A DNA stretch of 64,000 nt from Anthoceros angustus (Eukaryota > Plantae > Anthocerotophyta). The DNA is taken from contig MU008151.1 in the NCBI GenBank assembly GCA_010909165.1, positions 186,001 through 250,000 on the forward strand, given 5' to 3'. The translations under genes were made by a program, and so were the position numbers. Each line of letters begins with the position of its first letter. Positions within the stretch are counted from its first letter, which is position 1. Of this stretch, positions 1 through 64,000 are shown piece by piece. A model generated the notes under the pieces. It did not search any database. It saw only the letters and a list, made by a program, of their open reading frames with translations, and had not been told where the DNA came from.

Positions 1-589
1 ACTCCACCATTGAGTCATGGGTGAGCCGACACATGCCATAACCATTACCATCATGATCGCAAAGGATCTTCATGGCTTGGCTATCTATTGGAGTTTTTCC
101 TTAGTGAGTTATTTATACTCATATTTACTTATATTTATTATTTTATTTCATACTTACGATATATTTTATACCCTATTTATCATCATGTGGATGAGTTAGA
201 TTTCACAAATTTGAAGAATTAAAATGAAAATACCAAAGTATGTTTTATTACTAAATATTTTAAAGAGATATATGTGATACGAGCAAACTAGAACTTTAAT
301 GGGCTCACGTTTTGGACTTATTATATTATGCTTCCTTTCTACTAAGAAAAACTAGGTTAAAAATGTTTCATATATCATATTTGCTTCTTACTAGAGAAAA
401 AATATTTTATTCTTTAAAATATCATGCTTTATCGGTGAATTGAATTATACTATATTCAATTACAATACTAAAATTTCTAACAATAAGGTATTGTTGAAAT
501 AGGGTAGAAAAATGAAAAGGAAAAAGAGGCAAAAAGTTAATTAGTCACTGCCCTATTTAGAAGATGCATATGTTACATGCTTTATGCAA

Positions 590-1720
590 TCTCCTATTAG
601 AAAGGAATTGCTACAACCACTAATGTAGAATTACCTAGAGAGGACTCTTAATAATGAGTGGTCTATAAGAATCCCCTGAGTTAGTAGCTGCTTAGTTAAG
701 GAAGAACTGCCTAGAGAGGACTCTTAAATGATCAGTGGTCTGTAAGAATCCTCTGAGTTAGTAGCTACTTAGTTAAGGCGAGCTTGCGGGATATATAAGG
801 GCGAGAGCAAGGGCTTTGAAGAATGATGAGTATATCATCATCATTTAGTTCTTAGTTAAGGAAGAACTGCCTAGAGAGGACTCTTAATGATCAGTGGTCT
901 GTAAGAATCCTCTGAGTTAGTAGCTACTTAGTTAAGGCGAGCTTGCGGGATATATAAGGGCGAGAGCAAGGGCTTTGAAGAATGATGAATATATCATCAT
1001 CATTTAGTTCATGATGCGCCGCAAGCTTTGTGTTGAGAGATTTGTGGAGTCTAGCTAGTGAGCAAGCCCTTGAGTCAAGGGCAATAGCCAGTTGGGCATA
1101 GATAGACAAACTCAAGTATGTATTCTTTGAATAAAGAGCAGTACCTCGAAGAGGTGGCCTGCGAATGTCCGTGGACGGCAGGCTACTTAAAGCCCAAGCT
1201 ACTTAAAGCCTAGTGTTGCCTCTGTGGACGGCAGGCTACTTAAAGCCCAAGCTACTTAAAGCCTAGTGTTGCCTTTGTGGAAAGCCCAGGCTACTTAAAG
1301 CCTAGTGTTGCCTATGTGGAAAGCCCAGGCTACTTAAAGCCTAGTGTTGCCTCTGTGGACGGCCTCTTCGAGCCTGCGAGTGTCCGTGGACGGCAGGCTA
1401 CTTAAAGCCTAGAGGCAAGGCAGGCTACTTAAAGCCTAGTGTTGCCTCTTTGGACAGCCTCTTGGAGCCTAGTGTTGTTGCGTATTGAGGTTGAAAGCAC
1501 CAAGAATTGTGTAAGTCTCTTGTCGAATGAATTGACGAGGTCCTTGTGGAGTGAATTGGTGAAGTCCTAGAATGCTGATGCTTAATGAATTGGCGAGGTC
1601 TTTGTGGAGTGAATTGGCGAAGTCCTAGAATGCTGATGCTTAATGAATTGGCAAGGTCCTTGTGGAGTGAATTGGCGAAGTCCTAGAATGCTGATGCTTC
1701 CTTACTGGCTGCGTAGTGAG
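590..1720. repeat. LTR-like, repeat-rich segment with nested tandem repeats
   Basis: About 70-bp unit (TGCCTAGAGAGGACTCTTAA...GAGTTAGTAGCT) x3 at ~630-940; GGCTACTTAAAGCC(TAGTGTTGCC) units at ~1180-1450; TGAATTGGCGAAGTCCTAGAATGCTGATGC x3 at ~1530-1700; TATA-like GATATATAAGGG twice. Similar sequence recurs at ~34400-34660. No coding domain seen, so the TE class is inferred. Confidence 0.45.
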
Positions 1721-2175
1721 AGGCCGTAGTGAAGGGCTTTACTCTAACCAGGATGGATAGATAATTATGAGAGAGATCTCATCGAGAACACCACACATCT
1801 CACAGGTAGCCACAGAAGGGCACAGCTAGCAGCTAGCACACCGAAACACATTTTTTGGAGCTTATGTGTTTGAGTGTCGGAGGCCAAAGCCGGCTTCATC
1901 GAACTAGTTTCACTTGCACGGATTTCTTGCATACATCTCCGCCCGGCGAGAAATGTAACATAGTAATGTACAAACTCCTTCCACGGAGGTTGGAAAAAAA
2001 TCTGGCCACAACCGCCACCACTTTTTACATTCTAACTCAATTCTTGTCGCCAATGACAAGAGGTGGATACCATGGCCCAACAACGGCACCTTCAGAGCCT
2101 CAATGAAGCTCACAGAAGCTCTATAATCATATGGTACAAAATCGCGAACCAACCAGCCCTGTTCTCCAAGACGAC

Positions 2176-3330
2176 TTAGGGCTTGGCCTTGTCATCCTTT
2201 CCATAAGTCGGTGTGAACTGATTAGAGGATGGTGAATACCCTGAACCTGGGGTTGACGGTGAGTATCCGCCCGTAGTGGGGCTGCAATTTCCAACGCAAA
2301 CAAGAGTGAGAACTTTAAGTGATCTTCACAAACCACACAAAGAACTGCACCTTCAAACTGAACTATCCCTGAAAACTGTAAAACCCCAAGTCATACCTGT
2401 ACGGATGTTGCGCTGTCGGGCTATAACCAAGAGTGGATGGCGAGTACGAGGGACTGCACAAAAGAAAGGTTTTCAGTTTACTACTATCACGCAGAACATG
2501 TCTCAAAAGACGGACAGAAGCACAAAGTACAGTTCAAACTGATGGTTTGCAGACCTGGTAGGTGTCAGAGATGGAGCAGCCGGGCTGTAAGACGGGCTGG
2601 TGGGTGAGTAAGAGGGAGATGTTGGAGAATATGAAGGAGACGTCGGACTGCACACAGCAACGTAATATTAGGTTACTGGGACGAATCCACCGGTGATGAC
2701 CAACAACTTAACATTGCTGCTTGGAGATGAGTAAACAACTCATACCTGTAACTTGGTGAAGTGGGACTATACGCCGGGCTTGATGGTGAATATCTGGGAC
2801 TGCTTGGGGAGTAGACCGGGGAAGCAGGACTGTACCCAGGTGATGTTGGACTGTAACTTGGTGAGGTTGGACTGTAGCCAGGGGAAGTTGGACTGTAACT
2901 GTAGGCTGGAGAGGTCGGACTGTAGGTGGGCGACGTAGGACTATACGCTGGAGAGGTTGGGCTGTAACTCGGTGAGGTGGGACTATACGCAGGAGAACTT
3001 GGGCTATAACTTGGTGACGTGGGACTGTAACTCGGGGAGGTTGGGGAGTAAGACGGGCTTGTTGGAGAATAGGCTGGAGAAGTTGGACTGTACCTCGGGG
3101 ATGTAGGACTGTAAGACGGGGAAGTGGGACTGTAGGTGGGGGAAGTGGGACTGTACGAAGGAGAGGTGGGACTGTACGAAGGAGAGGTAGGGCTATAACC
3201 AGGAGATGTGGGACTGTAGCCTGGAGAAGTGGGACTGTAACCAGGAGAAGTAGGACTATACCCAGGGGAGGTTGGACTGTAGCCAGGGGAAGCTGGACTG
3301 TATCCAGGGCTTTGAGGGGAGAACTGCATG
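2176..3330 (-). repeat. RPB1 CTD heptad repeats (about 30 near-consensus plus about 5 degenerate), split by three introns
   Basis: Translation gives YSPTSP(S/G/A/T/R) arrays continuing through exons 11-13 and ending [13 protein letters not shown]. Confidence 0.9.
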
Positions 3331-6300
3331 CCAGAAACATAAGGTGAAAACTGAGCATCAGAGTGGGGTGAGGAGCGAATGCCGGGACTCAGCAGATAGC
3401 TTGGGGACATCGTAATATCATGGTGAGGTGTGCCAATCATTGGTGACCGCACAGGAGTCATGCTGAACTCCAGACCCTCTAGGTAGCTTGGCAGTTGCAA
3501 CTCAATGGCATGCTGCAACATGTTCTCCTTGAGCAGTAGACCAAAATCACCTGTCCCAATGGGTGCTAACTGCCCAAGCATGATATTTTCTGTCACGCCC
3601 CTGAGCTGGTCAGACTCCGCATAAACTGCAGCATCCAGCAGAATGTCCACTGTCTCCTCAAAAGAACATCGCATCATCGGACCTGTGTCATTGCGGTTGA
3701 TACCATGCCTTGTGATTGCCATAAGATGGCCACGGTAGGTCATGATGTCACACAATATAGCCAAATGCCGGTAGTTGACATAAGATCCATCAAAAGATAT
3801 GACGTCTCTAAGCTCTTTCAACAGAGCTTGCCGTACAGCCTCAATGCCGAGAACTTCAATCACCTCAATGAGATGATTGCTTGTGGTCCTGGTGGAATCA
3901 ACATCCTCATGACACATAACAGCTAACATGTTCACCCCCTCTGTATCCAGCATCCATTCCGTTTCTGGCTTGAATCCCTGAATTTCATCAAACTTGTTCT
4001 TTTTTGTCTCCCTAATGAAAACTTTCCTGATATCAGGGATGCCACGGAGAGCCATTTCTGTGAGCATGTTGCTTTCGATCTTCTTGAGGAAGACATCATC
4101 CTCACTTCGCTCTGGTGTTTCACCCTTAGGTGCTTCATCATTCATTATCCTGATTCGTAGAATCAGCTTTTCCGCATTGTCATCATTGAAGATACAGGCC
4201 AGATCGTCGTCAAACTCTATGTTGATCTTCTCTGCAATATCAGCCATGCTTAGTTTCTTGTCCACCATCATCTCCCTGTTTAATTGAACCCTAAGGAGCC
4301 ATGGCGATATCTTCTCAGGTGCCACATCCTCATCTGGCATTTCATAGTACGAGCGGACAAATTCAATGTCCTCATCAATTATGGTGCTCATTGGGTCTGG
4401 ATCATACCAGATCTCAGTGGCCTGTGTCACACTACGCAAGGTTGTGTACTCAAGAGCACACTGCACATTCTTAGCTTTCTCTTTTTCCTTATTTACTTCA
4501 GGCCTCAAATATACAGACAAAGAAGGAGTCTTGGTCTTCTTTGCAACATTTATAATCTCTCTCAACCTTGGCACTCCCAGGGTAACATTCTTTGCACTAA
4601 CACCAGCATAGTGAAAAGTATTCAGAGTCATTTGCGTCGCTGGCTCACCAATCGACTGAGCAGCAACACAACCAATCATCTCTCCGGGAGCAACCAGCGA
4701 CTGCAGAAAGCGCGCTTCTATCTCTCCAATAACCCACTCAAACGCTTCTTTAGTCAACCTCCACTCCTTCAACACTCGCTTGCTAGCTAACGTACTCCTT
4801 AGCAAGCAATTAAAAAACAAGGTGGAATTCTTCTGAGCCTCTGTACTGATTGCATCATCCCCTGAAACCACCTTCAACCGTTCTTGAAGCTTGTCAACAG
4901 CTTCCACAATTTCCATAGGATGCATATCTGATGGCTTTTTAAAATCCACCTTAAAAATCTTTTGGGCATTCCAAAGCAAACGCTTGAGATTCACAGGAAG
5001 TGGCCACATAGAATCCCCAGAAGGAGCAATCTCCAATCCAAGCTGTCTTCGGTCTGTCAACAGTTTTTGAACTTCAGCTTCAAAGACATTACGAAACTCT
5101 GGTATTGTCTTGATATCTTCTGCAGCCTCGGATGACATGTAGTCAGGGTTCCACGAGTCACTGTCCATCTCAAACTTGTAGACTCTGTCAAACTCTTTCA
5201 TCTTCATCTTCATAGAATCGAGCTTCTGAGATTCAATCCACACTGAATCCATACCATCTTCCCCATAAAGAAATTGTATGACATCACCCAGCGAATTCCT
5301 CACTGTTCCATCATACTTCACCATAACATCCTCCATGGCCTTTACTAGGCGCCTTTGGATGTATCCGGTCTCCGAAGTTTTCACTGCAGTGTCAATAAGA
5401 CCCTCCCTTCCTCCCATGGCATGGAAAAAGAATTCCTGGGGTGTCAGCCCTCTCAAGTAAGAATTCTCCACAAAACCACGACTCTCTGGACCGTAGTCAT
5501 CCTTTGTGAAATGTGGAAGGGTCCTGTCCACAAACCCATATGGTATCCGTTTCCCTTCCACATTTTGTTGCCCCACACAGGCAATCATTTGAGATATGTT
5601 AATGAAGGAACCCTTTGAACCTGCTGTCACCATAGCTTTGACGTTATTGCTCTCTGACAAGCTACGCTGAGCACTATTACCAGCTTCATCACGAGCCTTA
5701 TTGAGCACCTGCAGAAAAGCTTGTTCACTTAGTGCTGACGAACAATACAAAAGTGCAAAGAATAGAGACATTGTCTTGAAAGGATGCCAATTTCTCACCT
5801 GATTCACACGATTTTCAAAGGACTCCATCATTGAACGACCAGGCTGGGCTTCCAGCTGCTTTTCCTGTGCCTGCTTAATGAGCTCCTTCACTTCATTTTT
5901 GGCCTTTGCAATGGTCTCATTGATCTTCTCCATAGTGGAAGAATCTGCAATCGTATCTCCAATGCCAATGCTGAATCCTTGCTGCAATAGCCAGTAGTTT
6001 ACCAACCACTGTGTATGACCTAAAAACTTCCGAGCTGCATCTGGCCCCACTTCCTCCCTGATACGTGACAAAATGCGCACTTGATGACAGAGACTCAACC
6101 CGTGTACACATAAAACCAATGCAATAAGCAGGATAGGATTGAGAAGAGCGTCAAACTCACCAGATTACATGAATCAAACTTCCAGTGGATGTACCGAGGG
6201 TCTTCTTACAGAGAATGCCTGCCAAAAGCTCTCCCCTTTCAATTCGAACAATGGTGTCACCTACAGATATATCTCCAACCTCTGCGTCTGGATGCCACTG

Positions 6301-8788
6301 TGCCTGTCTCATGAGGTTTATCTGCTTTGGGATAATTAGCCCAAAAACCTGTTTCCCCGTCCACAAGGGTTTGGGCTTCAGAATAGTGGGAATTGGGATC
6401 TTGCCATCAAAATCTTCCCACCACATCAGAATATTCATGAAGATATCCTGGAAAACACACCGAGAGTTAATGTGAGCTGAGTAAAAGAGTCTTGAAAGCA
6501 CATATGAGCAAACCCCGGAAACTCAAGATTCACCTTCTCAATAAAGGTATCTCTTTTGGTGATCTTTCGACATCCTAATAGTGTGTCCTGCACAATCCCA
6601 ATGACTGGCCTGTTCGACTGTGGGGATACAATGCACTTAGGCACCATCATCAACTCTAGAACCTCTGCCCGAGTCTCAAATGATTGAGGGACATGCATAT
6701 TCATCTCATCCCCGTCAAAATCAGCATTATATGGGGATGTAACAGAAAGATTGAGCCGGAAGGTCGAATAAGGCATGATGAGTATCTTATGACCCATGAT
6801 GGACATTTTATGGAGACTGGGCTGACGGTTGAAGAGCACAAGGTCACCATCCTGTAGATGCCTCTCAACCTTGTAACCCAGCTCTAAATGACGATCACTG
6901 CTCTTTTTGAGAAACCGGAGGTCAAGGCGTTGCCCGTCCTCTCGAATAATATACTTTGCCCCAGTCTTCCCAGGAGGGGGATGAGGACCATATTCAACAA
7001 GCTCCTTCAACCTGGCAAGAACATCACAACATGTGAGAAATCCCAGTCGCATTACACCTAGCAAACGTGCATAGCGTAGAAGAAGCTGTTACCTCTCCAT
7101 GTTGTAGGGTGTCACAGTCTCTGGATACGTCAAATTGAGGGCAATACTCCATGGAACTCCAAGCTCATCAATGTTGATATTTGGGTCAGGAGTAATGACT
7201 GTTCGGGCTGAGAAGTCAACCCTTTTCCCCATTAGATTACCTCTGATGCGGCCTTCTTTTGCTTTCAGTCTTTGACAAATGGATTTGATGGGCCTCCCAG
7301 ATCTTTGGGTGGCCTGCAGGAACAGAGCTTGCCATGATATCAACCATACGACAGAACTTGGCAAAGCTACTCAAGTAGTCAAAACTCAGTTGCACTATTC
7401 CTCAATTTGAAAGACATACCCGTGGTTGGCCAGGCAAGTCATTGTCAAAGTAAGTTGCAATGTGAAACTGCAGCAGCTGGGCAAACTCGTTAATGATATG
7501 AGTGGGAGCCCCATTCTGCTCTTGCTTTTTGAGGTTGTTGTTATGACGAATGATCATGGCCAGTTGGTGAGTCAGATCATCCTAGGAAAAACCACGACAA
7601 AAATCAGCAGCACGCTTCAGATTCCTCCACATCCAGACACCGAAGTCAAGAAAACAGCTAACGTACGTTACGCTCAGAAGCCTAACCTCACTTCTTGCAG
7701 AGCTGTCCATCATGACAGACGGCCTCACAGGAGGTGGCGGGATTGGCAACACTTGCAGAATCAACCAATCGGGCCGGGCATACTTAGGGTTCAGACCAAG
7801 CAACATGCAGTCCTCATCGGTAATCCGCTTCAGAATGCTCAGCACCTGCTCGACAGAGCCCAACGCATTAGCACCCTGCCGTTCCCTCTAGCTTCCACGA
7901 ACCACTCCAACAAAATCATCAAGCACCTTCTCGGCACTGAGATGCGATTTCCTCTCAGCCGGCTCCGGCATGTACTGGTCCTGGTCCTGGTCGTTCTTCC
8001 TTTTGCTGGGCTTAAACTCCGCCACAATTTTCATCCCATCAATGCTAATCTTAGGCTGCTGCGCCCCACAACCCCCATGTCGCTTCTTTTTCTCTGTATC
8101 ATCCGCACCCAGCTCCTCCTCATTCTCGTCCCCCCCCTCGCACTTGGTCTTGGTCTTACAGCAATCCAAAACCCGTTTCATCCTCTGCTTCGGGTTCCGA
8201 ATCTTTTTGGCCAGCTTAAACCGGTGATCGTCCTGCCACACCCGACAAAACCCTGACCAGTCACTCCCCCAATACCTACTACTCCCTCACCCAAACCCTA
8301 AACCCAATTCCACACCCTACCTCGTTCGCGAGGCACCGCGAACAGTTGAAGCACACGCAGCGCAGTATCGAAAGCACGGTCTTCAAAAACCCAATATGAA
8401 ACATGGGCTTCGCCAGCTCCAGATGCCCGAAATGGCCAGGACACTCCGCCATACTCCCCGCACAGGTCTCGCACTTCACCTGCCGGTCAATTGTGCCTAG
8501 CTTGGGGTCGCTGAGCCCCCCAGCCTTGGCCTTCCCCCTGTCATAGGTCTCGCTGCTCTCAATTTTCACCACAGACATCTGACGCTGCAGGCATCCAAAT
8601 CACACCAGAACCCGACAGAAACAACAACACAACGTCAGTCCCGTCGACACCGCATCCCACCCCTGCCATTGCGCAAAGAGCCCAGCAGTCCACAGCATCC
8701 TCACAATTTCATCGGGACTAAGAATCCCGAACTGCACGCTTTGCACACGGGCAAGGTCCGCCGGCGAGAAGGAGAACCGCTGATCCAT
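2176..8788 (-). CDS. RPB1: DNA-directed RNA polymerase II largest subunit, 13 exons: 8788-8705, 8584-8321, 8232-7927, 7845-7687, 7581-7420, 7313-7093, 7011-6534, 6447-6161, 6057-5799, 5708-2746, 2647-2555, 2453-2397, 2281-2176
   Basis: Zn-site CETC...[20 protein letters not shown], catalytic NADFDGD, bridge helix [15 protein letters not shown] and trigger loop [16 protein letters not shown], plus a YSPTSPS CTD. All 12 introns have GT-AG ends that I traced in frame; stop TAA at 2176-2178. Confidence 0.97.
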
Positions 8789-9301
8789 CTTCTTCGCCGC
8801 GTCGCGTTCCCGCGGCGGCGCCTAGCGGAAATGGACCGATCTGCCGCGCTCCTGTAATACTTAAACGTCACGTTTTCGTGTCACTGGAATACCGAGGCAA
8901 TTAATTAGGTTAAAACTTCACTCTTTCAGTTTATGTTTATTCGGTGCAAGAAGGGATATTAAACACCATCACATACATACATATATAGATGTCCCACACA
9001 TGATCGCCAAAGTATCATAGCCGTCCCCGAAAGAAGCCCCGGAATGTCATATGGATGGGATGTATGGTGGAGTATTGCACACGAGTACATGACATCCCAT
9101 CTCTATTGTACGTGACATCCCATCTCTAGCATAGAATAACGCGCCTCGTCTCCCCGTCTTTGCCATATACTTCCACAACGAGCTTGCTTGTTGCCGGAAT
9201 TGAACGCTGGGAGGGAGGAGCTGCTTCCGGAGGGAATTCTTTGCGCCGGAAGCTTTGTGCTGCGAATTGCGAGTGTGATCGATCCAGCAGGAAGCGAGAG
9301 C
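8789..9301. promoter_or_regulatory. Putative bidirectional promoter between RPB1 and the penta-EF-hand gene
   Basis: Divergent ATGs 513 bp apart; 21-bp tandem duplication GTAC(A/G)TGACATCCCATCTCTA at 9085-9105 and 9108-9128. Confidence 0.5.
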
Positions 9302-10395
9302 ATGTCGTCCGATCCAGGGCTGACGCACGGGGCGCCGCCCACGGCACCGCCACAGCCATGGCCATCGGCGGCGTCGGGGTACGGGCAGCCGGGAGGCTAT
9401 ACAGGAGCAGCTCCGCCGGGGGGCTACGGGGCGGCGGGATACGATCCTGCGGCGGTCTATGGAGGATACGGGTCACCGGCATCTACGGGGGCCTATGGAG
9501 CTCAGACGGGGCCTCCGCGGTACGGGCAGCAGCAAGGGGCGGGCTACGGGCCGCCTGCTGGAGCTCCTCCGGCTCCCAGCGGGTATGGCCAGCCGGGGAC
9601 GGCATCCTACACGCAGGCCTCGGCTCCGCCTTACGCGGCTCCGGGGCCGGGGTACGGCCAGGCTCCGCCTGCTCCGCCTCCGCAGTACCCCGCCGGTATG
9701 GCCAGCCGCAGCCGCAGCAGGGGTATGGCGCGCAGCTAGGGTATGGCGGGCAAGGTCAGGGGCAGGGGCAAGGGCAGGGACAGCAGCAGCAGCCGTGGCT
9801 CCAGCCGCAGCAGTCTTTCGGTTACGGGGGATACGGGCAGCAGCCGGGTTACGGGTACGGGGTGGCGGAGCTCTTTCCTCCGGGGACGGACCCCGAGGTG
9901 ATCCGGATGTTCCAGCAGGCGGATCGGGACGGCAGCGGGCAGGTGGACGATGTGGAGCTGCAGAAGGTGCTGTCGGCGGCGCATCCCTTCAGCTTGCGGA
10001 CGGTTCATTTGCTGATAAACTTCTTCTCGGCCACCTGCTCGCTCAAGATCAAGCCTGTGGAGTTCGCTAATTTGTGGAAGAGCTTGAGGGACTGGAGAAA
10101 GATCTTTGACGAGCACGACCTGGACCGGAGCGGCAGGATGGATGTGAAGGAGCTCGGGAAAGCGCTGCTAAGCATGGGGTGTGCCGTGTCCGCGCCTTTG
10201 TTGAAGGTTCTTGTCACCAGATACGACCGGACCGGGCTTGCTAAGTCTATCGACTATGACAATTTTGTGGAGTGTTCCCTTGTTGTCAAGGGCCTGACTG
10301 ATAAGTTTAAGGAGAAGGATGTTCGGTTTCAGGGATCGGCGACTCTCACGTACGAGGAGTTCATGCTCATGGTGTTGCCGTTTGTGACAGCTTGA
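9302..10395 (+). CDS. Penta-EF-hand calcium-binding protein (peflin/ALG-2; plant CML49/50-like) with Gly/Pro/Tyr/Gln-rich N-terminus; apparent 1-nt frameshift near 9695
   Basis: EF loops DRDGSGQVDDVEL and DLDRSGRMDVKEL, FPPGTDPEV motif and C-terminal GSATLTYEEFMLMVLPF. The N-terminal GYGQP repeats run in one frame to 9694 and continue in the next (GCC GG TAT GGC, one G short). Confidence 0.88.
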
Positions 10396-10849
10396 ATCGT
10401 GGCCGCCCTTGTTGCTCGCCACCTTCCTTTGTTATCTGGAAGGAATTTGCTCTGATTGTTCATAAAACATACCGTCTGTAGCCTATCCAATAAATCCTCT
10501 CCAGCTGTGATGTGGTAACATCGGTACCAGGTAGTAGGCCTCTGCTGGTTCTCGTAACTGTAGATATTGTGCCCACTTGTCTCATGTTCTTGAAAATTTA
10601 AATGTAATCTGAGGGTGAGATAGGATCTCATCGGCTAGTCTGTGCGATCATTTTGGCTGGGGTCAGGTTAATGAGTCCATCTCCTGTTTCAATTTTGTGC
10701 TCTTGAAGAATCATCTCCTGTTTCAATTTTGTGCTCTTGAAGAATTTAGCTGTCTGGAATATGAGAGAATTAAAGAATTTAGCAGTATGGAACATGAGAG
10801 AATTGGCAATGTCTTTAAGAACCTAAGATCTTATTTATGTTATATACAC

Positions 10850-11063
10850 TATATAGAGTATATGGAGATGATCACATAGTATATAGAGGTGATCACAGAG
10901 TATATGGAGATGATCACATAGTATATAGAGGTGATCACAGAGTATATGGAGGTGATCACAGAGTATATAGAGGTGATTATACAGAGTATACAGAGGTAAT
11001 GACAGCATATATAGAGGTAATCACAGAGTATAAAGAGATGACCACAAAATATGTGAAGTGATT
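10850..11063. repeat. 21-bp minisatellite (AGAGTATATAGAGGTGATCAC), resuming at ~19239-19290 after the LTR element
   Basis: Directly visible tandem units on both sides of the insertion. Confidence 0.85.
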
Positions 11064-11068
11064 ACAGA

Positions 11069-13557
11069 TGTGGCGCGACTTTCGCTGATGGCCAGCCGGG
11101 CGCGCACAATCCCGTGTCGTTGTAGGAAGGAGTTCGTTCCACAGGGAATGGTCTCGTGCTTATTCCGCACCGAGCTCTACAACCTATCGCTGAGCGGACT
11201 TCATCATGTTGGGTCCGGCTCCACAACCCTAAGTGTGTGGCCTCCACAACTCGTCGGACCAGACCACCGGACCTTCCAACAAACCCGCCGGGTTTCTCCA
11301 AGTACCGGAAAGGTTTAGCGACGCTGCCTCCGCCGATCTACGACTTGTGCCGGCCCAAAGACTCAACTCGTCCGCCAACTCCACCTCAACACACGCCGTA
11401 ATACCCGACCCTTCTCCTTATCCATTCTCACTGAGTCACAACACCCACACGCTGATGTATTCACACCAGCCGCCTTTGCCCTTCCTACCGCTTCACGCTC
11501 ATGGAGAAGTAGCTTGCACTGCAACCCCACTGCTCCAGCAGCCTCCAAGGATGGCTTCCGCCCACAGTCGCCCCAAGCGCCTCTAATCCCTCCTACCGCT
11601 TCATGCTCATGGAGAAGTAGCTGCACTGCAACCCCACAGCCTGCTCCAGCAGCCTCCAAGGATGGCTTCCACCCAGTCACCCCAAGCGCCCTAATCCTCC
11701 TACCGCTTCACGCTCATGGAGAAGTGGCTTCAGCTGCATCCCCACACCTGCTCCAGCAGCCTCCAAGGTTAGTCTCGCACCCGAGAAATCACCCGCGAGC
11801 ACCTCCAGCTCAGTCCGACCCCGCCGCACCCATCAAGCGTGTTGGCGGAGCTCTCGCCACCGAGCTCTAAACACATCCCTCTACCACCAATTAATCGCAC
11901 GGACGCAGAACTCACTCCGCCTCGAGCACAAGGCAAGAGCACACGGAGCGCCAAGATGGTACGGATAGTCCGCCTTGGACGCCAGCCTTCCTATATACTC
12001 CCATACCCTAACCTAACCCGCCTATGTATGTATCCTAACCGCTATGTATGTACCCTAACTGGTCGTGGTAACGCCGGACGTAGCTCATCATCACCGGACT
12101 TCTTGCACCAATCGCCAAACAAGAGATCCATGCCAGCGATGCCCACCAAACTAAACCACCGGACCTCGCCCGACGGACCACTCGTCGGACCTCGCCCGAC
12201 GGACCACCGGACCTCTCAAGGACGGACCACCGGACCTTCCAACAAACCCGCGCCTTTGTTGAAGGTTCTTGTCACCAGATACGACCGGACCTCGCCGGAC
12301 CTCGCCCGACGGACCACTCCGCCGATCTCGTACTCTAGCGGCCCAGACTCCTCAACTCGTCCGCCAACTCCACCTCAACACACCGCCGTGCCGACCCTTC
12401 TCCTTATCCATTCCCCCGGTGGTCACAACACCCACACGCCGATGTATTCACACCGGCCGCCTTTGCCCTTCCTACCGCTTCACGCTCATGGAGAAGTAGC
12501 TTTGCGAACCTACACCACCGTTCAGCCTCCAAGGATGGCTTCCGCCAGTCGCCCCAGCGCCTCTAATCCCTCCTACCGCTTCATGCTCATGGAGAAGTAG
12601 CTGCACTGCAACCCCACAGCCTGCTCCAGCAGCCTCCAAGGATGGCTTCCACCCAGTCACCCCAAGCGCCTCCTAATCCTCCTACCGCTTCACGCTCATG
12701 GAGAAGTGGCCCAGCTGCATCCCAGCCTCCGTTCAGCCTCCAAGGTTAGTCTCGCACCCGAGAAATCACCCGCGAGCACCTCCAGCTCAGTCCGACCAGT
12801 GCACCCATCAAGCGTGTTGGCGGAGCTCGTCACGAGCTCTAAACACATCCTCTACCACCAATTAATCCTCGCACGGTGACGCAGAACTCACTCCGCCTCG
12901 AGCACAAGGCAAGAGCACACGGAGCGCCAAGATGGTACAGGATAGTCTTGGCTCGACGCCTTCCTATATACTCCCATACCCTAACCTAACCCGCCTATGT
13001 ATGTATCCTAACCGCTATGTATGTACCCTAACTGGTCGTGGTAACGGGACGAGCTCATCATCACCGGACTTCTTGCACCAGCCTCGCCAAACAAGAGATC
13101 CATGCCAGCGATGCCCACCAAACTAAACCACCCAGACCACTCCGACCTCGCCGGACGGACCACCCCGCCGACCTCTCAAGGACGGACCACCCGCCTGACC
13201 GCCCGGACGGACCACTCCTGGCCGGACCTCGCCCGACGGACCACCCGCCGACCGCCCGACGGACCACCGGACCTCGCCGGACCTCGCCCGACGGACCACC
13301 CGCCCGCCCGGACGGACCACTCCGGACCTCGCCGGACGGACCACTCCGGACCTCGCCCGGACGGACCACTCCGCCGACCGCCCGGACGGACCACTCGTCG
13401 ACCGCCCGACGGACCGAGGGTCTAGGGATTGCACAAGTGCAATCCGCCAAAAATGGCCTTATTGGCTAACTCCTCCCTATCCCTCTTAACAGTAACGACC
13501 CGAAAAAAAAGCAAAACAAGCCGCCAAGAGTACGGACATCGGATTTGGCACTCCACA
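11069..13557 (-). repeat. 3' LTR, enlarged by an internal ~960-bp tandem duplication
   Basis: Same sequence as 17695-19238; 11262-12224 is repeated from 12225, with junction homology GACCACCGGACC. Confidence 0.85.
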
Positions 13558-13573
13558 TACTCCCCTTCTCATC
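13558..13573 (-). other. Polypurine tract
   Basis: Minus strand reads GATGAGAAGGGGAGTA immediately followed by the LTR start TGTGGAGTG. Confidence 0.85.
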
Positions 13574-14435
13574 TGTTGGCGGCCTCGCCAACACCCCAGG
13601 CAATACTCCGCTCTTTCCGTCGGGCTCTCCCCTTCTCATCTTTTACTACCTCCTCAGGTGTCAGCAAGTCCGGCAACATTGGGAACCTTTTTTACCAAGA
13701 TTCATCCTCCGTTGAGGATGAGTCGCCCTCCTCCTCCGAGGTTGATGTGTCGTCCTCCCCAGCGCCCGTGGTCATCTTCTTTCTCCCTTTGTGCATGCTG
13801 GGCCTCCCGCTAGATTCGCACCCTCGGCGTCCGGTCCTGTGCAACCTCCCTACTTCTGTATACTCCACAAACTGCCCGACTATTACACCCATCCGCAACC
13901 GCAATCTGGCAGCCGTCCTACTCCTACCTACTAACTCAGGCAGCAGTCCACAACAATTCCACCCCAAGGCGCAAAAATGTGGCGCGACTTCATGGATGTA
14001 GGCGCACAATCCGTGTCGTTGTGGTATGAGTCCGTTCCCAAGAGAATGATAGCTCCGTTGCCGCCCGATTCTCACCTTTCTCGGGTCCACTTCACCTTAA
14101 CACACTCAATCCTAGTTTACACCCTATTTATAACGTTCACGAGCAGGCCGGCGTGGCCAAGCGTTTAAGGACCCGTTTGCGTCACTTCATTCGTCACTCG
14201 TTTCTTGATCCGTTCCTCTCATCGCTCTCTCTACACTTATCAACCTTGGAAAGAACGGGTGGCTACAGGGCCAGACCTCCTCGTTGCTCCCGGCCTCTCC
14301 GGCTCACACCTCCCGGGCCACACGCTCCCGGTCCTGACGTTGGACCGCCGCCTCACGCGACGGGTCCCCGACCGTCCTTCCTCGCACACACCACCACACG
14401 TTAAGTCCGTCACGGGACCTTGATCCGCCTCCCGA

Positions 14436-14493
14436 GTCGTTGTAGTATAGTGGTATTCGCCGCCACGCGGGTGACCCGATTCGATCGGCGCCA
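14436..14493 (+). tRNA. tRNA-Asp(GTC) copy with encoded CCA, internally deleted
   Basis: GTCGTTGTAGTATAGTGGT..ATTCGCC.GCCACGCGGGTGACCCG.TTCGATC..GGCGCCA matches plant cytosolic tRNA-Asp as I recall it, apart from short deletions. Confidence 0.8.
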
Positions 14494-14980
14494 AAAATGT
14501 GGCGCGACCACCGATGGATGTACCGCGCACAATCCCGTGTCGTTGTGGTATGGAGTCCGTTCCCAAGAGAATGATAGCTCCGTTTGCCGCGCTTCAGCCG
14601 ATTCTCACCTTTCTCCGGGTCCACTTCACCTTAACACACTCAATCCTAGTTTACACCCAGCTATTTATAACGTTCACCGAACAGGCCCGGCGTGGCCAAA
14701 CGTTTAAGGACCCGTTTGCGTCACTTCATTAAATCCTCGTTTCTTGATCCGTTCCTCTCGCTCTCTCTACACTTATCAACCTTGGAAAAAACGCAGATCA
14801 GGACCTCCTCGTTGCTCGCCGGCCTCTCCGTCCGGCTCGCACACCTCAAGTACCTCCGGCTCACACGTTCGGTCCGCTCGGCGTTGGACCGCCGCTCTCG
14901 AACAAGGGTCCTCGTCGTCCTTCCTGCACACACCACCACACGTTAAGTCCGTCACGGGACCTTGATCCGCCTCCCGAGTC

Positions 14981-15046
14981 GTCGTTGTAGTATAGTGGTA
15001 AGTATTCCTGTCACGGGTGACCCGTTCGATCCTCGCAACGGCGCCA
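14981..15046 (+). tRNA. tRNA-Asp(GTC) copy with encoded CCA, best-preserved copy
   Basis: GTCGTTGTAGTATAGTGGTAAGTATTCCTGTCACGGGTGACCCGTTCGATCCTCGCAACGGCGCCA: D-arm/A-box, anticodon loop CTGTCAC, TTCGA loop and acceptor end CAACGGCGCCA. Confidence 0.88.
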
Positions 15047-15524
15047 AAATGTGGCGCGACTTTCGATGGATGTACGCGCACAATCCGTGTCGTTGTGGTA
15101 TGGAGTCCGTTCCCAAGAGAATGATAGCTCTTTCAGCTTGATTCTCACCTTTCTACGGGTCCACTTCACCTTAACACACTCAATCTTCGTTACACCCAGC
15201 TATTTATAACGTTCAAACAGCCCGTGGCCAAACGCGTTTAAGACCCGTTTGCGTTTCGTCCTGCGTCACCGTTTCTCTCACCGTTCCTCTCATCGCCTCT
15301 CTACACTTATCAACCTTGGAAAGAACGCAAGTGGCTACATGGGTGACCTCCTCGTTTGTTCACGCCTCTCCGTCCGGCTCACACACCCTCCCGTACCTCC
15401 GGCTCACACGTTCGGTCCGCTCGGCGTTGGACCGCCGCTCTCGAACAAGGGTCCTCGTCGTCCTTCCTCGCACACACCACCACACGTTAAGTCCGTCACG
15501 GGACCTTGATCGATCTCCCGAGTC

Positions 15525-15586
15525 GTCGTTGTAGTATAGTAAGTATTCTCAGTCCACGCGGGTGACCGGAGATTCGATAGCGGCAA
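15525..15586 (+). tRNA. tRNA-Asp copy, more degraded
   Basis: GTCGTTGTAGTATAGT.AAGTATT...CACGCGGGTGACC..TTCGAT..GCGGCA, at the same position relative to the unit. Confidence 0.7.
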
Positions 15587-17673
15587 AATGTGGCGCGACT
15601 TTCCGATGGCCAGGCGCGCCACAATCCCGTGTCGTTGTGGTATGAGTCCGTTCCCAAGAGAATGATAGCTCCGCTTTGCCCGATTCTCACCTTTCTACGG
15701 GTCCACTTCACCTTAACACACTCAATCTTCGTTTACACCCAGCTATTTATAACGCTTCACCGAACAGCCCGTGGCCAAACGCGTTTAAGGACCCGTTTGC
15801 GCTTCATTCACTGCTTTTCTTGCCCTCTCATCGCTCTCTACACTTATCAACCTTGGAAAGAACGCAGAGCACGCCCTCCCACGTTGCTCCCGGCCTCCGT
15901 CCGGCTCAGACACCTCCCGTACCTCCGGCTCACACGCCCTCCGGCGTTGGACCGCCGCTCTCGACGAACAAGGGTCCTCGTCGTCCTTCCTCGCACACCA
16001 CCACGTTAAGTCCGGGCCTGTGACCTTGACCGCCTCTCCGTCGCCGTGCTCGCACTCGGGACTCGCGTTAGCAAGAAGACGCCCAAGGGTGCAAGAACGC
16101 ATCAACACCAAGAGAAAGATACTTTACTAGAGCGGCCTCATTTCTTATACTACGCCCAAGGTCGGCGTCTTTATTACACCTATTACGGTGATGGCTACCA
16201 AGATGCCCTAATCGCCGCCTACCATCCTATTTCCTCCCCTATCTCCTTCGTCAGGTGGAATGGGTTCCGCCGGATGGGTGGTCCAATCTCCGTCTCACAG
16301 CTTGTGGCGCTCCCAATCGGATGATCCGTGAGGCGGGCCCTCCTCTCTCCGGAATCCTGTCGGGTTGGGCTACCGGGGCCAAGGCCGACAACCACGGCGT
16401 CATCCTCCCCAGCCTCCCACAGGTCCCTCGCCGGGGCCATTCACTCCCTAGCGTAAGTCGGCGGGGCTCCTCATGCCGCAGCGGGACCTCGAGGTCTGCC
16501 TCGACTCAACTCGTGAGTCCGCTATTTCCGAGTCCGCCGGGTCCGACCTTGTCTGGGTCCGGACCTCGGTCCCGTCTTCCGAGGTCCCACGACTCCGCAA
16601 GCAGATGAGAAGGGAGTATGTGGAGTGGCGATACTTCCTTCGGTACCGAGGCCCGCCGAAGGACCCCTTGGAACATTTGGATGAGTCATGCATCCGATCC
16701 CTCCCCATTGAAGTTCGGCGCGACACGAAATCCTCCACGGTTTCACTCTCTCCTTCTTACCTCCAAAGAGGGAGTACGCTGCTTGGTCGACGTTGTTGCC
16801 ATCGTCGCCCGGCAAAGTTTGAGGAACCGCCCCTACTTCCGGCGTGGTGCTACTTCTTCCTCACGATCCGACAAGTCCACCGCACTTACCTGTGGTGTCC
16901 TCGCCTCGAGCTCGTTGCCACGTGCTACGGGCGCTCGCGCACAACGTCCGGCTCTCTTAGCAATTCCCCTTAACACCTCACGCCCTCCACGATCCACGCT
17001 TTACCAACGATTTCATTCCCAACGGCGCCAAAATGTGCGCGACTTTCCGATGGCCAGCGCGACAATCCCGTGTCGTTGTAGGAAGGAGTTCGTTCCACGT
17101 GGAATGGTCTCGTGCTTATTCGCCTCGAGCTCTACAACCTATCGCTGAACGGACTTCATCATGTTGGGTCCGGACCTCGGTCCGGTCTTCCTTCGAGGTC
17201 GGGCGACTCATGTAGCAGATGAGAAGGGAGTATGTGGAGTGGCGATACTTCCTTCGGTACCGAGGCCCGCCGAAGGACCCCTTGGAACAGCTGGATGAGC
17301 TGTGCATCCGATCCCTCCCCATTGAAGTTCGCTCGCGACACGAAATCCTCCACGAAGGTTTCAGCGTCTCTCTCCTTCTTACCTCCAAAGAGGGAGTACG
17401 CTTGCTTGGTCGACGTTGTTGCCATCGTCGCGCCCGGCAAAGTTTGAGGAACCGCTCCCCTTACTTCCGCCTGGCGTGGTGCTACTTCTTCCTCACGATC
17501 CGACAAGTCCACCGCACTTACCCGTGGGCTGGTGTCCTCGCCTCGAGCTCGTCGTCTTTCACGTGCCTGCGCTCGGAGCGCTCTGGCGGTCACAACGTCC
17601 GGCTCTCTTAGCAATTCGTCCTTAACTACCTCACGTCCTCCACGCATCCACGCTTGCTACGGAACGATTTCAT

Positions 17674-17691
17674 TCCCCGGCAACGGCGCCA
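17674..17691 (-). other. Primer-binding site complementary to the 3' 18 nt of tRNA-Asp
   Basis: Minus strand TGGCGCCGTTGCCGGGGA, 3 nt after the 5' LTR end; this is the canonical Athila-type PBS. A deleted duplicate lies at 17017-17030. Confidence 0.92.
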
Positions 17692-17694
17692 AAA

Positions 17695-19238
17695 TGTGCG
17701 CGACTTTCCGATGGCCAGGCGCGCCACAATCCGTGTCGTTGTAGGAAGGAGTTCGTTCCACGAGGAATGGTCTCGTGCTTATTCGCCTCGAGCTCTACAA
17801 CCTATCGCTGACGGACTTCATCATGTTGGGTCCGGCTCCACAACCTAAGTGTGTGGCCCTCCACAACTCGTCGGACGGGGCGCGCACCCGGACCTTCCAA
17901 CAAACCCCGCCTCGCCCAACCGACAGGTTTGCGACGCTGCCTCGATCCACGTACTCTAGCGCCAAGACTCCTCAACTCGTCCGCCACAACTCCACCTCAA
18001 CACACACGCGTAACACCCTTCTCCTTATCCATTCCGGCCCGAGTCACAACACCCACACGCCGATGTATTCACACCGCCTTTGCCCTTGGTGCTTCACGTT
18101 GCGGAGTAGCTTTGCACTGCAACCCCTGACCACCGTTCAGCCTCAAGGATGGCTTCCGCCCAGTCGCCCAAGCGCCTCCTAATCCTCCTACCGCTTCACG
18201 CTCATGGAGAAGTAGCTTTGCGACCGCAACCCCCATGCGCCCACCTGCCCGTTAGCCTCCAAGGATGGCTTCCGCCAGTCACCCCAAGCGCCTCCTAATC
18301 CTCCTACCGCTTCACGCTCATGGAGAAGTGGCTTGCACTGCATCCCCACGACCTCCGTTCAGCCTCCAAGGTTAGTCTCGCACCCGAGAAATCACCCGCG
18401 AGCACCTCCGAGCTCAGTCCGACCGGCCACCACCCATCAAGCGTGTTGGCGGAGCTCGTCACGAGCTCTAAACACATCCTCTACCACCAATTAATCGCAC
18501 GGTGACGCAGAACTCACTCCGCCTCCTCGAGCACTCAAGGCAAGAGCACACGGAGCGCCAAGATGGTACCGGATAGTCTGCCTTGGACGCCAGCCTTCCT
18601 ATATACTCCCATACCCTAACCTAACCCGCCTATGTATGTATCCTAACCTCGCTATGTATGTACCCTAACCTGGTCGTGGTAACCACGGACGTAGCTCATC
18701 ACTCACCGGACTTCTTGCACCAAGCTCGCCAAACAAGAGATCCATGCCAGCGATGCCCACCAAACTAAACCACCGCGAGACCACTCGTCGGACCGCCCGG
18801 ACGACCACCGTCGGACCTCGCCGGACAGACCACCCGCCGGACCTCGCCGACGGACCACTCCGTGACCGCCCGGACGACCACTGCCGACCGCCCGGACGGA
18901 CCACTCAGACCGCCGACGGACCACCCGACGCCCGACCAGACCACTCACGGACCTCACCGGGACGGACCACTCCGCCGGACCGCCGACGGACCACCCGCCG
19001 GACCTCGCCCGACGGACCACCGCCGACCGCCCGGACGGACCACTCCGTGACTCGCCCGGACGGACCACTGGTCCGACCTCGCCCTGACGGACCGAGGGTC
19101 TAGGGATTGCACGTAAGTGCAATCTGGCCGAAAATGGCCTTATTGGCTAACTCCTCCCTATCCCTCTTAACAGTAACGACCCGAAAAAAAAGCAAAACAA
19201 GTCGCCAAGAGTACGGACATCGGATTTGGCACTCCACA
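17695..19238 (-). repeat. 5' LTR (~1.54 kb) with GGACCAC-rich U3 minisatellite, TATA near 18600 and ~100-bp U5 repeats
   Basis: Homology to the left LTR; TG...CA ends; adjacent PBS. Confidence 0.88.
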
Positions 19239-19542
19239 ACAGAGTATATAGAGATAACCATAGAGTATGTAGAGGTGACCACAAGTCACATGCTTATCCA
19301 CAAGAGGTAAACACAAGTCATATGTTTATCCACAAAAGTTATAGCGATCTATCAGGGTTAGCCATCTATAATTGTTATGCCTAACCATAAGAGTTATGAC
19401 TATCTACTAGAGTTATGGCTATCCACAAGAGTTATAACAAGCTTAGGTGGTAAGAGCTTTTAGAGCCCAGATTAGCCACGCCAGCTTTGTTTTGTTAGCA
19501 CACCTCAAAGGTGTACAGCCATCTACAATTGTTATGCCTAAC

Positions 19543-19755
19543 AAACGGCTTAGGCCAAATGGACACACATTTATAAGAACGCCGTGATTAAGCATCCTGA
19601 GCCTAGATCGGTACTTAGATGGGGCGCCTAAAGGGAGTGGATGCCCTTGGTGCAAGTAGCTTAGGCACACCATGGTACAAGTTGTCAAGTACCAAGTCCC
19701 ATGACGGAAATCCGTCCTTAGTGGACTCAAATAAAATTCTTCTTCATTCTTCTTC
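19543..19755 (+). mobile_element. 5S-rRNA-derived SINE with LINE-like 3' end and (TTC)n tail
   Basis: Nearly the same ~210 bp as 43278-43485. Inserted into the second copy of a ~160-bp tandem repeat with short duplication CTAAC. Carries a 5S internal-promoter-like head and an AATAAA + (TTC)n tail. Confidence 0.8.
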
Positions 19756-20113
19756 TAACCATAAGAGTTATGACTACCTACAAGAGTTATGGCTATCCAC
19801 AAGAGTTATAACAAGCTTAGGTGGTAAGAGCTGTTAGAGCCCAGGTTAGCCACGCCAGCTTTGTTTTGTTAGCACACCTCAAAGGTGTACAGATACGCAC
19901 ACTATGTACTTGGTTCTAAATGTACACTGTAATATCATCACACTATGTACTTGGTTCTAAATGTACACTCTAATATCATCGAACATATATACATATAATA
20001 AATATACACTCCAAATATGTACATACATACATGGACACCAGTCCCAAGGGCCAAGCTGCTATGCTAAGCAGCTTCTTGCATTTGATTTGATTTCAACCCC
20101 TTGCAGCCATGAT

Positions 20114-20697
20114 TCAACGCAAATGGTGCCTGCAGAGACCAAGACTCAGAACAACACACCAAAGAAAACGAGCAGACTTCTAACCGGTCTGGAGCAGCAA
20201 GGCTAACTTGAGGAAAAGCAAGAGGGGAGGGTTCACCTGAGAGTTTCTATCGTACCACGCCGAATCTTACATCGAATCGTCGGCAGGCCAAGCCTTTGAT
20301 GAGCTTCAAATCGATGACATCCTGAAAACCCTGTCAGGAAGCAAACCCCAGCGACTGTAAGTGATGTTGAGCTGCCACAGTGCACGGGGGCAACCTAACC
20401 TGACAAAACAAATCAGATGAAACTCACCATAGTAGACACCCTCGACTTCCAAAATGTCGATCTGTTCACACGCCAGCACAATCCTTGTCAAAATCTCACC
20501 CCCAACTAGCAGGGACCAGAGCAGAATATTTACGATGCCTTAACTCACTGGCTCTTGTAGTCCAATTTCAGCGATGCTGTCCATCAGGGCTTGCACTTTG
20601 TCCGGGTCATTTGTCCGAGTCCGGAGTAAGGGCCGCCTTATTTGATCAAGCGGGAGGTCTGCCACAATTGGCCCTCTCCTCTTCACAGCGACTCCAC
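20114..20697 (-). CDS. SRX: Sulfiredoxin, 3' exons 20697-20549, 20461-20428, 20330-20237 and 20129-20114; 5' transit-peptide exon(s) not resolved
   Basis: Spliced translation GPIVADLPLDQIRRPLLRTRTNDPDKVQALMDSIAEIGLQEP-IDILEVEGVYY-GFSGCHRFEAHQRLGLPTIRCKIRRGTIETLR-HHLR* contains the Srx active-site FSGCHR and the plant C-terminus HHLR. All three introns are GT-AG and in frame. Confidence 0.93.
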
Positions 20698-20833
20698 CTG
20701 CCAACCTCGCGACCTCAAAATGTTTACCACACTGAATACCTACGGAAACAAGGTTTCGCGCCTATAGGTCTCACTCGCACACCAAGCATGAATCCAGCCT
20801 GCTGCTAAGGCAGCAGTAAACAGAAAGAGGGGC

Positions 20834-23700
20834 ATGGAAATGCACCGTTTTGAGATGCGCCGCTGCACCGAATTGCGAGCCTCGGGGATTGCTGTGCCGG
20901 ACATGCCTGTGGCAGGCCCAGCCAGGCCGGTAGCAGTAGGAGCTGCATTGTTGGCGACAGTCTCCAGGTACGCGCAATCGAATCTGCCAGAGGTGGTGGA
21001 TTCACACAATTTTGTAAGCAGGGAGGATTAGGCCTCTGCCATCACTCCACGTGCCTGCAAGAATCGCATTATTGGAGATCTCGCTTTGTTTGATGTTTGA
21101 TTTGAACAACTCCATAAACTTGTGAATGGAAATGAACCGGTGACCGGCTGGGTACCTGCTGGGAGTTTGCGCGCGCTGTAGCCTGTAGACACGGCCCTGT
21201 TCAAATGCTGGGAAGCATCCCCGGCACCAAGAGATGCGGTGGAGCTGCGCCAGATGAGCAATGTAGATTGTGCCCTCGAATACGGGATCCCATGGATTAG
21301 GAATTGGCAGGAGTTGGCAGAGCAGGTTTTGTAGCTTGCCAGGACTGTTGGAGTCGGGAGAATGGCTGGAGCAGCTGGAGATCTTTTGCGGAGAAGCGGT
21401 CTTGGAGTTTCTGCACCTTGCACGACAAGCACGGTGGTTGAAGCTCTGACAGGCTCATCGGTCTCCAGATTTGCACAGCAATTGGCTTGCGCAGGGGATT
21501 GATCTGGAGAGATTTGAGTCCTGGCAACATATTTCGTTGTTGCTGTGCCATGTTGCGGCCGCTTGAGCAGGGCCCGGCTGTTGTTCCTTACAGTGCCTCG
21601 CCGAAGTCGTCTGGCATCGCAGCTAGCGTTGCACAGCTCAGGGAAGCATGTACGCACCCGGCGGCTTCTTATGAACTGACTTCCCAGCTGAAACCAAATT
21701 GCGTGATAGTGTTGAGCACGGTAGGTGGGGCGGACCAGGCTGGTACTGCTCGGTATGTGGTGAGGTGTGATGGGAAAGGGTTATGGCGTCTGCGCAAGGA
21801 GACTGGATTGCACGTTTTTCATCCTGCGCTACATCTTGTCACTGTTTGCGAGGTATAACAGGTTGCTGTGCCGGAGAGGGATGGTAGCTGGTGGCACAAT
21901 TTTTTTCTTGTCAGCTGCACGAGCTTGTAGCCTTTAAATGAGTCTGTTGCTCAAGCAGGGTAATGCCTTTGCTCTTATACTGCTGCTGGTGGGTATATTA
22001 CAGAATGGAAGGGTGGGACTCCGATCCGCGGTAGCCGAAGGGAAGCTGCTGCGGTGTGACAAGGACTTCTGTCTGACGTTTGCAAGCTGGCAACTAGGTA
22101 CTCAAGAGGTGCATTCAGCTAACCATCAATATCAGTTCTACCATCAATATCAGCTCTGGGAGTGAGATAGGGCAGACTTGTCAAGGGGGCGGGCAACAAT
22201 CACCTGTTAACTGCTTGTACGTCGATGGGCACACAGACGTGGAGTTTGCGGGGTTACTCAATAGCCGACTGTGTATTGTGGCACAGTAGGTTCAAGCTTG
22301 CACTGAATGTGAGTTCGTCTGAAACACTCACCAAACGCATTTGCTTCCATTGCTGTATTGGTTGGTCGCAACTACGTTGAGGTTCTGATGGGGAGGTTGT
22401 TGAGCAATTTCTTGCAGGTTTGCATCACAATTGTTGCTGAACCGTGTGACTCTTTGGGTAACATTCGAATTACTTCTGCTGTTGGTGCCAAGGCTGAAAC
22501 TGTGGCGTCAGATACTGAATCTCTGGCTCGCACTCAGTCTCCATCTTCTGCTGTATCTACTCTGACGGGATGGAGTCAACTGAAAGATAAGGGTTCATAC
22601 GTGCGTAGTTTTTCCCTGAATTCTGGTATGCGCATATCAAAGGACCGTTTGGTGGAGACAGCAACCGAAATTCACGTATCACAGGAGGATTCTCCGACTG
22701 GACAAAAGCGGAAGCTGCAAAGATGGAGCTGGAGCAGGAAACGGGAGCTTGACAACGCAGACTGTAGCACACCTGGGCCCAATGAACTTCAGAGTCAGCA
22801 GGGAAGCAGGCTACTCCATGACAACATGTCAAATGCAGGTGTACTACAACCTGAAGATGAGGTCAACTCCAGGGTAACGGGGCAGTCCCATTCCGCTTTC
22901 CTGCAAGGGCTCGTTAAGGAAGTGGAGAGCAGTTCTAGCAGGTTGGAGACATATCACACTCAGCTCCTGAATGTTGCACTCCACAAAGTGAAGGAGAATG
23001 CTTTGATAATAGAGAAGGAAAAGGGTCTCAAATGGAAGTTCCAGGCTGCAGTGCTTGTACTGAAGGCCCTCACTAAGCAAAAGCTGCAGCTCATTGCCGA
23101 GGTTTGTGCGACTTTCTGAAAACCTTGTGACACATGGTTTGCTGATGTGCACGGCAAGGTGTTACTCACTATGCATATATATCTACTGCGCTGCAGAATG
23201 CGAGGCTGGAAGCACACAACAAATTACTGACTGAGGAGCGTGAGAGAGATTTACAAGTGTTGCTCACTGAGATGTCACGTTTGAGAACCGAGCTGTGGGT
23301 GAATCACAATAAGGTAATCCTGAAATCAATTACTCCTAGCAGTAAAAGTGACACAACGAGTTCTGGGAATAGTGGATGTGGGCTAGCCTCAACTTACCCT
23401 GGCATGAACAGATTCAGCTAGAGGCACAGGCTCCGTCAGCCCGTTGTTTGGAAGAAAGGGATAGCACGAGGACATCAGCTACATATCACAAGTGCGCAAG
23501 ACTCAAGTGTTTTTCAAGTTGTTGCTTCCATCTTTGAGGTCCTGACTTCCCGGCTGGTGCTTTTGCAGGGTCCCAAAATCGGTCGCATTGAATTGTGAAA
23601 TGCAGGTGACCGTCCTTACACCGATGCAAGGTTCTTGGCAGAAGCGATGATGAGGTGTGTACTAACTACATGACGTTGGGCTGCTCGTGCAGGAGTCAAC
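20834..23700 (+). CDS. Multi-exon gene or pseudogene of unknown function: degenerate kinase-like motifs, then a coiled-coil C-terminus
   Basis: ORF 21487-21858 has GLIWRDLSPGNIF and GTARY. ORF 22358-23119 plus spliceable exons from ~23197 (NARLEAHNKLLTEERERDLQVLLTEMSRLRTEL) are heptad-rich. Stops occur in the 5' part and boundaries are uncertain. Confidence 0.4.
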
Positions 23701-23881
23701 AAAAACGCATGCCTTGAATCGATTCCTTCTCTCCTTGTCCTTCCTGCCGGTACCTATCCTTACTGTAGTTTACGTAATATACCTGCACAGAAGACACCAG
23801 CGTAGGCATGCACAGAGAGGTTTGTAGGTAGCCTAAGCGGTTTTTTCTCCCGTATCGAATCTACCTCTGTTCAAATGGTTA

Positions 23882-23975
23882 TAGTGAAAAGTGAAAAGTG
23901 TAAGTGAAAAGTGAAAAGTGTAAGTGAAAAGTGAAAAGTGTAAGTGAAAAGTGAAAAGTGTACGTGAAAAGTGAA
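23882..23975. repeat. (GTGAAAAGTGAAAAGTGTAA)n simple repeat
   Basis: Directly visible tandem units. Confidence 0.85.
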
Positions 23976-24439
23976 AACAGAGAAAACTAACGTCGACCGC
24001 CAAAATCTGTGTGTATGGTGAGGAGGATTCGCCAGCAGGGCGTTAGCCAGACTCTGTTGTGTACACTATGAGTGAGGAAGAGCATTGGCCTGATTTACGA
24101 GTCGTCAGGATCAGGTTGGATCTGAATTTATTTTTTAATTTTTCAGCAGCTGCTTTGCCAATCTCACTAGCCATATCTAGGACTTTGTGAGGATTAGTAT
24201 CCAATTTTTTTAGCCTTGTTGGTATATGTTTTATTTTTGTACACTTCACATCTACGCCCTTGATAACTAAGTTAGTTGTTAAAATATTATCTTCGAGGGA
24301 AATATTACTGCTAGACTTCCCCACTATTCATATGTAAAGTTGGTATCATTGGCAAATGCTCTCTATTCCGCGGTTGTGTGGATGTTATGTTCTTCCCCAA
24401 CCAAGTCACATTCTGAATGCAGTGGCTTCGTAGTGGAAG

Positions 24440-24860
24440 AATTTTGCCACCGATATGACCGAGGAATAGAAGGTTCGTCTTCCAAAAAGTTGGAGATTTG
24501 ATCTTTCACATTAGCACAGCAAGCTGATCGCATGGAAACATTGCTCGTTTAACATTGCATATCTGATCAACGGAAAGAGTAACAAGATGAGAGCAAACCG
24601 TGGAGATGTTTCTCCGAAGTAGCAACAACCATCCGTGAATTAATATGTTTGCATCCTCTATGCTGGGGCATTTAGCTGATCCTCTAAGCTTCAGCCTGTT
24701 GCCACATTGTCATCCACAAAGGTAGAGTATGTTTCTCTCACAAATGCAGCAAAAGAAGCAGTATGGTGCACACGATTGTTGGCAAATTTACTCCAGTACT
24801 AAGGAGGTTGTGGCTAATGGTCTCACCAAGGTTCTTCATGAATCTAGTTTTCACCATGGA
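24440..24860 (+). mobile_element. Ty1/copia RNase H remnant
   Basis: Translates SSKLQPVATLSSTKVEYVSLTNAAKEAVW and VANGLTKVL (copia RNase H motifs), with stops. Confidence 0.7.
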
Positions 24861-26449
24861 CCTTCGGCCATCTTGAGCAGAATTATGTACTTAGCAATCC
24901 TATCTTTGACCTCTAATTAATACAAATACATATATATGTGTAAGCTTTCCAAAAAAAATAAAAATCTTGCAATGCATATTTCATTAGGTACATGGTTTAG
25001 TAGTCCCCTAGATAATCATTAATAAAGGGGTCATACAAATATTGAGGTTCTTACAATGAGTAGCACTCGTGAACGTCATTACTTACACATCTACTTCAAT
25101 CAGCTAGTAATGCTTGAATTTATATAAAAATAAATAAAACATGTATAAGAGTCTGTGAATATTTTCAATATATAATGAATTTGAAAAGTTGAATTTTTCA
25201 ACATCATCCGACCAAACGTTATATCTAACTACGTATGATTAGAACTTCTATATATAATGAATTTGAAAAGTTAAAAGTTTTTCATCATCATCCAACCAAA
25301 CGTTACATCTAACTACATATAATTAGAAAATAATTACCTTAAGATCATACAAGGGTATGGTACATTGCTAATTATTGATTAAAAGAGGATTAGTGGTTAA
25401 AGAGTTGAGTACAATACGGAGACTTCTCGAGAAGCCACTTATTGTAATATTAGAGATAAAGATCATATGAAGTTCTGTTTACAGAAATCACATGGAGTTC
25501 ATGTAAAGATCATACGGATATTGCACTAACCATCTTATGACCCTATTCTAAACAACTTATTTTGAAAATAATTTATACAAATATGGAATAAATTTCATAG
25601 AGTTATATATCCTCTATAATAAGATTGACAAACAATTGATAGACCTTTCAAAGTAAAAAGAAGGATTCCAAGTTTGAATAGGTTAATACATAAAGATATG
25701 TGAGGTGTAAACATCCTATAGACATGAAATGAATATGGAACTCAAAAAGTCTTTCGAGCAAATATCGTAAGACACACAAGAGTGTCATTTACCAAGACAT
25801 ATTTTTCATCAATTTTACTTGTATGTGGGAATGTGATGTAACATGAGCTCAAGTATTTAGGAAGGCTCTCAGCAAGGACGATCACATAGACTATGACATG
25901 CCCTCACCATCCACTGTCTCTTCGGACCCTTACAACAACAAACAACCACCAAGAACAAGTCATATAACTCAAGCAGCAGGTCATAGAACTCGAGCAGCAG
26001 ATCACATGATTCGCCGCTTCCTTCGCTTCTTCTTTTGTGAATATGTACTCCTTCAAGGCTCACATGACCAAGACCAAAAGTTTTAACTTGATCGACTCAC
26101 GTGCTAACTTTGTTGATGAACATTATTTGATTGAGAAGCTATCTACTTAAACACTGCACCCTCGCATGGAAAGAATGGAAGAATCCAGGAGGAAAGCCCT
26201 CTACGCCTGTCCCAAACTGCTTCTCCTGGAGAGAGGCTTGAAAACCGCGCAACCCGTCCACGGAGAACGAGGAAAAACAAGGCATGGCCGCCCTAGCCTC
26301 CGAGGATAAAGAGTCCCTAGCCAACAAAATGTGCAAGGGGAAGGCCCCCTCCTCCATGCCCGAGACACAGGCCTCTAAGATCGGGGAATCCTAATTGAAT
26401 ATTCGACCATTGGCGCGCATCCAACACGAGGAGCACATTGAAGATTAAC

Positions 26450-26960
26450 ATATATTGTCACCGACATGATCGTGGAATAGAAGGTTTGTCTTCCAAAAAT
26501 TTGGAGATTTGATCTTTTACATTAGTACAGCAAGCTAATCGCATGGAAACATTGCTCATTCAACACTGCACATCTGATCAACGGAAAAAGTGACAAGATG
26601 AGAGCAAACCGTGGAGATGTTTCTCCGAAGTAGCAACAACCATCCGCGAATCAATATGTTTACACCCTCTACGGTGGGGCAATTAGCTGATCCTCTAAGC
26701 TTCAGCCTGTTGCAGCATTGTCATCCACAAAGATAGAGTATGTTTGTCTCACAAATGCAGCAAAAGAAGCAGTATGCACAATTGTTGGCAGAGTTACTCC
26801 AGTATTAAGGAGATGGTGTCTAATGGTCTCACCAAGGCTCTTTCTGAATCTAGCTTTCATCGATTCAAGTAGGTCTTGAATATTCGACCATTGGAGATGG
26901 TGGCTAATGGTCTCACCAAGGCTCTTTCTGAATCTAGCTTTCAACGATTCAAGTAGGTCT
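26450..26960 (+). mobile_element. Second copy of the copia RNase H remnant
   Basis: Near-duplicate of 24440-24860 with a local internal duplication at ~26815-27010. Confidence 0.7.
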
Positions 26961-28344
26961 TGAATATTCGACCATTGGCGCGCATCCAACACGAGGAGCA
27001 CATTGAAGATTAACCTATATCGTATCATATCATTGTTATGGGCACACCGTACTACCTAGTTTGAGTTCTTCCGCACTAGACCACCAATTGAATAAAGTAA
27101 AAAGATATATGTAATTATGATTTACATATTTATAAGCATAATCCATATTTGAACTATAAAAGTTCCTACAACATTCAAAGACACCTGGGTACCGAAAGGA
27201 GATTACAACGTTACCAGGACCCCCATAGGCCACCCATGTTTCATGCGGTGCTGCCGCGTCTGAGTCCGTTGAACGCGTTCTTGATGTTCCGGAAGCCATG
27301 TCACACGCTCTGTGCTGGAAGCAGTCCTGGTGCCTGCAACTCCAAGTGCAATGGAGGAAAGAAAGCTCTAAACTGACAGTGTGTTGAATCCTTGAAAACG
27401 GAGTCGGAGCTCAGTCCCGATTCTCATCAGTTGAAATTTCAGCCACACTGAGTGAGCTAGAGCAACTTGACGGACACTGCGATGACTGATGAGCAGCTGG
27501 ATCCTAAAATTTCAGCCGGACTTTGAACCAAAACTAAAATACTGTCGTCCCGCACGGCAGGCTCAAATTTCAGCCAGTGGTAAACCTAAGCATGCCAGAC
27601 ACTGCAGGTCAAGAGGCTCGGCTCATAATCGGGTAATTGTGGCTGCAATTTCAAGTCTATTGCATCATCCTGCTTAAATTGTAACCTAAACGACAAGCGG
27701 ACAAATTCGCAACCTCACCAAGGCTCTCTCTCAGTCACGCAATCAAACGATCCCGACTCGGTGGTTCTCACCTCATCTGCACCGCTAAAGCTGACTGGAG
27801 GTGATGGACATATCCGCAAACAAGTCAGAGCTCTGACAGCACAGCTATCTCAAACTTCTTGGAACCGAATGCAGCTCGAACAGTTGTAATAATCAAATCC
27901 AGCTTCTGGCAATTCCGCTTCTCCTCAGAGTCTGGACAAACTTCCCAGCCCGGCAAGCGGTGGCGAGGAGGAGGTGCGGGTGGAAGGGGGGTGAAGGAAG
28001 CTGCAGATTGCAGTTGCAATCTGCAGCTCGCCACCGCTCCACCCCGTCCTCCCTTCCGCACCTGTCCTCGCGTTCCAGCTATTGCCGCCGACAGATGTGA
28101 CACATTGTGGTTCTCACCTTGCTGCAGAGGCCGAGAGGAGGTGAGTGCCATGGCGACGTAGGTGGATGCAAGACGCCCGATCGCGAGCTCGCCGGCAAGT
28201 TGAAGGTGCTAGCTTGCGAGGTAGTCCACGCCGGGCTGAGAAGTTGAGCACGCTGCTTGTCATCTACTCCAATCCGGGCACTGTGCAGCAACTGTCAGGC
28301 CCGATCATGACAGACGAGGCATCTGCTGCACCGGCCGGCAGGCT

Positions 28345-29720
28345 GTGATCATTATTTTCCTGTTTCGAAACTCCTATATAATATTTTCTTTAAAATCCCA
28401 GGCAGAGAGGTCTCCTTCTAGTTGTTGCAGACTGGGATGGTTGTTTTTCAACCTGGTTCTGCCCCTGGCCAGCAGGGGGTTCACCTGGTTGTGCACATTT
28501 CCAGCAGGGGGGCTCAGATACTTGTGTTGCAAGGTTGATTGTTGATCATTTTGGAAATGGTTCTGCCCATGGCCGGCAATGGGCTTAATTGTGCGAGGCT
28601 GATAAAAGCAGCAATTGGCTAGCTGTATTCGACGGGCGCGGGATGGGTGCAAAGTGAGATAGATGTGATCTATGGCAATGTTCCAAGATTTACCGGTGGG
28701 GATCACGAGACATGAGATTTTTCAGAACTTCACGTGTTTATGTAGAGCTTGAAGTTCTGCTAATAGGTGGAATTGCCTTCTAAGTATGGCCTGGGTAAGA
28801 AGAGTGACCACTTGAGAGCTAAGGGGCACAACTTCTCTTGTGGGAGTTTCATGTTAACTGCAATCTTACATTTTGTGGTTCCGACATTGCTTTGGGGAGT
28901 GGGTTCTACTCGGAGCACTAGTTGGTTAGCATTGCTGATGTTGGCACCAAACACGTTTCGGAATCATGAATGGGCTTGGGCTGGCCATGCACAGCCTGAT
29001 GGCCTGTGCCACTGGGGTGTGGAACGAAATCCATTCCAAGCCTTCATCTGCAGCCTTAAGGGTGTCTACTTGGCCAATCCCATCTATTTTAGGTTAGGTT
29101 GGTTTTTTCTGCACCGTGGTAGCTGGAAATTCCTCACAGGCTCGGCTGCTTGTTTCCTGCTGGATAGGGTTTTGAGGATGCCATGGATTTAAAGGATTGG
29201 TCTGTGCCCGACTTGTTGTGAAATTCATCGTGGTACCATAGGAACTCTCAGGTCAGGTCTTCCCCTTCCATTTTTGCAAATGACCGTTCATGAACATAAG
29301 AAGCCATGGCATGAATTCGGGTTTATTAGCTTTCAGCAGTTTCCTAAGGCTGGGTCTGTGCAGGCACCATTTCGTCGAATGATGGCTGGGAATGGATATC
29401 TTCTGCATCACCACAATCAAATCAGATTGAATTGAATTAGCTGCCCAGCATGGCAGGCTGGTACCAGTGTCATGTACATACGCACATAGGTAAGGTTGTT
29501 CGAGTGTCAATCATTCACTAGTAGTACAAATCTCTATTTGTGGCATCAAAGTCTGGCAAGTCTGGGCTCAGGTACGGCATACGAGATAGCTAAACTCACA
29601 AGTCCTCTTGACTGATGAGAAGAGAGCTGTCCCTACTACAGTTATAACTCCTTACAATTTTGGACTTAAGCCTGCAAACAATCTTGGTTCTTCTCAAAAC
29701 CCTCATGAAGTGCAGTTGTT
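28345..29720 (+). pseudogene. Mosaic of PPR-like fragment, sulfiredoxin genomic fragment (29055-29390) and a block shared with 48860-49250
   Basis: Colinear similarity to 49570-50470 and 48860-49250; SRX exon/intron sequence such as GGGTGTCTAC, CGTGGTACCATAGGAACTCTCAGG and TGCAGGCACCATTTCGTCGA. Confidence 0.65.
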
Positions 29721-29825
29721 CAAAACGATGTCCACATTCCCGAAGTACTACTCTCTTCAGCTTACAATCACCTCTCCTCCTTGCTACACACCGGCGTTCC
29801 ATCTCCTCGTCTACCAGATCTATCA

Positions 29826-31610
29826 TCAGCCGCGTTCCTGTATCTTCCCCTTTTGCCTTCGGTGTTCGATCTCCTCGTCTAGCGGATCTGTCATTCGCGG
29901 CAAAGGAGGGACAGATTTCGTCTGGGCAGCCACCAAAGGAGGGACAGATTGCGTCTTGGCAGCCACCACTGGAGGGACAGATTGCGTCTGGGCAGTCACC
30001 ACAGGAGGGACAGATTGCGTCTGGGCTGTCACCACAGGAGGGACAGATTGCGTCTGGGCAGTCACCACAGTAGGGACAGATTGCATCTGGGCAGCCACCA
30101 AAGGAGGGACAGATTGCGTTTGGGTAGCCACCGAAGGAGAATCTGTCGTCTGGGTAGCCACCAAAGGAGGGACAGATTCAGTGTCTCCCACCCGCCTTTG
30201 TACCGACAAAGGGGCAAATTTCGTCTGGGCAGCCACCTGCCGAATGTCCTTAGTGCCTCCCACCCTGGGCCTGAAACTCCCAATGCACACGCACTCTGCG
30301 GCCTTCTCCTCACTCTGAGCGGCCAAGTACTCGTCGGGAGGATACGGCAGTCGCCAGGATCTCCTCGAATCCTCGAACCCTATCTCCCCGTAGTTACTCT
30401 TCCTGCTACTCACGTAATCCCCATCCCAGGACGGGTTGATCTGAACGTCCCGCCCCGATCCCGACGCATAGCACGGCTGGCTGAAGTACGACGTCGCGCC
30501 CCTGACCTTAGAACCCCCCTCCGTCCGATCCAGCGCCCACTTCCTGGCAATATTGTCCAACTTCAGCCTCCCGAATCTGGTCACCTTCCATTTCCCATTC
30601 CTGTCCACCCCGCCGGTGTACAATTCGTCCTCCGTCCACCCGGCCCAGATCATCAGCCTCTGGCTGTCGTAGTCGAACAGCACCTGGAACGTCTCCCACA
30701 CCGCCTTCCCCACCTTGGGGTCGTTCCGCCATCCCATCGACCCGATATGCTCCACGAACGCCTTCTCCTCCCAGCTGTACACCCACACCTGCACGAGCCC
30801 CTGCTGCTGCCCCGACGGCGGGGTGACGATGGCGATGTACACCATCTTCCCCTTCACGCAGCTGGAGATGAATTGGCCCACGTTTCTGGCTGCCGGTGCA
30901 CTGGAAGGGCCTGGGAGTTCCATTCTCCTGCCGGCCGTGGTCAGCTCTGGTCCCCGCACCCACTCCTTCATGCTGGTGAAGTACGTGGCAACCCTGATGG
31001 TCACCGCCCCGGTGCGCGGATTCTCCACAGCCCCGAACTCCAGAATGCGGAAGTCGGGGGAACCGGGCACGGCGAGCATGTGCGCGAACACGTGCTCCCA
31101 GGAGTTGGGCGACTGCAGCTTGGGGTGGCACTGGATCTCCTGCCAGCGCGGGGTGGCACTGGTACCCGGGAAGCTGGAATCGCTGGGATCCCTGGGATCG
31201 CTGGGCTCGCCCACCAGGTAACAGGACATGAGCGGGGCCGCGCGGCGGATGTAGAGGCCCACCATGTAGGAGGCCGGGGTGAGCGGCTGAATCCGGTGGA
31301 TGGCAGACTGCACTCTGTCCACGGGCACCCGGTACCACACCGGATTGGGATTCGAGGGGTCCAGAACCCACAACCGCGTGGGCTCCTTGGGACACATCAC
31401 CTTCCACCGCTCCGCCATGCCGGGCTGCACCAGCACGAAGCACCACGGCTGCATCACAAGCTCGTTCCCGCCCGAGCAAGAATCTGAGTGGGATCCGCTT
31501 TTGTCCCGATTCAGATCCAAAGGAGGCGGATCCTTCCACTTCAGCTTCTCGCCCAGCGCCCTCTCTACAGCCTGGATCATCTCGTCGCTGGATGTCTCCG
31601 TCTCGGCCAT
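29826..31610 (-). CDS. Intronless 594-aa orphan protein, probably an F-box-associated/kelch-type beta-propeller without a recognisable F-box, with C-terminal 11-aa repeats
   Basis: Intact GC3-rich ORF; Trp-rich beta-strand pattern (VQVWVYSWEEKAF, CVKGKMVYIAIV); conserved paralog at 44871-46349. The fold assignment is inference. Confidence 0.7.
   Translation of the reverse strand: MAETETSSDEMIQAVERALGEKLKWKDPPPLDLNRDKSGSHSDSCSGGNELVMQPWCFVLVQPGMAERWKVMCPKEPTRLWVLDPSNPNPVWYRVPVDRVQSAIHRIQPLTPASYMVGLYIRRAAPLMSCYLVGEPSDPRDPSDSSFPGTSATPRWQEIQCHPKLQSPNSWEHVFAHMLAVPGSPDFRILEFGAVENPRTGAVTIRVATYFTSMKEWVRGPELTTAGRRMELPGPSSAPAARNVGQFISSCVKGKMVYIAIVTPPSGQQQGLVQVWVYSWEEKAFVEHIGSMGWRNDPKVGKAVWETFQVLFDYDSQRLMIWAGWTEDELYTGGVDRNGKWKVTRFGRLKLDNIARKWALDRTEGGSKVRGATSYFSQPCYASGSGRDVQINPSWDGDYVSSRKSNYGEIGFEDSRRSWRLPYPPDEYLAAQSEEKAAECVCIGSFRPRVGGTKDIRQVAAQTKFAPLSVQRRVGDTESVPPLVATQTTDSPSVATQTQSVPPLVAAQMQSVPTVVTAQTQSVPPVVTAQTQSVPPVVTAQTQSVPPVVAAKTQSVPPLVAAQTKSVPPLPRMTDPLDEEIEHRRQKGKIQERG
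29901..30190. repeat. 33-bp coding minisatellite (TQSVPPVVTAQ) x8-9
   Basis: Units such as ACAGGAGGGACAGATTGCGTCTGGGCAGTCACC. Confidence 0.9.
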
Positions 31611-32954
31611 GTCGACTTGCCAACATGCGTTCGCCCTCTACAGGCAGCACTCGATGATTCAATCTCTTCTCCGGGTTGCAGCAGATCTCATCACTGTGTT
31701 CAAACTGAAGGAACAACCGGTGTTCCGTGGCCCATTCAATTCGGTGTTCCGTTTGGTTGGTTGTAGAATAATTTGAATGAAAGATACAGGACAGGAGCTT
31801 TAGAGCACGAAGCCACAGCATAGCATACAAGGTGCACTGTTGAGAGTTGAGAGCACAGCATGACGAGACAAACCCTAGAAGAAGAAGAATGATAGACAAA
31901 CCCTAGAGCCTAGCCCTAAAGGCCTTCCATGTACATACATACAACCCAGCTTCCTGCCGCATATATAGCAGCGTCCCAAGAGCCAAGCATGTGTTGTATG
32001 ATTGCATTGAAGTTGCAGGCCTATGCATTGCTTCAGCTGCCTTCGAGCTGTCTGCACAAATCTTGGAATGTCCAAGTTCTACGAAACAAAAGGCATATGC
32101 TACTTCAGGGAAAGTTCTAGGCAAACATGTTGATGCTGATCAATGTCCAGGACAAGGACAAGACGGGGCTATCTTCAGCTCAAGGAGAGGATCCACGTTC
32201 CTGTACACACGTCACCGCATCAGCCTGTACGCGTCGCACCGGACATGCCTGAAGTCACCTCAGGGGGTGAAGCTTGTTTCGAAATGGCATTGTGTGATCT
32301 GTGAATTAACGTGCGCGTATGAAGTTCAAGACCGTCTAGTATGTGCCATACCCAAGCCACAGAGCAATTGCCCGTGCATGCCTCGTCGAAAAGATCAATG
32401 GCGATTTCAAAGCCTTTCCGGCATGGATCTGGGCAAGTGGGAGCTCGTTGGAAAGCCGAGGTTCACGCCATGACAAGAAGCGTTTCTGCAAAATTTTCGG
32501 TCCAGAGATGTGAAACCAGATCGTCCAAACCTATTTTCGAATTCATCTTGAAACAAATCGAGGACCCCGCCCCGGCTTTCTGGGGTTAGTAAAGGCCGGC
32601 CTCAGTTCACCCTGGCCAGGCTGTAACAGTTGACACCGACTTTCGACACTAGTGCGGGGATGTAGCGGAAGTAGAGCCCCACCATGGAGCTTGGAGTTCT
32701 GCGAATAGGTGGAATTGCCTTGAGAAGTGTGGAAGATGTGGATTACACCCTTAATCGAAGGCCTATAGGGTGTTGTGTCCTAAGTGAAGGGTTCTCATCG
32801 ATGAGATCCTAGGCTGCACGTGTACTGTCGCTGCCACAAGAGAAGTTGTGCCTCTTCAGCCTTCAAGCGGTGACTATATCTCAATCTAGGGTCCACTTTC
32901 TGGTCTGTGACACGGTGGTGTGGAAGCAATCCATTCCAAGCCTTCATCTGCCTT

Positions 32955-33075
32955 GAGGGTGTCTACAGTAGTGGTCAAACTCCATGTACTCTAGGTTCGG
33001 TTTCCCCTGCATTATGGCAGCTTGAGATCACTTACAAGCTCTGGGGTTTGTTTGGTGGACAGGGTTTTTCTTTTT
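32955..33075 (+). pseudogene. Sulfiredoxin genomic fragment (exon plus intron)
   Basis: GAGGGTGTCTAC ... GGCAGCTTGAGATCACTTACAAGCTCTGGGGTTTG ... ACAGGGTTTT resembles the reverse complement of 20325-20445. Confidence 0.7.
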
Positions 33076-35023
33076 GCGGACAACCTGTACAAGCTTTACA
33101 AAGGTGGTCTTACAAGAAGAGCACAGGCAGAACCAGACCGTGTTTGGATATAGCCAGAGGCAAAAACCTTACAGGCAGAGCCTGTAGGGAGACAAAGAAC
33201 AAGCAACCCCCATCCAGCACCCACAAAAGTGAAGATCCTAAGGCAACTGGTGCTGAACGGGGCACAATTATTCCAGCTGTTCCAACCAGGGGTCCATGGG
33301 GGTTTCACGATGCCATCAATTGGAAGCTCATGGAAACCTTGGACTTGGTCTATATTCCAAATTACGTGACTTTTAAAATATATTAATATATAATTTATAT
33401 TTATATTTTTTTCTAGGGCAAAACACGCTTTTTTTTATATAACGCACACTAGACGCACCCACACTAGGCCTCCAAGTAGCCCGCCATCCTCCTATACCAA
33501 TTCCCAGCTGCTCATTAGGGACGTTGGACCATCTACCCATATACGAGGTTAGCCCTTGTAGTATTTAACTCTTTCCAACTCTCATTAAAGTTTCCTTCCA
33601 ACCTCATCAAACCTTCTCCACAAGAGTTTAGGAAGATTATTTGTAGACCGCTACTCTCACCCAAATATAGAGTGGGTTTTAAGTTTTTTTCTTCCCTACT
33701 ACCGTACCCCAAGGGGTGATTCGGCGTTAATTAATTAAAATTAGTAAAAGTTGAAAATCCAGAAATTATTATAGTTAAAATGTTGAATAGGTAAAAATTT
33801 ATGAGTTTATGATGCCGAAAATAAGGAAACTAGGGTTTGTGGAAAATTAGGGCCTATTTAGGGAGATCTATACATATCCATTAGTTTTATATATACCTAT
33901 ATATTTTAATAAATTTTGAAATTTGATAAAATTATTTTTTGTAAATGTTGAAATTTTGAAAAATATAAATATTTATGTTGAACCTTGTTTTTTTCAAAAA
34001 ATAATTATTTCGGCATTATCCTGTTGAACCACCCTTCGAGGTACGGTATGTACCTAACTTTCCCAAGCTAGGTTTTCTTAAGCTCTAAATAAACCTTAAT
34101 AACCACTATCTCAACTTATCAATTTTATTTCAGGATAATTTTGGGCTCCGTTTTACCTTCTTTATATGACTTCTTCCATAATTATTAATAGATATATTGA
34201 TAATTAATTCATTGAAGAGGACTACCATATTAGAAGTTTTTTGTTTGAAACACATTCATATTAACATCCTATATTGTAATTTGAAAATCTATTCTCCATA
34301 TGGCTTCTAACTTATTTAAAATATTCAAAAATATTTTATGGACGATGATTACATTAACAGCTTTCTTTCTTGGCCATTGTTCAGATTAGTTGTATTATAA
34401 CCTGCCTAGAGAGGGAATGTTACAACCATCAAGTGGTAGTCATCAAGAGGACCTCCTAGAGATATGTGGCTTGCAAACAATCCAAGTATTCTAATTTTCC
34501 AATTGGGGCGAGCTTCTGAGATACAAAAGGGTTAGCCTAAAAGCTTATGCTTTACATTGGGGATTGTGGAGATCTAGCTAGAAGAGCTAAGTTCTCATTG
34601 AGTCTAAGTGCCCTAGCCAAAGGGGCGTAATGGCTGGACTCTAATATGTACTTTGTGAATAAAGAGCAGCCTTTAGGAGGTCTTTTATGAGTCATTTGTG
34701 CGCGCTGGACTGCTGGGGGCCTAGAATTGTGTCGTGAGAAATAAAACGTTGTGAGATTTTTGTGCACATCTTGGAGCAGGAGTGAATTGGCGCGATCCAA
34801 GGCTGTTGGTTGTCCGGCACTTGCTACATATATCTTGGCTCCATAGTGAGAGGTGCTCCTAGGAGAACTATAAAATGAGATTTTGTCAAAAGTATTAGAT
34901 GGTTTTTTAAAGATACACATGCAGCGACATGATTTTGTGCATGCAAGACCAATGTACCATTAGGTCTCACACAGGAAAAGTTTGCGTGCTACGAAACGAG
35001 GAGCCTTCTTTCAAATCGTTATA

Positions 35024-36131
35024 ATGAAGTTTATATTATTTTGCATAGTATTATGTTGTTTAAGTTTGACAACAGAAGGGATTGGAATAAATTGGGGAAT
35101 GACTTCATCTCAACGCTTAGACCCATCATTTGCGGTTCAGTTAATTAAAAGATATGGCTTTGATCAAGTGAAATTTTTTTCACCAAATGCTGCAGCCTTG
35201 GATGCGCTAGCTTCATCTTCAGAAATCGGAGTGATGCTAGGAACTGAAAATTCTGATATAATTGCGTTTTCTCAAAGTGTCCATAATGCGACGAAATGGA
35301 TTCAAAAGAATGTAAAGCCATATAAACACCGTGGTACAAATATCATGTAAGGAGAAATTCATTGTAAACGTGAAGGTTTTGTATGAATTTCTTTTGTGGA
35401 ACACTAATTCAATCTTTTATTGCAGGTATATTGGTCTTGGGAACGAACCTCTTGCTACTTTCTGGAATCAAAATTTTGCTCCTATGTTACTCCCAGCCTT
35501 ACAAAATTTATATCAAGCTTTGAAGAAAGAAAATATGGCTGATACCATAAGGCTTACAATCCCTTTCAATTATGATGTTGTTTCAAGTTCGAGTATTCCA
35601 TCACAATCAACATTTCGTAGTGATCTATCATATGTTATGAAAGATATTGTAGCATTTTTAGATAAAATTGGAGGGGTATTTTCAATAAATGTATATCCTT
35701 TCTATGCTCTCGATAGTAATGATCAGATTCCTCTAGCATATGCTTTTGAATGCAACAAATTAACACAAATGCCATATCCTAGTTTATTTCAAGCATCATA
35801 TGACAGTGTAGTAGCAGCTTTAATGGATGTAGGTTATGGTAATATGCAAATCATAGTTGGAGAAACAGGATGGCCAACAAAAGGTGAGAAAAATGCAAAT
35901 TTACGTAAGGCGCATGCTTACAACCAACGGCTTATTGACTTTGCACAGAGTGGAAGGGGAACCCCAATGAGACAAAATGAAACATTGAACATATTTTTAT
36001 TTTCACTAGTTGATGAAGATCAGAAAATTTCATCCTCATTTGAACCGTATTGGGGGATAGCAGATATTCATGGGCATCCAAAATATAATTTATCTATAAC
36101 ACAAAAATATTCAAAACATATATGTGTATAG
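35024..36131 (+). CDS. GH17 glucan endo-1,3-beta-glucosidase with signal peptide; exons 35024-35346 and 35426-36131; degenerate X8-like remnant possibly to ~36480
   Basis: GIGINWG, YIGLGNEP (acid/base), FSINVYPFY, IIVGETGWPTKG (nucleophile), IFLFSLVDEDQK; GT-AG intron in frame. Confidence 0.88.
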
Positions 36132-36805
36132 TTGATACTGAACCATCCTACTGATTGCCGCAAAGATTTGTTATCTTCAATACAATATAGAAGGCTATAC
36201 TTTTGGGCAAAAATAAAGTTATTTTACTAAAATATTTAATATTTATTAGTTTATTAAAAAAACTAATATATTTTTTTGTCGAAAGTTTGTGTATAGATGT
36301 ATCCCTCGGCACTTGAGTGTACGAGTCCAACACCGAGTCAAGCGCGTCGCACTCGGGTTTGCAAGTTACACACCGCTTTGCTATCGATTGGATCTTAACA
36401 ATGCTTTTTCCATTGCATCACTTTTTTCCCGGTGGAACAAAAGCTATTGGCTTACTATTTCAAACTTACAGAGTGTGTAATTGGAGTAAAATAATTTTTT
36501 TTTTGTAAACTCTGTAAAAACTAATTTATTGTTAAAATTACACCTTTTCTAAAAATAAAATACTAAGTGAAGGGGCACTCAAACTGCAGCACCCTATCTA
36601 TGGTAGTCAATTTCGAGATAGAGACACTTAAGTATAGTGGTAAACAAGTTCAACTTATTGTAGATGTAATTTATATATTTCACAGTATTTTTTCAATTAG
36701 ATTGATGTTGAATTCTTAATTTCTAGAAAGTTTAAAATTTGAATTCTCAATTCGCTGGAAGACAAACAAACAAATTTATTTGAAGTGCACTAACGATGAA
36801 CATGC

Positions 36806-37446
36806 TGCCATGGCACTTGGTTCTCAGGGCAACTTGCTCAATGAAGTCAACTAGGCTAATAGCACTAGAGGCATTGCTCTCTAAGTACCCCATCCAGGTC
36901 TAAGTCATTGGTCTCTAGGTATGGTAGGTAACTACCCCATCCATGTCTGAGTCATGGGTCTCTAGGTACTCTAGGTACCCCTTCGCCATGGCACTTGGTT
37001 CTCCGCACAATTTGCTCCATGGAGTCAACTAGGCTACTAGCACCTGAGGCATTGCTCGAGGTACCTCATCCGTGTCCAAGGCATTGGTCTCTAGGTACCC
37101 AATTTGGGTCCGAGGCATTACTCTAAGTACCCCATCTTGGCCCCGAGGCATTGGTCTCAGGTACCCCATCCGGGTTGAGGCATTGCTTTAGGTACCCCAT
37201 CCAAGTCTGAGTCATTTCTCTCTAAGTGCTCTAGGTACCCCATCTAGGTCCGAGGCATTGGTCTTTAGGTACCTCATCTGGGTCCGAGGTATTGCTCTCT
37301 ATGTAGCCCATCCACGTCCGAGGCATTGGTCTCTAGGTACTCTATCCGAGTCCGAGTCTGAGGCATTGCTGTCTACGTACCCCATCCAGGTCCCCTTTGT
37401 TGTGTAGAGACGTTCTTAAGATGTGTGTGTCCATTTGGCTTAAGCC
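36806..37446 (-). mobile_element. Relative of the 5S-derived SINE whose C-box segment is expanded into a minisatellite
   Basis: Head TGGCTTAAGCCAAATGGACACACACATCTTAAGAACG matches the SINE head, followed by many GGATGGGGTACCTAGAGACCAATGCCTC-like units and ACCAAGTGCCATGGC (compare SINE ACCAAGTCCCATGAC). Confidence 0.6.
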
Positions 37447-37717
37447 ATTTGGAGGTCAAAGAGATCTACTCAACGATATATCTATTTTACTTATACATAA
37501 AGATGGGTTCACCTATCTAATTTTAATTTTATCATGTTACATGCGAATTAGCGTTGTTGTGGGTTTCTCATTCTCCACCGCTGTATAATCACAATTGGGT
37601 AAAACGACAACGATATTCTAGCATCGAAATGGTGTTCTAATATCGAAGTGGGTGTAAAACAACCACATGCCTGACAGATTCGAACTCTCGCAGACCAACC
37701 CATGTAGTTAAGTAAGC

Positions 37718-40440
37718 ACAACAACAACTTTATTTATGTCCACTAAACCTTTAACACCCCTTAACCAACAACAACAAAAACTTTATTTATGTCCACTAAG
37801 GATGGAAGAACCATCATGGGACAGAGATAGTACAGCGTAAAAGAGGTTTAAAAACCGAGTACACTTACGCACGTCGAACTAGAGAAGCAGACTGTATGAG
37901 GGAAGCGTAAAAGAAGGCAAAGACTACAAGGAGTCCAACAAGGACCGCCAAGATCAAGAAGCTCAGAGAGACATAGTCCAGAGCCTAGGAATGTGGAAAG
38001 AAAAAATCATGAGCGAGAAGCCGCACATTCAAAAGAAGAGAGTAACGAGACCGAATATCGCATAGGCGTGACAATAAAAGAGGAAGTGTGATTGATTCGT
38101 GGATCCAAGGAGCAAAGCTTGCATCCTATCGCCTTGGGAGGGGTAGGCTTGAGCCAACTCGGTCTCAATCCGGAGGTGGTGGGAGCTAACACGAAATTGA
38201 CCTATGAGTGTGCGGAGTTTGAAGGAAAGGGGGAACTAAGGAAGGTGGTAGGAAATTTACGAGGGAGGATTAACTGAGCCTGCCTTTGTAAAAGCGGAGT
38301 CTAGAAGTGAGAGGGGAAAAGGAAAGAGGGGACCAGTGAGGCGAAGGTATCTTAATTTAAGGGCCCCGAATGGAGTGGTTGGGGGATGTGAGAAAGGGGA
38401 GTTGGGAGGAGGGAGAGGCCAAGCAGGAGTCGAAAAGGTTCAAACTCGAATCTTCTAAGCCTGGCAGCTTGAGAAAGCCAAAGAAAAGAAGCTTGTGGGT
38501 CAAGATTGAGCCAGAGCGAGCGGAGGACCTAAAGGCAAGGAGGAGGTAAGGGGATCCAAAATGGGATTAGCAATATCAAGGAGGTGGAGGCGGTAAAGAA
38601 AGGATGAGAGACGAAAAAGGCCATCAAGTTCGAGGGGAAAGGCTGCAAATTCAGAAAGGAGGATGGGTAATGGAGTCAAACGCTTACAAGCAATGTGAGT
38701 GCGGAGAAAGGAAGATTGAACCTTTCCACCTTTGCCCAAGAAGAAGGGGAAAGATCCGGGCCCCAAATTTCAGCGCCATACAAGGCGGAGGGAATTACCA
38801 TAGTGTTGAACACCGCTCAAGATTGATATCCTCAAGATTCATCCTCAGATAAAAGAACGCAGCACGTATGAGCCCATCCCCTTGGTAGCGGGAGGAGGCG
38901 AGGAGGTCCAGTTAAATTTAGGACCAAAATAGTGATACCAGATAAGTATAGGATCGAACCATCTCCACCTCCCGACCATCATAATAAAATTTGCAATCAC
39001 CCTTGTAATCCCGAGTGTTGAACCGCATAATCTTGGTCTTGCAGATTGACAAAGAGACCCTTGGTTTTACAAAAAGGGATAAAACATCCATTGCTTTTCT
39101 CCGGAATGAGATAAAAGAACAATATCATCCGTGATATAGGAGGATAGGAATACTTTAAATAGCCGAGCACCGTGGTCGCCAGATCAAGAAGCCATTCCTC
39201 AAGCTCATCAATATACAACCCAAAGAGATTTGGGGACAAAGGGTCGCGAACGCCAAGTTGGATAGGGATCCGTGGGAAGACAAACCACGGGAGTCTTGAT
39301 TCGAGCAAAGACCCTTGTAGAGAAGGGTAGCAAGATGCCACAAATGAGGAGGCATCTTAAGAGATTGAAGTCTCACAAAACAACTTATCCCAAGGCACAG
39401 AGTTGAAAGCACGCTTAAAGTCAACAAAACAACAGTAGACGTGCTTCTTCAGATGTCGAGCCCCCTCAACAATAGCCCGGAGGGTAAAAAGATGATCCAA
39501 AGTATTCCGACCGGGGCGGAAACCGGCTTGGCCCCGAGCACGCACCTTAGCCTCCTCAGCCCAGGACGTAGTCAAGATCTCCAAACAAGAGCTAAAGATC
39601 TTAGCATAGATAGACTCCACGGTGATAAATCGGTAATTAGAAGGGAGATAAGGGTCGCCAGCCTTGAGAATGGAGTGGATATCATTCTCACACCAAGGAT
39701 CAGGGAAACCGAAAGACAAAGCATCATTAAATGAGAGGCAAGATGCGAGGAGAAGGAGGTAGAGTCAAGAACCGGAATAAATCCCTGTGGATACCATTAG
39801 GGCCGAGTCGCATCACCGAGCTTGACAGCACGGGCAACTAGATTGGCGTGAAAACCCGAGACCGTGATCGAGGAATCGAGGCAAGGAGGCGGAGGGATGT
39901 GGTAAAGACTATGAACATAGGAGAGGAGTTCAGAGTGGCTTTGAGAAGAATGGGTGAGCGGTGGAATTCCTTCCAAAAGGCGAGCCACCGGGACGCTCAA
40001 GAGAGATAAGACGGTGTGTGTTCTTGGATGAATTGGGACTTTTTCATGGAGATGAAGGCTTTGTAAGGCTTGATGCTGGCTTTGTAAAGAGCGGAATGAT
40101 GGGATCCGGGAGGAGATTAAGTTGGCGCAAAGTGAGATGTAATTGAGAGCGCATGCGCTACAATCCGCATCAAACCGTGGATGGCGGGGGTTGGTTTGCA
40201 CGGGAGGATGGCAAAATTTGAAAGGAAAAGTGGAGCGGGCAGAGGTGAGAACAGCAGAGGCGGAAGTGGCAGCGACAAGAAAAGGGAGGGTGGGGAATGG
40301 AAGCAAGGGAATGGAACCACTCGGCCAAAGCTTCTACTTGCAAAAAAAGAGGTGAATCGTAAAGATGTAACGCCGATAACCATTGAGGAGCTCCACGGTG
40401 GGCTACCAAGTCCGTCCTCGAGGAGCTCCCACTGTGGGCT
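37718..40440 (-). mobile_element. 5'-truncated, frameshifted non-LTR retrotransposon (RT plus C-terminal CCHC finger; RTE/RTEX- or L2/CR1-like) with (GTT)n tail
   Basis: RT motifs QAGFRPGRNTLDHLFTL, VYCCFVDFKRAFNSV and PLSPNLFGLYIDEL; C-terminal CKLCSL...H.LFYC remnant at ~38060-38130; tail AAATAAAGTT(T)nGTTGTTG. Confidence 0.85.
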
Positions 40441-40818
40441 ACCAAGTCAGCCCTCGGGAAAGCAAACATGTTGGTTTCCACGAGCCCGCGGGATTCGCAC
40501 CAGAGCGCAGCGATGGTGGGATTCGCAGCAATCGCGACAGACACGGGCACTAAACTCACGTGCACCTCCGGATGCTTGATTTCCGGAAAATGCCCAAGAA
40601 TCAGCGAGGTCAGCCTGGCTTGCCATCGGTTCCCGCGCTGTAGCAGCAGAAACCTGGCCGGCCGTGGACCAGCCTTGCACCAACCTTGCGGCCTACTGTA
40701 TATGATGCCAGTGTCCACCTCCACACCTCCATTCCACTGCACTGCTCCTCTCTTCCCACAGCCTTCCTTCCAGCACCAACCTCGCAGCTCCCTGAGGTCG
40801 ACGCGGAGCCCATCCGAC

Positions 40819-42140
40819 ATGGAGCGGCCCGCATCGTCCCGCTCCCATTCCCGCCGCCCGCCATCCCCATCTCCATCGCCTCTGCTCCTCCTGCTCCCTC
40901 TTCTCCTTCTGGCGCTCGCCGGCCTGGCCAAGTCGGCGGCTCAACCGGTGGAGGGGGTCTCGCTCAACGCCTGGGCCGACGCCGACCAGGTCCATGTGTC
41001 GCAGGTGGACCCGGATCTGGGCACCGTCTGGCCGCACGGGAGGGTGGAGCAAACGCAGCCGACCCTGACGTCGTGGGGTCGCTGGGGTGACGGTGAAGGT
41101 GATCACGAAGGCGGGTGGGCGTGGCAGCAAGTGGTTTGCCCGGCTCCCGTTCTGCCGGGGCCGGGTGTGGGTCGCGCTGAAGCCGAGCAGCAAGACGGAT
41201 CCCGCATCCTGCCCCGCCGGCGCTGTGGAAACGACCTCGTCGTGCGGGTTCACGGCATGCACCAAGCTCGCCCCGGGTGGCACGGCAAGCGGCTCGCGGA
41301 GCAGAGACGGGCGTACGACGAGGTCCTGGTCGACTCGGTGGGCGTTTTCAGCCATGGCAGCTTTCCTGCGCGACATCATCACGGGCATCATCACCCCACC
41401 GGAAGCACGCCCCGCGCCCACGCCTGCTCACTCTCCAGCTCCATCGCCCATGCATCATCACCACAAGGCGCCTGCTCCATCGCCAGTCCATCACCACAAG
41501 ACGCCGGCTCCGTCGCCTGTGCATCACCACAAGGCGCCGCCCATCGCCGGCTCACCACCACAAGGCGCCCACGCCGGCTCCGTCGCCAGCAGCCCATCAG
41601 CACAAGGCGCCGGCTCCGTCGCCAGCCCATCACCGCAAGGCGCCGGCTGCATCGCCAGCCCATCACCACAAGGCGCCGGCTCCATCGCCAGTCCATCACC
41701 ACCAAGTTCCGGCTCCAGCTCCTGCGCATGGTCACGGTCATGGGCACCATGCTCCGTCGCCTCGTAGTCACCATTACTCCAGATCGTTGCAATTGTCGGA
41801 GGTGTCGCGGCCCAGCAACTGGCATCATCCTTATTCCGAAGCTCCTGAGCATGGCGAGCATCCTCATGAGCATCTCGAGCACCCGCATCAGCCGGGGCAT
41901 CCTCATCCCACGGCGGGCCAGCCAAGGCTCCAGTGCCCCGCACCACGGCGACAACAGCTGCAACACCAAGTGGACGGTGGAGGCAACGTCATCGAGGTGA
42001 TGGACTACTCCAAGGAGGAACCCATGAAAGACTCCGCTTGGGAGGACAAGCCGGGCTGCAAGTTGGTTTCCAAGAACGAGGGAAATTGGCTTCTGGTATG
42101 TGTGAAATGTGCAGACGTGCCCTCCGGTAGCTACCCGTAG
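40819..42140 (+). CDS. Secreted His/Pro-rich protein (PAPSPxHHHK repeats) with Cys-containing N- and C-terminal domains; several frameshifts in this copy
   Basis: Hydrophobic signal LLLLLPLLLLALAGLAKSAA; GC3-rich frame VTVKVITKAGG...CGFTACTKLAPG; about 8 His/Pro repeats; C-terminus CNTKWTVE..NVIEVMDY..KPGCKLV..WLLVCVKCAD. Frameshift positions differ between the two arms. Confidence 0.65.
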
Positions 42141-42534
42141 GTGGCGAAGGCTATCGACAGCGGGGACGAGTCTGTCGAGTATGCTCTTCTTCCGTGAACT
42201 TGATGTCGATCCTAGTACCTACTGTTGATCGATAGGATCGGTTGTGGCCGTGCTGGATTATGAGCTTGCATCTTGCAAGCGACTGGCTTGATTGGAAGTT
42301 GAATTAAGAGAAGTGGATCCTGTGTCTCAAGATTGTCTGCTACCAGTCCCAACACGCGTTTAATGCCTACGCAACATTACATCTGGAGATAGGGTTTAGG
42401 GTTTGTTTGTTGGAAAGTGGACAGACAGGGCGACTTGCACCTCTTGAGATAGGGCTTAGGGTTTAATGTAGATGGCATGCAAGCCGCTGCCGTGAAATTG
42501 CTGTATGAGGAAGAAATGTTACTAACCGATGAAT

Positions 42535-43277
42535 AGCAATCCATTCCAAGCCTTCATCCACTTGGTCGATTCCATCTTCTTTAAGGTTAGGTTGCGGCTG
42601 CAAAGTGGCAGCTGGAGATCCCTTACAGGCTCCGGGTTTGTCTCCTGCTGGACAGAGGTTCAGGTTCAGAGCCCAGCAGCAAGTCGGTCACCTGCCCTGC
42701 CGGATCCGTGCAGACCAATTCGTGGTGCGGATTCACGACCTGCACCCAGCTCGCCCCTGGGTGGCGCGGCAAGCGGCTTGCGGAGAAGAAACAGCCATAT
42801 TCGCCAGGCAAGGGCAGGGGCCCGCACAAGGCTGGCTCCATCGCCTCGCCCGCCGTGGCCAGCGCCCAATTAAGGCTCCGACTCCAGCCCCAGGTATCGC
42901 TGCCCAGCAGTTGGCGTCATCCTTATTCGGAAGCGGTAGCTCGTGAGCATGCCGAACATCCTCAATACGAGCATCCTGAGCATCCCGAAAATCTGCACCC
43001 TTGGTATCCTCATCCCCAGGGCGGCTCAGGTAAGGACCCAGTGACCCAGCACCATGGCGATGAGATCTGCAAGTCCAAGTGGGCCGTGCAGGGGAACGTC
43101 GAAATCCAAGTCATGGACTACTCCTTTGTTGAAGGAGAAACCCGTGGAGGACAAGTCAGACTGTAAGTGGGTTCCCAACAAAGAGGATAATTCGCTTCTG
43201 GTTTGTGTGAAATGTGCAGACGAGCCCTCCAGTGGCTACCCGTCCGAGGTGAAGACTGCCGAGAGCGGCGACCAGCC
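42535..43277 (+). pseudogene. Chimera: sulfiredoxin fragment fused to a diverged, repeat-less paralog of the His/Pro-rich gene, interrupted at its 3' end by the SINE
   Basis: 42575-42660 is SRX intron-like; from ~42675 the sequence matches 41185 onward (CAGCAGCAAG...CGFTTCTQLAPGW) and the C-terminal CKSKWAVQGNVEIQVMDYS...LLVCVKCAD. Confidence 0.6.
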
Positions 43278-43485
43278 TGGCTTAGGCCAAATGGACACAC
43301 ATTTATAAGAACGCCGTGATTAAGCATCCTGAGCTCAGATGGGTACTTAGATGGGGTGCCTAAAGGGAGTGGATGCCCTTGGTGCAAGTAGCTTAGGCAC
43401 ACCATGGTACAAGTGGCTTAAGTACCAAGTCCCATGACGGAAATCCTTCCTTAGTGGACTGAAATAAAATTCTTCTTCTTCTTCT
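43278..43485 (+). mobile_element. 5S-rRNA-derived SINE (second copy)
   Basis: 43305-43368 aligns ungapped to plant 5S rRNA nt ~37-100 (41/64 identities by hand against a recalled 5S sequence); (TTC)n tail; short CTG duplication; the paralog at ~42160-42190 shows the empty site. Confidence 0.8.
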
Positions 43486-43949
43486 GTTGAGAATCCTCTT
43501 CTGCCGTCTTCATGATGTGGACTCGCAGTAGTTTACATCGACTGAGCTAAGAAGAGAAAAGAATAAGCTAAGGATATGATCCGTTTTGGCTTGTGCAACT
43601 TGCAAGCGCTTTGCTTCATTGCGATTAGAATGAAGAGCGTTGGCTCAGTCCTTATACATTTGTTAGAACTAAATAAGTAATGGTTTTGGAATTCAAGGCC
43701 TTAATCCCACGATTTCAATAAATCCTTTGGCTGTTGGCTGTTAACCTACTTGATCTTTGACCTTCAGTTTATATTTAAATATATAAGCTTTGGCTTTCTG
43801 CTTTCTATCTCTTGGATTTCTGAACGTGGGCTTTAGTCTTGTACCTCTTGACTTTCTTAATAATACATTCTCAGGATATTCTCGGTTTCATGAGAAGCTC
43901 TTCATAGAGCTTTCGATCATCAGCAGAACAACCTGAATTGCGGCAAGAG

Positions 43950-44530
43950 TTTTAATCTTGTAAGCTGCACGAGCTCTTAGCTTTGATGTAAGTCCGATAA
44001 AGCCTCTTGTATCCGAATGTCGAATGCGAGGATGCGCATACCTTGAATTTCAATAGGTTCAATCAAGAGGTGGATTCAGCTAAACCAGGAGCGGAGCAAG
44101 AGCAAGATATAGGATGGGTCTTTTCAGGGTAACAATATTTTGTGAGCTGCTGAATAGTCCGTGGATGGGCAAACAGGCGTGGCGATCCAGTGGCTACTAA
44201 ACATACAGCTGACTTGTGTATTTATGGCACGACAAGTTCAAGCTGTCACTGAATGTGAGTTCTTCCTAAACACTCACCATGCGCGTTTTTTCCATCGCGA
44301 TGTTGGTTCCAATCACGTTGGAGGTTATGAAGGAATGGGTGTTGAGCAATTTCTTGGAGGTTTGCATCACAAAAGTTACTGAACCCTGTAACTGTTTGGG
44401 TAACATTCAGATTACTTCTGCTACTGGTGCCAAGTGTATATGAAGGCGTCACATACCAACTGAAAGACAAGGGTTCAGACGTGCATAGTTTCTCCCTGAA
44501 GTCAGGTATGCGCATATCAAAGGACCAATG
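43950..44530 (+). pseudogene. Diverged fragment of the gene at 21900-22650
   Basis: Shared blocks such as TGAAAGA(T/C)AAGGGTTCA.ACGTGC.TAGTTT.TCCCTGAA...GGTATGCGCATATCAAAGGACC, with a ~130-bp deletion. Confidence 0.75.
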
Positions 44531-44870
44531 GAAAGGAGAAAAAGTTCCTCTCGTTCCTCGTCCCGGTTGCAAAGCAAAGCTGAGCTGTAGGCGGTTGTAG
44601 TGTTTCATCCAATCCGTTCAAATTCCTGCCGCTGAGTGAACTTCAAACCCGACAGTCGATCTGGGTAACTTGCCGGATATTTTGTGGAATTTGGAGCTCG
44701 AAAACCAGCGACAGTACAAGAATATGGGAAGCCGAACGGGATGCACCGAATTGAATGGGCCACGGAATACCTTTGTTACTCCAAGGTTCAAGATTGCAGT
44801 GAAGAAATCTGCTGTAACCCGGAGACTTCATCGAGAGCTGCCTGTACAGGCCGAATGGAGGCACGTCGAC

Positions 44871-46349
44871 ATGGCCGAGACAAGCAGCGATGAGATGATC
44901 CTGGCAGTAGAGAGCGCTGGGGAGGAGCTGGAGGACAGATCCACCTCGAAACAAACCCGATTGGAAACATAGCGATAGCGACTCAGATGGAGCGGGAAGC
45001 GTGTACACAAGCGGATCCGACTCCGATTCGCGCTCGAGCGAGAACGTGCTTGTGGAGCAGCCGTGGTGCTTCATGCTGGTGCAGCCCGGCATGGCCGACC
45101 GGTGGAAGGTGATGGCTCCCGGGAGGCCACGCGGCTGTGGCTTCACGACCCGAGAATCCCAATCCGCTGTGGTACTGGGTGCCCGTGGACAGGGTGGAGT
45201 CTGCCATCCGCCGGATCCAGCCGCTCACCCCGGCCTCCTACATGGTGGGGCTCTACCGCCGCGCGGCCCGGCTCATGTCCAGTTACCTGGTGGGCGATCC
45301 CAGCCACCCGACGACCTGGAAGGAGATCCAGTGCCAACCTGAGCTGCAGTCGCCCAACTCCCAGGAGCACGTGTTCGCGCACTTGCTCACCCTGCCCAGT
45401 TTCCTGGACTTCCGCATTCTGGAGTTCGGGGCTGTGGAGAATCCGCGCACCGGGGCTGTGACCATCAGGGTTGCAACGCACATCACCAGCGTGGAGAAGT
45501 GGGTGCCGGGATCGGAGATGACCACAGCCGGCAGGAGAATCGAAGGCCCCGGCCCATCCAGTGCGCCGGCGGTCAGAAACGTGGGCCAATTCATCTCCAG
45601 CTGCGTGAAGGGGAGGATGGTGTACATCGCCATCGTCACCCCGCCGTCGGGGCAGCAGCAGGGGTTGGTGCAGGTGTGGATGTACAGCTGGGAGGAGAAG
45701 GCGTTCGCGGAGTACATCGAGGCGATGGGATGGCAGAACGACCCGAAGCTGGGGAAGGCGGTGTGGAGACGTTCCAGCTACTGTTCGACTACAACACCGA
45801 GATGCTGATGATCTGGGCCGGATGGACGGAGGACGAGTTGTATACCAGGGCGGTGGACAGGAATGCGAAGTGGATGGTGAGAAGATTCGGAGGCTGAAGT
45901 TGGACAATATCGCCGGGAAGTGGTGCTGGAACGGGAGGAGGAGGGTTCCAAGATCAAGGACGCGGGCTTCTACTTCAGCCAGCCGTGCTATGCGTCGGGA
46001 TCGGGGCGGGACGTACAGATATTCCCGACCTGGAATAGGGATTATGTGAGTAGCAGGAAGAGTAACCACGGGGAACTGGGGTTCGACGATTCGGATGGAT
46101 CCTGGCAACTGCCCTATCCTCCCGACGTGTACTTGTCCACTCTGAGGAGGGAGGAAGCTGGAGAGTGCGTGTGCATTGGGAGTTTCTGGCCCAAGTCGGG
46201 AGACATTGGTAAAATTCACAGGCTGCAGGAGGTTATCCCGCTTTGGTATAAACGTCGGAGACGATAGATCTGGAAGACGAGGACACGGAACGGCAAAGGG
46301 AACGAGGGAAGATGAAAGAACTAGCGAATGGGTAGTGGGCGGTGTGTAG
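44871..46349 (+). CDS. Paralog of the 29826-31610 beta-propeller-like gene, frameshifted in this arm
   Basis: MAETSSDEMI..., QPWCFMLVQPGMADRWKVM, FRILEFGAVENPRTGAVTIRVAT and CVKGRMVYIAIV are shared; it lacks the 11-aa repeats. The mirror copy is in frame where this copy is not. Confidence 0.7.
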
Positions 46350-46760
46350 CGAGAAGGACGAGTAATTGTGGGCAGTATTATCACCTCCGTTGGTCGTAAT
46401 CTTTGAGCGATTTGATTTCACAGAGCCAAACCGCCCTGGAAGTTTGCAGGATGAGGAGGAGGAGGATAGCATCACCTATGTTACAATTTGGGTGGTCTCT
46501 TTCACAGGCCTGGGCAGCACGGTAGGCGTGCAGTACTCGAAGAATGATTGCACTGATGATGACGCAACCTTGGCCAATGTTAGCGGCGTGTCTGGGCATC
46601 ACAATCATCCTAACTGTCCTTGGATCGCATTAGGTGAATAAGAAGAAGCACAAACCCGCGTTTTCCTAGTGCTTCCAGTTCCACCAGCTTCCCTTCCCAA
46701 GTCCCAACATTGCTGCAATTCCAGCTTCCAGATTCCAGAGCTGACAGCTCACCTGAAAGC

Positions 46761-47391
46761 ATGGCCACTTTAAAGCATGTGTGGGCAGGAGCTTCCGTCC
46801 TCGCCACGCTAGCGACATGCGTGCTGGCTGGTAGCGGCGATGCCGCCTTCCTTAGTCGGTCCCATCAACGGCGACACCTTCACGGCGAAGCCTTTCAGCC
46901 TCGTTCTAGAATTCTAGTATCACCTCACCCCCCCTTCCGAGGAGGAGGTGGTGCCGCCGGTCGATCCGAACACATTGTTCGGCGAAATCGACATGTACGA
47001 CGTGCACCTCACCACCACGTCGGATCCCAACTCCCCCGAGATCGCATGCGGCTATGCTACCTCTTCTTCGATGAACCTTTGGAGTGCTCGGGCTACGAGA
47101 ATAAGGTGACAAGGGTTTTCAACGACAACAGCGGCTTCCCAGCCAACAGCAGCATCAACGTGGAGGGATTTGGGCCTTACGACATCCCGCCGGCAGGTTA
47201 CAGCTACACCGTGGTGGGAGGAACCGGCGCTTTCGCCGGTGCTTAGAGGAGTCTTTACCGACATAGTGTTCTCCTTCAACGCCACTGCAGAAATGCTCCA
47301 GAATGCAAGCATTGTACAAGCTCGAATTTTTTGTGCCGGCCTTCCCTGCTGCAGCCAAGGTGAACATTGGCAAATAATGTCAGTGATATAG
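46761..47391 (+). CDS. Dirigent-like secreted protein (frameshifted)
   Basis: Signal-like N-terminus; LFGEIDMYDVHLTTTSDPNSPEIA and SINVEG...YTVVGGTGAFAGA(RG) resemble dirigent motifs. Confidence 0.65.
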
Positions 47392-47710
47392 TGGCAGCCT
47401 TCAACGAAAATGGTGCCTGCAGAGGCCAAGCCTCAGGAACTGCTACAGGGTTATAAAGCACAAAAAGCATGCCCGGGTTTCAAATGTTCCGGTGTGGAGC
47501 ATTAACAACAGTCTACAAACGAGTAATGGGGAGAGCTCGCCTGAGAGTTCCTGTGCTACCACTAGGAGTTTCATAACGAATCGTCCACAGACAACGCCTG
47601 CTAATCCATCCTCAAAACCCTGTCCAGCAGGAACGAAAACCCCGGAGCCTATAAGGGATCTCCAACTCCACAGTGCAGGGAAACCAACCTAACCTAAAGT
47701 GGCTACAATT
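47390..47710 (-). pseudogene. Sulfiredoxin genomic fragment (intron, FSGCHR exon, intron, last exon); mirror at ~50310-50620 (+)
   Basis: Colinear with 20105-20400, including GGC(C/T)TCTGCAGGCACCATTT.CGTTGA. Confidence 0.7.
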
Positions 47711-48169
47711 GACCAAGCAAACACACTCAAGGCTGCAGATGAAAGCTTGAAATGGATCCTTCCACACCCCAGTGGCACAGGCCACTGAGCTGCATCGCTA
47801 GCCCAAGCCTACTCATGATTCGGAAACGTGCTCAAATTCCTTCTCCAACGCCCCTGGCGTCCGCTGGCAGGGGTCTGTGCCTGAGCGTGGAACTCAACAC
47901 CACCTCATGTGCCCACATCAGCAATGCTAACCAACTAGTGCTGCGGGTGGAACCTACTGCAAAGAAATAATGTCGGACAACAAAATCCAAGATTGCAATA
48001 ACATAAATTTAACTCCCACGAGAGAAGTTGGGCCCTCAGCTTTCAAGTAGTCACTCTTCTTACCCAGGCCTTACCCACAAGGCATCTCCATTTGCTGATT
48101 ATATCCGCCTTGCACAATTAAGCCCATTGCAGGCCATGGGCTGTCTGAACCATTTTCAAAACGATGACC

Positions 48170-48330
48170 AATGAACCTTGCACAAGTATCAGAGCCCACC
48201 TGCTGGGCAGAACCAGGTTGAGCTGTCAACCTTGCACAATTATCTGAGCCCCCTGCTGGCCATGGGCCGAACCATGTTGAGCATGATCAACCTTGCACAA
48301 TTATCTGAGCTTCCCTGCTGGCCATGGGCA
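48170..48330. repeat. About 63-bp tandem repeat x2-3 (CAACCTTGCACAATTATCTGAGC...CTGCTGGCCATGGG); mirrored at 49680-49840 and 55060-55190
   Basis: Directly visible. Confidence 0.75.
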
Positions 48331-49479
48331 GAACCAGGATGAACAATCAACCACCCCAGTCTGCAACAACAGAAGGAGACATCTCTGCCAGGCATGTTAT
48401 TGAATACATTATTTAGGAGTTTCGAAACAGGAAAATAATGCAATTGCACACACCTTGAGAAGGCAAGAAAGTAACTTGGTTTCCCACAATAAAGCCTTCC
48501 TCCTCCATTTGTCCATATATTTTTGTTCCAGTGGTTCAATGCGAACCGAGTAATCCTGTGAGAGACGCTGTTAGAGAGGTCCTCAACTCTCAACAGCTTT
48601 TTCGTTCTTGGGTAATTAGGCGCCCCATGGCCAACCAAGCGACGATCCCTAACCAGTGCCAACGACAAGCTTGCTTCTTCCTTTGCCCCAACTCTTCGTT
48701 GCTTGCATTTGAAGAACTGGTCCATCATCCATTAGCTGACTTCACAGAGTACAGGTTCGGGAGTGTGGACATCACAGGACTTCAAGGTCAAGGCTTTTGA
48801 GAAGAACCAATTGCTTTCAGACTTACCTCCAAACTTGCAAGGACTCTATGGTTTTTATTTTGTAGCAATTCTTAAAGGCTTGGTCTGTGCAGGCACCACT
48901 TCGTTGAATGATGGCTGGGAATGGACATCTTCTACATCACCGCAATCAAATCAAATTGAATTGAATTAGCTGACGGCAGGCTGGTACCATTGTCATGTAC
49001 ATACGCACATGGTAAGGTTGTTCGAGTGTCAATCATTTATTAGTAGTACAAATCTCGATTTGTAGCATCAAAGTCTGGCAAATCTGGGCTCAGGTACTGC
49101 ACACGAGATAGCTAAACTCACAAGTCCTGCTGACTGATGAGAAGAGCTGTCACCTACTACAGTAGTAACTCCTTACAAGTTTGGAGGTAAGTCTGAAAGC
49201 AATTGGTTCTTCTCAAAAGCCTTGACCTTGAAGTCCTGTGATGTCCACTCCCGAACCTGTACTCTGTGAAGTCAGCTAATGGATGATGGACCAGTTCTTC
49301 AATGCAAGCAACGAAGAGTTGGGGCAAAGGAAGAAGCAAGCTTGTCGTTGGCACTGGTTAGGGATCGTCGCTTGGTTGGCCATGGGGCGCCTAATTACCC
49401 AAGAACGAAAAAGCTGTTGAGAGTTGAGGACCTCTCTAACAGCGTCTCACAGGATTACTCGGTTCGCATTGAACCACTG

Positions 49480-49640
49480 GAACAAAAATATGGACAAATG
49501 GAGGAGGAAGGCTTTATTGTGGGAAACCAAGTTACTTTCGCTTGCCTTCTCAAGGTGTGTGCAATTGCATTATTTTCCTGTTTCGAAACTCCTAAATAAT
49601 GTATTCAATAACATGCCTGGCAGAGATGTCTCCTTCTGTT
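49480..49640 (+). pseudogene. PLS-type PPR-like fragment (mirrors at ~48380-48530 and ~55215-55375)
   Basis: YGQMEEEGFIVGNQVTFACLLKVCA and, in another frame, NVFNNMPGRDVS resemble PPR motifs; frameshifted. Confidence 0.5.
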
Positions 49641-50613
49641 GTTGCAGACTGGGGTGGTTGATTGTTCATCCTGGTTCTGCCCATGGCCAGCAGGGAAGCT
49701 CAGATAATTGTGCAAGGTTGATCATGCTCAACATGGTTCGGCCCATGGCCAGCAGGGGGCTCAGATAATTGTGCAAGGTTGACAGCTCAACCTGGTTCTG
49801 CCCAGCAGGTGGGGCTCTGATACTTGTGCAAGGTTCATTGGTCATCGTTTTGAAAATGGTTCAGACAGCCCATGGCCTGCAATGGGCTTAATTGTGCAAG
49901 GCGGATATAATCAGCAAATGGAGATGCCTTGTGGGTAAGGCCTGGGTAAGAAGAGTGACTACTTGAAAGCTGAGGGCCCAACTTCTCTCGTGGGAGTTAA
50001 ATTTATGTTATTGCAATCTTGGATTTTGTTGTCCTGACATTATTTCTTTGCGAAGTAGGTTCCACCCGCAGCACTAGTTGGTTAGCATTGCTGATGTGGG
50101 CACATGAGGTGGTGTTGAGTTCCACGCTGGGGCACAGACCCCTGCCAGCGGACGCCAGGGGCGTTGGAGAAGGAATTTGAGCACGTTTCCGAATCATGAG
50201 TAGGCTTGGGCTAGATGCAGCTCAGTGGCCTGTGCCACTGGGGTGTGGAAGGATCCATTTCAAGCTTTCATCTGCAGCCTTGAGTGTGTTTGCTTGGTCA
50301 ATTGTAGCCACTTTAGGTTAGGTTGGTTTCCTGCACTGTGGAGTTGGAGATCCTTATAGGCTGGGGTTTTCGTTCCTGCTGGACAGGGTTTTGAGGATGG
50401 ATTAGCAGGCGTTGTCTGTGGACGATTCGTTATGAAACTCCTAGTGGTAGCACAGGAACTCTCAGGCGAGCTCTCCCATTACTCGTTTGTAGACTGTTGT
50501 TAATGCTCCACACCGGAACATTTGAAACCCGGGCATGCTTTTTGTGCTTTATAACCCTGTAGCAGTTCCTGAGGCTTGGCCTCTGCAGGCACCATTTTCG
50601 TTGAAGGCTGCCA

Positions 50614-51233
50614 CTATATCACTGACATTATTTGCCAATGTTCACCTTGGCTGCAGCAGGAAGGCCGGCACAAAAATTCGAGCTTGTACAATGCTTGCAT
50701 TCTGGAGCATTTCTGCAGTGGCGTTGAAGGAGAACACTATGTCGGTAAAGACTCCTCTAAGCACCGGCGAAAAGCGCCGGTTCCTCCCACCACGGTGTAG
50801 CTGTAACCTGCCGGCGGGATGTCAAGGCCCAAATCCCTCCACGTTGATGCTGCTGTTGGCTGGGAAGCCGCTGTTGTCGTTGAAAACCCTTGTCACCTTA
50901 TTCTCGTAGCCCGAGCACTCCAAAGGTTCATCGAAGAGGTAGCATAGCCGCATGCGATCTCGGGGAGTTGGGATCCGACGTGGTGGTGAGGTGCACGTCG
51001 TACATGTCGATTTCGCCGAACAATGTGTTCGGATCGACCGGCGGCACCACCTCCTCCTCGGAAGGGGGTGAGGTGATACTAGAATTCTAGAACGAGGCTG
51101 AAAGGCTTCGCCGTGAAGGTGTCGCCGTTGATGGGACCGACTAAGGAAGGCGGCATCGCCGCTACCAGCCAGCACGCATGTCGCTAGCGTGGCGAGGACG
51201 GAAGCTCCTGCCCACATGCTTTAAAGTGGCCAT
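50614..51233 (-). CDS. Mirror copy of the dirigent-like gene
   Basis: Reverse complement of 46761-47391. Confidence 0.6.
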
Positions 51234-51639
51234 GCTTTCAGGTGAGCTGTCAGCTCTGGAATCTGGAAGCTGGAATTGCAGCAATGTTGGGACTTGGGAA
51301 GGAAGCTGGTGGAACTGGAAGCACTAGGAAAACGCGGGTTTGTGCTTCTTCTTATTCACCTAATGCGATCCAAGGACAGTTAGGATGATTGTGATGCCCA
51401 GACACGCCGCTAACATTGGCCAAGGTTGCGTCATCATCAGTGCAATCATTCTTCGAGTACTGCACGCCTACCGTGCTGCCCAGGCCTGTGAAAGAGACCA
51501 CCCAAATTGTAACATAGGTGATGCTATCCTCCTCCTCCTCATCCTGCAACTTCCAGGGCGGTTTGGCTCGAAATCAAATCGCTCAAAGATTACGACCAAC
51601 GGAGGTGATAATACTGCCCACAATTACTCGTCCTTCTCG

Positions 51640-53115
51640 CTACACACCGCCCACTACCCATTCGCTAGTTCTTTCATCTTCCCTCGTTCCCTTTGCCGTT
51701 CCGTGTCCTCGTCTTCCAGATCTATCGTCTCCGACGTTTATACCAAAGCAGGATAACCTCCTGCAGCCTGTGAATTTTACCAATGTCTCCGACTTGGGCC
51801 AGAAACCCCAATGCACACGCACTCTCCAGCTTCCTCCTCCTCAGAGTGGACAAGTACACGTCGGGAGGATAGGGCAGTGGATCCATCCGAATCGTCGAAC
51901 CCCAGTTCCCCGTGGTTACTCTTCCTGCTACTCACATAATCCCTATTCCAGGTCGGGAATATCTGTACGTCCCGCCCCGATCCCGACGCATAGCACGGCT
52001 GGCTGAAGTAGAAGCCCGCGTCCTTGATCTTGGAACCCTCCTCCTCCCGTTCCAGCACCCACTTCCCGGCGATATTGTCCAACTTCAGCCTCCCGAATCT
52101 TCTCACCATCCACTTCGCATTCCTGTCCACCGCCCGGTATACAACTCGTCCTCCGTCCATCCGGCCCAGATCATCAGCATCTCGGTGTTGTAGTCGAACA
52201 GTAGCTGGAACGTCTCCCACACCGCCTTCCCCAGCTTCGGGTCGTTCTGCCATCCCATCGCCTCGATGTACTCCGCGAACGCCTTCTCCTCCCAGCTGTA
52301 CATCCACACCTGCACCAACCCCTGCTGCTGCCCTGACGGCGGGTGACGATGGCGATGTACACCATCCTCCCCTTCACGCAGCTGGAGATGAATTGGCCCA
52401 CGTTTCTGACCGGCGCACTGGATGGGCCGGGGCCTTCGATTCTCCTGCCGGCTGTGGTCATCTCCGATCCCGGCACCCACTTCTCCACGCTGGTGATGTG
52501 CGTTGCAACCCTGATGGTCACAGCCCCGGTGCGCGGATTCTCCACAGCCCCGAACTCCAGAATGCGGAAGTCCAGGAAACTGGGCAGGGTGAGCAAGTGC
52601 GCGAACACGTGCTCCTGGGAGTTGGGCGACTGCAGCTCGGGTTGGCACTGGATCTCCTTCCAGGTCGTCGGGTGGCTGGGATCGCCCACCAGGTAACTGG
52701 ACATGAGCCGGGCCGCGCGGCGGAAGTAGAGCCCCACCATGTAGGAGGCCGGGGTGAGCGGCTGGATCCGGCGGATGGCAGACTCCACCCTGTCCACGGG
52801 CACCCAGTACCACAGCGGATTGGGATTCTCGGGGTCGTGAAGCCACAGCCGCGTGGCCTCCCGGGGAGCCATCACCTTCCACCGGTCGGCCATGCCGGGC
52901 TGCACCAGCATGAAGCACCACGGCTGCTCCACAAGCACGTTCTCGCTCGAGCGCGAATCGGAGTCGGATCCGCTTGTGTACACGCTTCCCGCTCCATCTG
53001 AGTCGCTATCGCTATGTTTCCAATCGGGTTTGTTTCGAGGTGGATCTGTCCACTCCAGCTCCTCCCCAGCGCTCTCTACTGCCAGGATCATCTCATCGCT
53101 GCTTGTCTCGGCCAT
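51640..53115 (-). CDS. Mirror copy of the beta-propeller-like paralog
   Basis: Reverse complement of 44871-46349; ORF 52174-53304 is open across the N-terminal half. Confidence 0.65.
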
Positions 53116-54490
53116 GTCGACGTGCCTCCATTCGGCCTGTACAGGCAGCTCTCGATGAAGTCTCCGGGTTACAGCAGATTTCTTCACTGCAATCTTGAAC
53201 CTTGGAGTAACAAAGGTATTCCGTGGCCCATTCAATTCGGTGCATCCCGTTCGGCTTCCCATATTCTTGTACTGTCGCTGGTTTTCGAGCTCCAAATTCC
53301 ACAAATATCCGGCAAGTTACCCAGATCGACTGTCGGGTTTGAAGTTCACTCAGCGGCAGGAATTTGAACGGATTGGATGAAACACTACAACCGCCTACAG
53401 CTCAGCTTTGCTTTGCAACCAGGACGAGGAACGAGAGGAACTTTCTCCTTTCCATTGGTCCTTTGATATGCGCATACCTGACTTCAGGGAGAAACTATGC
53501 ACGTCTGAACCCTTGTCTTTCAGTTGGTATGTGACGCCTTCATATACACTTGGCACCAGTAGCAGAAGTAATCTGAATGTTACCCAAACAGTTACAGGGT
53601 TCAGTAACTTTTGTGATGCAAACCTCAAGAAATTGCTCAACACCCATTCCTTCATAACCTCCAACGTGATTGGAACCAACATCGCGATGGAAAAAACGCG
53701 CATGGTGAGTGTTTAGGAAGAACTCACATTCAGTGACAGCTTGAACTTGTCGTGCCATAAATACACAAGTCAGCTGTATGTTTAGTAGCCACTGGATCGC
53801 CACGCCTGTTTGCCCATCCACGGACTATTCAGCAGCTCACAAAATATTGTTACCCTGAAAAGACCCATCCTATATCTTGCTCTTGCTCCGCTCCTGGTTT
53901 AGCTGAATCCACCTCTTGATTGAACCTATTGAAATTCAAGGTATGCGCATCCTCGCATTCGACATTCGGATACAAGAGGCTTTATCGGACTTACATCAAA
54001 GCTAAGAGCTCGTGCAGCTTACAAGATTAAAACTCTTGCCGCAATTCAGGTTGTTCTGCTGATGATCGAAAGCTCTATGAAGAGCTTCTCATGAAACCGA
54101 GAATATCCTGAGAATGTATTATTAAGAAAGTCAAGAGGTACAAGACTAAAGCCCACGTTCAGAAATCCAAGAGATAGAAAGCAGAAAGCCAAAGCTTATA
54201 TATTTAAATATAAACTGAAGGTCAAAGATCAAGTAGGTTAACAGCCAACAGCCAAAGTTTATTGAAATCGTGGGATTAAGGCCTTGAATTCCAAAACCAT
54301 TACTTATTTAGTTCTAACAAATGTATAAGGACTGAGCCAACGCTCTTCATTCTAATCGCAATGAAGCAAAGCGCTTGCAAGTTGCACAAGCCAAACGGAT
54401 CATATCCTTAGCTTATTCTTTTCTCTTCTTAGCTCAGTCGATGTAAACTACTGCGAGTCCACATCATGAAGACGGTAGAGGATTCTCAAC

Positions 54491-54687
54491 AGAAGAAGAA
54501 GAAGAATTTTATTTCAGTCCACTAAGGAAGGATTTCCGTCATGGGACTTGGTACTTAAGCCACTTGTACCATGCCTCTACTTGCCAAGGGCATCCACTCC
54601 TTTAGGCACCCCATCTAAGTACCCATCTGAGCTCAGGATGCTTAATCACGGCGTTCTTATAAATGTGTGTCCATTTGGCCTAAGCCA
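54491..54687 (-). mobile_element. Mirror copy of the 5S-derived SINE
   Basis: Reverse complement of 43278-43485. Confidence 0.75.
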
Positions 54688-55050
54688 GGCTGGTCGCCGC
54701 TCTCGGCAGTCTTCACCTCGGACGGGTAGCCACTGGAGGCTCGTCTGCATTTCACACAAACCAGAAGCGAATTATCCTCTTTGTTGGGAACCCACTTACA
54801 GTCTGACTTGTCCTCCACGGGTTTCTCCTTCAACAAAGGAGTAGTCCATGACTTGGATTTCGACGTTCCCTGCACGGCCCACTTGGACTTGCAGATCTCA
54901 TCGCCATGGTGCTGGGTCACTGGGTCCTTACCTGAGCCGCCCTGGGGATGAGGATACCAAGGTGCAGATTTTCAGGATGCTCAGGATGCTCGTATTGAGG
55001 ATGTTCGGCATGCTCACGAGCTACCGCTTCCGAATAAGGATGACGCCAAC

Positions 55051-55891
55051 TGCTGGGCAGAACCAGGTTGAGCTGTCAACCTTGCACAATTATCTGAGCC
55101 CCCTGCTGGCCATGGGCCGAACCATGTTGAGCATGATCAACCTTGCACAATTATCTGAGCTTCCCTGCTGGCCATGGGCAGAACCAGGATGAACAATCAA
55201 CCACCCCAGTCTGCAACAACAGAAGGAGACATCTCTGCCAGGCATGTTATTGAATACATTATTTAGGAGTTTGAAACAGGAAAATAATGCAATTGCACAC
55301 ACCTTGAGAAGGCAAGGAAAGTAACTTGGTTTCCCACAAAAGCCTTCCTCCTCCATTTGTCCATATATTTTTGTTCCAGTGGTTCAATGCGAACCGAGTA
55401 ATCCTGTGAGAGACGCTGTTAGAGAGGTCCTCAACTCTCAACAGCTTTTTCGTTCTTGGGTAATTAGGCGCCCCATGGCCAACCAAGCGACGATCCCTAA
55501 CCAGTGCCAACGACAAGCTTGCTTCTTCCTTTGCCCCAACTCTTCGTTGCTTGCATTTGAAGAACTGGTCCATCATCCATTAGCTGACTTCACAGAGTAC
55601 AGGTTCGGGAGTGTGGACATCACAGGACTTCAAGGTCAAGGCTTTTGAGAAGAACCAATTGCTTTCAGACTTACCTCCAAACTTGTAAGGAGTTACTACT
55701 GTAGTAGGTGACAGCTCTTCTCATCAGTCAGCAGGACTTGTGAGTTTAGCTATCGTGTGCAGTACCTGAGCCCAGATTTGCCAGACTTTGATGCTACAAA
55801 TCGAGATTTGTACTACTAATAAATGATTGACACTCGAACAACCTTACCATGTGCGTATGTACATGACAATGGTACCAGCCATGCTGGGCAG
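55051..55891. other. Insertion flanked by a 10-bp direct repeat TGCTGGGCAG; its content is the reverse complement of ~48970-49807
   Basis: TGCTGGGCAG at 55051-55060 and 55882-55891; the left arm has a single site (CTGCCCAGCA, 42900-42909). Confidence 0.85.
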
Positions 55892-56652
55892 CGATACCTG
55901 GGGCTGGAGTCGGAGCCTTAATTGGGCGCTGGCCACGGCGGGCGAGGCGATGGAGCCGGAGCCTTGTGCGGGCCCCTGCCCTTGCCTGGCGAATATGGCT
56001 GTTTCTTCTCCGCAAGCCGCTTGCCGCGCCACCCAGGGGCGAGCTGGGTGCAGGTCGTGAATCCGCACCACGAATTGGTCTGCACGGATCCGGCAGGGCA
56101 GGTGACCGACTTGCTGCTGGGCTCTGAACCTGAACCTCTGTCCAGCAGGAGACAAACCCCGGAGCCTGTAAGGGATCTCCAGCTGCCACTTTGCAGCCGC
56201 AACCTAACCTTAAAGAAGATGGAATCGACCAAGTGGATGAAGGCTTGGAATGGATTGCTATTCATCGGTTAGTAACATTTCTTCCTCATACAGCAATTTC
56301 ACGGCAGCGGCTTGCATGCCATCTACATTAAACCCTAAGCCCTATCTCAAGAGGTGCAAGTCGCCCTGTCTGTCCACTTTCCAACAAACAAACCCTAAAC
56401 CCTATCTCCAGATGTAATGTTGCGTAGGCATTAAACGCGTGTTGGGACTGGTAGCAGACAATCTTGAGACACAGGATCCACTTCTCTTAATTCAACTTCC
56501 AATCAAGCCAGTCGCTTGCAAGATGCAAGCTCATAATCCAGCACGGCCACAACCGATCCTATCGATCAACAGTAGGTACTAGGATCGACATCAAGTTCAC
56601 GGAAGAAGAGCATACTCGACAGACTCGTCCCGCTGTCGATAGCCTTCGCCAC

Positions 56653-57946
56653 CTACGGGTAGCTACCGGAGGGCACGTCTGCACATTTCACACATACCAG
56701 AAGCCAATTTCCTCGTTCTTGGAAACCAACTTGCAGCCCGGCTTGTCCTCCCAAGCGGAGTCTTTCATGGGTTCCTCCTTGGAGTAGTCCATCACCTCGA
56801 TGACGTTGCCCTCCACCGTCCACTTGGTGTTGCAGCTGTTGTCGCCGTGGTGCGGGGCACTGGAGCCTTGGCCCGCCGTGGGATGAGGATGCCCGGCTGA
56901 TGCGGGTGCTCGAGATGCTCATGAGGATGCTCGCCATGCTCAGGAGCTTCGGAATAAGGATGATGCCAGTTGCTGGGCCGCGACACCTCCGACAATTGCA
57001 ACGATCTGGAGTAATGGTGACTACGAGGCGACGGCATGGTGCCCATGACCGTGACCATGCGCAGGAGCTGGAGCCGGAACTTGGTGGTGATGGACTGGCG
57101 ATGGAGCCGGCGCCTTGTGGTGATGGGCTGGCGATGCAGCCTTGCGGTGATGGGCTGGCGACGGAGCCGGCGCCTTGTGCTGATGGGCTGCTGGCGACGG
57201 AGCCGGCGTGGGCGCCTTGTGGTGGTGAGCCGGCGATGGAGGCGGCGCCTTGTGGTGATGCACAGGCGACGGAGCCGGCGTCTTGTGGTGATGGACTGGC
57301 GATGGAGCAGGCGCCTTGTGGTGATGATGCATGGGCGATGGAGCTGGAGAGTGAGCAGGCGTGGGCGTGCTTCCGGTGGGGTGATGATGCCCGTGATGAT
57401 GTCGCGCAGGAAGCTGCCATGGCTGAAAACGCCCACCGAGTCGACCAGGACCTCGTCGTACGCCCGTCTCTGCCGCGAGCCGCTTGCCGTGCCACCCGGG
57501 GCGAGCTTGGTGCATGCCGTGAACCCGCACGACGAGGTCGTTTCCACAGCGCCGGCGGGGCAGGATGCGGGATCCGTCTTGCTGCTCGGCTTCAGCGCGA
57601 CCCACACCCGGCCCCGGCAGAACGGGAGCCGGGCAAACCACTTGCTGCCACGCCCACCCGCCTTCGTGATCACCTTCACCGTCACCCCAGCGACCCCACG
57701 ACGTCAGGGTCGGCTGCGTTGCTCCACCCTCCCGTGCGGCCAGACGGTGCCCAGATCCGGGTCCACCTGCGACACATGGACCTGGTCGGCGTCGGCCCAG
57801 GCGTTGAGCGAGACCCCTCCACCGGTTGAGCCGCCGACTTGGCCAGGCCGGCGAGCGCCAGAAGGAGGGAGCAGGAGGAGCAGAGGCGATGGAGATGGGG
57901 ATGGCGGGCGGCGGGAATGGGAGCGGGACGATGCGGGCCGCTCCAT
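56653..57946 (-). CDS. Mirror copy of the His/Pro-rich secreted protein gene
   Basis: Reverse complement of 40819-42140, with different indels. Confidence 0.6.
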
Positions 57947-58319
57947 GTCGGATGGGCTCCGCGTCGACCTCAGGGAGCTGCGAGGTTGGTGCTGGAAGGA
58001 AGGCTGTGGGAAGAGAGGAGCAGTGCAGTGGAATGGAGGTGTGGAGGTGGACACTGGCATCATATACAGTAGGCCGCAAGGTTGGTGCAAGGCTGGTCCA
58101 CGGCCGGCCAGAGTTTCTGCTGCTACAGCGCGGGAACCGATGGCAAGCCAGGCTGACCTCGCTGATTCTTGGGCATTTTCCGGAAATCAAGCATCCGGAG
58201 GTGCACGTGAGTTTAGTGCCCGTGTCTGTCGCGATTGCTGCGAATCCCACCATCGCTGCGCTCTGGTGCGAATCTGGCTCGTGGAAACCAACATGTTTGC
58301 TTTCCCGAGGGCTGACTTG

Positions 58320-60870
58320 GTAGCCACAGTGGGAGCTCCTCGAGGACGGACTTGGTAGCCCACCGTGGAGCTCCTCAATGGTTATCGGCGTTACATCTTT
58401 ACGATTCACCTCCTTTTTGCAAGTAGAAGCTTTGGCCGAGTGGTTCCATTCCTTGCTTCCATTCCCCACCCTCCCTTTTCTTGCCTGCCGCCTCGCTGTT
58501 CTAACCTCTGCCCCTCCACTTTTCCTTTCAAATTTTGCCATCCTCCCGTGCAAACCAACCCCCGCCATCCTGGTTTGATGCGGATTGTAAGCATGCGCTC
58601 TCAATTGCATCTCACTTTGCGCCAACTTAATCTCCTCCGGATCCCATCATTCCGCTTTTACAAAGCCACCAAGCCTTACAAAGCCTTCATCTCCATGAAA
58701 AAGTCCCAATTCATCCAAGAACACACACCGTCTTATCTCTGTCAACGCCCCGGTGGCTCGCCTTTGGAAGGAATTCCACACCCGCTCACCCATTCTTCTC
58801 AAAGCCACTCTGAACTCCTCTCCTATGTTCATAGTCTTTACCACATCCCTCTCGCCTCCTTGCCTCGATTCCTCCGATCCCGGTCTGGTTTCACCGCCAA
58901 TCTGCTGTCTGCTATCAAGCTCGTGGTACACCATCGACCCTAATGGTATCCCCGGGATTTATTCCGGTTTGACTCTACCTCCTTCTCCTCGCATCTTGCC
59001 TCTCTGCTTAATGATGCTTTGTCTTTCGGTTTCGATCCTTGGTGTGAGAATGATATCCACTCCATTCTCAAGGTCACCCTTATCTCCCTTCTAATTACCG
59101 ATTTATCAGTGGAGTCTATCTATGCTAAGATCTTTAGCTCTAGTTTGGAGATCTTGACTACTTCTGAGGAGGCTAAGTGCTCGGCTGTTTCTGCCCGGCC
59201 TGAATACTTTGGATCATCTTTTACCCTCCGGCTATTGGACATCCCAAGAAGCACGTCATCGTTGTTTTGTTGACTTTAGCGTGCTTTCAACTCGCCTTGG
59301 GATAAGTTGTTTGAGACTTCAATCTCTTAAGATGCCTCCTCATTTGTGGCATGTCACTTCTTCTACAAAAGGGTCTTTGCTCGAATCAAGACTCCCGTGG
59401 TTTGTCTTCCCACCGATCCCTATCCAACTTGGCGTCGCGACCCTTTGTCCCCAAATCTCTTTGGGTTGTATATTGATGAGCTTGAGGAATGGCTTCTTCG
59501 ATCCGGCGACCGGTGCTCGGCTATTTCGAAAGTATTCCTATCCTCCTATATGATATTGTTCTTTTATCTCATTCTGAGGGCCTCAGCAATCGGATGTTTT
59601 ATCCCTTTTTGTAAAACCAAGGGTCTCTTTGTCAATCTGCAAGACCAAGATTACGGTTCAACACTGGGATTACAAGGGTGATTGCAAATTTTATTATGAT
59701 GGTCGGGAGGTGGAGATGGTTCGATCCTATACTTATCTGGGTATCACTATTTTCGGTCCTAAATTTAACTGGACCTCCTCCGCCTCCTCCCGCGCTACCA
59801 AGGGATGGGCTCTTCGCCGTTTTGCTGTGATGAATTCGTGATATCAATCTTCTAAGCATTGCTCAACACTATGGTAATTCCCTCGCCTTGTATGGCGCTG
59901 AAATTTGGGGCCGGATCTTTCCCTTCTTCTTGGGCAAAGGTGGAAAGGGTTCAATCTTCCTTTCTCCGCTCACATTGCTTGTAAGCGTGACTCCATTACC
60001 CATCCTCCTTTCTCGAATTTGCGCCTTTCTCGAACTTGATCTCTCATCCTTTCTTTACCGCCTCCACCTCCTTGATATTGCTAATCCCATTTTGGATCCC
60101 CTTACCTCCTCCTTGCCTTTAGGTCCTCCCGCCTCGCTCAATCGACCCACAAGCTTCCGGCTTTCAAGCTGCCAACCGCTTAGAAGATTCGAGTTTGAAC
60201 CTTTTCGACTCCCCTTGGCCCCCTCTCCTCCCAACTCCCCTTTCTCACATCCCCAACCACTCCATTCGCAGGCCCTTAAATTAAGATACCTTCGCCACCG
60301 GTCCCCTCTTTCCTTTTCCCCTCTCACTTCTAGACTCCGCTTTTACAAAGACGAGAGCTCCGAGTTAATCCTCCCTCCGTAAATTTCCTACCCCGCCTGC
60401 CACCTTTCCTTCAAACTCCGCACACTCATAGGTCAATTTCGTTAGCTCCCACCACCTCCTGATTGAGACCGACTGCTGGCTCAAGCCTACCCTCCCAAGA
60501 CGATAGGATCCGCAAGCTTTGCTCCTTGGATCCCGAATGAATCACACTTCCTCTTTTATTGTCCCTATGCCGATATTCGGTCTCGTTACACTCTTCTTTT
60601 GAATGTGCTTCTCGCCCATGATTTTTTCTTTCCACATTCCTAGGCTCTGGACTATGTCTCTCGAGCTTCTTGATCTTGGCAGTCCTTGTTGGACTCCTAG
60701 TAGTCTTGCCTTCTTTTACGCTTCCCTCATGCACCGCTTCTCTAGTTCGACGTATAAGTATCTCGTCCCATGATGGTTCTTCCATCCTTAGTGGACATAA
60801 ATAAAGTTTTGTTGTTGTTGGTTAAAGGGGTGTTAAAGGTTTAGTGGACATAAATAAAGTTGTTGTTGCT
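58320..60870 (+). mobile_element. Mirror copy of the LINE
   Basis: Reverse complement of 37718-40440, deletion-rich. Confidence 0.8.
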
Positions 60871-61128
60871 TACTTAACTACATGGGTTGGTGCGAGAGTT
60901 CGAATCCGCATGTGGTTGTTTTACACCCACTTGATATTAGAACACCATTTCGATGCTAGAATATCGTATCGTTTTACCCAATTGTGATTATACAGCGTGG
61001 AGAATGAGAAACCCACAACAACGCTAATTACGCATGTAACATGATAAAATTAAAATTAGATAGGTGAACCCATCTTTATGTATAAGTAAAATAGATATAT
61101 CGTTGAGTAGATCTCTTTGACCTCCAAA

Positions 61129-61760
61129 TGGCTTAAGCCAAATGGACACACACATCTTAAGAACGTCTCTACACAACAAAGGGGACACGGATGGGAGTAC
61201 GAGCGAATGCCTCGGACTCGGACTCGGATAGAGTACCCAGAGACCAATGCCTCGCGTGGATGGGCTACAGAGCAATACCTCGGACCCGGATGAGGTACCT
61301 AAAGACCAATGCCTCGGACCTAGATGGGGTACCTAGAGCACTTAGAGAGAAATGACTCGGACTTGGATGGGGTAGGAAAGCAATGCCTCAACCCGGATGG
61401 GGTACCTAGAGACCAATGCCTCTAATGGGGTACTTAGAGAGTAATGCCTCGGACCCAAATTGGGTACCTAGAGACCAATGCCTTGGACACGGGATGAGGT
61501 ACCTCGAGAGCAATGCCTCAGTGCTAGTAGCCTAGTTGACTCCATGGAGCAAATTGTGCGGAGAACCAAGTGCCATGGCGAAGGGGTACCTAGAGTACTA
61601 GAGACCCATGACTCGGACATGGATGGGGTAGTTACCTACCATACCTAGAGACCAATGACTTAGACAGATGGGGTACTTAGAGAGGCAATGCCTCTAGTGC
61701 TATTAGCCTAGTTGACTTCATTGAGCAAGTTGCCACGAGAACCAAGTGCCATGGCGGCAT
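61129..61760 (+). mobile_element. Mirror copy of the minisatellite-expanded SINE relative
   Basis: Reverse complement of 36806-37446. Confidence 0.55.
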
Positions 61761-62411
61761 GTTCATCGTTAGTGCACTTCAAATAAATTTGTTTGTTTGT
61801 CTTCCAGAATTGAGAATTCAAATTTTAAACTTTCTAGAAATTAAGAATTCAACATCAATCTAATTGAAAAATCTTGAAATATATAAATTACATCTACAAT
61901 AAGTTGAACTTGTTTACCACTATACTTAAGTGTCTCTATCTAAATTGACTACCATAGATAGGGTGCTGGGTTGAGTGCCCCTTCACTTAGTATTTTATTT
62001 TTAGAAAAGGTGTAATTTTAACAATAAATTAGTTTTACAGAGTTTACAAAAAAATTATTTTACTCCAATTACACACTCTGTAAGTTTGAAATAGTAAGCC
62101 AATAGCTTTTGTTCCACGGGAAAAAGTGATGCAATGGAAAAGCTGTTGTTAAGATCCAATCGATAGCCAAATGAAAGCGGTGTGTAACTTGCAAACCCGA
62201 GTGCGACCGCGCTTGACTCGGTGTTGGACTCGTACACTCAAGTGCCGAGGATACATCTATACACAACTTTCGACAAAAAAATATATTAGTTTTTAATAAA
62301 CTAATAAATATTAAATATTTTAGTAAAATAACTTTAATTTTTGCCCAAAGTATAGCCTTCTATATTGTATTGAAGATAACAAATCTTTGCAATCGTAGGA
62401 TGGTTGATCAA

Positions 62412-63492
62412 CTATACACATATATGTTTTGAATATTTTTGTGTTATAGATAAATTATATTTTGGATGCCCATGATATCTGCTATCCAATACGGTTCAAA
62501 TGAGGATGAAATTTTCTGATCTTCATCAACTAGTGAAAATAAAAATATGTTCAATGTTTCATTTTGTCTCATTGGGGTTCCCCTTCCACTGTGCAAAGTC
62601 AATAAGCCGTTGGTTGTAAGCATGCCTTCGTAAATTTGCATTTTCTCACCTTTTGTTGGCCATCCTGTTTCTCCAACTATGATTTGCATATTACCATAAC
62701 ATCCACATCCATTAAAGTGCTACTACACATGTCATATGATGCTTGAAATAAACTAGGATATGGCATTTGTGTTAATTTGTTGCATTCAAAAGCATATGCT
62801 AGAGGAATCGATCATTACTATCGAGAGCATAGAAAGGATATACATTTATTGAAAATACCCTCAATTTTATCTAAAAATGCTACAATATCTTTCATAACAT
62901 ATGATAGATCCTCACGAAATGTTGATTGTGATGGAATACTCGAACTTGAAACAACATCATAATTGAAAGTTGTAAGCCTTATGGTATCGACCATATATTT
63001 TCTTCAAAGCTTGATATAAATTTTGTAATGGGAGTAACATAGGAGCAAAATTTTGATTCGAGAAAAGTAAAGAGGTTCGTTCCCAAGACCAATATACCCG
63101 CAATAAAAGATTGAATTAGTGTTCCACAAAGAAATTCATACAAAACCTTCACGTTTACAATGAATTTCTCCTTACATGATATTTGTACCACGGTGTTTAT
63201 ATGGCTTTACATTCTTTTGAATCCATTTACGCATTATGGACACTTTGAGAAAAGCATAATTATATCAATTTCAGTTCCTAGCATCACTCCGATTTACGAA
63301 GATGAAGCTAAGCGCATCCAAGGTCAGCATTTGGTGAAAAAATTTCACTTGATCAAAGCCATATCTTTTAATTAACTGAACCGCAAATGATGGGTCTAAG
63401 CGTTGAGATGAAGTCATTCCCCAATTTATTCCAATCCCTTCTGTTGTCAAACTTAAACAACATAATACTATGCAAAATAATATAAACTTCAT
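62412..63492 (-). pseudogene. Mirror copy of the GH17 glucanase, heavily frameshifted
   Basis: Reverse complement of 35024-36131; MKFILFCIV... and MQIIVGETGWPTKGE are still readable. Confidence 0.75.
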
Positions 63493-64000
63493 TATAACGA
63501 TTTGAAAGAAGGCTCCTTCGTAACGCAAACTTTTCTGTGAGACCTAATGGTACATTGGTCTTGCATGCAAAATCATGCCGCATGTGTATCTTTAAAAACC
63601 ATCTAATACTTTTGACAAAATCTCATTTTATAGTTCTCCTAGGAGCACCTCTCACTATGGAGCCAAGATATATGTAGCAAGTGCCGGACAACCAACAGCC
63701 TTGGATCGCGCCAATTCACTCCTGCTCCAAGATGTGCACAAAAATCTCACAACGTTTTATTTCTCACGACACAATTCTAGGCCCCCAGCAGTCCAGCGCG
63801 CACAAATGACTCATAAAAGACCTCCTAAAGGCTGCTCTTTATTCACAAAGTACATATTAGAGTCCAGCCATTACGCCCCTTTGGCTAGGGCACTTAGACT
63901 CAATGAGAACTTAGCTCTTCTAGCTAGATCTCCACAATCCCCAATGTAAAGCATAAGCTTTTAGGCTAACCCTTTTGTATCTCAGAAGCTCGCCCCAATT

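What the first reader, a model, noticed from the sequence alone, without database searches (positions are those of the whole stretch)
13978..16043. LTR retroelement carrying a tandem array of its own full-length, CCA-ended primer tRNA fused to LTR ends
Seen: on + the pattern is [LTR-end unit]-[tRNA-Asp...CCA]-AAA(A)-[TGTGGCGCGAC LTR-end unit], three times. The three tRNA copies have largely non-overlapping deletions and together rebuild almost the whole plant tRNA-Asp(GTC), while the true 5' LTR has only the normal 18-nt PBS. Established: eukaryotic tRNA genes do not encode CCA; Athila elements prime on tRNA-Asp; RT normally copies only 18 nt of the primer and stops at m1A58; tRNA + CCA + the complement of the LTR end is the structure of the primer attached to minus-strand DNA; a strong-stop-DNA origin for tRNA-derived SINEs has been proposed. 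Inference: RT read through the whole primer, then jumped upstream at GTCG homology (unit 4 has GTCG at 16040-16043 exactly where the others start the tRNA), and the cassette was amplified. The element may therefore carry Pol III A/B boxes antisense to its RNA, able to yield its own primer or a tRNA pre-extended into U5. Its sense RNA would carry three full-length anti-tRNA sites. I know of no described element with a primer-tRNA array, but could not search. TATA-like motifs in the units suggest they include some U3, so they are not pure strong-stop DNA.
Basis: partly seen in the sequence, partly recalled or inferred. Interest (0 to 1): 0.92.

Follow-up and report, generated by a model that had tools for sequence, protein, structure and literature searches.

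The report
Primer tRNA array in plant retrotransposon
A defective LTR retrotransposon of a non-seed land plant holds four tandem ~540-bp repeats, three of them joined by DNA copies of the whole tRNA-Asp that primes its reverse transcription; this is most likely a fossil of reverse transcriptase running through its primer and jumping back, not a working tRNA gene.

Summary
The array is real. Four ~540-bp units lie at 13978-16043. At three junctions a unit is followed by a tRNA-like stretch (58, 66 and 61 nt), an A3-4 spacer, and the same 11-mer that ends the host element's LTR. The host is an 8.2-kb, gene-less LTR element on the minus strand (11069-19238), with TG..CA LTRs, a 5-bp target duplication, a PBS and a PPT. 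Its true 5' LTR carries only the short Athila-type PBS. The tRNA is Asp: GTC is readable at the anticodon in two copies, and the 5' end pairs with the PBS-type 3' end.

The best reading is that plus-strand DNA synthesis copied the whole primer, then switched template at a GTCG microhomology. The array was integrated with the element, because the units are as diverged from each other as the two LTRs are.

The functional ideas are not supported:
- No copy is called a tRNA gene.
- None folds as a cloverleaf.
- There is almost no Pol III terminator.

Only the first 80-110 nt of each unit resemble the LTR. Athila membership cannot be tested. No relatives could be retrieved, so this is one locus. 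Base-level quality is doubtful, because the differences are indel-rich and patchy. I found no described precedent. I rate it a new variant of a known aberration, of moderate interest.

The parts
11069..19238 (-). Whole non-autonomous LTR element (8170 bp). It is flanked by 5-bp target duplications (ACAGA at 11064-11068 and 19239-19243) and is inserted in a ~21-bp satellite.
   Evidence: no Pfam domain in its ORFs; ORF 17159-17647 has no homologue
17695..19238 (-). 5' LTR (1544 bp), TGTGG..CCACA termini
11069..13557 (-). 3' LTR (2489 bp). It carries an internal ~990-bp tandem duplication (11328-12323 / 12317-13304) that the 5' LTR lacks.
17679..17694 (-). Genuine PBS (13-mer, 17679-17691) plus 3-nt A/T spacer next to the 5' LTR
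   Evidence: same 13-mer given as the ATHILA PBS for tRNA-Asp/Asn
16554..17173 (-). Second copy of U5 end (17034-17173), spacer, PBS (17018-17030) and leader/ORF. It is a tandem duplication of 17165-17835, with 8-nt microhomology at the joint.
13978..16043 (-). Array of four ~540-bp units. LTR-like parts are at 13978-14435, 14498-14977, 15050-15521 and 15589-16039. GTCG at 16040-16043 marks the outer edge.
14436..14497 (+). tRNA-Asp copy 1 (58 nt, ends CCA) plus AAAA spacer; shortened by internal indels
14981..15049 (+). tRNA-Asp copy 2 (66 nt, ends CCA) plus AAA spacer. It matches Rfam tRNA model positions 1-71 at 19.3 bits. It is preceded by an extra GTC.
15525..15588 (+). tRNA-Asp copy 3 (61 nt, CCA incomplete) plus AAA spacer; preceded by an extra GTC
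13962..13977 (-). Short PBS-like stretch plus A4 spacer beside unit 1. In the element's sense, the last unit is followed by an ordinary short PBS, not a tRNA copy.
13560..13574 (-). Polypurine tract just upstream of the 3' LTR
14124..14132 (-). TATA motif (exact 9-mer, minus strand), also at 14661, 15200 and 15743. It lies ~150 nt before each unit's LTR-type end.
11116..11125 (-). U5 box: a 10-mer identical to the first 10 nt of the tRNA copies. It is exact at 11116, 17072 and 17735, and has one mismatch at 14015, 14539, 15089 and 15631.
   Evidence: 11 hits against 2.45 expected

Best explanation
The array is a fossil of aberrant reverse transcription, carried inside a rearranged, gene-less (LARD-like) LTR retrotransposon of a non-seed land plant.

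Shown:
- In the element's sense (minus strand) the order is [about 470 nt ending in an LTR-type U5 terminus]-TTT-[complement of the whole tRNA-Asp(GTC), CCA included]. This occurs three times.
- A fourth unit follows, ending in a short PBS-like stretch (12 nt as it stands) rather than a tRNA copy.

Inferred:
- Plus-strand strong-stop synthesis copies the minus-strand DNA and then the primer still attached to it. Here it did not stop after about 18 nt at the modified base of the T loop, but ran to the 5' end of the tRNA.
- The new 3' end then paired at a GTCG microhomology about 470 nt upstream on the same template, and the segment was copied again.
- Either this cycle repeated, or one such duplication was later expanded by unequal exchange.
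- The last round stopped normally and allowed strand transfer.
- The units come from an LTR variant that shares only its terminal 80-110 nt with the host LTR. The cassette therefore probably entered by recombination with, or nesting of, a related element that uses the same primer.

As it stands the cassette is inert. It is neither a tRNA gene nor a demonstrated primer source.
For: - Junction anatomy: a tRNA-like stretch, CCA (two of three), A3-4, then the LTR-terminal 11-mer. This matches the genuine PBS junctions at 17679-17705 and 17018-17044.
- The 5' 7 nt of the copies pair with the PBS-type 3' end as an acceptor stem. Copy 2 spans tRNA model positions 1-71. GTC is readable at the anticodon in two copies.
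- The 5' 19-mer is a plant small RNA reported in 25 papers.
- Genes do not encode CCA (established knowledge), so the source was mature tRNA.
- GTCG lies at the outer edge, 16040-16043.
- The last unit in sense is followed by a short PBS-like stretch and a leader-like stretch.
- The units are 80-84% alike and the LTRs 85% alike, so the array is about as old as the insertion.
- A second microhomology-joined duplication of U5-PBS-leader lies in the same element.
- Literature: m1A58 is needed for the plus-strand stop (PMC8599865). Primer tRNA sequence is found inserted at 2-LTR junctions (PMC5618025). Non-chromovirus elements often hold tandem repeats in non-coding regions (PMC6317226).
Against: - There is one locus only. 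No relative could be retrieved, so neither independence of origin nor inheritance is tested.
- About 370 nt of each unit has no demonstrable LTR origin.
- The array is not at the element's own 5' LTR, so an extra recombination or nesting step must be assumed.
- A 10-nt homology between the tRNA 5' end and U5 exists but was not the site used for the jump.
- No tool-supplied reference tRNA-Asp gene was available. Two of three copies fail the tRNA model.
- Differences within the element are unusually rich in 1-2-nt indels and are patchy, so base-level detail may be unreliable.
Confidence: 0.7

Rival explanations
1. Circle-junction origin. An aberrant linear cDNA kept a copy of its primer at the U5 end and was ligated end to end (a 2-LTR-type junction, LTR-tRNA-LTR). 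The joint was later recombined into an element and amplified.
For: Primer tRNA sequence at 2-LTR junctions is documented for retroviruses, often with terminal deletions. The U5 end-spacer-tRNA order is the same.
Against: The sequence after each tRNA copy does not match the start of the LTR, so a large U3 deletion is needed. The same truncated edge at all three joints, and the GTCG at the outer edge, fit a template switch better.
Confidence: 0.12
2. Adaptive module. The cassette is kept because it works. Its sense RNA offers several long primer-binding sites or decoys for 3'-tRNA fragments, or its antisense strand is transcribed by Pol III into a primer or a pre-extended primer.
For: Three long anti-tRNA sites plus three short PBS sites lie in one transcript-sense strand. 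An exact TATA motif is kept in all four units. A conserved U5 box complementary to the tRNA 5' end shows that the family has more contacts with the primer than the PBS alone.
Against: No copy is called as a tRNA gene. None folds as a cloverleaf. There is one T4 run on the tRNA strand in about 2 kb. All copies are shortened. The element has no genes, is rearranged, and is known from a single locus.
Confidence: 0.08
3. Assembly or sequencing artefact. The copy number, or the array itself, is produced by mis-joined or poorly polished long reads.
For: Within the element there are about 58 gap openings per 71 mismatches, mostly 1-2 nt, with transitions fewer than transversions. An equally old repeat pair elsewhere in the window has 7 per 135. 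Two further two-copy tandem duplications lie in the same element.
Against: The same composite junction recurs three times with different local differences. Differences are patchy, with exact runs of 68-114 nt, and the units share 2:2 variants. This is not uniform read noise. The flanks and nearby genes are clean.
Confidence: 0.07
4. Captured tRNA genes or a tRNA-headed SINE inserted next to LTR fragments, unrelated to priming.
For: tRNA-like sequences inside LTR elements exist (Helenus/TRIMp3).
Against: The copy is the element's own primer species. It ends in CCA and abuts the LTR terminus through the same spacer as the PBS. It has no leader, trailer, tail or target duplication of its own. In Helenus the tRNA-like part lies inside the LTR and is not complementary to the PBS.
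Confidence: 0.03

Closest known systems
Athila-type (non-chromovirus Ty3/gypsy) plant LTR retrotransposons
   Same: An identical 13-nt PBS shared by tRNA-Asp/Asn, and a 3-4-nt A/T spacer between LTR end and PBS. A 5-bp target duplication. Tandem repeats in non-coding internal regions are common in non-chromoviruses.
   Different: There is no gag, pol or env-like ORF, so the lineage cannot be placed. The LTR terminal pentamer differs from the Brassicaceae one. The repeat units here are LTR end plus a whole primer copy, which those papers do not describe.
Primer tRNA sequence inserted at retroviral 2-LTR circle junctions
   Same: A DNA copy of the primer joined to the U5 end, ascribed to faulty primer removal or stop (PMC5618025). 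The m1A58 stop is documented (PMC8599865).
   Different: Those are unintegrated by-products in infected cells and usually hold short pieces. Here whole-length copies sit three times in a chromosomal element of a plant and are followed by an internal LTR position, not an LTR start.
Helenus / Cassandra / Ajax (TRIMp3): LTR elements with a small-RNA-derived Pol III promoter
   Same: A non-autonomous LTR element that holds tRNA-like sequence.
   Different: In those, the small-RNA part lies inside the LTR, in sense, and comes from a SINE or gene. In Helenus it is explicitly not complementary to the PBS, and the elements are 0.3-1.3 kb. Here the tRNA is the primer itself, sits at the PBS position, is antisense to the element, and the element is 8.2 kb.
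Strong-stop-DNA model for the origin of tRNA-derived SINEs (Ohshima and Okada; from my own knowledge, not retrieved)
   Same: On the plus strand each unit reads tRNA-CCA, then the complement of U5 and beyond. This is the layout that the model starts from.
   Different: There is no dispersal, no tail and no own target duplication. The units include a likely promoter region upstream of R, so they are not pure strong-stop DNA.

Membership tests
LTR retrotransposon (structural definition) | Two direct LTRs with TG..CA termini and a target-site duplication | tested here: met
   LTRs at 11069-13557 and 17695-19238, about 85% alike, with TGTGG..CCACA termini. ACAGA lies on both flanks.
LTR retrotransposon (structural definition) | [quoted passage not shown] | tested here: met
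   PBS at 17679-17691; PPT at 13560-13574.
LTR retrotransposon (structural definition) | gag-pol coding capacity (autonomy) | tested here: not met
   No Pfam domain in 10 ORFs of the internal region. The 162-aa ORF has no homologue among 1.8 billion representatives. The element is non-autonomous.
Athila lineage | RT/RH/INT phylogeny within the non-chromovirus Ty3/gypsy elements | not testable with these tools
   The element has no pol, and no relatives were retrieved.
Athila lineage | Conserved PBS 13-mer (tRNA-Asp/Asn) after an AT-rich 3-6-bp spacer | tested here: met
   Exact 13/13 match at 17679-17691, with a 3-nt spacer.
Functional tRNA gene | Passes tRNA covariance or heuristic detectors and folds as a cloverleaf | tested here: not met
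   ARAGORN finds none, even at 80% thresholds. Rfam gives 19.3 bits against 29 for one copy and nothing for two. No cloverleaf forms.
Functional tRNA gene | CCA not encoded; T-run terminator just downstream | tested here: not met
   CCA is encoded in two of three copies. Only one T4 run lies on the plus strand of the array, 230 nt after copy 3.
Helenus / TRIMp3 | tRNA-like sequence inside the LTR, in sense, unrelated to the PBS; element 0.3-1.3 kb | tested here: not met
   Here the tRNA lies outside the LTR-like part at the PBS position, is antisense, and includes the PBS complement. The element is 8.2 kb.
tRNA-derived SINE | Dispersed single units with own target duplication and 3' tail | tested here: inconclusive
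   Within the window the units occur only in the array and have no tail. The rest of the genome could not be searched.
2-LTR circle junction with primer insert | U5 end, primer copy, then the intact start of U3 | tested here: not met
   The first two parts are present. The sequence after the tRNA does not match the LTR start.

The most novel reading that the evidence does not exclude
The cassette is not a one-off. In this reading it is a heritable module of a living family in this plant lineage. Units with their own TATA promoter and U5 end, each followed by a full-length primer-binding site, expand and contract through reverse-transcriptase template switching. They could also shed tRNA-headed, U5-tailed units, which would be the strong-stop route to tRNA-SINEs caught midway.
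Probability: 0.12. Interest if true: 0.85.

Novelty: new variant of a known kind. Interest (0 to 1): 0.55.

Why it matters
If the base-level sequence holds up, this locus shows four things.
- It is chromosomal evidence that a plant reverse transcriptase can copy its whole primer tRNA past the modified T-loop base in vivo, and that such a product can still be integrated.
- It identifies the primer directly as tRNA-Asp(GTC). The PBS alone cannot separate Asp from Asn.
- It gives a concrete intermediate for the old idea that tRNA-headed retroposons arise from strong-stop products.
- It shows one way in which the tandem repeats common in non-chromovirus elements can be seeded.

As a single decayed locus it says nothing yet about function.

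Tried and rejected
Searches for relatives, all blank:
- A metagenome scan for the tRNA-end/spacer/LTR-end junction gave 107 loci. None shares more than 37 nt with the element, so all are chance matches.
- The tRNA 5' 19-mer is absent from viral and prokaryote genome collections, so I had no tool-supplied reference tRNA-Asp gene.
- The 162-aa ORF after the PBS looked gag-like by eye, but it has no homologue and no Pfam match. I dropped that reading.

Ideas tested and dropped:
- I first took the indel-rich differences for raw long-read noise. Exact runs of 68-114 nt, over-dispersed windows and shared 2:2 variants rule out uniform noise. The cause stays open.
- An apparent extension of the normal PBS into the T loop is not above shuffles.
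- A PPT-like stretch near 16221-16240, which might have marked the start of the unit-type LTR, has no supporting homology.

Full report
HOST AND CONTEXT. The window is nuclear DNA of a land plant outside the seed plants. A 1148-codon exon of RPB1 at 2673-6119(-) is at best 86% identical to RPB1 of a lycophyte (Diphasiastrum) and of liverworts (Marchantia, Calypogeia). It is not human and not a virus of animals. No protein in the database matches at 100%, so the species itself is not in the collections I could search.

THE ELEMENT. Self-comparison and reading of the ends define one LTR element on the minus strand, 11069-19238.
- The 5' LTR is 17695-19238.
- The 3' LTR is 11069-13557. It is longer because of an internal ~990-bp tandem duplication.
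- The termini are TGTGG..CCACA.
- A 5-bp duplication, ACAGA, lies on both flanks. The insertion site is a ~21-bp satellite.
- Next to the 5' LTR, after a 3-nt A/T spacer, lies a 13-nt PBS (17679-17691). It is letter for letter the PBS that a 2026 preprint gives for ATHILA elements, shared by tRNA-Asp and tRNA-Asn and separated from the LTR by an AT-rich 3-6-bp motif.
- A polypurine tract (13560-13574) precedes the 3' LTR.
- The 4.1-kb internal region has no recognisable gene. Ten ORFs give no Pfam domain. The 162-aa ORF after the PBS has no homologue among 1.8 billion representative proteins.
The element is therefore non-autonomous (LARD-like). Its lineage cannot be placed beyond 'uses the Athila-type PBS'. 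tRNA-Asp priming is typical of non-chromovirus Ty3/gypsy elements, which often carry tandem repeats in non-coding regions.

THE OBSERVATION. Four direct units of ~540 bp start at 13978, 14498, 15050 and 15589. Each begins on the plus strand with the 11-mer that is the reverse complement of the LTR's 3' terminus. Between units 1/2, 2/3 and 3/4 lie tRNA-like stretches of 58, 66 and 61 nt, followed by A4, A3 and A3 and then the 11-mer.

Several lines show that these are copies of one tRNA and cover it from end to end.
- The first 7 nt pair with the PBS-type 3' end as an acceptor stem in the folds of copies 2 and 3.
- In a targeted search, copy 2 aligns to Rfam's tRNA model from position 1 to 71, at 19.3 bits and E = 0.035.
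- The first 19 nt are a small RNA listed in 25 plant papers, under names such as miR6300.
- GTC is readable in the anticodon position of two copies. This decides for Asp against Asn.
- CCA is complete in two of three copies.
- The genuine 5' LTR has only the short PBS, and so does a second U5-PBS copy at 17018-17173.
- At the outer edge of unit 4 the letters GTCG (16040-16043) stand where the other units meet the tRNA.

What the observation overstates:
- All three copies are shortened by internal indels.
- ARAGORN calls none, even at 80% thresholds.
- Rfam finds nothing in a 4-kb scan, and nothing for copies 1 and 3 even when each is searched alone.
- None folds into a cloverleaf.
- Only the first 80-110 nt of a unit resemble the host LTR end. 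The remaining ~370 nt are not above shuffled controls against the LTRs or against the sequence upstream of the array.

ANATOMY IN THE ELEMENT'S SENSE. Read on the minus strand from 16043 down, the order is:
1. unit 4, TTT, anti-tRNA
2. unit 3, TTT, anti-tRNA
3. unit 2, TTTT, anti-tRNA
4. unit 1, TTTT, then a short PBS-like stretch (13962-13973) and about 25 nt that resemble the normal leader
5. about 380 nt, the PPT and the 3' LTR
Each unit holds an exact TATA 9-mer about 150 nt before its LTR-type end, as an LTR promoter would. The units therefore look like the 3' ~470 nt of an LTR variant that shares only its terminus with the host LTR.

MECHANISM. A DNA copy of a primer tRNA can arise only when plus-strand synthesis copies the tRNA still attached to minus-strand DNA. 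Normally this gives the 18-nt PBS copy and stops at the modified A58 (established knowledge; for the experimental support, for the general scheme).

The array is what one expects if that stop failed. On this reading the nascent strand ran to the tRNA's 5' end. It then re-paired at GTCG about 470 nt upstream on the same template and copied the LTR end and the primer again. The last round stopped normally. This accounts for:
- the flush tRNA 5' ends
- the CCA
- the spacer and terminus identical to those of the PBS junction
- the microhomology at the outer edge
- the ordinary PBS after the last unit

Whether three rounds happened in one reverse transcription, or one duplication was later expanded by unequal exchange, cannot be told. 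The units are 80-84% alike and the two LTRs about 85% alike. The array is therefore about as old as the insertion, and is not a recent local expansion.

A second microhomology-joined duplication (U5 end-PBS-leader, 16554-17173 against 17165-17835, 8-nt overlap) and the duplication inside the 3' LTR show that this copy went through several such events. Because the unit body differs from the host LTR, an extra step is needed: recombination with, or nesting of, a related element that uses the same primer.

FUNCTION. Nothing supports a working tRNA gene or a self-made primer. The detector and fold results are given above. In addition, the tRNA strand has a single T4 run in the whole array, so there is no Pol III unit of normal size. 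The sense RNA would indeed carry three long anti-tRNA stretches plus three short PBS sites. Whether that matters is untested.

SEQUENCE QUALITY. Differences between repeated parts of this element are unusual. There are about 58 gap openings per 71 mismatches, mostly of 1-2 nt, with fewer transitions than transversions. An equally diverged repeat pair elsewhere in the window has 7 gap openings per 135 mismatches.

I first read this as raw long-read noise, but that does not hold. The differences are patchy: there are exact runs of 68-114 nt, and the spread between windows is more than twice the binomial expectation. The units also share 40 two-against-two variants, against 139 singletons. Partial mis-polishing of a methylated multi-copy repeat, or real indel-rich decay, both remain possible. 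The pattern of what is missing in each tRNA copy should not be interpreted.

COMPARISON WITH WHAT IS KNOWN.
- Primer tRNA sequence at retroviral 2-LTR junctions is known. Here, however, the tRNA is followed by an internal LTR position, not an LTR start.
- Helenus, Cassandra and Ajax are LTR elements with tRNA- or 5S-derived parts. In those elements the small-RNA part lies inside the LTR and in sense. It is derived from a SINE, and in Helenus it is explicitly not complementary to the PBS.
- Tandem repeats in non-coding parts of non-chromovirus elements are common, but none is described as LTR end plus primer.
- In ten full-text searches I found no chromosomal array of primer tRNA copies. The library omits most subscription journals, and Repbase and Dfam could not be queried.

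LIMITS.
- No relatives were found.

VERDICT. The read-through-and-jump origin is the best-supported reading (about 0.7). The functional claims and the Athila label are unsupported or untestable. I rate it a new variant of a known kind of reverse-transcription error, preserved in a genome, with interest 0.55.

Noticed in passing
11116-11125, 17072-17081, 17735-17744; 14015, 14539, 15089, 15631 (one mismatch): Every U5 copy holds, about 40-48 nt inside the LTR end, a 10-mer identical to the first 10 nt of the tRNA copies (11 hits against 2.45 expected). In the element's RNA this is a second site complementary to the 5' strand of the primer's acceptor stem, which is freed when the 3' strand binds the PBS. 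It may be an extra primer contact, like those known in Ty1, Ty3 and retroviruses (comparison from my own knowledge).
   Followed up: partly
16601-16629 and 17211-17240 (+) against 13547-13575: The leader/ORF region holds, in inverted orientation, a ~28-nt near-exact copy of the PPT/LTR-start junction, present in both copies of the duplication. In the RNA it could pair the 5' region with the PPT-U3 junction, a long-range 5'-3' contact reminiscent of Ty1 CYC5/CYC3 (from my own knowledge). It could also be a relic of an inverted fragment.
   Followed up: partly
16554-17173 against 17165-17835: A tandem duplication of the U5 end (140 nt), spacer, PBS, leader and ORF start. It is joined at an 8-nt microhomology (GGGTCCGG) and gives the element a second complete PBS junction.
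   Followed up: partly
11328-12323 against 12317-13304: A ~990-bp tandem duplication inside the 3' LTR only. The two LTRs therefore differ in length by about 945 bp.
   Followed up: no
11069-19238: Differences between repeated parts of this element are dominated by 1-2-nt indels and are patchy, unlike other old repeats of the window. The cause is unresolved: partial mis-polishing or a real indel-rich decay.
   Followed up: partly
10850-11068 and 19239-19300: The element sits in an AT-rich satellite with a period of about 21 bp, which continues on both sides of the insertion.
   Followed up: no
12470-12745, 13135-13415, 18105-18371, 18779-19093: GC-rich minisatellites (periods about 25, 55 and 109 bp) lie inside the U3 part of both LTRs.
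   Followed up: no
48196-48790 and 55046-55638: A pair of ~600-bp direct repeats, about 99% identical and 6.85 kb apart. It is probably a young LTR element, and large ORFs inside it gave no Pfam match.
   Followed up: no
28519-28612 (+): ARAGORN calls a 94-nt tRNA-Pro(TGG), the only tRNA gene called in the window. Its length suggests an intron or a false call.
   Followed up: no
2673-7064 (-) and 9160-10395 (+): Host genes next to the element: RPB1 (a very long exon with CTD heptads) and an EF-hand protein.
   Followed up: partly

Follow-up and report, generated by a model that had tools for sequence, protein, structure and literature searches.

SINEs whose head derives from 5S rRNA, termed SINE3, have been found in fish, mammals, reptiles and insects. 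In plants, all described SINEs are, to our knowledge, derived from tRNA; one of these, the tobacco TS family, has a LINE-type tail and a (TTG)n end. We also know of no 5S promoter in plant mobile DNA other than the one located within Cassandra LTRs.

Cassandra TRIMs carry their 5S promoters in the LTRs and occur in monocots, dicots and ferns (PMC10853983). According to a 2024 review, plants have no known SINE of 5S origin (PMC10946416). The lepidopteran SINE3 families and Ajax TRIMs described by Kojima retain only the box A-IE-box C part of 5S and are divergent upstream of it, and the insertion of a SINE3 into an LTR has been proposed as one origin of Cassandra (PMC10886601). Our search of the published literature on SINEs of Anthoceros and other hornworts, which also took in the AnnoSINE papers, found no prior description of the element reported below.

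The element described here is located in a 64,000-nucleotide stretch of the genome of the hornwort Anthoceros angustus (contig MU008151.1, positions 186,001 to 250,000), which is referred to below as the window. The coordinates of the element copies, of their parts and of the related sequences are given in Table 1.

Table 1. The SINE copies, their parts and related sequences, in coordinates of the window.
Feature	Position	Strand	Description
SINE copy 1	19543-19755	+	~213 bp, ~10 nt short at the 5' end compared with fuller family members
SINE copy 2	43278-43485	+	Found by head pattern, blastn and nhmmer
SINE mirror of copy 2	54486-54687	-	Second arm of the fold-back duplication
5S-ICR-like segment, copy 1	19572-19636	+	Ungapped against plant 5S nt 36-100
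5S-like segment, copy 2	43304-43368	+	nhmmer 14.5 bits, E 1e-3
5S-like segment, mirror copy	54661-54599	-	nhmmer 13.3 bits, E 2.4e-3
Empty-site paralogue, copy 1	19360-19516		First unit of a 157-bp tandem duplication; junction 19385/19386
Left TSD TAAC, copy 1	19539-19542		Right TSD at 19756-19759; from comparison with the empty unit
Empty-site paralogue, copy 2	42074-42217		~78%; junction 42174/42175, ..GTCTG/TCGAG..
LINE-derived 3' stem-loop, then AAATAAAA	19695-19736	+	Fold, alignment, HMM
Microsatellite tail (TTC)3-A-(TTC)3	19737-19755	+	Sequence of copy 1
LINE remnant 3' end: same stem-loop, then AAATAAAG and (TTG)n	37778-37822	-	Fold, HMM
RT fragment, first (N-terminal) half of RVT_1	ORF 39357-39719	-	Pfam, E 2.4e-10
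Longer SINE relative, ~690 bp	36762-37453	-	Mirrored at 61127-61790 (+)

A 56-nt pattern of the element head has three matches in the 64-kb window, where none is expected by chance. According to blastn, copy 2 is 95.2% identical to copy 1 over 208 nt and the minus-strand copy is 94.8% identical to copy 2. The element is 208-213 bp long and non-coding, and the flanks of copies 1 and 2 are mutually unrelated when compared by blastn within the window. The minus-strand copy belongs to the second arm of a fold-back duplication and does not count as a separate insertion, which leaves two independent copies.

The arms of the fold-back duplication (34501-48843 and 64000-49170, with the centre at ~49.0-49.2 kb) are 93.5-98.4% identical, and one segment of it (48976-49400 versus 55458-55884) is displaced. 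The arms are separated mostly by small indels of one to a few bases, with 141, 259 and 87 gap positions versus 26, 68 and 9 mismatches. This pattern points to an artefact, of assembly or of a folded-back long read, more than to an old palindrome of biological origin.

Several other features of the window can be mentioned. An uninterrupted ORF of 1148 amino acids at 2673-6119 (-) codes for domains 3-7 and the CTD of the RNA polymerase II largest subunit (Pfam E values down to 5e-107), the CTD heptads corresponding to a 21-bp tandem repeat at 2856-3351; an intron-free exon of such length is notable for a plant RPB1. Ordinary host genes near the insertions are represented by an EF-hand calcium-binding protein ORF at 9160-10395 (+) and by an ORF for a glycosyl hydrolase of family 17 (beta-1,3-glucanase-like) at 35331-36131 (+). 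ARAGORN also reports a 94-nt tRNA-Pro(TGG) at 28519-28612 (+), which exceeds the length of a standard tRNA and may therefore be intron-containing, or else a false or aberrant prediction.

Both independent insertions can be compared with an empty site. Copy 1 interrupts the second unit (19517-19542 continued at 19756-19892) of a tandem duplication whose two units are 97% identical; the blastn pairs, both at 97%, are 19382-19518 with 19756-19892 and 19360-19385 with 19517-19542. The empty unit reads ..CCTAAC/CATAAG.. at 19380-19391, and the occupied one reads ..CCTAAC, the element, TAACCATAAG.. at the corresponding place. As TAAC is present on both sides of the element and only once in the empty unit, the target-site duplication (TSD) of copy 1 is 4 bp long; inclusion of the final C of the tail makes it 5 bp (CTAAC). 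For copy 2, both flanks were joined and then locally aligned to the window. The resulting alignment spans the insertion point without a break, and the TSD is very short, TG or CTG. The target sequence of copy 2 (41810-42217 and 42900-43640) is a GC-rich, diverged (~75-78%) local duplicate. No Pfam match was found for the ORFs of this region, which is probably part of an older repeat.

The two-tier stem-loop formed by the last ~45 nt of the SINE is also present at the 3' end of a LINE remnant in the window. The LINE end reads GTCCCATGATGG..CCATCCTTAGTGGAC.TAAATAAAG followed by (TTG)n, and the SINE end reads GTCCCATGACGG..CCGTCCTTAGTGGAC.CAAATAAAA followed by (TTC)n. The predicted folding energies are -12.7 kcal/mol for the SINE (z -2.9) and -11.4 kcal/mol for the LINE (z -2.1), and the inner stems (GACGG/CCGTC versus GATGG/CCATC) differ by one compensatory change, from C-G to U-A. 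The LINE end is also matched by a profile HMM of the two SINE copies, with an E value of 8.8e-5. The reverse transcriptase fragment lies ~1.5 kb upstream of this end on the same strand, the remaining LINE being decayed, and its protein-atlas matches are generic eukaryotic RT-fragment clusters. Since the LINE has a (TTG)n tail and the SINE a (TTC)n tail, the LINE of the window is a relative of the partner LINE and not the partner itself. In copy 2 the AAATAAAA motif is followed by (TTC)5 in place of the (TTC)3-A-(TTC)3 of copy 1.

A stretch resembling the 3' half of a tRNA (..GAGTTCGAATCTGTCAGGC..), with a good box B and a following TGTTTT, is located at 37655-37705 (-), between the LINE tail and the longer relative of the SINE. 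This stretch may be what is left of a tRNA-derived SINE, or else a tRNA pseudogene.

The abundance of the family was assessed by mapping contigs of four public runs from three organisms to positions 19300-20000 at 80% likeness. The mapped data are contigs throughout; none of the runs is on record as RNA, and one of them, X2, is guessed to be RNA. The number of matching contigs was 2601 for X1, 134 for X2, 538 for X4 and 1034 for X6, and practically all of the matches are confined to the element (19542/19547-19745), the flanks of which are single-copy (~11x) and covered in the source organism only. Past 19745, the loose ends of the contigs contain more TTC repeats and then diverge. A separate search with the exact degenerate pattern of the family gave no match in the genome-contig and viral-contig collections.

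The loose ends at the other side of the element, 5' of 19542 and 19547, read ..(A)TGTGTGTC-CAAAY ahead of GGCTTAGG, contributing ..ATGTGTGTCCAAAY upstream of GGCTTAGG. This extension indicates that full-length members of the family are ~10-14 nt longer at the 5' end than the copies in the window. It is the reverse complement of the internal GGACACACAT, so full-length members can be expected to have a 5' hairpin. The start points differ (AAAC, T and TCCAAAT) among the two copies and the longer relative, which is the pattern expected of 5' truncation during LINE-type retroposition.

Overall, the element is a SINE, that is, a mobile non-autonomous non-LTR retroposon. It is short, non-coding and dispersed, being present in thousands of contigs with unrelated flanks; a target-site duplication and an empty site are found for both independent copies; and its 3' end is shared with a LINE and followed by a simple-repeat tail. 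The original prediction of two independent insertions plus one mirror copy agrees with the head pattern count, with the identities and with the arms of the fold-back, and the short TSD and empty site that it ascribed to each insertion can now be given as TAAC and (C)TG, with both empty paralogues located. The predicted tail, an AATAAA-type motif with (TTC)n, is indeed present and is variable in length between copies 1 and 2. Its view of the element as a SINE and not a fragment of a Cassandra-like LTR is borne out by the microsatellite tail, by the LINE end and by the lack of a paired copy nearby.

Turning to the head, the Rfam 5S model spans all domains of life, and authentic plant 5S genes were therefore gathered for comparison. 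They were retrieved from metagenome contigs by a 20-nt pattern taken from 5S nt 1-20, outside the tested region, which gave 30 loci; the tandem 5S genes of these loci were verified by Rfam at 80-116 bits, and 39 distinct sequences were extracted. A profile HMM of the 39 genes was then applied blind to both strands of the entire window, with the filters off. The three SINE copies were the top three matches in the window, copy 1 being the best (17.0 bits, E 1.8e-4), and the fourth-best match had an E value of 0.24. Each of them has a gap-free alignment to 5S nt 36-100, a region that covers box A, the intermediate element (IE) and box C. Copies 1 and 2 were each subjected to 20,000 dinucleotide shuffles, none of which reached the real score (maximum 9.2 bits for copy 1 and 10.6 bits for copy 2), and none of 100 block-shuffled windows reached 13.3 bits (maximum 11.1).

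Compared with one of these authentic plant 5S genes, L017:190-308:-, copy 1 is identical at 42/65 positions and copy 2 at 41/65. The blocks retained in the head are AGAAC.CCG, TTAAGC, GTACT and GATGGG; the family consensus, judged by the contigs, apparently has GATCGG where copy 2 has GATGGG. The limits of the three control elements were placed on plant 5S by Xenopus numbering. By these limits the identity is 9/15 in box A, 3-4/6 in the IE and 10/18 in box C; outside the boxes it is 10/14 for nt 36-49 and 5/7 for nt 73-79. Similarity to box A, IE and box C is thus present in the order and with the spacing of 5S. Plant 5S genes are known to have the same three control elements (PMC11070557).

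Smith-Waterman local alignment with +1/-1 scoring gave z scores of 9.3 and 7.7 against plant 5S, whereas the scores were at chance level against the universal Rfam 5S consensus (z 1.4) and there was nothing against E. coli 5S. This difference indicates that the likeness is specific to plant 5S. Elsewhere in the window, the 14 nt at positions 15339-15352 (+) are identical to the box C core of plant 5S (ATGGGTGACCTCCT), a match that is not significant when taken alone (nhmmer E 2.8).

Covariance models gave a different result. Neither RF00001 nor any other Rfam family was found when the whole window was scanned with Rfam 15 at the gathering score. At E<=10, RF00001 was absent from the 401 nt around copy 1 and from 143 nt of copy 2, where the matches were only noise from snoRNA and sRNA models at 13-16 bits. 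The SINE copies were also not among the matches of a plant-only 5S covariance model run with the filters off; this model was built from 22 plant 5S genes, and its RNAalifold structure is not fully canonical in helices I-III. The head is thus matched by the HMM and not by the covariance models, suggesting that the primary sequence of the control region has survived and the 5S fold has not. Recognition by a 5S covariance model, which the element does not show, is not defining for all SINE3 families, as some of them retain the promoter part alone. 5S nt 1-35 and ~101-119 have no convincing counterpart in the element.

The head is likely to descend from a plant 5S gene, namely from its internal control region (ICR). 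The gap-free alignment to this region, counted by hand as 41/64 in the earlier reading of the sequence, was recovered as 42/65 and 41/65 with all four blocks present. The check suggested there, an Infernal search of the head with RF00001, failed to give a significant covariance-model match even at E<=10. What stands of the proposed plant SINE3 is the SINE itself and a head matching plant 5S nt 36-100; the 5S fold and the 5' 35 nt of 5S do not.

The position of the 5S-like segment relative to the 5' end of the element is relevant for the promoter question. With 5S nt 36 at 19572, 5S nt 1 would fall at 19537. The true start of the family would be at ~19533-19534, within ~4 nt of the start of a type-1 promoter, if the low-agreement consensus of the loose ends is followed. 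A type-1 start is expected ~50 nt upstream of box A, and the 5' end placed in this way would fit. Runs of four T are absent from the element, and Pol III would therefore not stop within it.

A tRNA-derived (SINE2) head was considered as well. No tRNA was found at the copies, either by ARAGORN or by Rfam at E<=10, and the best candidate for a type-2 box B in the element has three mismatches and lacks the TTC core; with the box A/box B scans also negative, this type of head was rejected.

Variation among the mapped contigs is unevenly distributed. Across the three organisms, no variant of at least 10% is listed in TTAAGCATCC (19588-19597), with the exception of T>C at 19589 in X2, and none is listed in GATGGGG (19618-19624). 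The listed variants concentrate at 19580-19587, which includes two CpGs, and at 19598-19606. This contig-based pattern fits discrete boxes and is suggestive of them. The head may plausibly act as a TFIIIA-dependent Pol III promoter.

The longer relative complicates this picture. It has the first ~36 nt of the head in common with the SINE (GGCTTAAGCCAAATGGACACACA..TTAAGAACG), which are followed by 9.1 tandem 34-nt units, each with a box-C-like GGATGGGGTACCT that agrees with the box C core of plant 5S, GGATGGGTGACCT, at 11 of 13 positions. The GTACTTAGATGGGGTGCC part of the SINE resembles one and a half of these units, and TTAAGC is absent from the longer relative. Its 3' part consists of a related stem and an internally duplicated region and ends in AAATAAA(TTTG)n. 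As the box-C-like motif is contained in a 34-nt unit able to amplify in tandem, it has an independent life. Either a box-C piece was amplified in a derivative of the SINE, or the motif is a repeat module that merely resembles box C. The gap-free colinearity of 65 nt with 5S favours the former. The structure of the longer relative also suggests that the head module of the SINE can seed minisatellites.

This ambiguity is the main reason for giving a sizeable share to the view that the element is a genuine SINE whose 5S likeness is not its promoter, having arisen by chance or convergence or being a dead relic. Transcription would then depend on the 5' hairpin region, on a cryptic type-2 promoter or on read-through from host genes. 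The failure of both covariance models, Rfam and plant-only, is in line with this view, as is an identity of only 64%, falling to 55-60% inside the boxes. What the longer relative has in common with the head lies upstream of the 5S-like blocks, the relative does without TTAAGC, and listed variant sites are more numerous in the 5S-like segment than elsewhere in the element. However, the three copies are the best HMM matches in the window, with no shuffle coming near, and the 65-nt match is gap-free, correctly oriented and at the correct distance from the presumed 5' end. The absence of matches to tRNA or other Rfam families and the poor box B candidate also speak against it. We therefore hold this view to be unlikely, though with an appreciable chance of being right.

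Two further explanations concern the nature of the copies themselves. As Cassandra LTRs bear 5S-derived promoters and are widespread in plants, the copies could be thought of as solo LTRs or fragments of a Cassandra-like TRIM, but each insertion consists of one unit only, its AAATAAA is followed by a variable microsatellite, its 3' end is common with a LINE, its 5' truncation is variable, its duplications are 2-5 bp instead of a fixed 5 bp, and no second direct copy, PBS or PPT is present nearby. A Cassandra-type TRIM is contradicted by these properties and is very improbable. Segmental or assembly duplication without mobility would account for the third copy, which is merely a product of the fold-back with arms differing mainly by indels; it is contradicted by the unrelated flanks and the empty sites of copies 1 and 2 and by the thousands of contigs with diverging flanks in three organisms, and can hardly be credited as an origin of the element.

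The reading that we prefer, and hold to be probable, is that of a non-autonomous SINE composed of four modules. The first is the 5' end with a hairpin in full-length copies; the second would be a 65-nt descendant of the plant 5S ICR (nt 36-100) with box A, IE and box C at their original spacing; the third is a body of ~60 nt; the fourth would be a ~45-nt stem-loop with AAATAAA taken from a LINE 3' end and followed by (TTC)n. Presumably, TFIIIA would bind the 5S-like boxes and TFIIIC, TFIIIB and Pol III would be recruited, transcription starting ~50 nt upstream of box A, that is, at the first bases of the element. As the element is devoid of a T4 terminator, the transcript would traverse the whole of it. 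A related LINE could then supply the reverse transcriptase, which would recognise the 3' stem-loop and tail and copy the RNA into a nicked target, thereby producing the 2-5 bp duplications.

Among the described systems, the element is closest to the animal SINE3 families (zebrafish SINE3, HaSE3, other lepidopteran SINE3, bat MEG and Ped-1). Like them, it is a short non-coding retroposon in which box A, IE and box C of 5S follow one another in the 5S order and at the 5S spacing, and it has a tail of LINE origin that is closed by a simple repeat. With the lepidopteran SINE3 it also shares conservation of the promoter region only, the upstream part being unrelated to 5S (PMC10886601). It differs from the animal families in that its host is a land plant and its match is closest to plant 5S, in that its head opens with a hairpin of its own instead of 5S nt 1-35, and in being too diverged for the Rfam 5S model. 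The closest match being to plant 5S and not significant against the universal consensus argues for a birth separate from that of the animal SINE3.

The Cassandra TRIMs of plants and the Ajax TRIMs of nemerteans resemble the element in having captured the 5S internal promoter, and Ajax, like the element, has only the promoter part of 5S. However, these TRIMs have paired LTRs, PBS, PPT and 5-bp duplications, whereas the element consists of one unit, in which a LINE-type 3' end is followed by a microsatellite. The tRNA-derived plant SINEs are similar to it in size, copy number, LINE-related 3' end and the use of a trinucleotide-repeat tail instead of poly(A), but the element has neither tRNA similarity nor a box B. 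It would be a SINE3-type element in a plant. That it is the first such element in land plants, born independently in a bryophyte lineage, driven by a TFIIIA-dependent 5S promoter and recently active, is a proposition for which we see the chances as evenly balanced.

Since the Rfam 5S model is blind to this family, Rfam-based classifiers of SINE heads would miss it. If our interpretation is true, the family would be a living example of the element that was postulated as the donor of the Cassandra 5S module and never seen in plants, and this idea of the origin of Cassandra would become testable. With a high-copy 5S-type SINE in a land plant of an early-diverging group, the capture of a type-1 Pol III promoter by SINEs would then not be confined to animals and fungi. 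The family would also provide a natural series of diverged 5S control regions, suitable for asking what plant TFIIIA requires.
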